Part shown: positions 1 to 64,000 of the stretch, in pieces | Numbering within the stretch: the first letter of the stretch is position 1 | Layout: each line of letters starts with the position of its first letter | NCBI RefSeq assembly: GCF_000315625.1 | Contig: NW_005434668.1 | Coordinates: 4,852 to 68,851, forward strand | Length of the DNA stretch: 64,000 nucleotides | Direction: 5' to 3' | DNA from: Guillardia theta CCMP2712 | Lineage: Eukaryota > Protista > Cryptophyta | Position numbers and translations under genes: made by a program | Notes under the pieces: model-generated | Seen by the model: the letters and a program-made list of their open reading frames with translations, nothing else | Told to the model about the DNA's origin: nothing | The model's database searches: none

Positions 1-200
1 CTCGCTCCCCTCGCTCCCTTCGCTCCCTTCGCTCACTCGCTCTCTTGCCCCCTTCGCTCCCTCCCTGGCTCCCTCCGATCGCTCCCTCGCTCCCTCGCTC
101 CCTCGCTCCCTCGCTCCCTCGCTCCCTCGCTCCCTCTCCTCGCTCCTTCTCCTCGCTCACTCGCTCGCTCCCTCGCTTCCTCGCTCCCTTCCTCCTCTTT
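1..200. repeat. Low-complexity (CTCGCTCC)n-type tandem repeat, probably inside an intron of the Cdc14-like gene
   Basis: Repeated ctcgctcc/ctcgctccct units. It follows a GTAAAG donor-like site on the minus strand just after the P-loop codons. Confidence 0.85.
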
Positions 201-233
201 CCTTCTGATAAATCGCGGGTACTCTGCCTTTAC

Positions 234-1529
234 ACGCCAAAGGCCGGCAGAGCAATGAACAGCAGCGACTGATGAAGATGATTCAGAGATGGTCAAGAAT
301 CTGCAAACTCGCAATCATTCCATCCTTCTCCTTTTTCATCAAGTCGTTAGTGTTCTACCTGTCTACCGTAGCATCGGACGGCGTTGCCCGAGCGTTGCAG
401 TAGATATCGTGATGTCGAAAACCTGGCAAACATGTTCAGACCACGATGATGGTAACAATAGTCTAACGACTATCAGCATTCAAAAAATCTCTTGGATCGT
501 AACTGCAGAAACAGAAAACATTGTCATCGAGTGCGATTTTTCCCTGGCAAAATCTTGAAGTTGCAATCAAAAAACTGCCTGTATCCATTCAAGCGGATGA
601 TATACTCAACGTTCATGGACTTCAGAACATTGATGTAGTCAGCTGGAGTGTGCGACACAATTCCATCAGGATTCATTGCTCTCTGTGTTCCTTTCAGGAA
701 AGTTTGTCCTCAAACCTTCTCTCTCGGGCTCTTGAAAGCAACAAACTTCCCTTCGACAACCTTGTTCAGATTTCCATTACCATGATTATCATAATGCTGA
801 AACGAGATTTTCAGTGCAAATTGCAATGCATCAGATGCAAAGAAAAAGGAAAAGAGAAATACCAGAGGATGGACAAGAACAAGGACAAGAAGTTTAAATG
901 AGAACATGCAATATCACGTTTGCAATCTCAAGCTCAAGTACGAAAACTCACCAGATATTCCTCAGGATCGAACCTTGATGGGTCAAACACGCCTCTCTGC
1001 ATCGCTCGTTCCAAGCTCGACCAGCAGGAAGTTAAGGAGAGCTTGAGGCTGACTGGGTCCCAAGTTGCGTCTCTGTAGCTCAGACAGACATCTCGTGGAA
1101 TGTTTGCAAAAGCCTCCATTGCTTCTGATGGAGCGACCCGCAGGGCAACGCGGCTGCCAGGCTGCTTCAGAGTGCTGATCAAGTCGACGTCAAGCATGAG
1201 CACAGGCCGCTTCTCAAGGAAGGAGATGGAAACACTTCAACAACAAAAATCAAGCGAGCAGCGTTGGAGCTAGCAACTTGAAGGATAGGCATCAAGTTGG
1301 CGAGCGTGGAGGTTGAAGAAGACCGAGACACGCTGAGTGGGGACGGGAGCCAGATAGCTATCTCCCTGGCGACCAAGGAAGAGGCTCGACGCCTGATGGA
1401 AGATATTCCCTACGAATTGGAAGGAGCGCTGGAAAGGCTGGAAAGTGTTTGAACTATACAAACCTCTTGCTCGCAGCTCCCTCCGGTCCCCTTGCGCTCT
1501 CCGGGGGCCTACGCGCCGCAGAGCAGCAT
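234..1529 (-). CDS. Cdc14-like dual-specificity phosphatase, multi-exon; 3' end runs off the window, start uncertain
   Basis: Spliced exons give, in Cdc14 order: LSYRDATW...LERAMQRGVFDPSRFDPEEY, QHYDNHGNGNLNKVVEGKFVAFKSP, HTPADYINVLKSMNVEYIIRLN, YDPRDF, FRHHDIYCNARATPSDATVDRFL, AAVHCSAGLWR (CX5R at 234-254). Confidence 0.85.
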
Positions 1530-1937
1530 GCCTCAGGCTAACGGGCTTATGGGCTGATCAGACCGTGACTCGCGGCTCGCCCCTGCCTTCCATCCTCCCT
1601 CTCTTCCCGCGCAGTCAACAACCTTGAAAGCTTGTAGTGTGGTAGATCATGTTCCTCGTCTCACAGTATGAATATCAAGTTTTGATCTGTTTATGTACAA
1701 AGCAAATTTGAATAAACAGGCTGAGCAAGCTTCATATTAGCTCCCCCTTTGACTAAAACATTTGTACCAGGAGCTAATCCTGTGGCGCCCATAAGCCCCC
1801 TATTGCTCTTCGCTCATCTCTCGCCTAATGATCCGTCTAAAGGGGGTTCCCAACCTTGGGAGTTTGGCCCATTGTCCTATAGGCCCCGGCTCAGTTAGGC
1901 CTGGTTGCTTCCGTGTCCACCGGGCCCGTCGCACCCT

Positions 1938-1967
1938 CTAAACCCAAAACCCTAAACCCGTAAACCC
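1938..1967 (+). repeat. Degenerate interstitial telomere-like / telo-box array, about four (AAACCCT)-like units
   Basis: ctaaacccaaaaccctaaacccgtaaaccc, about 15 bp upstream of an ATG at 1983. Confidence 0.6.
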
Positions 1968-1982
1968 ATCAGCAGTGAGGAG

Positions 1983-2808
1983 ATGGCTAATCACACGATA
2001 AGCATGAGGCAATAGCACGTGAGGAGCAGGAGATTACAATGTTTGGCATTTGTTGAAATTTCCAGTTAGAGGGCGAAGATTCCTTTCCAACATCTTTTTA
2101 TTTTGACCTTTTCCTTTCGAAGGACTTACGATGTCAACTTTGCAAATCATGATGGTGATGCTGGCCTTTTCGTTCATAAGGTTCGCAAAACTCAAAGGCT
2201 CTTTATGTGTTGACAAGAATGTTATCAAGCACCTCACAAGGAATGTCGTATCCTGAGGCACTACAGCGGGCGCAGAATGTGAGCACAGTGCATGCCAGCT
2301 CGTTTATGCTGATGGTTTCCAGGGAGAAGCTACGCTGGAGGTTCTCAAGGTGTTTCGAGAAGCGTACGAAGATTCAAAGAAGTCTTTCAATGAAGCATTG
2401 AAGATTGAGAGAAAAACAAACTTGGCTGCCCTGCTCCTCGATGTGGCAAATCGACAGGCTGATCCCGGTGAGAGATTCACTTGAGGCAGTGCAGTGAATG
2501 ACCATTGTTCAACAGCTGTCTTCATGAAGATGTATCGCGAAGCCGAAGCTCTATCACTGGAGGTCATTGCTGTTGCTCCTGCAGACGACGCTGCAAACTC
2601 CAACCTCAAGGCAGCTCGAAACAGCATGCAATTGAGGTGAAGAAATGGATTCTTGTGACGTCAATGCCGACTGTTGCTGCGGTAGGTTTCCCCAAGGATA
2701 TGACATGGATGATGATGTTCAAGCTTCCAGGTTCTTGCAATGATGCTGATATATCAATACATGATGTTGTAGAGCAGCTCGGAAGAAGATGACGGAATAG
2801 AAGGATAC

Positions 2809-2841
<33 letters not shown>

Positions 2842-4738
2842 AAAGAAGATCAAGTTGAATCTGATACCAAGAAAAAGGCCAATTTGCAGCAGTTTAACAC
2901 GAATTACGTCAAACAGGATAATGTAAGCACTACTCTCTTCATGCTTTTGTTCGGAGTGTATCTGATGTATTGTGATCACCAACTCCTGTGTCGGCTCTGG
3001 ACTGCAGGAAGAAGTCGACTACAGGCAATGTACATTCCATGCTTGAAACCTTTGTAATGATGTTTGGTTTATTAGGGATCAAGAAGGAGAGGAGGATGTA
3101 GAACATATCTTCGCATGTACTTTTCAATATTTGAACTCATCGGCTTTCTTCAGGAAGACCAGGGCTCGTACATAATCACTGAAGAAGATGAGGAGGAAGA
3201 AACATTCGTCGGACGGATGGACAAATTCTCAGCTGTTTGCCATGGCAAAGAGAAAAAGACGTGTGAAACTTTGCAAGAGGTCTACCTGACATGTAAAACG
3301 GCTAACAATGATGTCTTTTACTGCAGAGAGGATTGAACAAGTGGTCCCTGTCCACTAAGGCATGGAGTGAAATCTTGAGCGCGATCAAAGATGGCGGACT
3401 GGCTGTAGTCACCAATGCTCTTCAAACCACGATTGCAGGCACCTCGTTGATATTGCCATACTCCTCCCATCATTGAGCATTCAAGCCTAGATCGCATTTT
3501 TCAAGATCTGTCTGGCCTCTCTGCAGAATTCTTTGCTGTACAACAGGAGAAGGTGGGATATTCAGATCCTGGTTTGGTCTTGACATGATGAAGGCTGCGT
3601 ACAAGCAATACCGTAACAGCAACTTGCTTGTGCAACATTATTCCCCCGGAATCAAAGAAATCAAAAGGTTTTTCGACTCAACCGAGATACGGTAATTGAG
3701 TTAGCCATCAATTGATCAGAATTGACTGGGTCCAGGAATGTGCTGGGCAAGGTTTCTGGGGTGAATCTTGATGGTCCTCTGCTCTTTGATGTTGTGTATC
3801 GGCGACCTGGCGATCACGAGCGCATGCGATCAACAGCAGACAATCATCGCGATGAGAAGCAGAAGGTCCTGGAATATTCCAAAGATGAACCTGTTAGGGT
3901 TTAGGGCCTGCTGACATGTTTGCTGCAGTCCTACAGGAAGAGAATTGGATTTAGGATTGAACTTTGCAAGGATTGGAACCCATCTTGGGGAGGAGAATAC
4001 TTGTGGAATGCCCCGCTCTACGTTAACAAAGCTTCGTTCAACAAGCTTTACCTGTTTGCCGCAGGTCCAGCTGCTGCTGTGCAGGTTCTTTTTCCTGAAG
4101 TTATTGAGAGCTGTTAATGCTTTTCAATCACAGAGACTCTCCACTAAGGTTGAAGTGAGTGATGCTGAGTCGTTTTCATCGACCAAACACTTTGTGGTAA
4201 GTTTGGAACAACGACCTGCACCGATTGTGTTGTTATGCTGTCTTCCTGACTGTTCTTATTCTTTGCTAGATCGAAGGCTGGTATACTTCCTCAAAGATAT
4301 ATGACTCAAAGCTACTTGAGAAGGTCTGCCTCATCCATCTATCTCTTGCTCCCAGAAACACAATAAGCTGCGTGCTCCTTTGCCTGATGTTCTTCCTGAC
4401 GACTCATCTTCCTCGTCCACTGTCAAACTGGCCTTCATGTCTCCTTCTATTGCTGCCTTGTGCTTTCTTGTGTCCTCGCTCCCTTCTTTCCACATCCACG
4501 TTTGCGATGTTCGTTTCTCGAGTTTCCACTAGATATACATCTCCCTCTTGTTTCCCTCTACAACATCACCCTCCAGCTCTCATCTGATCACACGGCTTCG
4601 GCTATCCATGAACTCGTCTTGATACAAACCTCTCACGATCTGCAGGGCATGAGGAAGAAGTCGCGAGCGCATGGCGCCGTCGGCGTCGCTGTGGACGGAA
4701 CAAGCGCAGAGATAGCCGAGCTCGCTGTTGTGGATTGA
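1983..4738 (+). CDS. Multi-exon protein: TPR-like helices, Asp-rich linker and C-terminal degenerate 2OG-Fe(II) oxygenase-like domain; start uncertain
   Basis: Exons read YREAEALSLEVIAVAPADDAANSNLKAA (TPR-like), a poly-Asp tract near 2800-2840, then YRRPGDH, ELCKDWNPSWGGEYLW...SFNKLYLF and HFVIEGWY, typical of the prolyl-hydroxylase-like 2OG-FeII_Oxy_3 fold. Confidence 0.6.
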
Positions 4739-4883
4739 CGCACTATATTTGACTGAAAATTCTACTGAACTTTCTAGTGAATGAATTTTAAACAAAAAAT
4801 GATTTTCTACTCATAGAGTGGTAACTAAACGTTTATACGACAATAACTAGTAATTAATTTTAGTCATCTTTTGAAGAGCCGCC

Positions 4884-5500
4884 ATGTTGGTGAGTTTTGA
4901 TTTATGAGGTTGGAGGAATAGAGAGAGACAAACATGATGCGACGAGTCTGAATCATGAAAGTTTATGATTGCCATGAATACCATGATGGTGATTGCACTG
5001 ATAATGATGACGACGGTGAAGAAGACAATGCGATAGGCAAATGATCATGTGATGGTCATCGAAATAATGATCCTGATGATGAGTGAAGTGGTATTAGTGA
5101 TAGTGCAATGCGATTTTGCTTTGTCACCAGCAGTGCTAAGCTTTACTTCCCCAGTCTGACACACCAGTTTTCTCTATGCTGTTTCACAAGAAAGTGAAGG
5201 TAAACAAGGTCTCAGTTAACTTCAACTAACTTGCCTTTAGGCCGCTCCTTGCGACCAGGCTCCTTGCGGTAAACCACCTTCTGAGAGTGCAGGCCGATCG
5301 GTTCTGACTCGTGCAGGCACTGGCATGTCCTATCTTGCTCCTTCCTACAAGAGAACGGTGAATGGAGGAGGAGGAGGAGGAGGAGGAGGAGGAGGAGGTG
5401 CACTGAAGATGTGCAGGCATCCATCGTTGAGCGAGCAGAGGCTGGAGTACCGCAAGGCGCTGGCATTGGCACCAACGCTGTGTTCGGATCTCTTGGGTGA
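4884..5500 (+). CDS. Small 83-aa orphan protein, four exons (4884-4889, 5155-5199, 5241-5357, 5417-5500); not in the ORF track
   Basis: gccgccATG context, three phase-0 GT-AG introns (one with an ACTAAC branch point), open spliced frame MLSDTPVFSMLFHKKVKAAPCDQAPCGKPPSESAGRSVLTRAGTGMSYLAPSYKRTASIVERAEAGVPQGAGIGTNAVFGSLG*. Confidence 0.6.
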
Positions 5501-5804
5501 CCTCTTTCAGCGGGTCTGTACACCAAATCACTAACCAAGACGAAACTTTCAGGCACATCGTGGAGATGGAGCACAAGGTCCACAAGTTTCACTAGGTTGT
5601 TTCTGGTTAGACTGTGAGCTCGATGATAGTGGCTGGGTTGTGCTCATGTGGGGGCAAGATTGGGTGTTGTTGAATTGCTTTACAAGCACAAGCTTTACTT
5701 CTTGTTCTCCGAACTCATAGTTGCACTCGTAATGAACAACTTTCATAGCCATTATGTTAAAACATGTCTTAAGAACTTCGGTGGTTGGAAGAAGCATGTC
5801 TGTT

Positions 5805-8655
5805 CTACGCTCGTTCCTGACGAAGTGCGTTCATGGCGTCTTGCACGGTTTCCGCCTGAAAAACATTCAGAGAACAATCAAACAGCATTGGTCTCGACCT
5901 GCTTCTTTGCGCAGAAGCAGATGCTAAAGATGCTCAAGAAGAGCTGCAAGAACGAGACTGCGAACATCAAAGAGTAGAACACAGGGACTTGGACGGAGTA
6001 GAAGTAAGAGAGGATCTGTAGCGACAACAATCACTCTGTGTTACTCAGAGCCGCCCAAGTACCTTGAGATACTGGATCTGACTGACAAAGAGCTGGGAAA
6101 TGGAGGAGTTGTAGACATACCCCTTGAAGGCTGTGGTGCACAGCTGCTGTGATATCAGCAAAGTCTTGGTCACATCCAACATCCACCTGTGTGCACGACA
6201 CGGAGCAGATGAGGATGAGGCCGACATTGAACAAGAATGAGTTCATCATGGTGCCGTTCAGTCGGAGAGGGTGAACCTGCCTCTCCGTTAACAGACTGGT
6301 TCCTTCACCTCCAATCTTACAGATATCAGGAAAAATCGCCCAGCAAACTTGATTGAACCCTAGAGCATCACGTGAGGTAGAGAAGGAAGCAAAGCTCAAC
6401 CAAGCAAGGGTACTTCACCTTGACACAACAGATAAGAATGTAGAAAGCGAACACCTATGAAGCAGGTCAAGATTCCAATCCAAAGATTGCGAGCTCGTAC
6501 CCCGTATGCAACGATGCCAAATAAAGGAAAAGCATCGGACAACTGTTCGCAAGACAAAAGAATCAACCTGGATGCAGAAATAATGATGCACGGGACCACT
6601 GACCTTCAAGAAAACATTGCTCAAGTACGGGCCAGCGAGCCCCTGAATACAACTTCAATGGATACAACGAGACAGTGATTCAAACATTTACATACCTTCA
6701 AGAAGATCTCAAAAATGATTTGAAACCACCAAGAAACCGTGATGACAGCAGCTCCAAGTCCTTGAAGGGTAAGACGGTCAAACTCAATCACATAGTTTAG
6801 ATGGCACTACCGCCAAACAATTGTAACCAAGGAATCAAGGGATTGATCTGGTTTCGTTTGTAGCAGATGTTTAACACCTTCTATGCATTCAATATCTGCA
6901 TCAAACAGAAAGAGTTGGACCTGAAGTTCATCTTCGAGATCCAGAATCATTTTCTTATATTTGTTTGTGAAACGGCGTTCCTTCAAAGCCCTTCACGAAT
7001 AGTATTGCCAAAAAGAAGATTTTTTACCTTAAATCTGTTTGGCCTGCCTCTGAACTTATCTCTCGTCTCCTTTCCAACCTGCATCCATGAAGTCAGTTAA
7101 CCTGTTCAGTAACGACGCATAAAAACACCAACCTGAATCAATTCTTCACACCGTTTCTTCAACTGAAGCTTTTTTTCCGCAAACTGTTTCAGGTCAATGG
7201 GTCTGGGCCTTCAAAGATGTGTAAGGAGTCGACAACGCGAGCATGACATGGAATACCGATTGTACCAATCGCCGATCAAATCTATCGGAAGCGCAACCAG
7301 CCCAATTCCTCCAAAAACGCTGTTGACATATCTCAGAACTCGTGCTCTGCATGTTTGAACGATCAACACACGTCATGAGCATCCAGCCAATGAAGCTCAG
7401 GAGCGCCAAAACGTAAATAACCAGCGATGTCTGAATCGTTTGAATGGCAGAGTACACAGTGATGGACCTGCATCATAGGTTCAACGGCAAAAAGACAACA
7501 TAAGAACGTACTGTACAGCACTCCAAGCAGGCCGTTGTGATGAGGGAGTATACAGATACGTCGTGTTGGTCTGTATGAAAATCTTGTCAACAAGATATGC
7601 TTAATCCATCCTTCTCGTACCTTCGAATAAGGTTGCATTACCAGCACAGGCAACTCAACATATCTGGACGTAATCAGTCGACGATGAGAAAAAGAAGTCA
7701 AATCTTACCCCACGCTAAAGTACATCCCGAGCAAGATGCTTACGAATACAAACAAGTTTACAGTTGACCAGCAGACGGTAGTGCAGATCCCTGAAGGTGG
7801 ACTCACATCAAGGCACAGGATCGCAACGGCTTACTTGTTCCCATCGGCTCTTCATCGTCCGTTTCGTACCTGCGCATCACAATCAGTATCTTGGTTTAAA
7901 AGCACAGTATCTTGGTTTACCAGAAGTACGCAAGGGGAATGAAGACGAACGTCATGATCTGACAACTGAAGTCAAGAGCAGAAGAAAATAGGAAACGAAA
8001 ATCTCATCCAGCACTCACCGCAATCATGATTAGCACTGTGTACCAAGTCTGTGCCAACCCAGCTACCAAAAACTTGTCAATGCACATTGAATATTCGCAA
8101 GCTAGTGAAGAACTTACCGGAGGCTGGACACTGAGCGTCTGTTCCGCAAGCCTGCGAGACGGAAGCATCGAAAGGCAGCAGCAACACAACACTGAGGAAA
8201 ACAATTCAAGAAGGCAAGACAAATGCATCCATAGGTCATACCTGCAAGCCAGAAATAAACCAAATAAAACTATCAATTTTGGAAGCCAAGCAGAATTTCT
8301 ATCGTCCGGATGCTGAAAGCACTGATCAGGACTCGATAAAATCATTCATCAATCAAACACCTGCATCTGGATGAGGAAAACTACACATCCTACTAATGTC
8401 AAGATGCCAACAACCGCTGCTACGATGCCATAAAGAACATAATCCACCCTGTCTCAGGGGTAAGATGAGGCGTTTTGTCACGGCATCGAATCACATTATC
8501 GGTCAGCCTTGGAGACGTGGACAAAGCAAGGCAAATTCCAGGGGCGAGATTTTTAAAGCATGCTCTGATGGACTGGATAAAACTTCAGAATAGAGGGAAA
8601 GCAAAAATGCATTGTAAGATTGTTGTGATGAGGTGGGTATAATATAAGCGTACAT
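5805..8655 (-). CDS. LMBR1/LIMR-family multi-pass membrane protein, many exons
   Basis: FQHPDDRNSAWLPKLIVLFGLFLA, YVLALLSFIGW..FFGGIGLVALPIDLI, VHPLRLNGTMMNSFLFNVGLILICSVSCTQ, QIQYLK are LIMR-family signatures. Last exon AETVQDAMNALRQERA* ends at 5805. The start ATG is probably split by an intron (AT|G). Confidence 0.88.
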
Positions 8656-9931
8656 GACGATGTTTTGCAGTCTGCAATCTGATCAACTTGTCTACCGGAG
8701 CTATCATCAGCCAAGCGTGATTGAGCTATCATCAATCAAACATGCTTCTCCATCCCTCACTCAATAAGAGATCTGTTTATTTGCCCCTAACTCCATTTTG
8801 GCTTCACTTGACAAACGATTGTAGCCCTAATGCCACTCATTCACATCGAAATATCCCTTGCAATGCTCCTGCCCACTGCCCTGAGGATACAGCAGTCTCT
8901 TTGACAATTCTCAAGGCTCCCCAATTTTGTTCCAACATACACTTCACATCGTTGCTAGGGCTATCTTCGTTGTTCTACCTCGGCTCCTTCAGTTATGTTC
9001 TGCTGTTGTTGTCCTTCCTCTACATCTTTCTTCTCTTTCCTTTTTCCCAACTTGCTCCACCTGCGCTCACAATTCCCCATATTCTTTCAGTATTTTATCA
9101 TGTATTGGTCATGAACCATTGCGCACTTCCAAGCTATTCTCCTGCTCGACATGCACATCCCGTCAACCCATCACTCTGTGCTTTACTGATTCCTGCATCG
9201 TCTCCATCGCCTCCGTCTGCCGTCTACCGTCTGCCGTCTCCACTCTTCTACTGTCTTTGTTTGAGTCGCCTTCTTGCTTCTTCCTCTTTGCCTCCCCTCC
9301 CCTTGTCTCTCCCCCTCCACCCATCTCACTCAAATTTCTCTGCAGCATTTGCATTTTCCCCGGTTTCTGAACCACCCACCCTGTTATCTAGAACAATAAA
9401 GCCTAGGACCCTACCTTCCACTGAACACCACCCCAGCTCATCTTGAAATGACCCCTCTTTTTATAAGTATTGGACTGGAATATTCAGGGGGTGGGTAGTG
9501 TCCCTACCTCATTTCTGAAATCTCCACCCCCTATTTTCTCATCGACTACACCCCAACAGCACTACCCCTACCCTTGAACATGATGGTCCAATTCTGAAGG
9601 ACCCGTACTTTGATTTGAAAATGCTCATCACCCCTGTAGGCTTTTCCTCCTCATCGACAACTCTACCCCACCTTTGCGATTGTGTATCACCCCCGTTCAC
9701 TCTGGTTGGAGGGTAGCACCACCTTCCCTACCCCTGTAGGATAGAGTAGAAATGGGGGTAAAACCACCCCTTGGGTAGTGCACTACCCCACCTTTTAGAC
9801 GATCCCGCCACCCTGTGTTCACATTTTTCTTTGGCGCGGTTTCGCCATTTGGGGTCACCATGCTTGGAGGCGCAGGAACTCAAAGTAACAGAAGAGAGGA
9901 ACTTGAATAAGAGCCAGATCAACAAAGCGCG

Positions 9932-10046
<115 letters not shown>

Positions 10047-10139
10047 CGAATCAAACGTATTCAACGCACATCAAGAAACATCGGACCAGGAATTCCACGT
10101 TTCTTTCATACCCAGCTTTCTGGCATCTTGGAAAATCAC

Positions 10140-11706
10140 ATGACATGCAAAAGAATAGTCGGGAAATCTTTCGTAGACCTATTTGGCCATTATTCGACTG
10201 CAGTATCTTGCTCCTTCAGTCCAGCAAAGAGAATTTTGGACGCATTTCTCGTTCTCTTGGCGATTGCAGGACATAAAAGGGGGTTCAGGCACCTTCATCT
10301 ATTTTTGTTGTTCACTACCTCGTATTGTCTTCCAGCATCTCTCACATTCCATGCGGGATACTTCTCCGTGTCCTCTGCTCCCGTTCTTCAGTTGGTAATT
10401 CCATTGTTCCCCCTTTCCTGTTCGATGTGTTCTGATCGATCAACAGGATTGCATTGGTTTGTTTTGCTCTGAGGTCGAGGTCACGTCGCTCTCGTGCCGA
10501 CGTGATGGCTCAGGTGTATCAGCATCTGTAACAGATTGTGAAGGATGTGGAAACTGGGCATGTGAATTTCCTCCGCTCCCAATAGGCATGAAGATGAATC
10601 CCGTGAAGATTTCTTGTGATTTAGAGCGTACGGGCCGAGGGGCAAACTTCAAGCAGGATTCATGTTCTGCGCGTTATGAGGTGATATCAGCCGATACCGG
10701 AAAGACTGATTTGAAGGAGATACACTCCAACGTTGTTCGCGATTCAGAAAAAGAAGACAAAAGAGATGTTCATGTCGCTGCTCCTCCCCACCCTGCAAAA
10801 TCTTACTCAAAGGATGGCACGGCAGAGAATAACAGCACAGCACCGATTGACTCACTGAGAGGTGATGGAGAATTTCTATTTGCAGGTCTTTTTGTGCTCA
10901 TGTTCGACAAGATACGGTCCTCAGCGATTTTTATTCTACAGGCACATCATGGAGCCTTTGGCATACTGCACTTGTCGGATTTGCTACTCTCATGCTTATG
11001 TCTATTTCTTCCTACTTTCGTTTCTCAAAGTATCTTCACTAGCAGGAAAAAGTCTTGCCCTGATACAGCGCAGGACGATCGCTATTCAACCTCTCACACC
11101 AGAAGAGCGCCAATCGATACATGCTCAGTTCTGCGCGATCGACACCGATGGATCAGGTGCTCTTGATAGGACAGAAATCAAGGTTTTGCCTGAGAATTTA
11201 TATCTTGGGTTGTTCTAATCAATGCTTCTTGCAAATCTCTGTTATTGAATCCTCAAGAATGCAATGATCAAATTTGGGATCTCAAGCATCACAGATGAAC
11301 AAGTATTGTTTCATGATCTGTCAACTTTGATTTCACTGAACATGGATGTTTCAGTTGGATTCTGTGATGTTTGAAGCTGATCTTGATGGGAATGGAGAAA
11401 TAGACGAGGCGACTCTCCTGCTCTCGTACTCCTTTCGTGACAATTCTTCAGGAAGAGTTTGCTACTCTGTTTCGCAAATTCAGGTCAAGGGGAAATCTCA
11501 ACTTCTCGAGCGTCGTGAAGAACGTCATAATGCGAGATTTCAATCACTTGAGAAGGTTGCTGAGTTTTTGACATATGAAATGATTTCTTGATCTCATTGC
11601 ACAGAAATTGGTATGATGAAGCCAAGCAATACTTTACGTTAGTAATGATATTTGTTGTGCTGATGGTCGTTTTATATCATGTAGGAAATATCGCAATGAA
11701 AGTTGA
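10140..11706 (+). CDS. EF-hand calcium-binding protein (one C-terminal EF-hand pair) with a possible N-terminal targeting sequence
   Basis: FCAIDTDGSGALDRTEIK and FEADLDGNGEIDEEEF are canonical EF-hand loops, joined by short introns including GC-AG intron 11409-11451. The 5' exons are tentative. Confidence 0.75.
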
Positions 11707-12025
11707 ACAATAGAACCAAAGTGCCCATATCACTATCACGATGAATCTCTGAACCATATGAGCAGGTTTATTAACAAGAAGTTGCGGTAACAGATACTCT
11801 TGTGATACATTGAAATACAGGAAAAAGAGTATTTCCTAATGCCATAATTGCGGTGTTCATGTGCGATCAGTCATCTGAAAGCACAAATTCTAATGCTCAT
11901 CCCCCATCGTACTCGACAAAATCCAAACAGACAAAAACTGATGACAGCCGTTCCAGAAGTCCGACAGAGAAGATAATCTGCTTTCAAAGCAAGTTTGCGT
12001 AGTTAAAGTACATAGTGTAGAAGGG

Positions 12026-13387
12026 CTATTTCAGCTTGATGCTGTTGTCAGGAGTTCAGAAACCAGGAAAGACAAGAATTGCACTCACATAATGCACGTC
12101 ATGTTGTCACCGCCGATGCCTTGTGTTTGCTTTGGATCCTGCCATAAGGTGTCAAAGAATTCCATACTGCTGAGGACACAAGGAGGTCACAGACCACGGA
12201 GATGCACTTTTCAAAGATATCTTCGCAAATTTTCGAAATGACTTGATTCGACTTTAGTCGAGCCCTCACAAAGTCAACGAGTTGCTGGTACCTCACATTA
12301 ATCGAGCAAATACATGCAACAAGTAATATACCTGATTGGACATGCAGTCCCACACGCCATCACATGCAGTGATGATAAATTCGTCTTCTTCTGTGCGAGG
12401 AATTCTCCTTACGTCTGGCTCTGCAGTGATGACTTGTTTGGATGGGGGAAGTTTGGAGTCACTCTTATACTTCAGATCTCCGATAGACCGAGAAAGATTC
12501 AAGTTTCCATTCACCCGAAAATGCCCATTCGCGGCTTCCGAGACCCAACCTCCAGCACTTGTAATGCGAGATCTCTCTTTGGGATTGTTTGGCTTGTGGT
12601 CTTCCGACAGAGGTACAGCCTGGCCTTTGCGACACAACACACTCCTCGAGTCTCCTGCATTGGCTACAAAAATCTCTTTTGCGGTCAGGACGACGACATT
12701 GGCTGTACATCCAGCACACGTCGCTTCCTCTGAACAACCGTTCAATTTGTTCGAGCCCTCGGTGCCTTGCTGAACTGCTTGTGAGCTGGCCAAAGCATTT
12801 TTTTCCATTCGCTGCAAAGCCATCATTTTGACCATCAATTCCATGGCTTCTTTCTGTGTGAGCTTTCCTTTCTTCCTTGCATCTTCAAGGCTGCTATTGA
12901 TGGACGAACGTACCAACCCAACAGCTCTTTCCTGACTTGCATTGCCTATTCGAGGAGCGTCCTGATTTCTTGTCCCTGTGCTGGCTGCTGACGTGGAGGT
13001 GGGCGAATCAGGTTGGCTCGACTTAGGAGATGAAGAGAGCGAGATCAACTCCGCAGCATACTTCTGTTCTCTCAGCATGGCGTCCATTCGATGAAAGGCG
13101 ATCGGGAGACTTGGTTCCACTTTCCCTTGTTGGTTTGATACGATCCCTTCAAACTCAGTTTGAAAATGTTTTGACACGAATTGAGCTACTTCCCTCCCTC
13201 CATGTCCGTCAAAAACACCAAATATACCAAGTGGATTTTGTTTGCCTACGTTTCCGCAAGCAATGTGCGCATCTTCCATATTTGTCCGCCATCCCTGCAT
13301 AGCAGACAGGCCATACTTGATCCCACCAATGCCAGATCCATCATGCGACTCCTTGTCCTTGACCGGACTTGAGAGATACGAACCCAT
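12026..13387 (-). CDS. Protein phosphatase 2C (PPM1G/Ptc2-like) with a myristoylation-type N-terminus
   Basis: MGSYLSSP, AMQGWRTNMEDAH, FGVFDGHGG, ANAGDSR, DHKP, RVNGNLNLSRSIGD, ACDGVWD, GGDNMT. Spliced end CIIIKLK* at 12026. Confidence 0.95.
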
Positions 13388-14873
13388 CCTTTGTAATGAA
13401 TATGTTGTTAAGAGGAAAGAAAATGTCTCGCCCACTTAAAACATGGCGATTCACACTGCCTGCCCACCGAGAAATGCAAGTATTCAGGGACGGTACAGTC
13501 GGGAGCAGCAACGGGTAGAAGCGTTCTGCCTCATCTCTCAACCATCTGTCAGGTCTGATAGGCAAACAGAACCTGTAAGAACGAGTTACTTATCTAATTT
13601 CCATCATCATAACGTCAAAGAGAAATGTAATGGATAGGACGCAGAGACCGGGTTGGTTATCACTCGTAGACATAAATCATGATAAAGACCCAGAAAGATG
13701 TTCAGTCACTTCCTGGGCTTCATCGCGGAAACAATCTTACATCGCAAGAATCGTTAACGCAACAATCATGTGCATGGTAACTAAAGAAAAATACACGTGG
13801 TAGAGTCATGAACTCTAACAGTATTTCAGCTTCCACGATGAACGTTGACATGAAATCGTCATGATCAGACACGCCCTTGCTCTCTTGGAAGCAAGGGCCC
13901 TCAACTGCCTGCATTCCCTTCGCTTCTACTTCCTCAGCTCTCTGCCCTCTGTGACCCAATCGCACCCAACCAACATCGGGAGCTCATGAGCGGTGGCGGT
14001 ACCCACCTACCCACCCTTTCAATCTCATCCTGTACCCTACCCGGCATTTATTAGTACCCCATCCCTCCCATCATTGAATATAGTAAATGACCCACCCCAT
14101 TACCTCCAAACTCTACCCACAAAAGACTTCATTCCGCCACCACCCCTACATACTTTCTACTACTAATGTTTTTTAGTTTACTCCCATGAATAACCCCGCT
14201 GGAATGATTACCCTACCCTACGGTGTCTCATTTGTACCCCATGTCAAACGAACCCTACATCAATTTCGAAGTACCTCCACACTGACCAACACTCCCTCTT
14301 TGGCTGACCCCTTGCAGTACCCACCCCCATGTGCTTGTTTAACCTCCACCCTCCAATCCTCTACCCCCAGCCTCCATTTCCCCCGAAACATTCTTTTTTT
14401 TGAGCCATACTGGAAACTACCCTCACCTCCTCGACTTCCATCCAAAAAGAGTAATTGATAAGGGTGGGTTTCACACCCCACCCCATTATTGTATGCACAT
14501 TGTGAGAGGGTGGTTGATTTGGGGAAGAACGGGGGAGAGGAGAAAGAGCTGCAGTTCCCAGTGGTACTAGTAGGGAGTAGGGGTGGGAAAATTTTAGTAA
14601 GAACAGGGTACTTTTAGATATGAATCGGGGGTGGGTTGAAAAAACACGGGTGGGGGTCCTTTTGATTACTATGCTGTGCGGGCAGGGTACGGTCCATCAC
14701 CCAGCAATGCAATATGATCCGATCCGATGATGGGCCGCGGGCGACTCGGATGATGGCGGCATGAGCCGCTGAGCCGGGGCCGGGCCCGAACTTCCGGCTC
14801 AAAGACTCGAGACCGTACTCAGTAGTATCAGCCATCAGCCTGGCAGGGCCGATCATCAACTGAGTTGCAGCCT

Positions 14874-14901
14874 TTTACTCAAAGTTAAGTTAAAAATCAG
14901 T
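14874..14901 (+). promoter_or_regulatory. Conserved 30-bp dyad motif, copy 1 (upstream of DRC3)
   Basis: TTTACTCAAAGTTAAGTTAAAAATCAGT; four further copies in the window. Confidence 0.6.
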
Positions 14902-15406
14902 TACGTTCTGTCACAGTGTCGCGCCGTAGATGGCACTGCGGCCAACCGGCGAGAAGAGAAAAGCCTGACAGCGAGAACCCAACCTAATCCTGCCAACGGC
15001 TGTCCCTCAAACTTAATCAGTGATACCTTCACTTAACAGCGCGCAGGACAATTGCCCCCCGTGCCATGCCAGCGACTCGATGTCGCCGGCCTGCGGCCGC
15101 CGCCGAAGTCCTTTCCGACGGCTGCCAGTCCGATCCCCGCCCGCCGATGATCGGATGATGGGCCCGCCGGATGCCCGGCCGCAGTGCCGGGGCGAGCCGT
15201 CAGCCCGTCCGACCGTCGCCGGTCTCATCCGAACGGTGACTGGCCGAGTGTGCGATCAGTGCTGAGACCGTGACTCTGTCGTGTGCCGATTGTGACTGAA
15301 TTATTGTTTCATCAACGGCTGCATGTTTAACCCCACCCTACTTAGAACTCTTACTTTGTCCAAAATAAGGGGTGGGGTGAGTCGCAAGTCAAGCACTGCA
15401 AACGCA

Positions 15407-17196
15407 ATGGCGAGTCGGGCGGTTCGGGTGGCGGAGCCAATGGTGATCAACGAGGAGATGGTGCGATCATGTGCTTCCTCGGCCGACTACCTTCCTACCA
15501 GCACAGAGAGAAAGGAAGAGCTCAAAACTCAAACCGAGCTGCATAAGCTCGAAGCTCTTGCTTGCTCCTTTAAGAACATTCTGCAAATCCAGTCGTTGGA
15601 CGGATTGGACGGGTTGGTAAAGTTGCAGCTTGACAACAACATCATCGAGAAGATAGAGAATCTAAATCATCTAACCAACTTGACGTGGCTCGACCTGTCC
15701 TTCAACAACATCACCAAGATCGAGGGGCTCGAAAAGCTCGTCCGCCTCACCGACCTATCGCTCTTCAACAACTCGATCAGTAAGCTTGAAGGCCTCGACA
15801 GCCTGTCGTCACTGAACATGCTCAGCGTCGGTAAGAACAATGTGTCCTCCTTGGAAGATGTCATGTACTTGAGAAAGTTTCGAATGCTCAAGATGCTTAC
15901 TCTCAGTGGCAATCCTATCGAAAACGATGCTGACTACCGCAACTTTGTCATTGCCAATCTTTCCTATTTTGACTGGAAGAGTGGAGGGCACTTGTCATAT
16001 CTAGACTACAGACTGGTGGAAACATCAGAGGTCGCGGCTGCCCGCGAGCAGTTTCAAGATCAGCTGCTCGAGCTTAACGACCAAGAGAAGAGCGAAGCTG
16101 AGGCGAGGGAGAAGGAAGCGGAGAGAGTGAGGAAATGTGAGATGCTCAAGAGCTATGGCATTGAGGGCATCGACAACCTTCTTGCCGACATGATCAACAG
16201 CAATCCTGAAGACGAAAAGGTGTCTCTTCTGTTAGCTCGAGATAGACCTGACGTTGCTTGCCTCTCCTTGACAGATGCGGTTGCTGCCATTTTGGAAAGA
16301 GGTGTGAGAGACTTCGGTACTTTTGCGAAGCTGATGACTTTGGACAGGTACATGAAGAAATCAAGATTGAATTCAGAAACTCCATCGAGCCCTTTATAGA
16401 AACGAAGGCTCCATTGGTGAAGCGGAAGGCGGACGAGACTGAGCGATTCAGGAAGGTAGTCGAACAGAAGAAGTCCGAGAGCGTCCAGCAGAGTATCGTG
16501 CTGGTGAACTTGTTCAAGAAGCGGCTGAAACGAGTCGCCGCAAAGTTGGATGATGAAGAAACTCCCAGCATGATCGTTGGAAAGGAAGTGGAGGAGCTTA
16601 GAAACTCTAACAGGACGTTAGGGAATGAGCTGAGCGAACTGCAGCTTCGGCAGAAGGATATGGAAGATAACATGATCAACGAGTTCGAGGCTCGATATGG
16701 TGAGATTATCAGAATCATCTCCGACAGCAATAGCGGGTAACTTGTTCTTTCTTCTCGCCATGCTCTTTGACCGTGATGTGCCCACAGCTTCTTCACGACC
16801 CTCAGAGAAATCCTGTCAAACTTTATCAAGAAAGTGATGGAGATGGCGATGGAAGAAATCGAGCGAGTCAACACGCTGGTCGAGAACGCCAAGGCTCGAG
16901 ATAAAGCTCAGTTTGACATCGACTTCGGGGACATCTCGGACGACTCTGCGTCCTTCTTGCGGGAGAAGGAGATGGTCCTCAGCTCAATCAGCGCCTCTCA
17001 AGATTACTTCTTCGAGAGGCTGGACTCCAAAGAAGACCAGATCCAGACCGCCGAGCGGAGCGCATTTGCGACGCTCATGCACCAGCTCAGGCTGACATGC
17101 CAGGAGGAGGATCGGAGGAGGACGACGGAGATTGTGCAGGCGCAGGAAGAGTTCGAGGAGAAGATCCAGCAGCTGGAGCACACACACGCCGATTGA
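15407..17196 (+). CDS. DRC3: Dynein regulatory complex subunit 3 (LRRC48): LRRs plus coiled coil
   Basis: VINEEMV, SFKNILQIQSL, KLQLDNNIIEKIENL, WLDLSFNNITKIEGL, DLSLFNNSI, YLRKF...LSGNP, YLDYRLV...AREQFQD. Three short introns link ORFs 15323, 16258 and 16834. Confidence 0.9.
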
Positions 17197-17299
17197 CAAC
17201 CTTTGACGTAGAAAAAGAATAGACTACAAATACATAAATATGACCCCCCACCTCCACCCCTCCCTCCTGGCAGCCCAGCTGATCCCGAGCCGAAGCTCC

Positions 17300-20200
17300 T
17301 CAAGGCTGCTTGAGGGCCCAGGCGATGAGCGGCTTGAGGAGAGTCACGCAGGACGAGGATGTGCAGGCGCTGGTTGCGCTGGGGATCAGCTGAAGCTGCA
17401 GGTGGAGGAGAGCTCACCTGAGGACACGCTCGTAGAAGCTGCGCATATCTTGCAGCCCTGAGTCAACCCAGAAGCTGCGAGAAGATCAGCAAAGAAGAAA
17501 GAGGAGCAAGGAAAGTCACCAAGTTTGCATGGCTAGAGATCGGCCGGGAGGAGGAGACAAGAGCAGGACGCGTTCAGCAAGAAGAAGAAATGAGAATCCA
17601 TCTTCACCTCTCCAAGGCATAAGACGATTTGCTGCCTTTTCCACGTTCTGCAGCAGAAGCTCTTTGCGGAAACGAACAGCCTGGCACTGAGCAGGCCGGT
17701 CAAGGCAGTCCGACAAGAAGCTCTCTCACCATCTGATCGAGATATGTTGCTAGGAAGAAATTGAGGAACGGAGACTGAGATTCACGTCAGGAGAGCAAGA
17801 CAAGGAAAGCTCCGTTACATTCAAATCGGTCTGGAAAAAAGGGAGGAAGAGCTGGATAGGGCAGTCAACATCAGAGAATTTGAAAAGAAAGCCTCACAGA
17901 TTCGGGCTCAGCTTGCATGATGGCGTTGGACGAGGAGGAGGAGCAGGTCTGCGAGCTACACACGCAATGTCAGCGACAAGAGTAACGATGCTCTTCCTAC
18001 TTGTCCTTTGCCCAGCTGTTGTCGAGGGCGGGTAGGAGGCCCAACCTCGCGCAGCTGTCTTTCAGCAGGGAAAAACTGCTCCGGTGACAAGCTGCCGGGG
18101 AGGAGAGGACGGACGCGATGCCTTGCGAGGGGAGCCAGAGGAGCCGGAGCTGCATGTCCTGCATGGCAGGGGAGGGAAAGTTTGGATTGAAAGTCTCCAT
18201 GAGCGCTGGGAGTATCAAGTCACGTGATGAAGTCGAGCAAGTTCAGGTTGACACAAGAGGAGGTGAGGAGGGCGAGCCAAGGTGGAGAACGGAAAGGGAA
18301 GGAGGGAGAGGCAGGAGAGAGGGAGAGCGAGGTCAAGCATGGTGTGAGAGAAAAGGAATGAGAGCTGGGAAGTATCGCTAAGGATCCGGGAAAGTTGTCG
18401 CGCGTGTGATCACCAGAATCATCGTAGGAGAATAGAGAGTGATTGCAGTAACTTCCCAGCTCCACCAAATTTCCTTGCGAGTCCACCAAAGGCCCAGCTA
18501 ACTTCACGGAGCTCCAGGACGATACCCCCCTGTCAACCTCTCAGGATCTTCCTAGCTGAGGAGGTCAAGTCGTACCGCTGCCATGAAGGACAGAAACACT
18601 CGCCCCATCGCCCCTCGTACGCTGCCGTTGTCGAGCACCATGCTCGATCCCAGTCCTGCGCATGCCATGAGTGACAGGACGCGAAGGCATGTAAAGAGAT
18701 AGAAAGACGGGACACGGATAGAGCATGTAAAGGGCAGGAATAAACAGTGGCAAAGGTCGACCATCGTTGTGCAGTTGTGAAACGTCTGGTTCTTATAGGT
18801 GAAGGGAAAGTGACAGGAGCTTCCAGCTGGGACCGTCCCGTTGAACGAAGTGACGCACTTAACATCGTCAATGCCGATGTCAAGAATCTGCACAGAAAAA
18901 AAAAATGTCAAAGTGGTGGGACTTGTCAAAAGGTTGATCTTCTCTCACGTCCGACGATGACGCGCGAGTAGCAAACAAGATGGTCAGCTGCTGGCTCAAG
19001 AAGTACATGTCTCGCCCAGCGGATGCCGAGCAGTAGAGCTTGTAAGGAAGCGTCCGGTCGTACTGTATCAAGGACTGTCAGAGAGACCGATCGAGTCCAG
19101 CTCACACCCACCTGCATCAACGCTTGCAAGAAGTCGGTGGGTCTCAAACCATTGTGGGAGACTTGAACCCACAGCAAGAGGTCGGGGAAGTTCTCGCCTG
19201 CTGCTCCTCTCATCGTGACATTAGCTGAGCTCTCCGAAAAACTGCGCGAGCCCACCAAGATGTCTCCGCTGACCAGGCATGTCAGGCGACATCCTGTGCA
19301 GCAAGAAGAGAGGACAGGGAAGAGAGAAAGGAGGAGGGAGAGGAAGGCGAGGGAGAGGGGGAAGAGGGAGAGGAGGAAGAGGGTGAGAAAGAGGGAGAAA
19401 AGAAGAAGAAGAAGAGGAAGAGAACAAGAGGAGCAAGGACCGGAACCTGCTATGGAAGTTGAAGGACATGATTGGATAAGGAGCACATCCCACACAAACG
19501 TTCACAGAAAACTTGAAATTCACATGCGGCATGTTGAACCAGTCGTAACTGAAGATGTTGTCCCATCGATCCAGAACTCCAGACCCCAGCAGCAGCCCAC
19601 CTTGTTGCAACTGTGCGACAGCTGGGAAAGCGATAGAGCACGGGAAGGGGGGGATATAATTGCTCTCGATGCTCAGCTGGAGGAGGAAGGAGATGTCAAG
19701 GTCGACGTACTGGGAGAGCCCCATGAAGAGGAGGTCGGCGCTGGGGGACGCGAACTTGAAGTTGGAGTTGCGGAAGGGAATCGAATCGAGCAGGTGAAGC
19801 TGCCACGTCATCTGCTCTGTTGCCGGCCAGTAAGAGTCGTTGACCAGCAACTTGCCCAGCACGTCCACCGATGCCCTCCGACCGGCGAAGCTGGGGAAGA
19901 GAAGCTCGAGGCCAAGGCACGAGCCTTCCGCCCCTGCCTGCTTCACTCCCAGCGCGAACAGCGAGACCCCGTGCAGGAACCCCCACTCGTCCCTGCTGGA
20001 ATTGAGCTGGTAGATGTCGGGGAAGAGGACGTGTCTGAATGCTGGCATGTCAGGAGTGAGGTGGAGAGCTCGGGTGCTTGAGATGGTGATAGGCAACGTG
20101 CTGAGCTGCAGGACGATACCGGAGGAGGAGGAAGACCAAAGGAACGTCTTCATCCAGGAGCTGCTTGGGAGGCCTTGGAAGAAGATGAGGTTGGGCAGAG

Positions 20201-23200
20201 AGAAGGAGGACGACTCTATCACGAACGTCAGCGTCATGTGCAGCCTGACGTAGGAAGGGTCTGCTGCATACAGGACCTCCAGGAATGTGACAAGAGCGCG
20301 AGCACGAGGAGCGAAGGCGTCCGTTGACCCCTCACACTCGAAGAAGTTCATGAGGGAGCTGCTGGCGTCGATCGTCTGGTTGACAAACTTGCGAGCCGAG
20401 CAGTTCACGTCTGTCAGCTGGAGTTCTGCTGAGCCCACCATGGTCTGCAAGTACCACAGTAGACGATCATTGCGCAGAGTGTCATTGTTGAGCCTCATCT
20501 CCCTCACGACCCTCCATGGTCCGTACCCTGTCGCCCCCACCAGCCGCTGCTGGAGCGACACGAGCGGCCCAGCCTCGATCTGCACAAGAGGCTGAGCGAT
20601 GCCTGCCTCCAGACATTCCGCGTGACTTCCCAGCTGATTGGATGGCCTGCCCACTTTGAAGCTCAACTCGGCTCCAGCTGGGATCCAGGGAGTGAGCTTA
20701 ACGGTCGAATTGAAGGTCGAGCAGTTGCGCAGGCCGCTTGGAGAGGAGCAGAGGAAGGAGCAGGTGATGTTTGGAGGGAAGCGATGGTCGTAGCCGGACC
20801 CGTGGTTGGTGACTACAACCTGCCGCAAAGTTCCGAGCTCGAACAAGCAGCGCCCTGCGAAGCCGGTCCCTGTGCACGCTCCCTCGCAAGTCGCGCTCGC
20901 CTCTCCCTCCCCTACTGCCTGAAAGTTCACCTGGTCGCTGACTACAACCCGTGAGATGGTTCCGTCCTGCTTGCAGCTGTTCCCTCCTATCACCGTCCCT
21001 TCCGCGCAGGCAGCGGCAGAGGCATACCCCAGCTGAATACTCGTATGGACAGTGAAGGAACTGCCGGGATCCAAGAGAGAGACTGAGGTCACGGTGCCAA
21101 CGCAGGAGGAGGAAGAGCAGTTCTCAGTGTTGAAGGTCGCATTGAACCCGCTTCCGGGAGGATCGCCCAGCAGGACCCCAGGAATGTATCCTGCTCCTCC
21201 TGCCACCACCTGCACCTCTTCGATCCCTGAGCCGCAGCGGCAGCTGGACTCTTCCACTATCAGCTGGAGGCACTGCTCAAAGTTGCCCGAAGCGTTCCCA
21301 GGTCTTCCAACCTGTGATGGGTCAGCAGTGAAGCAGGTGGGGAGGGACTTCCTACCTTGCCGACGAGCTCGATGCTCTTGATGGCTGTAGTCGCCTCCGT
21401 CTCGGAGCTGCACACGCAGCTGTCCAACTCAAGGACGCAGGGGGACGGGCACATGAACACCTTCGGGTCCAGCTCGTACCCCTGGCCCTCGGCGGTGATG
21501 GTGTAGGAGAGGAGGGAGGCGTTGGCCACAAAGTGAGCGCGGAAGTTTAAGTCCGGCCCCTTGACGTAGAGCTGACCTGAGAACAAGCCGGCGAGCGGGA
21601 GCGTAGAGTTCATGATGGCGAAAATGCCAGTGCCGCAGCGACAAGAGGCGTCCGACGGGAAGATGGTGAGCTGGGTTGGATCGACCTGAGGGTCCAGCTG
21701 GAGAAAGTTGAAGGATGTGAACGAGCCGTTGATGAGAAGGTAGTCAGCAACGGGGATGTGGGAGGTGACCACGGAGGAGGAGGAGGAGCGAGGAGCGGCA
21801 AGGATGGTGCCGTTGGCAGTGCAGCCGTAGATCGGACCGGAGGAGACGATGGACCCGATTCTTCTCTCCTTCACGACGAACTTTGTGCTCGCATCGTAGC
21901 CGCTGCCATGCGCGTCGCGAGAGGAGGAGCATCCCTCCGGGTTCCTCGTCCTCGTCCCGATGCAGATGTTCTCAATGGAGCCGTTGACGGACGTGTAGTA
22001 GGAGACAAAGCCGCTGCCGCTAGTGGACACAGCCTCGATGACTCCCTCCGAGCACCCGTTCATGTAGACTGACGGGCGGCGGTTGAGGGAGGTGATGGAG
22101 GAGAACATTCTTGCTCCTCGCGTCTCAGCCGGCAGGTCGTAGAAAAGATCCACCTGCCCCTGCGAGGTAAAACTCTCCCCTCCCTGCAAGATGTCGAACG
22201 AGGAAACGGACCCAAGCGCGTCGACCGCAAACTTGACGTCCAGCAGGCGTCCTGCAGTACCGAAGATGTCAACAGACCCGTTGATGTAGCCGACCCCGTT
22301 GAGCAATATGCCCAGCTGGTCGATCTTCCCTTCGTCCTGCCTCGTCAGCACCTCTGCCTCCGTCGAGTTCAGCGACACGTTGAAGAACTTCTCGAAGATC
22401 CCAACACACTCTCCCAGCTGAACGCTCCCTCGCGCCTTCGTGCCTGTCCCAGGTGGGCAGTTGCTGCACTCGCCCACCAGGTACTTGGAGTTGAACTTGC
22501 CGAGGTCGCAGAGGAAGCAGGTGGTGCTGGTGTCGTAGCTGTACGTCCCGGGCGGGCAGGCGAAGCAGGGGCTCTCTCCGGTCGGGCTGGAGGATCCTGG
22601 GCGGCAGGCGGCGATGCAGCTGGCCTCGGAGGAGGAGCCGGTAGAGCGAGTGAACTTACCGGACGGGCACTGAGTGCAGTTGATGGCCTTGCCGAGGGAG
22701 TAGTAGCCGATGTCGCAGTCGAGGCAGATAGACGCATTGATCACCGAGTTGTACTGGCCAGCCGCACAGTCAGGGCAGACGGCCTTGAGGCAGATTCCTC
22801 CCTCAACGTAGAGCTGGTCGTAGGACGTGTTTGCCTTCTGTTCCTCGTAACTCCCGCACATGGTCCCGGGGACATCGGATGCTGTGCCAGGCTCGCAGCC
22901 GAAGTTGCATGGCTCGACCCCCTGGAAGCCGGTGAGGCCCGGAGGGCACTTGTCGATGCACAGGGCAAGGCTGCTGCTCTTCTGTCCGCTGGTGAACTTG
23001 CCGGAGGGGCAGGAGGTGCAGGAGGAGTGACCAGTTAGCGAGTACTTGCCAAAGTTGCAGATGCTGCAGAGATGAAAGTTGGAAGTACTATCCGTGTATG
23101 TGCCATTCTCGCAGTTGAGGCAGGTGCTGGCGTCAGGAGCAGGGTTGAACTTCCCGAAGGCGCAAGTGGTGCAGGAGCTGGAGTTGACAAGAGAAAAGGT

Positions 23201-23814
23201 GCCGGCCGGGCAGATGCCGCACGTTGACGCGTTAGCACCTGAGAACTTTCCGCCGCTGCAAGCAGTACAGGAAGATGCTCCTGCCAGCGAGAACTTGCCG
23301 GGTGTGCAGCCCTGGCAGACCGACTGACGAGCTCCAGAAAAGTAGCCGGCCAGGCAGTTGATGCAGATGGTGGAGCCGAAGCGAATGTCGCTGCGAGAGC
23401 CGGCGGAGCAGGTGGAGCATGCGGAGGAAGAGGCGTTGGAGGTGAAGGTGCCTGGCTCGCAGAGGTCGCAGCGGGTTGAGCTCTTGAGGGAGGAGTAGAA
23501 GCCCTCTGAACACGAGGAGCATGACGTCGATCGGTTGCTCGCCGCATACGTCCCTGAGGCGCACTCGAGGCAGGTGTCGGGGAACCTGGAGAAGGAGATG
23601 TTGACTGACTCCGGCTCACTGTACGTGCCGGGGGAGCAGGGAAGGCAGACCGTTGCGCCTGTAACGGCCACGAAGTTTCCGCTGACACACTTGGTGCAGG
23701 TGGAGCTGCCGTTGCGATCGGCGTACTTCCCTTCCTCACAGACGTCGCAGACGGCGGAGGGAGACGAGCCGGAGAAAGTTCCCTATGGCCAGAGGACGTC
23801 AGAGAAGAAGGAGG

Positions 23815-23858
<44 letters not shown>

Positions 23859-26800
23859 GAAACGAGCAGGAGAAGGGGCAAGAGAAGGAGCGGGAGCGGG
23901 AGGAGGAGCAGGAGAGAGTGAAGCAAGTCGAGGAGAGAAGAAGTGGATAAGGAGAAGACGAGAGATGGGCAATCAAAGGGGAAGAGGAAAAGATGGGAAA
24001 GAAGAGAGGTTGGGGAGGGGGGAGGGAGAACGTTTAGCAACAGACCAAAGCGCAGATAGAGCAGATAGAGGAGCCGGTGCTGGAGGAGAAATTTCCGTCC
24101 TGGCATGGGAAACATTGAGACGTTGAACTCTTCCTGCCGTCCTTGCTGTAGTATCCTTTTGGGCAGAAAGACTCGCAGCTGGTCTGATCGATTGCCCCTG
24201 GAAACCTGCGCATTCTTGTGAGAATATTCTGTGCTGCTGCTCCTGTTTGTTTCTCCTCTCCTCTCCTCTCCTCTCCTCTCCTCTCCTCTCCTCTCCTCTC
24301 CTCTCCTCTCCTCTCCTCTCCTCTCCTCTCCTCTCCTCTCCTCTCCTCTCCTCTCCTCTCCTCTCCTCTCCTCTCCTCTCCTCTCCTCTCCTCTCCTCAC
24401 CCTTCCCGCATCACAATTCTTTTTCAAACCTTCTCTCCTTTCCCAACCTCCCCTTCCTCTCATTCTCTTCTCTCAATTCCACTTCTTCCCCAGCCTCTGT
24501 TCTCACCTTGTCGACAGCGTGACAGGCGTGTAGTTCCCTTGCAGCGAGTATGAGGTGCCGCAGACGTCGGTGGAGCTGGCGAGCACGGTGCAGTCGTTGG
24601 GGCCTGAGGGAGGGACGTCGGAGAAGATGCCGAGGAACGAGGAGAGGGAGGAGTTGGAGAGGAGCAACTGGAAGCCTCTGACGTTCAAGTCCATCCGCAC
24701 CCTCAGCGAGATCTTCTCGATGGCAGGAGAGGCGTCGGCAAAGGAGAGGGTGACAACTCCGAAGATGTTCTCCTGGTCTCTCAGAGCTCTATTCATCACT
24801 TCCTCCACGTCCTTCAGCGTCTGCGCCTCCGCGTTGTAGGGAACCGTAATCACTCCCTGCCTGCATGATGACCCACCGGCTCCACATCGCTGGTAGGGGA
24901 GGAGGACGGCGTCCTCGAAGCGAAAGTTACAAGGCTCGCACGTATCTCTCTTGGCGCTCGTCACGAAGTTGACTGGGCAGTTGATGCAAACGCTTCCTCC
25001 CGCTGACTTCTGGTACTTTCCTGCTCCTCCTGTATTAGCTCCTCCTCCTCCTCCTCCTTCTCCTCTCCGCGTGATTCTCCAAACTTCCCTCTCCTTGTTC
25101 CCTTCTCATTCCCGGCTCTCCTCCCTCTCTCCTTCACCTTCCCTCACCCTCCTCTCCTCTTCCATCCTCTTATCCCTGCCCCTCTCCTCTTCCTCACCTT
25201 CCGCACAGAGCTGGCAAGTGCTAGCAGCGTCGTTGCTGACTTTTCCTTGCTCGCATTGGAAGCATGCGGTTGCTGCTAATGACGAGAAGGTCCCGGCACT
25301 ATTGCAAGAGATCAACGAAAGAGAGGGGGGAAGGAGCTTCGAGAAGGAAAGGAACAGAAGGAGATTTGGGGAATGAGATAGCTGGGGAGTTTAGGAGGGA
25401 AAGAGAGGAGAGGACAAGACGGGGAAGCAGCAAGGAGCGAGCAGGGAGTAGATGTGAGGAAGAGACCTGCACTGTTCGCAGCTGGTCGATCCGTTTGTTC
25501 CAGCATAGTATCCAGCTGGGCAGTCGACACAAAGTTCTGACTTCACGCCGTAAGCGTTGAACTTCCCAGCTTCGCACACGGCGAAACATTTCCTGGCGTC
25601 GTCATGCATCTCGGGGAGGGCAGGAAGGGCCGAGTGCTTGTCCTGTGTCGTCGTTCCAGCTGGGCATGACGCACATACATCACTGCCGAACTCTGACGTG
25701 AACAGCCCAGCAGCGCACAGCATGCACATATCCTGCCCAGCTGCTGCGCTGAAGGTGCCGGGCACGCAGTTGTCGCAGCTGGTCGAGGCGTTTCTGACGG
25801 CAGCAGAGCCGGGGGAGCACTTGGAGCAGAGGATGGTGCCTGTGGAGTTGGCGAACGAGCCGGGAGAGCACGCAGAGCAAGCTGAGCTCCTGCTGGAGTT
25901 TGCGAAGAAGCCAGCAGAGCATGGGGTACATTCTCCAGCTGCGATGAGACTGTAGCTTCCAGGGGCGCATGCTGAGCAGTTGGTAGACCCAAACAAGCTG
26001 AAAGTGCCTGGATCGCAGGAGGAGCAGGAGGAAGCGTTGAACAGATCGTTGAAGCTCCCGGGCTCGCACAGCAGGCAGACCGTCTGGTTCGTCAGGTTGG
26101 TGAAGGAGCCTGGGGGGCACCTGGAGCAGAGCTGTGTCTGTGCGATCGGGGAGTACGTGCCGATGGCACAGAAGATACAAGAGGTTGCCTCCTGCCTTGA
26201 GTAACTTCCTGCTGGGCAGCTGCTGCAGATGCTAGCACCCTCCCCAGAGAAGAAGCCTGGGATGCAGCTGGAGCACGAGCTGGACTGGTTGGCGGACTGA
26301 TACTTGCCAGGTAGACATAGCGAGCAGTTGCGCTGCCCAGCTAGACTCGAGCTGCCTGACAAGCAGATAGCGCAGGCACTGAACCCGACGTCGGAATACT
26401 TCCCAGCTGGGCAGGTCAAGCAGAAGGACCTGCCTGAGATGTTCATGTACTTGCCGGCATCGCAGGGCAAGCAGAAGCCCTGCTGATAGGTTAGCTGGAG
26501 GATGGAGGAGGCGAGAGAAACGATGACCAGACAGGGGGATCAACGATTGAGAGACTGAGGTAGGAGGAAGCAACAAGACAGGAGAAAGCGAGATGGAAGG
26601 AGAGAGAGGGAGAGAGGGAGAGAGGGAGAGAGGAGGGCAAGGAGCAAGCGAGGGAGGGCAGGGAGGAAGCGAGGGAAGGGAGGGGAGCGAGGGGAGAGAC
26701 AGAGAGGGGAGGGGAGAAAGGGAATCATGACAGTAGGGAGGTGAAACTTACGCTGCCAGCCAGGGAGAACGAGCCGGGAGAGCAGGCAAGGCAAACACTC

Positions 26801-27201
26801 GCGTTGCCACTACCATACTTGCCGGCCACGCAGATTTGGCAGAAGGTGGAGAGAGACTGGTCGGAATACTCGCCAGGCTGAAAGAAGAATGTAAACAAAA
26901 CAACCAGGCATATGAGGCGAAAACAGGCGCGAAGGAAACGAGAAAACAAAGTGGATGTGTAACAAGCAAGAAGTCGGGAAAGATAGATAAAGACTAACAA
27001 TGATAGGATGAGAAATCATGCGATTGAAGGAGGTCGTTTAAAATATATGATCATAATTGAAGGACTGCAGTTCACAGCGATCTTTGAACACGGAAGACAC
27101 AAGAAGGTATTGCAGGCACCATAAGTCAGATGATGTCAATAACACGTCTTGTTCGTTTACAAGGAACAATCATCATCATCATCATCATTATCATCATCAT
27201 T

Positions 27202-27232
<31 letters not shown>

Positions 27233-28550
27233 CTGTTAGGGCGTCAGAAGTCCCACCGGACAACTTGTGCAGATGCTAGCGTTCCCTGTAGAGAAATATC
27301 CTGGCTTGCAGTCTCGACAGACTGACAAATCGAAATCAGCGCGAGTCAAGAATAGAACGGAAAGGGAGAAGAAGGAGGTAGTGTTGGTGATGGAGGTAAC
27401 GAAGAAAACATAGCAAGCGAAGAAAGAACAATCGAACATGAGAAGAGGAAAGGAGGAGGGGAGGAGAGGGAGGAGTTATGAAAACCTGTAGCTCCTCCTC
27501 CACTGCTGAATCGATCATTGGAACCATACTTGCCTGGTACGTAGCCAACTCAGAACGTGCTCCTCCTTTCCCTCGCTTCTCTATCCTGTCCGTCTTCTCT
27601 CTCCTTACCTTCTTTCCTCCACCCTCCATGCTCCTTCCTCTCCCGTCTTTCCTCTCCCTCCCCTCCCACCTCCCTCTCCCTCCTCCCTCTCCCTCCTCTC
27701 CCTCCTCCCTCGCACCTTGGGGGCATCCTCTGCAATTTTGAAAGCTGAAGTCACCGACCGGCGCCTTGTCGCCGAAACTTCCTGAAGGCAAAATGAGCAA
27801 GCGAGTTGGAAACTAGAGATGAAGAAGAGCGGTGAAGGTGAAGTAGCAGAGAGGAGAGAGGAAGAGGAGAGGGGAGAGAGGAGAGGGGAGAGAGGAGGAG
27901 AGTGGAGAGAGACAAAGGAAGACAGAAGAGAACGAGGAGAGGAGGAAAAGGAGGAGAGAGAAGTAAGAAGAGAGGGGAAGGAGAATTGACCTGCAGGACA
28001 TAGAACTTTACAGCTGTCTATGCTTGTTGCAAGGGTGTCTGAGCTGGTTTGCTGTGGGTCAAAATGTCAGAAACGAGTCATACCTGACGCACAAACACTA
28101 CAATCATCTCTCCTCCTGCCTCCTTTCCTCCACTCCTTCTCCCTCCTCTCCTTCTCCCTCCCCTCCTTCTCTCTCCTCCCGCTTAACCGTGACTCACCGT
28201 GTTGTTTGGACAAGCCTTGCATGAAGTCTGTCCTAGCTGGTCCTGGTACGTGTTGGCCGGGCAGACGCTGCACACATGCGTCGAGTTCTGACCAGCCGTC
28301 AGGCCCAGCTCCCGCAAACTTGTAAAACTTGTTCCTCACCGTGTCCGTGTATTTTCCCAGCTCACAGACGGTACAGTACTCGCTGGCATAGTAGGGCGCT
28401 TGCTTGCCTACTGGGCACTGCAAGAGGTTTAGTTCAGGGAGTGCCAGAGAAGATAAGGAAAGGAAATTAGAAGGAGAGGAGGAAATGAAAGAGAAGGATT
28501 CATGATAATGATATAAAATTGATCAAGATGATGATCAAGGACAGTAGGAA

Positions 28551-28602
<52 letters not shown>

Positions 28603-31600
28603 ATACCTGAGTGCAGTATGTAGCAGAAATTTGGCTGGTCTCTCCGGGGTAACAGAAGGTGCAGTTGGAGGAGTTGAGCAAGTCGCTGTATGTGCCACGT
28701 GGACAGTCGTGGCAAGTTGACGCGCCGGCCATGGTGTACCCACCAGCCGAGCAGCGGGTGCAGGCGGTGGAGCTGAAACCTGGAGCTGAAGTTCCAGCTG
28801 GGCAAAGCTCACAGTGGAGGACGACGGGCACGCGAGACTTGAGGCCGCGGACGGAGTCAGGTTGGACGTAACTCTGGTCGGGGGAGAACAGAAAAATTTC
28901 GAGGGTCCCGCGCTTGTCGTTGAAGGAGCCGGGCTCACACCGCTGGCATGGCGACCGGCGGTCGTTGGAGTAGTTGCCGGGAGGGCAGAGGTCACGGTAG
29001 AGCTGGAGAAAGCTGTGCCGGGCCGTGTTCCCCGTAGCCAAGTCGATGAACTTCTCTGTGCCGTCCCCGTAGGAGCTGGGAGGAGCTGCCTCCACGAGGT
29101 AGTTGGGGTTGCCCGTCAGCAAGTTGCCCGTCTTGTGCAGCAGCTGCCCGTACACGTTCGACCCGAAGGTCCAGACCTGCCCGTCCTCGGTCTGGACGAT
29201 GCTGTGATCGCTACCTGCCACTAGTGCTCGGACGCGACTGCGGTCAAAGGGGCAGAGGTCGCAGGTGCCAGCGAAGGGAGCGGAGGAGAAGCAGCAGGAA
29301 AGGACCTCCACGTACTTCCCGTGCACATAGTCGTAGGTCGCGCCGACGGTGTAGGGGAAGGAGTCGGGGTAGGGGTAGGGGCTGAAGAGGAGGGTGGGGT
29401 TGGGAAGGTATCCGCACTGGCCGAACCTGTTGGACCCCAGGCACCTTAAGCGATAGTCTGACATGAGCAGAAGCGTATGCGAGCCTCCAGCTGCGATGCT
29501 CTCGATCTCAGCTGGGGAGAAGTCGGTGGATGACACGGCCAGGAATGACTCGCCGATGGCCACGGGGACGGGTACCACATCGGATACCTGGTACCTCTGC
29601 TGGTAGACAGTTCGGCACGTCAGCACCTGGTCGTTCTGAACGCACAGTGACTGGTTCTCCGGCCTGCCCAGCTGCCCGAACTCGTTGGAGCCGAAGCTGA
29701 GAATCTTAGAAGCGCCGTAGGTGTCAGAGATCTTGACAAAGTTGTGCTCACTGCCGACGGCCAGGAAGTTGATGAGGAAGGGACTGTCCGGCGACTCCAG
29801 CGGCACTCGCGTCGGCTGCGGGTTTGGCCCAGTAGATCCCCAGCCGACCTTGTGCCCGAGCTGACCGAACTGGTTGGAGCCGAAAGAGTAGAGCTCGCCA
29901 GAGGCAGTGAGGACGACGGAATGAGAGTCCCCGGCCTGGAAGTCTCTCACCTTGGACCCTCCCTGCACCTCGTCGAACTCGGGGATGAGCAACGGGAGGA
30001 AGTTGGGAGAGGAGGAGCCTGAGTTGATGTCAAGACCCAGCTGACCGTTGAGGTTTGACCCGAAGGACCACAGGCGGCTCAAGTTCGTCTGCAGGTCCGT
30101 GGACTTGACAAGCGAGTGGGTCCTGCCCAGCACAACCTCCAGCGGCTCCTGTACTGGGAACCTGTAGGTCTGCTGGTAGGGGTACACGAGCCCCCCGTCT
30201 ACTGTGAAGTAGCAACGGGAGGAGGCGTTGAGGGTCAAGAAGGAGGAGGAGGAGGCGTTCAAGTCGCTGGGATACAGGCCAGGTTCGAACCCAAGGAACG
30301 AGCTCACGCTCGAAGCCTCTGTGAAGTCCACCTGGACCCGAGCTGACAAGAGCGTCAGCTGGACTTTGCCATCGAAAAGACTCCACTTGAACAGCACGCC
30401 GTCCCCGTTGCTGACCGACGCGTCTTCGACCTGAGCTGAGAACCTGCTGAGAGAGTAGACGTCGTCCTCGAGAACAATCCTGACGGTCTTGGACGAGTTG
30501 CAGCTGGGCACGTCGCTGCACCACAGGACGTACTTGAAGACGTTGTTGCCAGCTGCCTTGCTGATTTCTCCGACTGTCCCCGTGCTGGGGATGCGAAGGG
30601 AGGAGAGTGCAAGGTTGATACCGACGGTGAGGTTGGAGGAAAAGTCAGCCTGGTAGCCCGGCAAGTTCACCTTGAACGTCAAGTGATCGCCATTGAAGTT
30701 CGACTCGATTCCAAAGATGTTTGCGGGGTGTCCGTAGGTGAGGGAGGCAGCAGAGTTGATGGTCTCGAGGATGGTGAAGGGGTCCTGGAGGCCCTCGGGG
30801 ATGGTGATGGTGAAGGAGACGCGGGTGAGAGTCTGCGGGTCCCAGCGGGAGTAGCCGAAGTGATCGTTGCTGCCCTTCACCACCCGGTTACCCCAGGGGA
30901 TGCTCGAGAACAAGTACCGCGGGATCCGGCGCGGGCTCGTGTTGGGGGTGTCGATGCCCACGTTGAGCTGAGAGCCCAGCTGGCCGTAGATGTTGGAGCC
31001 GAAGGCCCACAGAGAGACGGCGATGGGGGAGGAGGGGCTGGCCCGCGCAGTCTGGATGATGGAGTGCGTGCCGGACGCAAACATACCTGACGCTTCCTCG
31101 TTGCCAAGATCAGAGCAGAGCAAAGGGATGGGCGAGAAGAGACTCTGAGACGCCTGGTACCCCGTCCCCGCCCACTCCTTCGACTGCCCATAGTAGTTGT
31201 CGCCAGCTGCAAACGCCAGGTACGCCCCCAAGCCCTTCACGCTCCCTGTGCAGACTGACCCGTTGTAGTACCGGCAGTCGCTGCTCCTCGTCGCCCCTTC
31301 CCGCACAGTTCGCATCCCCTCCTCCAGCGACGAGCAGGTGGTGCAGACCGTCTGCGAGGTGTTGGCGTTCCACGTGTCTCGAGGGCAGAGCAAGCAGAAG
31401 GTCGCACCTTCTGAGCTCGAGTAAGACCCAGCAGGACAGGGCGAGCACTGTGACTTCCTCTGGAACGGGTTGAACTTCCCAGCTGGACATCTCTCGCAAG
31501 GCGCAGAGGAAGCGTTGAGTCCGTTGTACGACCCGAAGTAGCCAGCAGGGCAGTAGGGCAGGCAGTCGGATACGTCAGCTGTAATCTCCGACGCTGTCTG

Positions 31601-34600
31601 GGTGTCGGGGGGGCAGGAAATGCAGGAGGAGTTGCCAGCCTTGGAGTACCTTCCAGACCCGCACGGGGTGCAGACTCTGGAGCCCAGCTGGTCTGAGAAT
31701 GTTCCAGCTGGGCAGTCTGAGCAGACCTCGGTTCCTTCTGTGTTTGCAAACTTCCCCTTAGGGCAGAGGGAGCAGGAGGAGGTTCCAGACTCGGACTGTG
31801 ATGAGCCTGATGGGCAGAGTTGACAGGATGAGCTGCCAGGGACTTGGCTGTAAGCTCCCGGGGAGCAGGAGAAGCAGAAAGAGGCTCTGGTGATGTTGGA
31901 GAACTGACCGGCTGGACAGGAAGAGCAAGTCTCGTTGCTCCTCTCCGACAGCCCGGCCCGCCCGTACTGTCCTTTGAGGCAGATCAAGAGACAGTCGACG
32001 ATGCTGCTCGTCTTGTTGGGCAGCGTTGAAGTCCCGGAGGGGCACGGGGAGCAAATCGCCGTCGAGCCGTTGGAGTACGTCGCTTCAGCACATGCTGAGC
32101 AGGACGTGGACCCTGCTGGGGCTGCTGAGCCCGGCAGGCAATGCTCGCATGCCGTGGAGGCGTTGGCAGCGCTGTAGGTGCCCGCTGGGCAGAACTGACA
32201 GGAGGAGCTGAAATTAAAGCTGGTGAAGTAGCCGGGAGAGCAAGGGATCTCAGCGACCGCCGCGTCGGGGCAGTAAAATCCTGGTTGGCAAACAGAGCAT
32301 GAAGTCGTTCCCAGCTCATCCGAAAAAGTTCCAGCTGGACAAGATGTACAGGCCAGCTGGGAGTGCTGATCGTTGTAGTAGCCGAGGGGGCAGAGGAGAC
32401 AGAGGCTGGAGTTGGTCTGCGACTGGAAGCTGCCGGGCTCGCACGAAGCACATTCAGCTGCCCCCGTCCTGTTGGCGAACTTCCCGGCAACACAAGGAGA
32501 GCACAAAGTGGCTCCTGCACCTGCGAAGTATCCAGCTGGGCAAGAGGTGCATGACGAGGCCATGCTGCTGGAGGAGTAGGTGCCGGGATGACAAGCCTGA
32601 CAGTCGACGGCTCCGTAGCCTCGACGCCCTCCGCCGCAAGCACAACAGGCCTCCGTAGCAGAAAGGTCAGCAGTCAAGTTGAGCTGACTACAGAGGGAGA
32701 CATTGGAGATGTTGCTGCAGGTGAAGGAGGCGTTGAGCGATGACGTGTCAGTGTCAAGGCACGTCGGGCCAAAGCCAAACGATCCCGGGCGGCACTCAAG
32801 GCACTGCTGGGGCCATCCTGACGTCCCGTTGGAGGAAGAAGCCGTCCCGGGCTCGCAGGGCACGCAGTTCTCGATGGAGCCGTTGATGCTCCTCGTCCCC
32901 TGAGCGCAGAGGGCCAGGCAAAAGCTGACACTCGCCGCCCCTGACGTCTGTGTTGTGAGACCTGCTGGGCACGTGTAGCAGGCCGTCTGCTGGGTGTCAT
33001 TCCCGTAGCTGCCAGCTGGACAAGGAACGCACTCCACCTGCCCCTCCTTGTCCTGGTATCTCCCCGAAGGACAGGCAGCGCAAGACACGTTCCCCTGCTC
33101 CTCCACTCCGAACTTGCCGACGGGACAAGCTTCGCATAAGGTTCGATTCTCAGATGAAGTCTTGCCGACCTGGCAGGATGTGCAGGAACTTTGTCTGGGC
33201 CCTGAAATCTTCCCATCCTCGCACACCCGGCACGGAACCAGCCCGCTCACCCCGTAGGTCCCAGCGGCACAGAGCAGCAGGCAAGAGGAGCTCACCGACT
33301 TGCCGGGAGAGTCTGTGCCGAAGCCAGGAGGACAGGAGGAGCAGGAGGAGGCGCCGGAGACGTTGGCGAAGGAGTCAGCAGGACACTCTTGGCAAGAGAG
33401 AGATCGAGTGGTGTTGGTGAACTTTCCGGGTTCGCAGGAGGAGCAGGTGCCGTTCTCAGCCAGCCCGTAGGGCCCGTACTCCCCAACAGAACAAATCCTC
33501 AAGCACTGCTCCGGAGACGTGGAGGAGTTGAACGCCGTGCTGTAGTTTGCGGGGCATGCAAGGCAAGAGCTGGACCCGTTCAAGGGTTGGTACGTTGAGA
33601 TTGGACAAACTTTGCAGGCCTTCAAGTTTTGAGTGTCCGTGTACTTGCCGGGCTCGCAGGTTTGGCAAGGTACCTCGGTGCGGAATGGGCCGGCAGTGCC
33701 TTCACTGCAGGATACGGTACAGTCAAGCTCTGAGATCGTGCCCTCGGACAGCGTTCGAGGAAGGTTGGAGGGGCAGAGGGAGCAGAAAGACGCTCCCTCA
33801 ACATCGCTATAGGACCCTGTGGGGCAGGGCAGACACAGAGCAGCCCCTGCTGCTGAGAAGTAGCCCAAGGAACAATTGTCGCAGCTTCTGGCTCCGATAG
33901 TGCTCGAGTGTTTGCCAGCTGGACAAGAATAGCAGGGCTGCAGGCCTGTTGGGGAGAACTTGCCGGTGCTGCAGTTGCTCAAGCTGGTGAGGAGGAAGGA
34001 GGTGAAGCTGGAGGAGAAGACTGAAACACCATCAACGACGAGCTTGCCAAGACTGTCGATGATGCTCTGAACTTGAACTTTCTGCATAAAGTTTGCGTTG
34101 AAGTTCTGCTCGAAGTTTACGTCCACCATCAGCTGCCCAAAGTAGTTTTCTCCGCCGACCCAGATGGAGCTCTCATTGTCCAGAAAGACTGAGTGGTACT
34201 GCCCACAAGCAAATGAGATAACCTTTCGCTCTCTCCCATCATCAAACTTGATCTTCGTCGGAGTATTCATCTGGTACACGTTCTGAAACAACTGCCCCCT
34301 ATACGCAAACCCCATACCATACAGCGAGTTGTTGTCTGACTTGAGCAGCAAGTGCTCGGTTCCCAACTTAATGTCCGTGAAATTGACAACATCGGAGGCG
34401 ATGGTAGTGAGCTTAGAGGAGGAGAACTTGAGAGTACCATAGATGATGAACTCTCTGCCTCTAGAGATGAAGATAGTCGACCTGGGGCCCAGAGAGTGGA
34501 AGGAAGACTGAGAGGAAGGACGGGCAAGGCGGCAGGGAAAGTAACTGAAGGTACACCCTTGTGCAGGGCCGATCTGCCCACTCGTGTTGCTTCCGAAGAG

Positions 34601-36789
34601 CCACACGTCACCGTTGCTCATAAGAAAGCTCGAGTGACTGAGTCCCGCATACACCTTGACGATCGATGACGCGCTGATGGCGGAAGGAAGTTGCGAGAGC
34701 ACGGGGATGGAAACTGGGTTTGCGCTGCCGAAACCTTGCGAAGTCCCTAGTTGACCCTCCTCGTTCAGCCCAAAGGCCCAGAGACGCTTTGAGTTGGTCT
34801 TGGAGTTTCTTGTCAGCACCAGCGAGTGCTTCCCACCGGCTGCTGCGTCAAGAACGTAGTCTCCGACCGGGCTCGTCCTTCTGCTGACCTTCGACTTGAA
34901 AAGAGGTACGTCGGAGATGTCAATTACTTGCCAGTACGGCACCTGCGAGTACTCCGCGTTCGGGGGGATCGTTGTCCCCTCCACATGCAGAACTATCGGC
35001 AGCGTTGAGCTGCGGAAGTCGACCATGAAGCGAGGGCTCACTGACACGTTAAGGGAAGAATCGTCCGGTGATGTCACCACTACAGGGCTCGAGAAGTTTG
35101 AGAGCAGCGCTCCGAGAGTCAGCTGGAAGAGTGCAATATCGTAGATGCCAGCTGGAAACGTCAAGTTGTAGTTGTGCGTTATGCCCCAGAATCTGCTGGG
35201 AGTTGCAGTCACGAAAGCATCGGCCTGAGTGCAGTTGCAGTCGAATGAGACATTGAGTTCTCGATGACTGGAGAGGGAAAGGCATGCAGACTGCAAACCC
35301 CAGCTGGATTGCGAGCAGATACAAATCCCGCCCATTGCACCGCAATATCCGCTCAAGCTGACAGCACGAAGAGAAGAGAGCAAAGGGCGAGGGTTTACGC
35401 CTCTGACAAAGCAATGACCATCGGTACCTATGCTACAAGCCCGGTCTGCAGGTTCAAACCCCAGGTAGTCCCAGATCGTGTTCGAAACCGAGAAAAGTAG
35501 ATCCTGTTGGCTACGTATCCACACGAAATTCTCCTGGTCTATATAGAACGTCAAATTTGCTTGCAATTTCGAATTGATTTTCGACGCGGTTGCTTCCAAC
35601 ATGACCACGCCGCTGTCAAGTGTCGCACAAGCCAAGCTCTGCAAGCAAAACTTATTTCCCACAGTAGAGCTGATCTGATTGGGAACCGACTGTGTCTGTG
35701 AGGATTGAAACTTATCTGAAGTCGGGATTTGGCTTTGGATGTTCAACTTTTCCAGTAAATTGATTGCCATAATTACCATTCCTGCATCTTTTTTGAGTTG
35801 AATAACTATCACCCCTAGATCTGTCGTTTGAAATTTGATCAGATCACCAATCATACTGTCTTGTGCCGCACTCTGCAATCTCGCAGCCAGCTCACTTGCC
35901 GAGTACAAACCGGGATTGATCGTCAAAGGTTTCGTCACCGCTGCATTGGCACTTGCATCCCAATAGAGAAGATTAAGTGTATTGCAAGTGTTGTCGATTT
36001 GCAACTCTGGCTTGAGGTAGGAGACACGAAGTTTGTTTCCCACCCGGGGACTAATTTCATTCAGAGCGCCCACTTGAGGGAAGCTAGAAGTAAGACCCAA
36101 CCTGCCCAAACATTCAAATGTCATATGTCATCAGTATATGTAGAGACGAACCTGTCCTTCAACACCGACGAACTTGTAACATCTATTCTGCTTCCTGACA
36201 ATCTTAGCTGCAGATCGATGGCATTTTCAGCATAATCAGGAAGGATTGAAACAGCATTCGTTGACAAGAACTCGTTGAAACGATTCTCAATGTCCTTGAG
36301 GCTCATCAAACCAGAAAAGGTGATATCCAGCCTGTTTTCACAGCTGCATGATGCGTTCCACTCGTACACGAAAGCGACGTCTGGTACCGACCCGAAGCTG
36401 TTCCCCGTCGTCGTGCTCGGAAATAGAATAGGCGAAAGATGGGTGGGGAGCGAGAGGGACGGCAGTGCGTTGAGATCCGAAGAGAGACCGAGCTGACCGA
36501 AGCGGTTGCTACCCCAGATCCATCCTGTCATGCCTGTAGCTGCGTTAGGATCTCCGTTGAGCACGATGGCATGACTGTTAAGCATGGACACAAGAATGTT
36601 TCCATCTTCTCTCAGCGTTAGGTTAACATCTGCCAGAAGGTACGAGTCCGCCGTCCCCTTTCCTGTTCCCAACTCTCCATCCCCATTGTATCCTGCTCCC
36701 CGAAGCTTTGGCGAGGCTCCGAGACCGCTGGAGAGGAGGAGAAAGACTGGCAGACAAGACAAGGCACATGGCTGGCTCCTCCGCTTCAT
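17300..36789 (-). CDS. Giant secreted mosaic protein (rough estimate over 5,000 aa): signal peptide, two RCC1 propellers with inserted beta-domains, long GCC2/GCC3 (ephrin-receptor-like) Cys-rich stalks, GGSGY-type repeats, FN2 domain
   Basis: [25 protein letters not shown] signal peptide. ORFs 36121-36825, 28535-36124, 25391-26470, 24503-24964, 21260-23671 and 19221-21413 plus small exons join via GT-AG introns. RCC1 motifs (GSNxxGQLG, AGxxHSL) and dozens of CxxCxPGxF/Y repeats. C-terminal exons are tentative. Confidence 0.8.
24253..24397 (+). repeat. (CTCCT)n pentanucleotide microsatellite in an intron of the giant gene
   Basis: About 29 perfect units. Confidence 0.95.
27170..27232 (+). 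repeat. (CAT)n microsatellite, intronic
   Basis: Direct reading of the sequence. Confidence 0.9.
28551..28600 (+). repeat. (GAGCAG)n microsatellite, intronic; a similar tract lies near 23815-23858
   Basis: Direct reading. It starts just after the GT donor that ends the 2529-aa ORF. Confidence 0.9.
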
Positions 36790-37006
36790 CCCTCCCTGTT
36801 GCTCCTGCTCTACCAGCCCAACCACCCCATGCAGCGAAACGTCACCGAGAAATGTGTGACTTTTTTTTTACAGTTTGACTTAAGGTAACGTATTCCGTAA
36901 CGGCCCGGGGTGTTTGCCACAATGACAAACTACTCAGTAGTACTGAGTACAAACACAATGGCAAACTAGTCAGGGTCAAGCCTCCTCGACTCTCATTATT
37001 GTCCTC

Positions 37007-37036
37007 GTACTGATTTTTACCTTCACTTTGAGTAAA
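37007..37036 (-). promoter_or_regulatory. Conserved 30-bp dyad motif, copy 2 (upstream of the giant gene)
   Basis: Reverse complement reads TTTACTCAAAGTGAAGGTAAAAATCAGTAC(GAG). Confidence 0.6.
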
Positions 37037-37197
37037 GGTACAGACACAAGGGGCGTCTCTGAATACAGGAGGTCTTTCCATTTTTGCAATCCATCATCTA
37101 CCGGGAGCACACAGCCTGCTGGTCCGTCCGTCCGATATCAATATTTACTGCACTCCCGCCATCACCTCCTCTCGGTCATGACCGCCAGAGCCTGGGC

Positions 37198-38148
37198 TCA
37201 TGGAACGGACGGATCGGGCAGTTCACTGTTGGCCTTCTGACGGAGAGAGCAAATTTCGAGATGCAATCCCAAGTCAGCAGAAGATTCGTCGTACAAGATC
37301 ACACGCTGTGAGAAGACCTTTGCAACCTCTTTGAAGAATCTGATCTCCTTTTCACTTGCACTTGCTGATACATACACAAACACAAACGGGAACGGTGGCA
37401 CGCACGGTATAGGCTCCATGACATGCCCTTCCAAGATCGTAAACGTATTGAGACCAGGCATTTCAAGGTCCTCGGGTGCCTTCATTTGTTTCCATACTGC
37501 CTTCCGCAAATAATTCCAGTTGGACAACAGAGCATCCATGCGTATCATGGACAGCCGCTTCTGCTTTATCAGCATCAAATCTTCCACATCCAAGTCCGCT
37601 GCCTGCAATTGGAGCTCTTTCGAGTTGAGATTTCTATCGTAATAAAGGACGTTGGCCACTCTCGCAAACAGATTCCCGACAAGGAACCTGTGTTTGGAAT
37701 TCATTCTACACATTTCAAACAAGATTGGTGCTCACTTTTGAGTCGAGTAGGATAGCTGACGCTGGTAGTGACTGAGAAGCTCCAGATGGTCTTGTCTCTG
37801 CTGTCTTATCTCCATCTCTAGCTCACTGATCTTCTTGCGTGCCTTCTGTATCTCTATTTCCTTGTGTTCCTCCATCTTCTCCTTGTTCTCCCAGTCCGCG
37901 CCCGACCGTGAGCTCAAGACTCGTGACCCCACGGTGAAAGCGCCTGAGGGGAAGCCTGGAAGCATTCCGAGATGCGGTCGACGCCTCAAGCCCATGCTGG
38001 GAGCTGGCATGACGAAGGAGGGCATCAGGGTTCTTGTTGCGAATCTGTTTGTGAGAGTGCTGGCAGCTGGCATGACAAGCACGGCAAGCAGCATGGTGGT
38101 AGGGCGAGCGGCAAGCAGCATGGTGGTAGGGCGAGCGGCAAGCAGCAT
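37198..38148 (-). CDS. Hypothetical protein with a bipartite-like presequence and a short coiled coil; two exons
   Basis: ORFs 37732-38148 and 37198-37722 are joined by a short intron. Hydrophobic N-terminus containing a 27-bp tandem repeat (MLLAARPTT), then an S/R-rich transit-like segment and an E/K/Q-rich coil. Confidence 0.65.
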
Positions 38149-38310
38149 TGTAGTCGGGCCCCGCGGCGGATGGAGGTGGTAGGAACTTGTGGCGATCTCA
38201 AGGGGGGTGACTAGGTAGGGGTAGTCGACAGTGGAAGGACCCGGTGATCATGCAGGTAGTGATTCCCGGCGGAACAGACTCGGGTGACTTCAGGACACTT
38301 GACAGGGCTC

Positions 38311-38340
38311 GTACTGATCTTTAACTTAACTTTGAGTAAA
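38311..38340 (-). promoter_or_regulatory. Conserved 30-bp dyad motif, copy 3
   Basis: Reverse complement reads TTTACTCAAAGTTAAGTTAAAGATCAGTAC(GAG). Confidence 0.6.
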
Positions 38341-38677
38341 GACAGGGCTCAGTCCTCAGTCAAGTCCGGCCCGGCCCGGCCGAGACAAATTTGGCTTCAG
38401 TAGCAGCCAGACGCAGAGCCTTTCAGTGAATATCGTCATCGACCTCCGCCTGTCAATCATGCGGCTCGTGTCTGAGCTTCCCTGTTCAATGTTTCAGCCT
38501 GACAGCTGAAGTTGATGCGGCGTCCTCACAACTGAGACCAGCATGAAGAAAGCAAAGGTGAGAAGCAAGCAACTCAAGGTCAAAACTTCTCCCTCCAGTC
38601 AGTAATGGGTTCAAGTTCCACGTATCCTCTACGGTTTCACTGAAAAATACGAGGAAAGGAATGGAAAAAATAAGACT

Positions 38678-38810
38678 TGGAGCTCGGCAGGCAGCAAGGG
38701 AAATGGACCCTGGAGCTCGGCAGGCAGCAAGGGAAATGGACCCTGGAGCTCGGCAGGCAGCAAGGGAAATGGACCCTGGAGCTCGGCAGGCAGCAAGGGA
38801 AATGGACCCT
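38678..38810 (+). repeat. 33-bp minisatellite, four perfect copies
   Basis: tggagctcggcaggcagcaagggaaatggaccc x4, just downstream of the Tim17-family stop codon. Confidence 0.95.
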
Positions 38811-38822
38811 GCGTTCCTCTGG

Positions 38823-39490
38823 TCATCTCGGTCTTGCGAGATCGAGAGAGCCCGTCAACGCTGCAGCTCCGTCAGCCTCTTCCCTCCTCCCCTGCCCTTA
38901 TCCCCCTCCCATCTTGTTCCTCCTTCCTCGCTCTCCTCCTCTCTCTCCCCCTCCCCCTGTTTCCCTCCTCCCATCTTGCTCTTCCTCGCTCACACCTCCC
39001 TCCTCCCTCTTCCCTCCTGCCTCCTCCCTCCAACCTGCTGTAAATCCAGCTGCAAACAAGGCCCACCGAGGCTCCCCAGTTCTCACAGCCAAGGGCAGGC
39101 CCATGACCTGGAACGACAGTGAGGTGATCTCACGCTATGGCGACCTACCCCTCCCGTGACGAGCCCTGCTGCTGCTGCGTTCTTCCAGTCGCTCCTCTTG
39201 CGGGAATTCTCCATAGAGCAATGCGCAATCTGATAGCTTCAAACTTCATCAGCATATTCGCCGACCGAGCGCACCTCTTACATTCCCAGAAATGCAGCAA
39301 ATCCGACGGTGTTGGCCGCTAAGTTTCTTGCAACATGCATCCCCAACAATCTACCGCGCAGCTGGTCTTGCCAACCATAGTATGTTCCCTGAAATAGCCC
39401 CCACATAAGTCCAATCATCCCGCCCCTAACAGCCCCGTCGACGCCGTAAGCTGTGCACATGGCAGTGATTCTCTTCTTCGGTTGCTCCAT
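38823..39490 (-). CDS. Tim17/Tim22/Tim23 (PRAT) family membrane protein, about 135 aa, four exons
   Basis: Spliced: ...GAVRGGMIGLMWGLFQG...NTVGFAAFLGIYQIAHCSMENSRKRSDWKNAAAAGLVTGGVMGL...FAAGFTAALTGSLDLARPR*. GxxxG helices and the R-x-x-D-W-x-N-A signature. Confidence 0.85.
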
Positions 39491-39893
39491 GCCTCTTGCA
39501 GAAATGAGTTTGAGACGGCGAGTTTGAGCGCTGATGGCTGACAGCCGGGTATCGAGGAATCCTTGCTGTATCACCTTTCGTTGAAACGCTGAGAGAGCAC
39601 GGGAGGGTATTCACTGTTAAGAAGATCCTGACAAGATCCACTCTCAGGCTCCTTTCAGCGCCTCCTCTCAAGCCTCTATCCTCCTCTCACCTTCTTCAGC
39701 CTCTCCCGCCTCGTCACCGTCGTCCACCGCATGGCCGCAACGTGACCCCCTCTTCCCCGCTCATCCCCTTTGCTCTCTCTCCTCGATGGCGGGAGGCGCT
39801 GCGGAGTACCGGCGCCGTATGGAGGAGGGCGGCAGAGGGAGGAGGGCGAGAGGATGCAGAGACATGGGAGGAGGAGTAGAGAGGGCAGGGGCC

Positions 39894-41191
39894 ATGTGGC
39901 GACAGCGGGGAGCAGCATGGCTCCATGGCCTGTCCTTGCTCGCTTGCTTGCAGCTCGCGTCCACAGACAACCTGAGACTCAACGGATATGCCGCGACCCT
40001 GACGAGAGGAAGAAGGAACTTGTTCGAGCCCATGCTTCGGTTGACTGGAGGATCGGATGAGACCATGAAAGTGAAGGTCAAGAGCATCGCTGGGGATAAC
40101 TTCGAAGTTGAGATCGGAGGGAGTTCTACTGTGTTTGATCTCAAGAAGGCAATCAGTGAAGTGAAGCGGTACGACGTGACAGACGAAATGCTGAGGGACT
40201 CATCGAAAGGGATGAAGATCATCCTGCAGGGTAAGATCCTTGATGATTCTCAGACGATCAGCTCGCTGGGTCCCAAGATCTCTTTCTTCGTCATGATGCC
40301 CCCCGAAGGAGTCACCTTGAAGAAGGTTGAGGTCAGCAAGCCACAGGACCAGCCTGCAGTCACCTCGGGACTACAGAACAACACCATTCTGATGGGCGAG
40401 GACCTTGAGGCGAGTGTGCGGGAGATCTGTGGTATGGGCTTCGCGGAGTCCGAGGTCAGGCGCGCACTGCGGTTAGCGTTCAACAATCCCGATAGAGCCG
40501 TCGAGATTCTCTACAATGGAGCGAGTGACGATGCGCAGCAGATGCAGAATGAACAGCCTGCGGAGCAGCAACAGCAACAGCAAGGAGCGTCTCCCGAGGC
40601 ACCTTCTCATGGCTCGATGCCTTTGCGCTTCAACATGGATGCTCTTGCCGTCAACGCTAGTGAGGCAGGAGCAGGAGGGAATCAGCTCGAGATGCTAAGG
40701 AGAGATCCTCAGTTTGCTTTCGTCAGGCACTGTGTGCAGAGTCAGCCAAGTCTGCTCCCGGAGCTCCTGCTGCAGATAGGTCGAGTGAACCCGTCGTTGC
40801 TGGCTACCATCAACCAGAACCAGGCCGAGTTCGTACGGATCGTGAACGAGCCTGTCTCTCCGGAAGAGCTGCAACGATCGATACAGTTCCTAGAGCAGCA
40901 GAGGCAGGGAATGCAGGGGATGCAGGGGATGCAGAACCCTCAAGAGCCATCACAGCACACCATTCAACTCACTAGGGAAGAACTTGACCAGGTCGAGCGA
41001 CTAGAGCAGCTGGTGGTTCCAATGGGCCTCGACCGTCAGGCAGTGCTGGAGGCTTGGCTGGCATGTGATAAGGACGAACAATTAGCTGCAAACTACTTGT
41101 TGAACAACTTGGAAGACATTCTAGCTTCCAGAGGAGGTTTTTGTTCTTGTTCCTCTTCTCCTTTGATTTGCTTGTAGATTATCGCGATTGA
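39894..41191 (+). CDS. RAD23: RAD23-family ubiquitin shuttle (UBL-UBA-STI1/XPC-binding-UBA) with an N-terminal presequence
   Basis: MKVKVKSIAG...IILQGKILDD (UBL), ICGMGF..VRRALRLAFNNPDRAVEIL (UBA1), LRRDPQF..QSQPSLLPELL (STI1), AWLACDKDEQLAANYL (UBA2). One intron near the 3' end. Confidence 0.92.
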
Positions 41192-41623
41192 CGAACTCTC
41201 CTCCAAGGGTTTCACCTCATTCTGCGGAGCCTCGCGTGAGATGCGGGGATCAGAAGACTGCAGACCAGCCCAGGACCTGTGCATGAGAGATTTACAGCAG
41301 TGGGGTGTAGCGGGTCACGGCATCCACTAGGTTGAAAGGAAAATCCTCGCATCTCTGCTGTTGTTGTAGATAAAGTAGAGGAGGCTTGCTCATATAAGAC
41401 AGTAAAGTAAGTGCACATAGAGGTTGGTAGATTTCACAGTTGGTGAGAGTGAAGCACCCAATCTCGCTTGCTGCATTCAGAGAGGTCAGTCATACAGGAT
41501 GCAAGTAGAAGTATCTACAGAGTTGCAAGGTTTATACACTGCACATGTCAACCAGAGTCTGCATTACAACCACCTCCAGTCAAGAGATTGGTTTCCCCAC
41601 TGTAATTGTCGCTTCCTAGAGCT

Positions 41624-44600
41624 TCAGAACTTGAAGATCACCGTCGGAGTTTCCACATCCTCCATATCCTGAGGGAATATAAGAACTTCAGAAATGTCTC
41701 TATCTACACTCACATCGTTCTGCAAACTGCAGGCGGGTAAGATGTAAGTGCCCGTGAAGTCTGGGTTGTATCGCTTGTACACCTCGCTCATCCTGCAAAC
41801 AACAAATCATTCTTCAAGAAAGCGATGCAAACCCTCAATTACTTGCAAGGCAAATTCTTCTTCGTTCCTTGCATGAACTGGTTGTAAAATGCGATGGCAG
41901 CATCTCCAATCTGAACTCCGATAGCTGTGCATGTCACTCCATACTCGTTTTTCCAGAAATCAACAAATTCTTGAACAGTCAAGTCTCCCTTGTCAATCAC
42001 AATCTTGTCCCAGACAGTGAAACCGTCCGCCGGAATAGTCTTCAAGTCTTCCTCCTCAACGTACTCGGGGTGATTCACGGGGTCTGGAACCTTCTTGATC
42101 GTTCTCGGCACTGTCTTGGGAGCTGATTCTGGATCTATTTGCATGAACATGGGGAGCGCAAGGTTTGCCTGAAGGTCTTTGAAGACCGCCTTGTCGGGGT
42201 TTTGGAAATACTTGATCATCTCTATACAGACAAATCCAGTCACCATTGAGGTTGTGGTGGCCAAGGCAGGAATGATACGACCAGCTATCAATCTTGCTTG
42301 TAGCTTGTCGACCTCTTCGATACTGTAGTTTCTTGCTCGAAGGTTCGCAAACGCAGAAATGAAGTCCATGTGGAAGTTTGTGTCGTCGTCCTTTTCGAAT
42401 TCCATTGGAGACACCTTCAGATTGGGATGAGACTTGAGATCTGGCAGCTTTGCCAGCTTGTTCTTGACCTGCTGAAGGGCATCGGTGTTCGAGTTTGAGT
42501 CTCGATCATCGGCTGAACGTTCTCCCGTTTCAATCTTCACTCCGTCCTTGGGCTGGAACTCTGGGACGACAACAGACGCAAGGATCGGCTTGAAGAAGGA
42601 GGGATCCCGCGTTTCCTTGTAGTCAGATACGTTGTACAATCTGGCCTTCAGATTCGATGCTGCGATGATGAAGTTCATGTGCATGGCATCGTCAGCGTTG
42701 AATTCGAGCATAGTTGGAAATCTCTTAGGAGGCGACCAGAACGGTGCTCCACTCGAGTTGACCATATCCTTTGGACAAGAAAAGATGAGTTGCTTGATCT
42801 TATTCGTGAAGTATTCTTCAAACTTCAAACGAGACCAGACCACACAATCCTCAAACGATTTGACCATTCCGTCGCAGAGAAGCTCAATAATTCCATCCAG
42901 GATTTCATTAGCTTCCTTTGCCTTGCTCTGCGCATCTGGCAACTCAGAGCCATCTGCACCCCAAATCTTGCTGGACATCTCATTCTTGTAGTTCGGATCC
43001 ATGATGTACTTGGCAGCCTCGCTTGCCTTTGTGTCAAAGATTCCGATGAATTCCGAACGGCCAAGAGAAAGGCAGTGATTGATGTTGTGAGGAAAGTTGT
43101 GGAGCGCACATTCGGGCGCCTCTTTAGTTTCAGGATCCTTTCGCCCACCATAGTTGATCGTCTTGTGAGGAATCACACATTGCGTATTGCATTTAGTGCC
43201 CATCGTCCCAGATTCAAAAAGAGGCTTCTCAAAGAAAACACAGCGAGCGTCGACATACTGCCTAGCCTTCACGTTGTCAAGTGCATTCACCACACAGTCC
43301 AGTCCTGACCAGAATTTGTCATGGTAAACATCTTCGGTGTTTGGTGACACTCGGTCTTGATTTGCGTCAACCCTAATATTCCCATTCATCTCTTTGATCG
43401 CTGTAGTTGCAGCGATAGATTTGCTCTGCCCCACGTTGTAATTTCTGAACAAGAATTGACGGCTCAGATTCGACTTCTCGATGACATCATCATCCGTGAC
43501 AGTCACCTTACCATTCGGTCCACATGCAACACCCATCATGGCAAAGTTCTTGAAGAGCTCACAACCCAGCGCGCCACAACCCACCATGAACAAGTTCAAA
43601 GCACCCAACTTGCCCTGGAAGGATCTTCCAAACACGGTTATTTGCGCATCATATCTCGACCCTGTAGGTTGCACCTCTTCAGGGAGCATGCTGTCATAAT
43701 CTGGAAGCATCTCTATAGAGTCCAAGTACACATACTGGTAAACCGGATGATGCTTGTTCGACACAGCCTTGGCCACCTCTTGCCCCACGATTCCTCCAAA
43801 AATAGAGGCCATAGGAGAGAGAATAGCACGCGCTGTACGAGAAATCTTGCGGACTATGCTCTCGTCGATTTCGACATCAAAGCCATTCTTCGCTTTGCAA
43901 TCCTTTGCAATCTGAACCAGCGCATCTGCAGCTGCTGCATCCTGAGTAGCTGGAAGGTCTCCCTTCTGCCTCTGATACTCGTCCAAGGCATTGAAGACCA
44001 GGTGCAAAAGCTCTGGGCGACCAAACTTGTCGAAGTCAAAAACTCCATTGAACTGGTTGGGATCGCGACTGAAATCTGGATTTTTGATGTTTTCCTCCAG
44101 AGATTTGAACTCAAGCTTCTTGGGCAGTTTCGCTTCGATGACAGTGCCATACCTATTCAGACTTTTTCGTTCATACTTGCCAAAAGACGTGGTATCGAGA
44201 TCAACTTTGAAGTTGTACATGGCGGTGTCAACCACTTTGACTGGACCTGGTAAATTGTTTAACTCTGTCATCCCTTCCACGTCTTTGAAGGTTACCCATT
44301 CCCCAATACCAAACTCTACTTGTTCATCATTTGGGACTGTGATCACTGCCTGCTTGTCATTGCTGACATGATAAATGATTCCTGAGTGAGGATTTTCGCC
44401 ATTGACATCATTGACAACGAATTCAGGGCCAAAGTCTGCAAATATTTGTCCACATGCACCGCGGACATCCACTCTGATGAACTTAATCGGAGGAGTTTGA
44501 GATCGGCAAAAGTTGTTGATGCTGATTATGCCAGTCAAAGGGGAAACCAAGACAATCACCAAAGTAGAGCGATAGTCACCTGATGCATTCATCCAACGTC

Positions 44601-45241
44601 TTGTCCACAAGGACAACAACAGTGTGACCTGGCAGAGTTATGCATCACAGAGGTGGATTCATTCATCCATCCATGAACCACCTTTGATCATCTCGGTGTT
44701 CAATGGAGCAGTTTGCACATTCACAACGACCTAGAAAAATTATCAATCCCAACAAGTTGAACAAAAAAACGGCACCGCTGTGTTGAGCTCCTGAAGCTTT
44801 GGAAGCGAAGCTGCAGCCCTATTCTTTCCTGCACAGTATCCAGTCACATGCGGAAGCACTTTCCAACATCATCATCAGTCAGTACCAATATCCTTCTCGG
44901 ACAAGTAGAACTGAGAGGATAGGTCCCAGAGAGTGATGTCTTTGGAATCGTGGAGTGTCAACACTTTCACTCCGCCCAAAAGAACATTCTTGGCGACTTC
45001 ACATCCCAGACCATTGAGGCCAGAGATGAAAACCTGGCACACTTATGAGGACAGTCAGAAACTAAGTTCCAAGACGAACCGTTGAAGATGCTACGGCCCT
45101 TACGACATCTTCACCCAAGGCCGCAATCGTGCGAGAGTACAAGTCCTTGTCGACCTCCTGTTGCGAGACATCAGCGAGAAACAAACAGCGGAAGGCAAAG
45201 GAATTCATCACCTGCCCTTCCACATTCATTGGATCCGGCAT
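41624..45241 (-). CDS. UBA1: Ubiquitin-activating enzyme E1 (UBA1-like)
   Basis: [69 protein letters not shown], catalytic [36 protein letters not shown]. Confidence 0.95.
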
Positions 45242-46232
45242 CTGCATTCATGATAAAATGTTATCACATGATTAAAAACGACGAAAAGAATCATTGCAGT
45301 TTGAAATTGCGATCCACACTGTTTGAATGGGAGCAAACAAAGAGGAAGAGGGCTTTATGACATGATTCAAACAAGTATCTCAACCATGTAAGTCTGGGTA
45401 ATATGGAGCCTACGATGAGCAGAGCAAAGCACGAAAAGCAGACATCGAGCAAGATATATCAGAGGAAACAAGGATAACATTGCTTTGTAAGTGCGGCCGG
45501 TGATTTGATACAGGTCTCATGCAAGATCAACAACGTTCATGGATGGAGGAAAGAGGCAGGAGAAGGGGGGGGGAAGAGCGAGTCAGTCTGGAGCTGGAGC
45601 AGCTGTTGGCCATGGCAGGTGCAATTTCAATCTGCAGCTAAAGTGCATAGCGCGGGAAGCTGGCAAAATGGAGACAGGGTGGGTTGATGGTGTAGCAGTG
45701 GGGTGGTAAACCAGAGAAGTGTGGGGGTAGTCTGGGATACAATCAGGATTGTTGGGGGTGCATCAAATCGATGTATGACCGGTCAAGTCCAAATCAGGGG
45801 TACTTGCGGTAAACTATAGGGGTGTTATCTGATCTTTCAACGGCCCATACGGGTAGCACAGACTAGTGGGGATTATGGGGGTAAGGGTGGTGTACGTCAC
45901 CTCCGAACTTTTCAATGTTTCTGAGAACTTTATGCGCAACAGATTGAAAGGTTCGGGTTTTATCTGATCCTACCTTCCTTCGAAGGTTCCTTCTATTTGA
46001 TCAAAGGTTCTCATTTTAGTACTGTTGAAATTGACTAAAGTTTCATTTTCATCCTAAAGTTCCCAGACGATCTGAAAGATTTGACCAGTTTGACCTTCAA
46101 GCACCGCTTGTCCAACCACCCCCACCAAACACGGAATTTCATCACCGGTGAAATATCCTCAAATTTCAAGATTTCAATATAGGTAGGGTATACTACCCTA
46201 CCTAGGAACGTCCCTACGGGAGAGGGGACAGA

Positions 46233-49200
46233 ATGGAGGGCTTCAATGGCTGGCGCGAGCTAGGTAGCGGAGGGCAGGGGAGGACGATGACAGCGACGGA
46301 GATACTGACAGGGTATGTGAGAGTCATCAAAAGAGTCCCCTGCCCATCCATCCGAGCCGGCAACGATGCGCTGCAGGAAGCAAAGTTCCTTCAGTCCCTC
46401 GACCACCCCCACGTGGTCAAGTACGTGGACGTGTTCTTGCATCAGGAGGGGCAGGAGCTGGAGGTCTGTACAGTAATGGAGTTCTGCGAAGGAGGAGATC
46501 TTGCTCGTAGACTGCAGGACGTCAAGAGTCGCGGTGATTCTTTCACAGAAGAGCAATGTCGCGCCTGGATCTCTCAAGTAGCGATGGGCTTGGAGTATCT
46601 ACACATGGAGAGGATTATTCACAGGGACATCAAACTCCAGAACATCTTGATCACCAAGGAAGAGATACTGAAAATCGCTGACTTTGGCCTTGCGGGAAAG
46701 ATCGACCATGGAATGAGGACCTCCAGGGTGGGCACTCCAGCATACCTTGCTCCAGAGATGTTGCAGCGAGAGGGAACAGGGGAACCGGTCGACATATGGG
46801 GTCTGGGCTGCATCGCGCTTGAGTTGGTGACTCTGTCCTTTCTCACTGACAGAAAAGGCATGCTCGGGGTGGAGGTGCTATCGACCCCGCTGGATGCTGG
46901 AAGACTGCCTCATCGATTCTCCCCCTCCCTCCGCCGCTGCATTGTCTCAATGCTTTGTTTCGATCCTGCTCAGCGACCAACAGCTACCGAGGTCCTTGAA
47001 ATTTGTCAGGTACTAGCCCACTTGCACAGTGCGCTCTGTGCCTTGAGACCTTGGTATGCTGACACTCGCTATGTTTGTCCTCCCAGACTTCCACTCCTCT
47101 TGAGCCCCTCTCAGGTGCCTACAAGGCCAGGCGAGAGCGAGCGATCGCGAAAGTGAGTCGACCTAGACGGTGTTGTCACCGACTCTGACTGTTGGCAGGC
47201 TCGCACTGGAGCTGCGCCCACAGCTGGCAGGGCTGAGATGCCGTCAGAAAGCTCGCATGACGACAGTCAGTCGGAATCCAAAGGCAGCCAGGACGACTGG
47301 TCAGCCTCGATCTTAGGTGAGGATGAGTACGTCTTAGATCACCGTGTTCGAGGCTCAGACTTCCATCAGGACTCGCAGACTCTCTACTGAACAAGGGCCT
47401 GGCCGGACTGATCAACTCCCAATCCTTCAGCGACTCGCACAAGGTGCTGACGCCTTACGGGCTCCGGAGGCGACTCGGGCATGATGCATGCTACAGGGAG
47501 ATGGAGAATCGACCTCGAGATCCAGCAGTCAGACAGATAGAAGAGACGGGGAGAGTTCGGACAGTCAGAGCAACCACCAACGAGCTCGAAGGGATTCCAA
47601 CTCAAACCAGGCTGATCTCGGGCTCGCGCGTGGGAAGTGCGGGGAGTGCGGGCAGACTGTTTGGACTTCACAAAATCGCATGAAGGGCAGGTGAGTGTCA
47701 AATACTCTTGCTCTCACCTGCAAGTGAAGTCGGTTTGAACAAAGTGACGGCACCTACTACCATGAGACTTGCGTCCTCCGAAGGCAGGAGCAAGCTGAAG
47801 CGGCCAAGAGGTGTGTTCTCCTTCACCGACCAGATCCTTACCAAGAGCGTTCAGAGAGCGAGATAGGCCAGATGTGGAAGCACCGTCACCTGACAAGCGA
47901 GCTTGCGACATTGATGATGAGCTGGATCCCGCGATCGTGTGTACCAACACATGCTAGTGGCTGGAAGGTGACTCAAGTGCAGGAGGAGCTCGAGGCGAGG
48001 CATGGAAGAGTCCGCAAGAAAGATGAGAACGGGACTTTTGTGGACGTCAGTTTGCCAGCTCAGCAAAGACCAGCAAGCAGCCTTGAATCTCAGCCCTCCG
48101 CTCCTCCTCTCAATGCAGGTGAAAGCATGGGATGTCCTTGCCGACCCGTTTGATCACACCCTCCTGCCCCGTCAGAAGCAGAAATCCCCTGGGCTCAACC
48201 TCCCGACCCAACAGCTCCTTCCTGGCGTGAGGTGCGCGGAGAAACGGGGGGAGGGAGGCGTGCGAGGGATGACTTGAAGGGATGCAGGACTTTGCGGGAA
48301 TGAATGCGATGATACCCGAGGCATCTGCTGAGATTGAAAGAGCTCAGAGAGGAACCGTTGACCGCACGAAGATCGCAGGTGACACTCGATGTTGTCATGA
48401 CGGAGTTTGACGCCTCATTGGCCAGTCAACGCGTCGCCCAACGGAGTTCACCGACGAGTAGCAAACATCCCCCTCCGAAGGAGCAACAGCAGCGACTCCA
48501 GCGGAAGCTCCGGCCCTCCTTCCCCCAACAATCATGGTGTGGAGTACAGCCTACCGGTACAGCTCTCGGCTCTCGTTGGCACGGCAGTCAACGAGAAGTG
48601 GATCGTTTGCTCCGCATCTCCAGTCAACATACGGACTGAGCCGAGTCTCAAGAGTCAGGTCGTCGGGCAGAAGTACCACGGGGACATGGTCCAGGCTCGC
48701 AAGCGCATCGAGGGGAACGGGGGATGGATCCAGCTGGTGGAGCAAGTGGAGAGGAAGGATGTGTGGATGAGGATCGCGGATGGCCGACGAGTCCTGCTGT
48801 CTCGCGTTCACGGTGAGCTGCAGGCTGAGGGCAAGAGGGGACGATGACAGTGACAGGATTTCCCAGCGGTCCCGGGTGATGAAGCAGCCCCTTCTTCCTT
48901 CAATGCGCGAGGGAGATGGTGGCTGGTCGTGTCTCAAGGGTGTAACGTCCGTGACGAGGTCTAGAGCTCCCGCCGCCTCCCCTCCTCTCTCATGCTCCTG
49001 CAGGCGAACCTCAAGAGCGCTACGATCTCAACTCGCTCCTATGGCGACGTGCTCGAGGCAACAGAGTGCAAGAGCGAGGGAGGTGGATGGGTTCGTATCT
49101 CCCTGCCCGGTATCACGCGCTCCTCCGGCTGGGTGCGGGCCTCGGATAGTGGAAAAGCGATCCTGCGATGCATGGACGGGCAATGGAAAAGCGTGAACGA

Positions 49201-50152
49201 GAAGTATGCGGTGGTGGCGAAGACGGTCGAGGTGAGGACTGGGCCAGGCTTCGCCTCGCAAGGGTGAGAAGGAGGAGCTGGAGGGAGGAGGGGCCCTGAC
49301 GGAGACGCAGGGTGGGGAAGAAGCTTGCGGGTGAGATTGTAGACGTGAACGCGATCTATCAGGTACCTCCAATCAGCATCGACAACTCGCTGACGAGCAG
49401 CAGTACGAAGGACATCCCTGGATGCGATTGAAGGAGGCGACACAGACTCCCCAGGGCCCGTCGTATGGGTAACATGCAACATTCCGTCTCCACTCCCTTG
49501 CTTGACACGGTCTGTGTTAGCTGGGTCCCAGCTGGGAATGGAGGGGAAGTCTCTCTGCGAAAGTTTGTGTTACAGGCTCTGGACGAAATGTGGCAGGTGA
49601 GAAACTTGACGATGACCTCCGGATCTCCCTCACCCTTCTTGCAGGTGGTCGACCAGGAGCCTGTCAAAGTACGACTTCTTCTCGCCCCCTCCCCTCTCCC
49701 TCCCTCCCCTCCCTCCCTTCCCCTCTCTCTCCTCCCTTCCTCACAGTTCTTTCCGCCTTCCCTCACGCTTGCTTCTGCTGGTAGGTTCGTACTGGACCCT
49801 CCGTGAATGCGACCAAGCTCGACACCAAGAGCAGCATGACGGTCGTGCGCGTGGTCGGCCAAGTTGACTTCGACGGGGGGTGCGAACCTTTCGTGTGGCT
49901 CAGCAGCACTGCCGTATAATAGCAACAACAGGTGGCTCAAGGTCAGAGGTGCGGGTGCATGGCAGGAAGGTGAGCGAGGGGGAGGAGGAGGAGGAGGAGG
50001 AGAAGGTGGTGGTGGTGGTGGTAGGGTCGTGGTGGAGAATGAGGAAGCTTGAAGAAAGATACGACACTAACCAGCAACCAGGATGGATGCGGCGAACTAA
50101 TGGGAGGAGCCGTCAGTTTTTGCGAAAGGTGGAGACAGGTGAAGGAGGTTGA
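46233..50152 (+). CDS. NEK/NIMA-like Ser/Thr kinase with multiple C-terminal SH3b-like domains, multi-exon
   Basis: LGSGGQG, VIK, QEAK, HRDIKLQN, DFG, GTPAYLAPE, DIWGLG. Later exons: VNIRTEPSLKSQVVG...GGWIQL, ANLKSATIST...GGWVRI...GWV, VEVRTGPG, VRTGPSVNATKL...GGWLK...GWM. The linkage of the middle exons is tentative. Confidence 0.75.
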
Positions 50153-50382
50153 GGGGGAAGAGGAGCACGTTGATCTGACTGAGTATCAGGGCTTCTTACA
50201 TGACACGCTATCTCTTCGATAAACCAAGTACAAGTAACGTTCCGCGTGTGTAGCAATAGAATTTTGAAGATCGTGTTTCTGCTCCTCAATTCTACTTTCC
50301 TATGGTTTCTTTCCTCCCTTCTCAACCTCTATCTCTTGAATATTCTTACACAATCTTCCTCTCTATCCAGAATTGTTTCCTC

Positions 50383-51420
50383 TCATCTCTTCCAGTCTGG
50401 TTGTACTTTCACAAAGTTGCTTATTCTCTTCGCAACTGTCTTTGTGTCACAGATTGAGATCTGTTGAGCCAAAATCACCAAAACATGTGCAAATAAAATC
50501 GGATGAGGGTTTCCATGCTAAGTTGAAGCTTTCAACAAGTAGCCGCTGTGATGAAAGACTATGATGAACATGATTGAGAAACCCAGCCACCTTAGAGAGA
50601 AGAGGAACACAATGATCTGCCGGTGTGTGAAAGTTTTGGATCTGTTTACATGTACAATACAAGCCGCTTGCCACTTCAATAAAATCCTGCCAAATCCGCT
50701 GCGCTGAATCCACCAGCATCCTGGTATCCTACCAAGGAATCACCTCCTGCTCTCACTCACAAGAGGTTTCCTCACCTGCCGAACCTGAAGAGGGGAATAT
50801 CTGATAAGGACATCCAGTTGTTGCCGTGATGTATGGTGGCCTGTTTGAATATCAGGGATCATGATCGCAGCATCACCGGTTCGCTTCATCTCACATATTG
50901 CTGTCAACGAACGGATAAGCCCACGAGTTGGCGCTGCCTGTCGGCATAATAGATCCTCCTGAGCTGGCGGGAGCAGAGTAGAATTTGCCTCCTCCACAGC
51001 AAGAGCTAGCCTGGGACATGATCTACGAATGGTCATCGATGCACTTGGAGCGAGACAAATTTAGATTATTTCAGGCAGAGGCAAGACAATGAGGGAGAAT
51101 AGGAACAAATGAAACTCACCGAGCTGGGAGTTCCACCTGCTGGCGTGTAGAAGTACGGAAACGAAGTTCCTACAACAAACGTCTTAGTGGGGGTAAGACG
51201 ACTACAGACTCATGGCAAGGAATCAGCGGCATCAGACACGACAGGTTTCAGTCTACAAACAGACAAGTTCTTGAGAGATCATGGCAAGTGCTTCAAACTT
51301 GTTTCTTTCAGCTTGTCTGTGAACAGAATCTGAGCTCTTATCTTGGACCATTCTTCTTGCTCACTCCCTTGATCGCTAGGGTACGCATCGCGGGTTACCT
51401 CCTGCGGCGACTGCCGCCAT
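50383..51420 (-). CDS. Hypothetical multi-exon helical protein, weakly cullin-repeat-like
   Basis: ATG GCG GCA at 51420 with a nearby GT donor. Exons include LVDSAQRIWQDFIE, CVPLLSKVAGFLNHVH and LLVESFNLAWK. Splicing was not fully resolved. Confidence 0.4.
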
Positions 51421-52727
51421 CCCAAAGGACAAAGGATTGAACTAGGGTTGAACTGGGATCACACAAGTTGAAAATAGAGAGTAGAATTTGAAATCGAAAT
51501 TGGTTCATTCCCGGTCCCGGGCCCGCGGTCGGGCCGTCCCGCAGTGAGTCCGATCAGCAAAGTTCTATATTGTTTTTGCGAGGCTACTACTGGCTGATTT
51601 GTACCAGCCAGTAGTATCTTGGTATGTCGTAGAATGTACACAATTGTTTTTAGCCCGAGTTGCCCTCTTTTGCATCTGTACTGACCAGATTACTGTGTAA
51701 AAAATCATAAAAAGAAAACTCTAAATCCCCTTAGAGATGTTTCTCCAGATCTGTACCAGAGATACCATATTTCTCTAAAAGTATATAATAAAATACTATA
51801 AAGTTAGTTAATGAAATATAACTTTCACAAATAAAATAGTTTTGAGTGTTTTACAATTATAACTGATACAACTGGTACCCCCACAGCCCCCCTTCTCTCA
51901 CCCGTACACCCAAGTCACCCTTACCACCCCCACCCCACCCTTTTTCCACCCTGACTAGCACCCAATCTATCTACTACCCACCCCATATACAATCCTGACC
52001 CCCTCAAATCCCTACCCAACTACACATCAGTGACTACCCGGTCATGACAGACCATTCTATAGCACTACCCCTTCTCGCTATGCAAACTACCCTTCTACCC
52101 CCATTGTCCACATCAGCTACCACATCCGTCCACCCTCTCGCGCTATGGACCCACCCCTGAATGTGACAACCTCCTATCTACCACTACCCGTGCTATAGGT
52201 TGACTCAGCTCTCACCCGTCCTATTTCCTCAACACACCCTATCTTTACTCATTACCCTACCCTTGTGGTACCTCACACTACCCCACCCCCACCTTCCACC
52301 CGCCACAATCGGCCGCGCCCGTATGCACCATCCTCCTCCTCTCCTCTGCCCGGACAGTGCATCGCCTTCTCCCTATCCCGCCCGCCCCCGCTTCTCCTTA
52401 TCTCCTTCGTGTTCTTGCCAACGTGAACATCCTTTCCCTCATCCCCGAATGCATTCGACCGGGCCTCTTCTTCCCTCGCTCTGCGACTTGTGAGCTGGGT
52501 CTTCCTGTCTCCTCATAGAGCCATGAAGTGGGCGTAAACGTTGAGGATCAATTTTCTGTTTCCATGGCATCACTAGTGGAGAAGCTGATCCTTGCACGTT
52601 GATGCGTGTCATGTCTTTCACTCTTTGTATTGAATGTGTACCTGGGGCAGGTCCAAAAGCTCAAAATTTTCATGTCGATTGCTTTTTCATCTTGCTGAGT
52701 TTTCATGACAGGGGGACCGAAAGTGTT

Positions 52728-55700
52728 ATGGCAACATCTTCTCCTGCACGGGATTTCGATGATAATGACGATGATCCGTTGTACGAGCCGTCAGCGCCTG
52801 ATGCAACTGGCAGTGTGGAGAGCACGGGCGATTCAACTAGTTTGTTTGGACAATTCACTTGGACAGTTGCTCTGCCGGCAGCACCTGCAGACAAGGACTC
52901 ACTAGCTGACATCAGCAAAATAAGACAGTTCAGGTAGTTGGCAGCAGCATCTGTCTTTGTTGTAGATCTGAACATGATGACGCAGTGATGTTTTTGAAGT
53001 GGGAGGATTCGAATGGAAACTGGAAATGTATCCATATGGAGACAGTCAGAGTGACAAAACTTTGTCTGTTTTTCTCTGTGCGGTGGATCGTAAACAGTTG
53101 CCGGGGTGGAGTCAAACTGCACATTATCAGATCACAGTGGTGAGCTGTCATATGGCAGGGGCAACACATGTTTTGTTGCTCATTTGATTGTCTAGGTCAA
53201 CAAGGATCTCCCCAAATCATCTACTCATACAGGATATGACATTTTTAGGGGAAAACGTGATAGTGCATGGGGCTGGAGTAAACTCATAAGCCTCAGCAAG
53301 CTACATGATCAAGCACAGGGCTGGGTGGACGATGGAGGAAATATCACTATCCAAGCAACGGTGCATGTTGTCACGCATGATTATATGCCCGTTAATCGAA
53401 CGTACATTTGCCCTCTCGCTATATTTTCATCTCTGATTATGCTGATGAAGGTATCGCAAGTCCCTCTGTGGATTGTATTACGAAAGAGTTTTGCAAAGCT
53501 ACTTCGAGCCATTCTTGAAGGACGAGCTCTTGCGGTTGGACAAACTTTGTGGGAACAGTGCTTTGCATAAAGGCTTCAGCGATTTTTGGGTTGCTCTGCC
53601 AGATGCCAACAAAAGAGAGCTGTTACAGATCACTTTGGATGAAGTAATTCGCTTGTGATTTGTTCGTTTGCGTTTTGATTTTGTTGGTTTGAAGGTGTTG
53701 CTCAACGTCAAGGCTCGACTGTTTTCTCGCGATCAGCCGGCTACTTACCTAGCAGCTGATGTGATTTTCAAGGCAGCTCAGGATTGTTCTCAGACCAGTG
53801 CAGTAGAAAGTGTGCAACAAACAGTTGTAGGAAACACTTCGTTGTCTATAGTTTGCGGAGGCGAGGGGACAGTGCTGAGGTTGGAGCGTGTTAGTTCTGA
53901 CAAAAATGCGGCTTCCAATTCGTCCACTAAAAGCACAGAGAAAGCAGCAACAATCGAGCCTGTAGACTCGGAGGTAATATGGGACGACCTCATTCGTCTT
54001 AAACTCAGCTTGTTTGTCAGGGCGCATCGAGCAGTTCGAAGTCTAGCTCGAGGGTTTTTCTTCGCACTTGTAGCGGTGTTATCAGAATGAGCAACAGTGC
54101 AAATTTCGTGGACGTATTTCGATCTCAAGTTTCAGATGCATTGGATAATGTAACATACACTTACCCATGAGATCACAACGGTACTAAAGTTGATAATTTG
54201 CAGGTGAAGGCTTTGGTGAAACACCTGAAACCGCAGAGTTGCGATGGAACTTGTTTAGAGGCAATGGGTCGGCAGATGCTTGCAGTTTTCGCCATGTGTG
54301 GAATGTACATAACAAATGTGCACCCATCTTATCACGAAAAACTTGCTCTACAACTGCAAGAAGACTTGATACGGGAGGAAGAAGAAAAGAATCTGAAAGC
54401 TCAAGCGAAAAAAGCCAAGCAGGCTGAGAAGAAGAAAAAGCAGCAAGGTAAATCTTTGATTTAAAGTGCTGAGAATATCACTTATTGCTTTGACACCAAT
54501 TTTTCTGCAGAGCTCAAAGCACAGAAACGAGCTGAGGAGGAGGCAGCGAAGAAGAAAGCAGAAGAAGAAGAAAAGAAGAAGAAGGAAGAGGAGAAAGAAG
54601 AACGTCGCAAGAAGGAGGAGGAAGCTGCTCGTAAAAAAGCGGAAGCAAAGAGACTGGCGCAGGAAGAGGCTGAGCGCAAGAGAAGGTTGGAACTTGAGGC
54701 TGAGGAGAAGCGAAAGAGGGAAGAAGCTGAACGGAAGCGAGAAGAAGCTGAGAAGAAGAAAGAGGCTGCCGAAAAGAAACGAGAGGCTGCCGAAAAGAAG
54801 AGGGAAGCCGAGGAAAAGAAAAGGGAGGCCGAGGAGAAAAAACAGCGAGAAGAAGCTGAGAGGAGGGCTAGAGAACAGGAGGCTGCGGCACGCCAGGCTG
54901 CGATTGAGCAAGAGAAGGAGAAGGCGAAGGAGAAGGAGGATGAAGTGCCATATGAAGAACAGTTGAAACGGAAAGAGATTGCTGCAATCATGCGGAATAC
55001 CTCTCTTTCTCCGCAAGAAAAGCAAGCAAGAGTTCAAGCCATTTTGGCAGGCAAGGTGGATGTGACTAAGAGTGCTGCTATGCACGTGAGCAGTTCGCAA
55101 GAAGACGCACCAGAAGAGGCGACGGCATCCGAAAAGAGTGCCGCAGCTCGGACAGAAAGGGTTTCTCAAAGAGCTCAAGTCGAGCCAGCTCCCTTTTCTG
55201 TTAGTTCGAGAGCAGATTTCGCTCCGCCGATCCCCTTTAATCCCTTGGCGATGGACTCCTCGGCTGACATAGATGTCGAGGCGGTTGCTTTGCAGGCATT
55301 GGAAGGTTTTGGAGGAGATGACATTATGTCTATTGCGTTGGGGAATATGGGCGCTCCTGCGAATACATGGAACTTTGGTGGGCAACAAGAGTATGTGCCA
55401 GAAAACAGCAAGAGTTTTCAGGTCCCATTCACTCAAAATCATGCTAATTCACAAGGCGCTGCTGGTTCAAGGCTGTTCGAGAAATGGAGTGGCAAGGGGC
55501 ACTCATCGCAGGACAATTCTGTACATAGCAATCATTGTAACGGAAATATGATGTTTCATAACAATGGTTTCGATTCTGAGGAGAACGAGGCAAGCATTGC
55601 TTCAACAGCTTCAGGTACGCGCACCCCGCTTTCTTTCGATGTCGATTTTGCAGAACCCGGCTCACCTGAAATTTCAAAAATAGATGGGAACTACATGTCA

Positions 55701-56885
55701 CATGTTTCGGGAGACTGGGGCGTGGATTCATCTCAGCCCAGCAAGAGACGACAGATATGCCTTTTGCTTGCTTACATTGGGAATGACTTTCAGGGTGGCC
55801 TCACACACCAGAATCCTTCCGTTCGGACTGTTGAAGGTGAACTTTTGAAGGTACTGCGCGCGTCAGGTGCCTTGAATCCGGATCCGTCAATGTCGTCGTT
55901 GGAGAAGATCGGATGGACGCATGCCTGCCTCACTGAACCAGGAGTGCATGCCTCGGGTCAATGCGTGACGGTGGATATTGTGAAGCCTCGGGAAAGTCTA
56001 GCAACTTTCATTGAGCGCTTGAATGCAAGGCTTTCTGGGGACTTGAGGATTCTGAATTGCACCGTGTTTGGCAATTCAAATTATAACAATTTTGGACCTT
56101 CAGCCGCCAAGGGTAGTGGTTCAAAATTCGATGCCGGTAATCATGCCCTCTGCTCGTTTGAGTACGTTATTCCATCAGCATTGTTCTGCGTATTCCCGTC
56201 AAGAATTCTGAACTCAGGAGGTGCTGCTATCTATGAATACTTGCGTCAGTTCAGGATGTCGTCAGTTCGTGAGCAACAGCTGAACTACATTCTACGACAG
56301 TTTCAAACTGGTGGTGTGCGTGGATTGCCATGGTTCCAGGAACAGTGGGATTTCTCTCTGTTCACTGACAAAGCCTTTGCTAATCTGGCACTTGGATCAA
56401 TCAAGTCGTTCAGCATATCGGAGAAGTTGGTGGTTCACGGCATCGAACACCTGGTTCTGCGTGTGGAAGGGGTGAATTTCTTTCCTGGACAAATCATGAA
56501 GATGGTTGGTTTGTCAGTCTTGACCTTGTGTCGCAAGCCAGAATCAACGGATTTGTCTTCGCTCCTGCAAGAGGCGGTGAGCATGCTTTCATTTCTCTTG
56601 ACCTCCCCTACTTCGTGAAACAGTTACTCTAATTTGTGGAACTGACCTTGCTTGCAGACTCTGATACGTAAAGTATTGCGCCATGAATATGAGATTACGA
56701 TTCCCTCACCACCAAGTCATGGACTTATTCTGGATAAGGTGCTCTACGGTTCTGACGAGCACATCGTGAACGGGCAGGCGCACAAAGCCATTGAGCTTTA
56801 CAAGAGGGGAACGATCTATCAGTCAGTGTGCTCCTCTGCGATGGTTCACCGTTTTGTCGAGTGGTTTATTGGGGGCTCCATGTAA
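52728..56885 (+). CDS. TRAF1/MUSE13-14-like MATH-domain protein with charged coiled coil and C-terminal PUS1/TruA-like domain
   Basis: MATH: FTWTV, FEVGGFEWKLEMYPYG, LSVFLC, WGWSKLISL. MGRQMLAVF...EKLALQLQEDLIREEE resembles plant TRAF1a/b. PUS1-like: RQICLLLAYIGNDFQG, RTVEGEL, TEPGVHASGQ, GQIMKMVG, IPSPPSHGLIL. The coil and PUS domain share one 643-aa ORF. Confidence 0.85.
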
Positions 56886-57140
56886 GATGCAAGTCCACTA
56901 AGTTGCTGCAATTCCAGACATATCCCTTACCAATAAACCGCTTGCTCCCTTATCCTCCGTCTCTGAGGCACGCCGCCGGTGATCGGCGGGCCTGTACCGT
57001 CTGAGAGTCTGCTGGGGCGGCCACTGGGCCAGTTGGATTCCGGGACTCTGCACCCGGCGGGCTGAAGTGCCCGCCGCCGGGCGCTGGCCGGGGCTTCAAG
57101 TGTCCGAGTCAATGCGTCTCGGAACTGTGAACTCGTTTTC

Positions 57141-57295
57141 TTTACTCAAGTTAAGTTAAAAATTAGTACGAGTCGAGGCTGTGGCCGCCGCCGAAGGAAT
57201 GAGGAATGCACGGCCCGCGATCCGGCTGGCATCGGATGATGGCAGCGAACCCTAGTCGGCCAACATTTACTCAAAGTTAAGTTAAAGTTCAGTAC
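57141..57295 (+). promoter_or_regulatory. Conserved 30-bp dyad motif, copies 4 (57141-57169) and 5 (57266-57295), upstream of RPL38
   Basis: TTTACTCAAGTTAAGTTAAAAATTAGTACGAG and TTTACTCAAAGTTAAGTTAAAGTTCAGTAC. Confidence 0.6.
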
Positions 57296-57422
57296 CCTAG
57301 TCACTTTAAAACGGTTACCCCTGAGGTTTGGAACGGCAGTCACAGTAACGGTCCACCAGCATGGCCTGACGGTTATTATTTTAACCGCTTGGAAATTTTT
57401 TTTTAGCACGAGCGCCGACACC

Positions 57423-58288
57423 ATGGTATGCGCATGCACAGAGAAGGGGGACAAGGAGGAAGGAGAAGGCAAAGAGATGAGAGGAAGAAGACGAGGGAGC
57501 TGAAGATTTTTAGCGATCAACGATGAAGATTGACCTGGGTCACTTTGAGGAGAGGGCATGATGTAATCTTGTGGAGAAGTATGGATACTGGAGATACTCT
57601 TGTGATGCTATTTGTACAGTACACAAGATTTTGCTTTCAATCAAATCTCTTGCAAAAGTATTAGACCATGATTGAATACTGTAATGAGCAAAAATCAGTG
57701 ATATAGATGTTGATTAGAATCGTTGGCTTGTCTTGACATCACATTCTCCAACTACACAGTGTGTGGTTGCCGTTCTTGTGATTTCGAGTATAGCAAATAG
57801 GATAGTCTTAAAGATTGTCCATTGAATGATGGTTGGTTTTCTGCCTGCCTCTGTTGCTGTTGGATCTATTCCTGAACCGCTGTTACGTTGTGTGTTCCAT
57901 GTGATTCCCCGGCAAGATACTCTTGTGTGACGACTGTTTCCAGCCCAAGCAGATCAAGGAGATCAAGGATTTTCTTCTTACCGCTCGTCGTAAGGATGCC
58001 AGCTGTGAGCATCTGCTCCTCCCTCCATCAATTTCGTACTGACGGAACAATCAGCTGTCAAGATCAAGAAAGCGCCAGGAGTAACGAAATTCAAGGTTAG
58101 GTGCTCAAAGTACCTCTACACCCTCTGCGTCACGGACTCCGAGAAGGCTGACAAGCTCCGTCAATCTCTCCCTCCAGGTACTTGTCTGCTTGTCTGCTTG
58201 TCTTCCCGTATTCCTACTGCTGTTGTTTGTTGTCGTGTCTTGTGCTGTTGCTGATGTTCTCGCAGGTCTCCAGGTTAAGGATATTTAA
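57423..58288 (+). CDS. RPL38: 60S ribosomal protein L38 (eL38), four exons, the first coding exon being ATG only
   Basis: Spliced [69 protein letters not shown]; missed by the ORF track. Confidence 0.96.
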
Positions 58289-59241
58289 GTTTTTTCCTGC
58301 GCTCGAATGAAAACACAAAAAGACTGATTGTAATTGCTAACACTCAACCATCTGACTTCGTCTTCAACCCGGGGTTGTCTTTACTTCGAAACCATGCGTT
58401 ATAGCCTCTGTGTCCTCGCACTTCAGTACTGATAGCCCTCAGCAAAGACGCTGTGTAGCCTCTCTAAACTCTTAGTAACAGGAGGCATCGAAGGTCATTC
58501 CGGCTCCTGTCACGTGTCATCACTTGCGGAGTTTGAGTTGTCAATTCACTAAAAGCCACTAGTAGCATCTCAGTCACAGGCACTCTCAGTCACTTGCACT
58601 GATGGATTTGCAGTTTGCTCACCCGGGCTGCCAGGCTGTCGGCACGGTCGGGCGATCATGGCCGGGCTAGGCTTTGATCAATGTCAGCGGACCGTAGGTG
58701 ACTCAGTTTGATTACCGTGACTCTTTACTCAGTCGGACGGTACGGTCACTTCGGACGGCCCCCGCTCTATCCGATCGCCGGGGCCCGTTTACAGCCGGTG
58801 GCATGTCCAGGCTCACTGGCAGCCCGGCCGCGGGCCGGGCCCACTACTGTGATTTGCCGTTGGCCCCGGGACAGGGTGGCCGCCGGGCCCCTGCGGCTGA
58901 CCCCGGATTTCCAGCGTAAAAGTAAATAATAAAGGAAGTACGGGGATATTGAAGATCTCCTACAAGATCTCAGACCATCTTTAAAAATAAATTGTTATAT
59001 TCTTCAATTCGACCATATTTGATATGATTTCGGTCTCAAGCTTCAAAATTTAACCAGAGCTGCCTTGTTCATTTCTCAACTCAGAGGAATTATTTGATTC
59101 ATGATGTCAAATAAATTTAGACTTCTTTGTTCGTTTTAAATTATTATATTTTGATTCTAGTACCATTCCAAATATTTCCGTACAGTATTAAAATAGTTTT
59201 GGGTGTATTGGTCTGAGTGGGGAGGAGGGAATATTTTTGCC

Positions 59242-60529
59242 ATGGCTGAGAACGACGGAACGCCCCTGCCCATAATTGTGCGGGTCGGGGAGGAGGAAGC
59301 GACGCTAGAGGGTCCTCCTCCGGACACCATGCTGGAACTAGAAGAGAAGACGCGCCATGCACTTGGGTATGGGGCTGGCGCGAAGTTTTGTTTCAAGGTT
59401 TGTGCTTGGTTTGTGGTTGCAGCATCCTGATAAATTGACCTTCCGCCTAGTGGATTGATGAGGAGGAGGATATGATCATGCTGGGCTCAGATGAAGAGCT
59501 CAAGGAATCTCTGTCCTCGGTGTCAAAATCTCAGAGAAAGCTGGTTTTCGTGGGTAAGTGAACGATTTGGATGAATTGCGATGGTGAAAGGATGCACAAG
59601 GTGAAATATCTGGCGATACAAGCAAAGTCGCACCGCATGCACCGCCCGTGCAAGAAGACCTTGACGCAGACCATGCTGTAGAGTATGATGGCGAAGTTGA
59701 AGGATGGATCCTCTTGAAGAAAGACAAGACAAAGAGAGCATGAGCATGGCGAGCTCAGTGATATCTTCTGTGTCGGAGCAGGAGAGGCAGGCTGAGAAAG
59801 AGGTGAGGATGATGCAGGTCTTGCATGCCGACCTGATGCAGCCGGACAGAGTCAAGAAGTTGCTGCTGCTGAGGAAAAGTTCCAACAATTGGAGCAGGAC
59901 CAGAAACTTGCGGCTCGACTGGCTGATGAGATGGAGCAGGCCGAGAAAGCGCAGTTACAAGAGCAGGAGAATGTGATGTTGCCATCTGCCGCCACGATGA
60001 AGATGTTGACGAGAATCATGGATGATGCACACAGATGGCAAGAAAGATGGAAGAACTCCTGCGCATCCAGGACGAACAAGGAGAAGGGGAACAGAGGTAA
60101 GTCGATGGTTCTCCTACATGGCAACCTGATCCTTCTGGAAGTGCGGAAGCGAAGGATGAGCAGGAGGAGAGGGAGGTGAGTGCACTGTTAGGTTGTCTTG
60201 TCGCATGCTTATGATCAACAGGCCCCATGCAAGCAGCAGGCCTCCAAGCAAAACGAAGATGACTTCAGGAATTCCATCGACGAGGTGGCTTGCAACTTTT
60301 ACGATTTCTCCCTGACATACCATGCGCAAAGAAAACTTGGACGCAAATTTTGCAACTCTCTGAGATGGGATTCGGTGAAGACTACCCGATGCTCCTCAAA
60401 GTGTTGGAGAATCATCACGTACCATCGCTCTACCTTGCTGTGACTTTTGCCCCCCTTGACTGATCTGTACAGATGGATTTGCCGTCAGCATGTGAGGCTC
60501 TTGCTGCAGAAGCCGCTTGTCGTGTGTAG
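59242..60529 (+). CDS. PB1 - coiled coil/MIU-like - UBA protein (p62/NBR1-like architecture), multi-exon
   Basis: FCFKWIDEEEDMIMLGSDEELKE (PB1 acidic OPCA motif), EQDQKLAARLADE (MIU/UIM-like), ILQLSEMGFGEDYPMLLKVLENHHMDLPSACEAL (UBA). Confidence 0.75.
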
Positions 60530-60608
60530 AGTTGAGAGTGTGCGAGGGGAGTGTGCGAGCTAAGAGCGATATGGACCGACAATACATAGACACACAACCT
60601 CTAACATA

Positions 60609-63600
60609 TCAGGTGGATGACACGAGTGAGTCGTTCACATCCATGCGGCTGTACCCTCCTCGTGCTCGTCTGCCTCCTAGGTCAGCATCGAGATCATGGA
60701 CAGTAGGGGAGGTGACCTGACTCGCCGTGCTCCTCGTTGGTGTGCCCGTGAGTCTCCTTGGCGCAGCTGGAGCATACTCAGTTGATGACGTGTCAGGGGA
60801 AGAGCAAACCTCTCGTCCTCCCACGCGTCCTCCCACGAGCCCTCCGGTCCAGCACACCTCTGCCAGCATCTTGAGCGCTGCAGAAGGAGATGCGGGCTCA
60901 CCTCAGATCCGTCGTTCTCTTCGATCGGCTGGAGTGAGGACCTGGTGGTCTGCACGTGCTGCGTTGCTGCCTGCTTGGAGGACTTGCGACGTCCTGAGTC
61001 TGATGAGAATCAGAGATGTCACTCCACGAGCATGGAGAAGCGAGAACGAGAAGAGATGAGAGGAGGAGTTGGAGAAGGACTGAGGAGGAGGAGAAAGGAG
61101 GAGGAGGAGGAGGAGGAGGAGGAAGTACGAGGAGGAGGTGGACGAGGAGGAGGAGGAGGAAGTACGAGGAGGAGGTGGACGAGGAGGAGGAGGAGGAAGT
61201 ACGAGGAGGAGGTGGTGGACAGGACGAGGCAAGGAGACAAGATTAGAAGCCGAGGATTACCTCTTGAGCATGTTTTTGAAGCGGTTCCCTTCCTATCGCT
61301 GGCGCAGCTCTGCCCATGCAGACCGAGCGCATCATCTGCCCTCTCCCCACCTCCCTCCTCCTCTCCCTCCCGGCTGGTTGGATGCTTCTTCAACCAGTTC
61401 TCGACCAGCGGCTCAGAGGCCTTGCCACCTCTTGTCACAGCGTGGACCCTCCCGAGCTGCAGGCTGACGGCTCGTTCCTTGACCCTTGCGCTTGTCCTCG
61501 TCCTCTTGGGCTGAGAGCATTGGCTAGGATTGACAGGTCGGCGAATGAGGAGGACGAACGACCCGTTGGCCTGTGAGTCTCGGAGGATGAGGTTGATGGA
61601 GGCGTGCAAGACCGAAGCCGACTCGAGGCTCTCAATGGCGTCAGCAGGGAGGAGGCGGAAGATGCCTTCAAAGTGAACGACGACGAGATCCCTGGAGTTC
61701 CGGCGGATGTCAATGTAGTGCTGGTCCTCAGTCTGCATTACGATGACTGGATTCTCCTCCGACTCGACGTGGCGAATGACTCGCTCATAGACGGCGATGC
61801 CGAGGTTCTGGTTGGCGATACGCGAGATCAGGCTCGCCAGCTCCTCCTCTCCCGACGAGAGCTGAAGAATCTGCTCGTACGCCAGCCGAGCCCTGTGCTC
61901 CCGGAGGTCGACGTTGGTGATACCTGACTTGGCTGCTGCCCGTTGGAAGTTTTCGAGGGAGGGAAGAGCTTTTCCTTCGATCCTGATCAGGTTCCCGTTC
62001 ACGTCCCGAAAGAATTGTTTGTTCATGATTAGCTCAGGCTTCTTGCGGATGGCGCTGAGGACCATGCTGGTTGCACACAAGGAGCCAGGGACGCAAAAGT
62101 TCTTGTCAAAGTTTGCCAGCCATTCCTTGAGATCTCCTTCCTCCCTCATCTCCTCCTCCTCTCCCCTCGCTCTGCTGTACACCGAGTTCCAGTCCACAGG
62201 TCGAGCACTGGCGGCGCGTTGGAATACTTTTCGAAGCCGGTTGATGTCGGAATCACTGACTTCCTTCTCCTCCTTGTGCACGGATTTGCCTTGGGCAGGT
62301 TGCTCGATGAAGTTCATCGACTTGGCGCGATCTGTCAGAGCAGGAGCCGACTTCCCTTGCGAGTAGCGCAATGCCTTGGGAGGTGAAAGGTGGGACATGG
62401 AGCTAGGGCGAGGACCAGGTTGAATCCAGGGCCTCCTGAGAACAACAAGCTTAACATCCATTCCCGGTTTCACCCACGACCTGATCGAGGTTATGGGTAC
62501 CGTCAAACTTTGTTCAGAGGCTCCCTGTCAGACTTGTCAACGCATCTTGACCCACCACACATCACACGCGCATCACCTTCTTCAAGAACGCCAGCACAAC
62601 TTTCGTGCCAGGAGTGCCAATGATGTAATCTTCCATGTCTTTGATAGTTTTCCCCTTGCTCAGAACCCCGTCAACGCTGTGCAAGATGTCGCCCGTCCGG
62701 ATCTTTCCTGACACCAGCGAGGGACTGCCAGGCTCGAGGAAGCGAACTTTGATCAGACCGTCGTCATCCTGCTCGAGCTGCAAACCAACACCGATAGTAG
62801 GGTACAAGGAGTCAAAATCCGGCAATTGTGCGATCCTCTTTCGATCCTGTACGCTGCTCCAACGCATCCACAGCAGCAGGGCAAAGCCGAGGGTCATCCA
62901 TACAGCGAGCATCGCCACAGCTACTTCAGGGTCTGGGCCGTCTGATTGATTGTGTATGGAACGACCTTGCAAGATCTTTTGACGGAGCTCTGCCTTCCTG
63001 CGTTGAACTGCACGATAAAGTTGAGAGATTTTCTCAGCTGCTGAAAAGTTCTGTATCTCAATACGCGCTGTCTGCAAGAGAGAAGACGCGATGTTTGCCA
63101 TCGGCTCGAGTCTGTATTTCTGAATTTTGGAGAAGTCGTTTGTGACAACCGTGTAAATGAGGTCATGAGAACATTTCAACCCGATCTTGACGAAAAACCG
63201 TGCGGTCCGGTACGACTCAATATCTTCAAGGAGTTCAAGGAGTTGTTTGAAAGCTAGTTCAATCGCCTGAGTGTACAGCAGACTCTGCCCACCATTGAAT
63301 GAGGATTGACTAGCAGAAGCGTTCGTTGAAGCGTTGGATTCCTTCTTGGGGAATTCTACCACTCGTACCTCTGGGAATTGAGAGCCGACCGAGGCTGACT
63401 TGCTGACTTTGACCTTCTTACCAGCAACCCCGACGTTTGTTCCTGATCCGTGACGTGTTGCGGAAGGTTTCTCGTGCAGAGTTCGAATTTCCTGTTCCCT
63501 CGCCGATGACCCTGGGCTAGGTGTATACCCTCCAGTGGGAATATCACCATGGTACTCATTCTGGATTTCATTCTCCTGGATCAGCAGGCTCTGAAGCTCT

Positions 63601-63752
63601 CTTTCAAGATCTCTCAGCTTGCTGTCGTCTAAGGAGTCCAAGTCGAGAAACTGGTCCTCCTCGACCTTGTCCTTGCCGTATGCCACAATGCACGGAGTAA
63701 TTATCACACAGAAGATACACAAAGAGATCAGCGCTGCTTGTGGCGCTCTCAT
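60609..63752 (-). CDS. Type I membrane protein: signal peptide, helical ectodomain, TM helix, PDZ domain, uncharacterised C-terminal domain
   Basis: MRAPQAALISLCIFCVIITPCIVAYG; TM VAVAMLAVWMTLGFALLLWM; PDZ GVGLQL...PGSPS...IRTGDILHSVDG...GTPGTKVVL; phase-0 intron into ORF 61019-62506. The 3' end is tentative. Confidence 0.75.
61107..61220 (+). repeat. About 37-bp purine-rich minisatellite, three copies, intronic
   Basis: (gag)n-gaagtacgaggaggaggtggac repeated three times. Confidence 0.85.
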
Positions 63753-64000
63753 GTTAAGAAGGAGCAGAAGATCAGAAGCTTTCTCTTGTCAACAACCAGT
63801 CGAGGTAGCAAGCCAGGTAGGTTTGAATCTAGCTACCATTCTAACTCCAGCATGAGGCTCCACATGGTAGTCTTACAGTCTCCTTCCCTTCCACTCCCCT
63901 CCCTTCCGGGACATTCTCCTCCAGATACTGCTCGTGTTCTTCCTCATTTCCCCCTTCCTTCACCAATCCTCTTCATCCTCCATACCTCCATCCTCCTTCT

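What the first reader, a model, noticed from the sequence alone, without database searches (positions are those of the whole stretch)
24620..36375. Seven copies of a domain resembling the viral penton (minor capsid) insertion domain in a giant secreted algal protein
Seen: seven roughly 70-100 aa units at about 36375-36080, 36035-35735, 35665-35450, 35200-34985, 30870-30600, 30545-30270 and 24895-24620. They share the pattern F-x-Y...T-I-T-I-P-x-G-x-Y/L...amphipathic helix (e.g. ILETINSA, SELAARLQ, KDVEEVMNRAL)...F...K-V-x-L...D-F...S-[LV]-x-x-x-L-G-F. Examples: FTITIPEGLQDPFTILETINSA...YQADFSSN and IVLEDDVYSLSRFSAQVE...VQVDFTEASSVSSFLGF. Recalled knowledge: this pattern matches the insertion domain in single-jelly-roll penton proteins of Polinton-like viruses, virophages and NCLDVs; similar modules occur in bacterial flagellar hook-associated proteins. 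Inference: a virus-derived (or shared ancient) binding module has been domesticated and displayed on a long extracellular stalk, perhaps as an adhesin, decoy or virus-binding factor.
Basis: partly seen in the sequence, partly recalled or inferred. Interest (0 to 1): 0.85.

Follow-up and report, generated by a model that had tools for sequence, protein, structure and literature searches.

The report
Penton-crown-like modules in cryptophyte giant protein

Summary
The seven units are real. A profile trained only on relatives from elsewhere hits exactly these seven stretches among 1335 window segments. The full unit is about 100 aa: two strands, a helix, three strands and a "LGF" tail. No Pfam, PHROGs or PDB sequence match exists.

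The host gene is a multi-exon nuclear gene of at least 18 kb on the minus strand. It encodes a signal peptide, RCC1-like propellers, dozens of ephrin-receptor-like cysteine repeats and a partial fn2 domain. Its neighbours are housekeeping genes. An orthologue (64-68% identity) is in the EukProt set for the cryptophyte Hanusia phi.

AlphaFold2 folds U5-U6 with pLDDT 93. The best Foldseek neighbours are giant-virus putative penton or minor capsid proteins (E down to 3e-4, probability about 1.0) and the adenovirus penton-base crown domain (PDB, E 0.03-0.1, probability 0.99). Flagellin and FliD outer domains follow. No Ig or CBM fold appears.

The fold likeness is therefore supported, though only modestly. 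Sequence-level homology to any viral protein was not detected. No jelly roll is present. No library of cellular predicted structures was available. Viral origin and domestication remain unproven. Both unit clusters appear to be inserted after blade 2 of an RCC1-like propeller, and I read them as exposed binding or assembly modules.

The parts
36124..36789 (-). First coding ORF of the gene: start Met, signal peptide, two RCC1-type blades and most of unit U1
   Evidence: Translation. Weak RCC1 / WD40_RLD Pfam hits. 68% identity to Hanusia phi P0039 from its Met onward. Two RCC1 signature motifs.
36092..36378 (-). Unit U1. It spans the junction of the two ORFs, which lie in different frames; a short intron is inferred and the exons were not joined.
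   Evidence: Unit HMM E 0.06. U5-family profile E 0.0017. Its 'LG[FL]' tail lies at the start of the big ORF and aligns with the tail of the first unit of relatives. The Hanusia protein is continuous here.
35729..36067 (-). Unit U2, including its leading N-E-I-S / G-N-x strand region
   Evidence: Unit HMM E 3e-4. U6-family profile E 1e-4. The U2 family matches the U5 and U6 families at 98.5-99%.
35447..35689 (-). Unit U3, a degenerate copy that ends in Y-L-G-F
   Evidence: Unit HMM only E 4.9. It is orthologous to canonical units in P0011, P0013, P0014 and P0010. The U3 family matches U5 and U6 at 99-99.5%.
35192..35446 (-). Cysteine-rich linker between U3 and U4
   Evidence: Colinear with the Cys-rich stretch of P0011, P0013 and P0014. 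No Pfam hit.
34970..35191 (-). Unit U4, the most degenerate copy, with its LGF tail lost
   Evidence: Unit HMM E 0.36. Orthologues in P0011 and P0014 keep the G-I-Y and L-G-F motifs. The U4 family matches U3, U5 and U6 at 88-90%.
34055..34852 (-). Remaining blades of the first RCC1-like propeller
   Evidence: Pfam RCC1 / WD40_RLD. Four signature motifs. UVR8 and RCC1 PDB sequence hits.
31250..34027 (-). Stalk 1: ephrin-receptor-like / TNFR-like cysteine repeats
   Evidence: Pfam Ephrin_rec_like E 3.6e-92 over 18 stretches, plus TNFR_ELAPOR1 and NCD3G. Chlamydomonas mastigoneme Mst1 8tx1 E 1.5e-32.
30890..31237 (-). Blades 1-2 of the second RCC1-like propeller
   Evidence: Two signature motifs. 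Pfam RCC1.
30575..30868 (-). Unit U5
   Evidence: Unit HMM E 5e-14. Orthologues in 17 proteins. AlphaFold2 pLDDT 93.
30266..30565 (-). Unit U6, the best-preserved copy
   Evidence: Unit HMM E 2e-19. AlphaFold2 pLDDT 93. Foldseek hits to penton / minor capsid proteins.
29120..30157 (-). Blades 3-7 of the second RCC1-like propeller
   Evidence: Pfam WD40_RLD best stretch 1992-2331. Five signature motifs.
28625..29107 (-). Stalk 2: ephrin-receptor-like repeats at the end of the big ORF
   Evidence: Translation. Pfam.
25391..26470 (-). Exon-sized ORF made of ephrin-receptor-like repeats
   Evidence: Pfam Ephrin_rec_like E 1.1e-37 over 10 stretches.
24620..24895 (-). Unit U7, a solitary copy inside ORF 24503-24964 within the cysteine-repeat stalk
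Evidence: Weak phmmer hits fall mostly on unit positions of homologues.
21260..23671 (-). ORF with ephrin-receptor-like repeats followed by about 380 aa that match no family
   Evidence: Pfam. Translation.
19221..21413 (-). ORF of 730 aa with no family match; probably further C-terminal exons of the same gene
   Evidence: No Pfam hit. Same strand and same composition.
18555..18929 (-). ORF carrying the first half of a fibronectin type II domain; probably a 3' exon of the same gene
   Evidence: Pfam fn2 E 7.8e-6, profile positions 1-17 of 42.

Best explanation
This is a cellular, intron-containing nuclear gene of a cryptophyte. It encodes a giant secreted, cysteine-rich, probably heavily glycosylated surface or filament protein.

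Four copies (U1-U3, a Cys-rich linker, U4) and two copies (U5-U6) sit as insertions after the second blade of two RCC1-like propellers. One copy (U7) sits in the ephrin-receptor-like stalk.

The module has the same general fold as the outward-facing insertion ('crown') domains that decorate virus vertex proteins. I infer that it works the same way in mechanical terms. That is, it is a compact, rigid, solvent-exposed module displayed on a beta-rich scaffold, offering a surface for binding a partner (protein or glycan) or for self-assembly of the filament or coat.

Shown: the repeat family, its architecture, its conservation in relatives, the high-confidence fold and its nearest structural neighbours.

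Inferred: secretion, the insertion-in-propeller topology, and the binding or assembly role. Whether module and penton crown share ancestry is left open.
For: Repeat family:
- An HMM trained on non-window units finds exactly the seven units.
- Family profiles match at 98-99.5% HHalign probability.
- 17 homologue clusters exist among 1.84 billion proteins. The nine whose domains were seen all carry RCC1 and/or ephrin-receptor-like parts.

Cellular gene:
- Neighbours are PP2C, LRR, RAD23-like, UBA1 and a kinase.
- Low-complexity intron-like spacers separate the ORFs.
- An orthologous protein is in the EukProt Hanusia phi set at 64-68% identity.

Extracellular nature:
- An N-terminal hydrophobic signal conserved with Hanusia.
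- 49 N-x-S/T sequons in the big ORF.
- Ephrin_rec_like, TNFR-like and fn2 modules.
- Best solved relative of the stalk is the mastigoneme protein Mst1.

Fold:
- AlphaFold2 pLDDT 93.1, pTM 0.83.
- Foldseek BFVD top hits are penton / minor capsid proteins of giant viruses and adenovirus penton base.
- PDB top hits are the crown domain of adenovirus penton base.

Insertion topology: RCC1 signatures number 2 before and 4 after U1-U4, and 2 before and 5 after U5-U6. The same order is seen in P0006 and P0011.

Role of penton insertion domains as outward attachment modules: PMC6048507 and PMC9617893.
Against: - Structural E-values are modest: best 2.8e-4 in BFVD and none at or below 1e-3 in the PDB.
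- The adenovirus crown alignments have TM about 0.3 and rmsd 4.5-7 A.
- Mavirus and Sputnik pentons are not in the 50 PDB matches listed.
- No cellular structure library was searched.
- The N-terminal cluster folded poorly (pLDDT 43), so U2-U4 are assigned to the fold by profile similarity only.
- No anchor, partner, localisation or expression level is known.
- The propeller-insertion idea rests on motif counts, not on a model.
Confidence: 0.6

Rival explanations
1. The module was captured from the penton insertion domain of a virus (a Polinton-like virus, virophage or giant virus). It was then amplified and domesticated on a cell-surface stalk, perhaps as a decoy or virus-binding factor.
For: The nearest structural neighbours are viral vertex proteins. 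So far the cellular family has turned up only in the Hanusia phi set, this window and uncultured eukaryote-like contigs: 17 clusters in 1.84 billion proteins. The penton insertion fold occurs in adenoviruses and virophages (PMC6048507) and, from the names of the hits here, apparently also in giant viruses.
Against: No sequence similarity to any viral protein was found in any search. No jelly-roll remnant or viral hallmark gene lies nearby. The units occupy conserved positions inside RCC1 propellers in distant relatives, so the architecture is old. The direction of any transfer cannot be read from a fold match. No data bear on virus binding.
Confidence: 0.12
2. The likeness to penton crowns is convergent or generic. 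A small two-layer strand/helix module recurs in many surface proteins, including flagellin and FliD outer domains and phage tail decorations. The cryptophyte units would then be a lineage-specific structural spacer with no special relation to capsid proteins.
For: Flagellin FlaD (probability 0.87) and FliD also appear among the PDB hits. With the poor N-terminal model, phage structural, tail-sheath and tail-tube proteins appear as well. TM-scores to adenovirus crowns are low. There is no sequence signal.
Against: In the run with the confident model, the matches with probability of about 0.94 or more at E<0.1 that carry a name are all giant-virus or adenovirus vertex / minor capsid proteins, not phage or cellular-type folds. 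Giant-virus matches cover a whole unit (93-110 columns) at 2.3-3.6 A with 17-20% identity.
Confidence: 0.25
3. The seven units are not a real repeat family but chance similarity of hydrophobic patterns.
For: Identities within the window are 13-22%. Leave-one-out recovery is poor.
Against: An independent HMM recovers exactly these seven and nothing else. Orthologous positions are conserved. HHalign reaches E down to 4e-22.
Confidence: 0.02

Closest known systems
Insertion ('crown') domain of penton / vertex proteins: adenovirus penton base (ADDobody, PDB 8coi / 8qb3), and giant-virus putative penton and minor capsid proteins (BFVD entries from MELD virus, Bodo saltans virus, Gaeavirus, Klosneuvirus, CroV)
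   Same: They are the best structural neighbours of the U5-U6 model in both libraries. Both are a small strand/helix module displayed outward from a beta-rich scaffold as an insertion.
   Different: There is no detectable sequence similarity. No jelly roll is present, and the scaffold here is an RCC1-like propeller or a cysteine-repeat stalk. The copies are tandem and part of a cellular secreted protein rather than a capsid. The unit is shorter (about 100 aa) than the 139-aa mavirus insertion domain described in PMC6048507. Statistical support is modest.
Chlamydomonas mastigoneme protein Mst1 (PDB 8tx1, 8wa2)
   Same: It is the best solved sequence relative of the stalk (E 1.5e-32). Both are giant extracellular algal glycoproteins built of ephrin-receptor-like cysteine repeats.
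   Different: The match is confined to the cysteine repeats. No part of Mst1 matched the units in the searches run here: the unit profile A5 did not hit it, and the A3 and whole-ORF matches lie in the cysteine repeats. No hydroxyproline-rich helix was looked for here. This is not an orthologue.
RCC1-like domain proteins (Pfam WD40_RLD / RCC1; homologues are named 'alpha-tubulin suppressor-like RCC1 family protein')
   Same: Two RCC1-like propellers pass the Pfam thresholds. That is the only name sources give to the homologues.
   Different: The RCC1 label says nothing about the units. Here the propellers are extracellular and appear to carry the units as insertions after blade 2.
Outer domains of bacterial flagellin and the FliD cap (PDB 9n8a, 6iwy)
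   Same: They are weaker structural neighbours (probability 0.87 and 0.35). They are also surface-exposed decoration domains on a filament.
   Different: Scores are lower than for penton crowns. There is no sequence similarity, and these are bacterial proteins.

Membership tests
Penton insertion (crown) domain of adenovirus / virophage / giant-virus vertex proteins | Sits as an insertion between strands D and E of a single jelly-roll capsid domain | tested here: not met
   No jelly-roll or capsid family is found in the gene (Pfam). The units are flanked by RCC1 blades, by each other or by cysteine repeats.
Penton insertion (crown) domain of adenovirus / virophage / giant-virus vertex proteins | Characteristic strand-sheet-plus-helix fold | tested here: inconclusive
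   Top Foldseek hits are pentons and minor capsid proteins. BFVD gives E 2.8e-4 to 0.03 at probability 0.97-1.0. PDB gives E 0.03-0.1 at probability up to 0.99. However, TM to adenovirus crowns is about 0.3, and mavirus and Sputnik are not in the 50 PDB matches listed.
Penton insertion (crown) domain of adenovirus / virophage / giant-virus vertex proteins | Detectable sequence or profile homology to penton proteins | tested here: not met
   No viral hit in PDB profile searches, PHROGs, IMG/VR, phmmer against 1.84 billion proteins or the profile search against 5.8 billion. Profile-profile comparison against viral penton families could not be run.
Penton insertion (crown) domain of adenovirus / virophage / giant-virus vertex proteins | Pentameric assembly at a capsid five-fold vertex | not testable with these tools
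   No oligomer prediction or experiment was available.
RCC1-like repeat propeller (Pfam PF25390 / PF00415) | Repeated blades of about 50-60 aa passing Pfam gathering scores | tested here: met
   WD40_RLD 256 bits (cut-off 150) and RCC1 150 bits. There are 6 and 7 signature motifs in the two propellers.
Ephrin-receptor-like cysteine-repeat surface proteins (Pfam PF07699; Mst1-like) | Tandem Ephrin_rec_like repeats in a secreted protein | tested here: met
   302 bits over 18 stretches in the big ORF, with more in two further ORFs. Mst1 E 1.5e-32. Signal peptide-like N-terminus.
Mastigoneme protein Mst1 (orthology) | Colinear similarity beyond the cysteine repeats, and a hydroxyproline-rich helix | not tested
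   Only the repeat region matches. No further comparison was made.
Flagellin / FliD outer domain | Same fold with significant structural score | tested here: inconclusive
   Probability 0.87 (FlaD) and 0.35 (FliD) at E 0.08-0.3.

The most novel reading that the evidence does not exclude
The cryptophyte module and the crown / insertion domains of virus vertex proteins are true homologues. Under this reading, the outward-facing decoration of pentons in the adenovirus, virophage and giant-virus lineage shares ancestry with a protist cell-surface module. Either the host captured it from a virus, or it is the long-sought cellular source of the penton crown.
Probability: 0.25. Interest if true: 0.85.

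Novelty: new variant of a known kind. Interest (0 to 1): 0.6.

Why it matters
In 2018 the penton insertion fold was reported as known only from virophages and adenoviruses (PMC6048507). Here a cellular, multi-copy module has vertex-protein crowns as its closest structural neighbours. That would give a concrete cellular counterpart for asking where capsid decoration domains come from and in which direction they moved between protists and their DNA viruses.

It also describes an unusual architecture, with modules inserted after blade 2 of extracellular RCC1-like propellers on an ephrin-receptor-like stalk. The proteins are giant surface proteins of cryptophytes and uncultured relatives, whose surface and flagellar appendage proteins are, to my knowledge, poorly characterised.

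Tried and rejected
- **Seven-unit alignment A1 as a profile.** No PDB or PHROGs hits. It was too weak even to recover its own left-out members, so I did not use it for large searches.
- **The search for homologous proteins on residues 1740-1960 of the big ORF.** Nothing found, owing to the length window and word filter.
- **IMG/VR scans.** A1 and A3 were too divergent to make patterns. A2 gave 39 pattern matches, none confirmed by tblastn.
- **Profile A5 against 5.8 billion proteins at E up to 1.** Only family members came back, no viral protein.
- **Pfam and PHROGs on all A5 members at E up to 5.** Only scattered single hits.
- **AlphaFold2 of the N-terminal 420 aa with A4.** Poor model, pLDDT 43. 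Foldseek on it is mostly noise and I gave it little weight, although the MELD-virus penton and the Gaeavirus minor capsid protein recur.
- **Hanusia protein, units region, as query.** Only itself returned.
- **Exact look-ups of three window proteins to name the genome.** None on record.
- **Integrated viral element.** Rejected: housekeeping neighbours, introns, an orthologue in the Hanusia phi EukProt set, and no capsid, ATPase, protease or integrase family.
- **Transmembrane anchor.** The only strongly hydrophobic stretch downstream lies in a low-complexity tandem repeat that is probably intronic, so no anchor is claimed.

Full report
**1. What is there**

The finding lies on the minus strand inside one very large gene. 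A 2529-aa ORF (28535-36124) is preceded by a 234-aa ORF in another frame (36121-36825). The upstream ORF holds a start Met followed by a hydrophobic signal-like segment. Further same-strand ORFs continue the gene down to at least about 18.5 kb: 25391-26470, 24503-24964, 21260-23671, 19221-21413 and 18555-18929. Purine- or pyrimidine-rich low-complexity spacers separate them.

Pfam finds the following:
- Ephrin_rec_like: 302 bits over 18 stretches in the big ORF alone
- TNFR_ELAPOR1 and NCD3G-type cysteine repeats
- two RCC1-like propellers (WD40_RLD 256 bits)
- half of an fn2 domain

Pfam finds nothing on the seven units. The big ORF has 49 N-x-S/T sequons. The flanking genes are ordinary nuclear genes: PP2C, an LRR protein, a RAD23-like protein, the ubiquitin E1 and a protein kinase.

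**2. The observation**

They align with a common pattern at 13-22% identity. Within the window this is not convincing. In a leave-one-out test only U6, U7 and U1 were recovered, at E 0.011 to 0.43.

Relatives change the picture. A phmmer search with U5-U6 against 1.84 billion representative proteins gave 17 hits. Those looked up come from metagenome or run assemblies (ENA, JGI, Logan; two also in NCBI). The three sources that name one call it an 'alpha-tubulin suppressor-like RCC1 family protein'. Every homologue whose domains were seen has the same RCC1 and/or ephrin-like make-up.

In these relatives the unit is clearer and longer, about 100 aa. In the model it has six elements:
- a first strand with an N-N-x-F-x-Y-like motif
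- a second strand ending in G-x-Y
- one long helix
- a hairpin
- a fifth strand
- a tail ending in L-G-F

In 48 homologue units the best-kept columns are the two glycines, at shares of 0.79 and 0.83. The G-x-Y pair follows at 0.75 and 0.69, then the tail F at 0.73.

An HMM built only from those 48 non-window units, searched against all 1335 six-frame segments of the window, returns seven hits at E<10.

The N-terminal 420 aa are colinear with several relatives, so the weak U3 and U4 sit where relatives have canonical units. Family profiles of U2, U3, U5 and U6 match at 98-99.5% HHalign probability. The U4 family matches U3, U5 and U6 at 88-90% but not U2. There is no eighth copy in the window.

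**3. Whose gene**

A profile search with a clean two-unit alignment (A5) returned only family members. One is a EukProt protein of the cryptophyte Hanusia phi. It is 68% identical to the first window ORF from the Met onward and 64% identical to the start of the big ORF. It runs without interruption across the point where the window's two ORFs change frame.

The window therefore comes from a cryptophyte close to Hanusia. Guillardia is my guess from general knowledge and was not tested. The ORF junction inside U1 is most simply an intron, because a short GT...AG-bounded stretch lies there. Every search and fold used each ORF separately by reference.

**4. Architecture**

RCC1 signature motifs number two before the U1-U2-U3 / Cys-rich linker / U4 cluster and four after it. 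They number two before U5-U6 and five after. Relatives show the same order of blades and units.

I infer that both clusters are insertions after blade 2 of a propeller of about seven blades. This rests on motif counts only. U7 is a lone copy inside the cysteine-repeat stalk.

**5. Fold and neighbours**

AlphaFold2 on U5-U6 with 17 homologues gave mean pLDDT 93.1 and pTM 0.83. Each unit reads strand-strand-helix-strand-strand-strand.

Foldseek against BFVD put these at the top:

| Hit | E-value | Detail |
|---|---|---|
| 'Putative penton capsid protein', MELD virus | 2.8e-4 | probability 0.97 |
| Uncharacterized protein, Bodo saltans virus | 3.0e-4 | probability 1.0, 109 columns, 3.2 A, 20% identity |
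| 'Putative minor capsid protein', Gaeavirus | 1.9e-3 | 93 columns, 2.3 A |
| Penton base, human adenovirus | 2.9e-3 | probability 0.98 |

Below these come proteins of CroV, Yasminevirus, Klosneuvirus, Catovirus and Hokovirus.

Against the PDB the top matches are the isolated crown domain of adenovirus penton base (ADDobody 8coi / 8qb3, probability 0.96-0.99, E 0.03-0.1). ADDomer and fowl adenovirus pentons follow, then Vibrio flagellin FlaD (probability 0.87) and Helicobacter FliD (0.35). No match reaches E 1e-3, and TM to the crown is about 0.3. The ADDobody is described as the crown domain of the penton base (bioRxiv 10.1101/2023.09.09.556966). No Ig or CBM fold appears.

I fetched no adenovirus sequence.

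The second model (N-terminal 420 aa) was poor at pLDDT 43. Its Foldseek list is mostly noise.

**6. What is not there**

No viral protein was found at the sequence level in any search. There is no jelly roll and no viral hallmark gene. Mavirus and Sputnik pentons do not appear in the 50 PDB matches listed. Born et al. describe the mavirus insertion domain as 139 residues, a five- plus three-stranded sandwich on one helix, inserted between jelly-roll strands D and E. They state that the fold was then known only from virophage and adenovirus pentons (PMC6048507). No library of cellular predicted structures was available, so the fold may have closer cellular relatives that I could not see.

**7. 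How it probably works**

Penton insertion domains face outward and hold or contact other components. In PBCV-1 the two insertion domains of the penton variant P1v1 grip the vertex spike (PMC9617893).

By analogy I propose that the units are rigid, exposed modules that bind a partner or mediate self-assembly. Three observations point that way:
- they are placed in propeller loops near the N-terminal end of the protein
- a long cysteine-repeat stalk follows them
- the best solved relative of that stalk is the Chlamydomonas mastigoneme protein Mst1 (PMC10602792)

The protein as a whole would then be a surface, hair or scale component. This is inference. No localisation, partner or anchor is known.

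**8. Verdict**

The fold likeness holds modestly. The module is a new sequence family with a penton-crown-like fold in a new setting, which I rate as a new variant of a known kind.

**9. Conduct**

- HMMs were used only for searching, and conservation is given as shares by column.
- Early on I read the DNA at the ORF junction and worked out in my thinking where the candidate intron lies. That was before any tool likened the region to an adenovirus protein. Those coordinates appear in neither the notes nor this report.

Noticed in passing
window 36124-36789 and 34055-34852; 30890-31237 and 29120-30157 (minus strand): RCC1 signature motifs split 2+4 around U1-U4 and 2+5 around U5-U6. Both unit clusters therefore look like insertions after blade 2 of an RCC1-like propeller. 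Relatives P0006 and P0011 show the same order.
   Followed up: partly
window 18555-18929 (minus strand): An ORF holds only the first 17 of 42 positions of a fibronectin type II domain (E 7.8e-6). It is probably one exon of a split fn2 domain at the 3' end of the same gene.
   Followed up: no
window 19221-22400 (minus strand): About 1100 aa of ORF sequence downstream of the last cysteine repeats have no Pfam match.
   Followed up: no
window 35980-36067 and homologues P0010, P0011, P0014: Before U2 the leading 'N-E-I-S ... G-N-N' strand motif occurs twice in relatives, forming an extra half-unit. The unit HMM reports it as a short fragment hit in P0011 and P0014.
   Followed up: partly
window 24252-24398, 23815-23914, 26602-26723, 27633-27717, 27848-27984, 28551-28601: There is a perfect (TCTCC)x29 microsatellite, plus other purine- or pyrimidine-rich tandem repeats between the coding ORFs. 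These are typical intron filler here. One of them mimics a hydrophobic 'TM-like' ORF at 19355-19414.
   Followed up: partly
window 12293-13435, 15323-16399, 39786-41177, 41839-44619, 46233-47156: The neighbouring genes are ordinary nuclear genes: PP2C, an LRR protein, a RAD23-like protein, ubiquitin-activating enzyme E1 and a protein kinase. Exact look-ups of three of them found no record, so the source genome's gene models are not in that collection in this form.
   Followed up: partly
L001:10001-18967 and L004:102-10844: Environmental relatives keep the same order: N-terminal three units, then a U4-like unit at the start of a very long RCC1 / ephrin-like ORF, then a U5-U6 pair. In L001 the end of the U6-like unit loses similarity, as expected at an intron.
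   Followed up: partly
window 54687-56618 (+), 61019-62506 (-), 54348-55442 (-): Three long ORFs (643, 495 and 364 aa) have no Pfam match.
   Followed up: no

Follow-up and report, generated by a model that had tools for sequence, protein, structure and literature searches.

The gene lies at positions 52728–56885 on the forward strand of the window, that is, the whole 64,000-nucleotide stretch of Guillardia theta CCMP2712 DNA that was analysed. It is a single gene of nine exons with an ATG at 52728 and a stop codon at 56883–56885. Single spliced contigs of 3,761, 3,734 and 3,522 nt from three independent studies (X1, X2 and X7, respectively) span 52710–56951 and cover both the MATH and the PUS part, which confirms that the two are on one transcript, and they define eight constitutive introns, all GT-AG. 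Raw RNA reads (X22) with A-tails after 56952 mark the poly(A) site; these reads number 27 over the gene and are too thin for judging internal transcript starts. The original prediction had the start and stop codons right but overlooked exon 6 (54021–54149), and the gene model is corrected here by one added exon and one alternative intron. The features are as follows.

52710–56952 (+), mRNA, beginning where the longest RNA contigs begin and ending at the poly(A) addition site
52728–52933 (+), exon 1, start codon ATG, acidic N-terminal stretch and first part of the MATH domain; RNA junction skipping 52 nt, GT..AG
52986–53139 (+), exon 2, core of the MATH domain (Pfam MATH_2 E=7e-8 with this exon alone; RNA junctions)
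53196–53401 (+), exon 3, end of the MATH domain, the whole domain being at about 52848–53363 (MATH_2 at residues 66–176 of the orthologue; RNA junctions)
53451–53643 (+), exon 4, TRAF1a-like helical region after the MATH domain (alignment with plant protein P0008; RNA junctions)
53695–53973 (+), exon 5, TRAF1a-like region and a Ser-rich loop (plant alignment; RNA junctions)
54021–54149 (+), exon 6, 43 aa 'GASSSS...RMSNSANFVDVFRSQVSDALDN' (junctions 53971>54019 and 54149>54204 in X1, X2 and X7)
54204–54447 (+), exon 7, helix 'MGRQMLAVF...QEDLIREEEE', common to plant TRAF1a/b-type proteins, and start of the ER/K helix
54360–54938 (+), with the intron 54448–54510 inside, putative ER/K-type charged helix, aa 442–613 (172 aa), from composition only
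54511–56576 (+), exon 8, open frame of 2,066 nt with the remaining ER/K helix, the disordered linker and most of the pseudo-PUS1 domain
54939–55739 (+), disordered linker with conserved motifs, within exon 8
55615–55683 (+), alternative in-frame intron of 69 nt that excises 'GTRTPLSFDVDFAEPGSPEISKI' (junction in X2 and X7, not in X1)
55740–56576 (+), first 279 aa of the pseudo-PUS1 (TruA-fold) domain (phmmer, HMMER, AlphaFold, Foldseek)
55935–55937 (+), GAA codon of Glu946, which aligns with the catalytic Asp; Leu likewise replaces the Arg of RTD (alignment; DNA and RNA agree)
56658–56885 (+), exon 9, C-terminal end of the PUS domain with a strand and helices ('ITIPSPPSHGLILDKV'), and stop codon (junction skipping 81 nt; alignment with P0014 and P0015 at their C-terminal ends)

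Exon 6 is found in other cryptophyte orthologues, yet it is missing from the Hanusia transcript model, and the motif removed by the alternative intron is kept across cryptophyte orthologues. The uninterrupted exon 8 encodes the charged region and most of the PUS domain, and exon 9 adds its final 75 aa (76 codons, counting the stop); the PUS1-like domain is thus part of one coding sequence with MATH, as had been proposed. The domain order is identical in P0001 (1,159 aa), a protein from the transcriptome of Hanusia phi. The locus is one expressed gene, and its product is a cytosolic-type protein of 1,234 aa.

The MATH domain in exons 1–3 is detected with higher significance in the Hanusia orthologue (MATH_2 E=2e-20, MATH E=2e-13), and there is a single N-terminal MATH/TRAF-C domain, as in adaptors of the TRAF1a/b (MUSE13/14) type. 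The original prediction of a TRAF1/MUSE-like protein with a MATH domain and a segment 'MGRQMLAVF...EKLALQLQEDLIREEE', located in exon 7, is borne out by homology that reaches beyond the MATH domain. In BLASTP with residues 1–470 of the Hanusia protein, residues 2–420 align with residues 46–437 of the plant protein P0008 at 25% identity (E=6e-32), streptophyte matches extend over some 90% of the N-terminal 425 aa, and an Atlas cluster named 'At5g43560-like' was matched at a score of 0.83, which is a lead only; At5g43560 is TRAF1a/MUSE14 (PMC11605875, PMC12238093). The homology past the MATH domain covers a helical region of about 250 aa up to the 'QEDLIREEE' helix; in the TRAF1a/b relatives this region is closed by '...LKRQEELIREE', and the counterpart in the window is 'LQLQEDLIREEE'. 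Arabidopsis TRAF1a and TRAF1b (MUSE14 and MUSE13; At5g43560 and At1g04300) and their streptophyte relatives also share with the window protein the single N-terminal position of the MATH domain, a long C-terminal half of charged or disordered sequence and an overall length of about 1,050–1,340 aa, but MATH is the sole Pfam domain of the plant proteins P0006, P0008 and P0012, and none of them has a PUS domain. The Arabidopsis proteins connect NLRs and ATG6, as substrates, to ubiquitin ligases of the SCF or SINAT type, and binding to these ligases and to ATG6 is established for the plant TRAF1a/b proteins only (PMC11605875, PMC12238093). That the analogy with them rests on 25% identity counts against the functional proposal made below.

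A long charged coil had been predicted between the two domains. The charged region does sit ahead of the PUS domain, but the assignment as a coiled coil was dropped, and the composition of the 172-aa stretch, 94% E/K/R/Q/A and 4.7% hydrophobic residues with 35 E(i)–K/R(i+4) pairs and no heptad pattern, fits better with an ER/K single alpha-helix. The linker that follows is disordered, about 270 aa long, and carries short motifs kept among cryptophytes, namely 'SRLFERW', 'DSE..ASTASGTRTP' and 'GSPE', which are found upstream of the PUS domain in P0013, L002/P0016, L005/P0164 and L003/P0014.

Pfam (PF01416) gives no match in the PUS region of the window, even at E<=10, and the homology is therefore shown by phmmer against the PDB, by a search of representative proteins and by the fold; in the relatives P0013 and P0014 the PUS domain is above the Pfam gathering score. 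With phmmer, human PUS1 is matched at E=3e-11 with LTE aligned over RTD, and the HMMER search of a representative library of 1.8 billion proteins gave 565 matches at E<=1e-3, of which all those inspected were PUS1-like. The AlphaFold model has a pLDDT of 87.5, and its top Foldseek match is human PUS1 (E=6.5e-17), with yeast PUS1, TruA and PUS3 among the other top matches. The homology of the C-terminal domain to PUS1 is far above chance. The domain resembles eukaryotic PUS1 of the TruA family (human 4j37 and 4nz6, yeast Pus1 7r9f and 7r9g) in fold (TM 0.63–0.68, Foldseek E about 1e-16), in recognisable sequence motifs and in charge, the net charge being +5 with a pI of 8.7, as compared to a mean of +5 and 8.4 in active PUS1 domains. 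It differs by a clade-specific insertion 'TGG[VT][RK]GxPW' in the cryptophyte domain, and by being the C-terminal part of a 1,234-aa adaptor, whereas eukaryotic PUS1 is a stand-alone enzyme of 400–550 aa.

The motifs read HACLTEPGVHA at 55920–55952, with Glu in place of the catalytic Asp as first noticed, and WDFSLFT (56346–56366) and GQIMKM (56487–56504) in place of the HNF and HQIRKM motifs, also as predicted. In columns that are 95–100% conserved among 85 PUS1-type sequences, the replacements are R61H, R64L (the Arg of RTD), D66E, Y140F (the active-site Tyr of RxYxY), N207L (the Asn of HNF), R219G and R253M (the Arg of HQIRKM), and the catalytic Asp is present in 100% of the 85. The DNA and three RNA assemblies agree without differences at the Glu codon and the Hanusia phi motif is identical; a sequencing error is thereby ruled out. 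Conservation of the Asp-to-Glu change in other cryptophytes had been suggested as a check; the change is present in Hanusia phi, and in the other lineages the motif is APTEEGVHA, S[S/R]FEGEHA or LPLDNPASA (P0013, L002/P0016, L005/P0164 and L003/P0014), and the last of these, from P0014, has an Asp at the aligned position. PUS1 with D134A is inactive and retains RNA binding, the Asp being strictly required (PMC10631681), and replacement of the flipping Arg abolishes activity, while Tyr to Phe keeps about 3% (PMC3919597). Five near-invariant Arg in or near the RNA cleft are gone from the window protein, two of them equivalent to yeast R132 and, by motif mapping, R362, which contact RNA (PMC10631681), and canonical docking of a flipped-out uridine is therefore unlikely. 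The domain is a member of the TruA/PUS1 fold family, but it is not predicted to be an active enzyme.

The linker and a degenerate PUS domain are joined in at least three other cryptophyte-like lineages, and the idea that the fusion is specific to Guillardia and Hanusia was dropped as P0013, L002, L003 and L005 show both parts. The junction is kept in four lineages and is in frame in all except L003, where the frame changes at a GC-rich tract between the linker and the PUS domain, probably through an assembly indel. In a quick IQ-TREE analysis the degenerate PUS domains group as one clade (SH-aLRT 99); its sister is the active, RTD-bearing P0017, and the window/Hanusia lineage is on a long branch. 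The dN/dS between L002 and L005 is 0.08 in the PUS domain and 0.21 in the linker, at a dS of 0.74, and the window and Hanusia proteins are 92.8% identical in the PUS domain and 85.3% in the linker; the PUS domain is under strong purifying selection where this can be measured. The most conserved parts within the pseudo-clade are 'FQTGGTKGxPW', 'WDFSLFT' and the helices between 'EYVIPSA' and WDFSLFT, all in a part of the sequence that varies among active PUS1 enzymes. These residues could form a new protein-binding surface instead of an RNA-binding one, which would speak against the proposal below. The domain is missing in at least two related lineages, L001 and L006, and that these manage without it also weighs against that proposal. 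A word-indexed protein search with the PUS region of the window gave the Hanusia orthologue as the sole match, and a search with a profile of the pseudo-clade yielded P0164 as its one addition; neither brought up the protein of the window organism itself. A metagenome scan gave one locus, L005. In the representative-library and profile searches there was no pseudo-clade member that stands alone.

The combination of a TRAF-type MATH domain and a dead PUS1 is undescribed so far. The original prediction did not recognise this architecture, in line with the absence of any MATH and PUS combination in the literature that turned up, and with nine of the longest (719–1,115 aa) among the 150 best PUS1 relatives, in which Pfam found neither MATH nor other partner domains. 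Few pseudoenzymes are known to descend from RNA-modifying enzymes, and these are stand-alone RNA scaffolds. Non-catalytic PUS-fold proteins bound to RNA are known among the mitoribosome assembly factors of Trypanosoma brucei, namely the PUS-like chains FB/FC of 6sga, which are among the Foldseek matches, and mt-LAF3 (preprint 10.1101/2023.02.23.529727). The window protein is like these factors and the mammalian RPUSD3-type paralogues in that the PUS fold is kept for a role free of catalysis; those proteins, however, bind mitochondrial rRNA as stand-alone factors, some belong to the RluA family, and none carries a fused MATH or TRAF-type adaptor.

The architecture and the loss of catalysis are regarded as highly probable. 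As for function, we favour RNA binding coupled to ubiquitination, as in the original prediction, or to autophagy, to which we would give a probability of about 0.4. The PUS1 domain would be a pseudoenzyme kept as a binding module, with a structured RNA or a ribonucleoprotein as its most likely ligand; RNA or RNP recognition is favoured because the PUS1 fold and basic surface charge are kept and a catalytically dead PUS1 still binds RNA. The cargo would be presented to the MATH end across a long rigid spacer, and the MATH end may, by analogy with plant TRAF1a/b, recruit autophagy factors and ubiquitin ligases of the RING or SCF type. The fuller picture is put forward tentatively: a new kind of adaptor in which the dead PUS1 reads structured RNAs (tRNA-like or viral) or RNPs, the ER/K helix holds it about 25 nm from the MATH domain, the cargo is passed to ubiquitin-ligase or autophagy pathways, and the alternatively spliced linker with its phospho-motif (GTRTP...GSPE) tunes the process.

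A somewhat less probable alternative is that the dead PUS1 is a module for protein-protein interaction or regulation with no RNA ligand, which docks a substrate or ligase or folds back on the MATH domain. The loss of many Arg in the RNA cleft, differing by lineage, is consistent with this, as are the strongly conserved clade-specific insertion and helices that arose where active PUS1 varies, and the strong purifying selection despite a degenerate active site. On the other hand, the overall basic charge of active PUS1 and the complete fold are kept, and every non-catalytic PUS-fold protein that was found acts on RNA.

In either case a dead PUS1 is conserved at the C-terminus of a TRAF/MATH adaptor whose plant relatives control the turnover of immune receptors and autophagy factors, and a testable family is gained. 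If the domain still reads RNA, as we favour, the protein would physically and directly connect RNA or RNP recognition with ubiquitin and autophagy signalling, and it would be a natural experiment in the repurposing of the PUS fold after catalysis was lost, since the degenerate active sites of the four lineages all differ. Should the domain bind protein instead, it would be a clean case of a new function on the fold of an RNA enzyme. The general impact is tempered by the restriction to a little-studied algal group.

It is improbable that the fusion exists at the mRNA level only, with the PUS part also or mainly made alone, by an internal start or by cleavage of the linker, and acting independently of MATH. 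An in-frame Met ('MSHVSGDW', 55695) lies 15 codons ahead of the PUS domain, the linker is long and disordered, and minor transcripts would be invisible in contigs and in so few raw reads, but the whole gene is one contig in all three RNA assemblies, the junction with the linker is conserved as described above, and the searches gave no pseudo-clade member standing alone. It is very unlikely that the domain still modifies RNA, as a pseudouridine synthase or otherwise, with Glu as the catalytic carboxylate. A carboxylate is retained by the Glu, and P0014 has its Asp, but three further residues are gone too (the flipping Arg, the Tyr and the Arg of HQIRKM), and the D60E variant of TruA is reportedly inactive (Huang et al. 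1998). A sister lineage has Phe at the Asp position with a dN/dS of 0.08, and the carboxylate is therefore not under selection. The Asp is moreover invariant in 85 of 85 PUS1-type relatives, and none of the families tested can do without it (PMC10631681, PMC3919597). A functionless, decaying passenger of an accidental read-through fusion, which the degenerate active site, the related lineages with no such domain and the long window/Hanusia branch might suggest, is largely refuted by the frame being intact in most lineages, the low dN/dS between L002 and L005, the higher window–Hanusia identity in the PUS domain than in the linker, the confidently predicted fold, and the conserved motifs that have arisen across the clade.

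The gene occupies 52728-56885 on the plus strand; it is eukaryotic, and its GT-AG introns are short. An initial model was made from an open-frame map, with junctions placed by means of P0001, a Hanusia phi transcriptome protein of 1,159 aa and the one close relative in the databases (93% identity in the PUS region), and the final model from public RNA assemblies aligned to window positions 52500-57100. In each of three runs, which come from three studies, there is a single spliced contig (3,761, 3,734 and 3,522 nt), extending from 52710 or 52829 to 56872-56951 without a letter differing from the DNA, and A-tails follow 56952 in raw RNA reads. The junctions of these contigs settle the structure: nine exons and a protein of 1,234 aa.

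Exon junctions in the spliced RNA contigs
52933/52986, plus strand, exon junction
53139/53196, plus strand, exon junction
53401/53451, plus strand, exon junction
53643/53695, plus strand, exon junction
53973/54021, plus strand, exon junction
54149/54204, plus strand, exon junction
54447/54511, plus strand, exon junction
56576/56658, plus strand, exon junction

The originally predicted gene span stands, but the 129-nt exon 54021-54149, encoding 'GASSSS...RMSNSANFVDVFRSQVSDALDN', had been overlooked; it is included in all three Guillardia theta assemblies, and a homologous segment is present in Chroomonas and metagenomic orthologues and skipped in P0001. One uninterrupted 2,066-nt exon holds the charged stretch together with most of the PUS domain, and the RNA contigs are single, which rules out separate MATH and PUS transcripts as the main product. 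That the PUS part is made separately is unlikely. Within exon 8, two of the three assemblies also splice out a GT-AG intron of 69 nt that keeps the frame (55615-55683), and this deletes 'GTRTPLSFDVDFAEPGSPEISKI' ('GTRTP...GSPE') just upstream of the PUS domain, a motif that is kept across the cryptophyte relatives and may contain proline-directed phosphorylation sites. P0001 departs from the window sequence after 'LLQEA' (residues 1120-1159 against 56577-56657) and stops early, which suggests that the transcript assembly kept the final intron and that the PUS domain of the database entry is therefore cut short. An RNA contig of assembly run X7 has an 'opposite strands' joint at the gene's 5' end (52712/52825), most probably an artefact in the form of a hairpin chimera that arose in assembly. 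Directly upstream is a C-rich tract (52000-52500; GC 0.56, GC skew -0.54) that may be promoter or neighbour-UTR sequence, and about 5.5 kb upstream an ORF encoding a complete protein kinase domain (46233-47156, plus strand; Pkinase E=2.5e-58) with no evident link to the gene.

MATH is found by Pfam with E=7e-8 in exon 2 alone and 2e-20 in the Hanusia orthologue. A plant MATH protein of 1,168 aa aligns with residues 2-420 (E=6e-32, 25% identity) over MATH, the helical region after it and the 'RQEELIREE' helix; streptophyte matches extend over some 90% of residues 1-425, and a feature search names the cluster 'At5g43560-like' for this half. At5g43560 is TRAF1a/MUSE14, which with MUSE13 (At1g04300) acts in Arabidopsis as an adaptor through which SINAT or SCF ligases receive ATG6 and NLR receptors (PMC11605875, PMC12238093). 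This role is known from plants alone and is applied here by analogy. No domain besides MATH was found in the plant relatives examined, whereas the cryptophyte protein adds a PUS domain. The 172 aa after the 'RQEELIREE'-type helix are 94% E/K/R/Q/A and 4.7% hydrophobic with no heptad seam, a composition that disfavours a coiled coil and is read as a putative ER/K single alpha-helix, a rigid spacer.

The PUS domain was not detected in a Pfam search of the window protein, while phmmer matched human PUS1 at E=3e-11 with LTE placed over RTD, and an exhaustive HMMER search with the region gave 565 matches, all inspected ones being PUS1-like. Its AlphaFold model (pLDDT 87.5) retrieved human PUS1, yeast Pus1, TruA and PUS3 in Foldseek (E from 6.5e-17, TM 0.63-0.68). 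Together with Pfam for MATH and the RNA, these searches bear out the original prediction of both domains in one gene, in which the positions of HACLTEPGVHA, the Glu codon (GAA, 55935-55937), WDFSLFT and GQIMKM were all exact. The parts are known, namely plant-type TRAF1 MATH adaptors, PUS1 and non-catalytic PUS paralogues, and no such combination is known; full-text literature searches pairing MATH with pseudouridine synthase gave no match, and none of nine of the longest among the 150 best PUS1 relatives carries MATH or another Pfam domain.

Substitutions in the PUS domain of the window protein, from alignment with 85 RTD-keeping PUS1-type sequences (columns conserved in at least 85% of these)
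R61, conserved: H
R64, Arg of RTD: L
D66, catalytic Asp: E
Arg of RxYxY: missing
Y140: F
G201: E
N207: L
R219: G
R253, Arg of HQIRKM: M

The catalytic Asp is strictly required, yeast PUS1 D134A being inactive yet RNA-binding (PMC10631681); without the flipping Arg there is no activity, and about 3% remains after Tyr to Phe (PMC3919597). By its sequence the domain is very probably catalytically dead, and residual catalysis is unlikely. A sequencing error at the Glu codon is excluded, since the DNA and three RNA assemblies agree and the Hanusia motif is identical.

The proteins that the exhaustive search ranked highest (about 40% identity, E down to 8e-53) differ from ordinary PUS1 proteins. P0013, from an NCBI assembly, starts with the linker motifs 'EEDVDVEAFAL', 'GSRLFERW', 'SDSE..ASTASGTRTP' and 'GSPE', passes directly into the PUS domain and reads 'AAPTEEGVHA' at the catalytic motif. 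The linker is likewise continuous with the PUS domain in contigs from Logan (L002/P0016) and from a JGI metagenome (L005/P0164), both with 'S[S/R]FEGEHA' and Phe at the catalytic position. The linker also occurs in a JGI transcript contig (L003/P0014), whose PUS domain reads 'LPLDNPASA'; at L003:140-230 the frame changes from 1 (linker) to 2 (PUS) across a GC-rich, GGCGGCGG-rich tract, probably by an assembly indel, which is favoured over a real frameshift. P0013-P0016, L002, L003 and L005 are called cryptophyte-like because they have the family-specific linker common to Hanusia phi and Chroomonas. A quick tree search with 91 domains places all six pseudo-PUS rows in a single clade (SH-aLRT 99) with a long stem and the RTD-keeping P0017 as sister; the dead domain belongs to a conserved family and is not a one-off. 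Between L002 and L005, dN/dS is 0.08 for the PUS domain (at dS 0.74) and 0.21 for the linker, and the window protein is about 95% identical to that of Hanusia phi.

Identity by region, window against Hanusia
MATH: 99.3%
PUS: 92.8%
Charged helix: 92.6%
Linker: 85.3%

Because of the dN/dS in the L002/L005 pair and these regional identities, the dead domain is judged to be maintained by selection, and a decaying passenger is unlikely.

From the established architecture, expression, loss of catalytic residues and selection we tentatively infer a function (probability about 0.4), in which the non-catalytic PUS1-fold domain would bind RNA or an RNP, the rigid spacer would tether it to the TRAF1-type adaptor, and the adaptor would feed the bound cargo to the ubiquitin-ligase or autophagy machinery. 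Consistent with RNA binding, the fold is intact, net charge (+5) and pI (8.7) match those usual in active PUS1 domains, catalytically inactive PUS1 still binds RNA (PMC10631681), and PUS-fold RNA scaffolds are known among T. brucei assembly factors, which are fold matches, mt-LAF3 being described in a preprint (10.1101/2023.02.23.529727). However, RNA-contacting arginines equivalent to yeast R132 and, by motif mapping, R362 are lost (PMC10631681), as are three more near-invariant Arg residues; mutants of such RNA-contacting arginines still bound RNA (PMC10631681). Clade-specific conserved motifs ('FQTGGTKGxPW' and neighbouring helices) also sit where active PUS1 proteins vary, which fits a new protein-binding surface equally well, a somewhat less probable role.

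Some relatives have no PUS domain. On a 15-kb Tara scaffold (L001/P0004) the gene ends about 40 aa past 'GSPE', followed by a cyclin gene on the opposite strand, with no PUS similarity in the next 8 kb. The Chroomonas CCMP1168 protein (P0002) and that of a related genomic contig (L006/P0005) end soon past 'SRLFERW', with no PUS-like sequence in 1.7 kb downstream. These may be losses, the ancestral state or paralogues. On the Tara scaffold the MATH gene is adjoined by a gene for a bacteriorhodopsin-family protein (L001:1272-2024, minus strand; Pfam Bac_rhodopsin).
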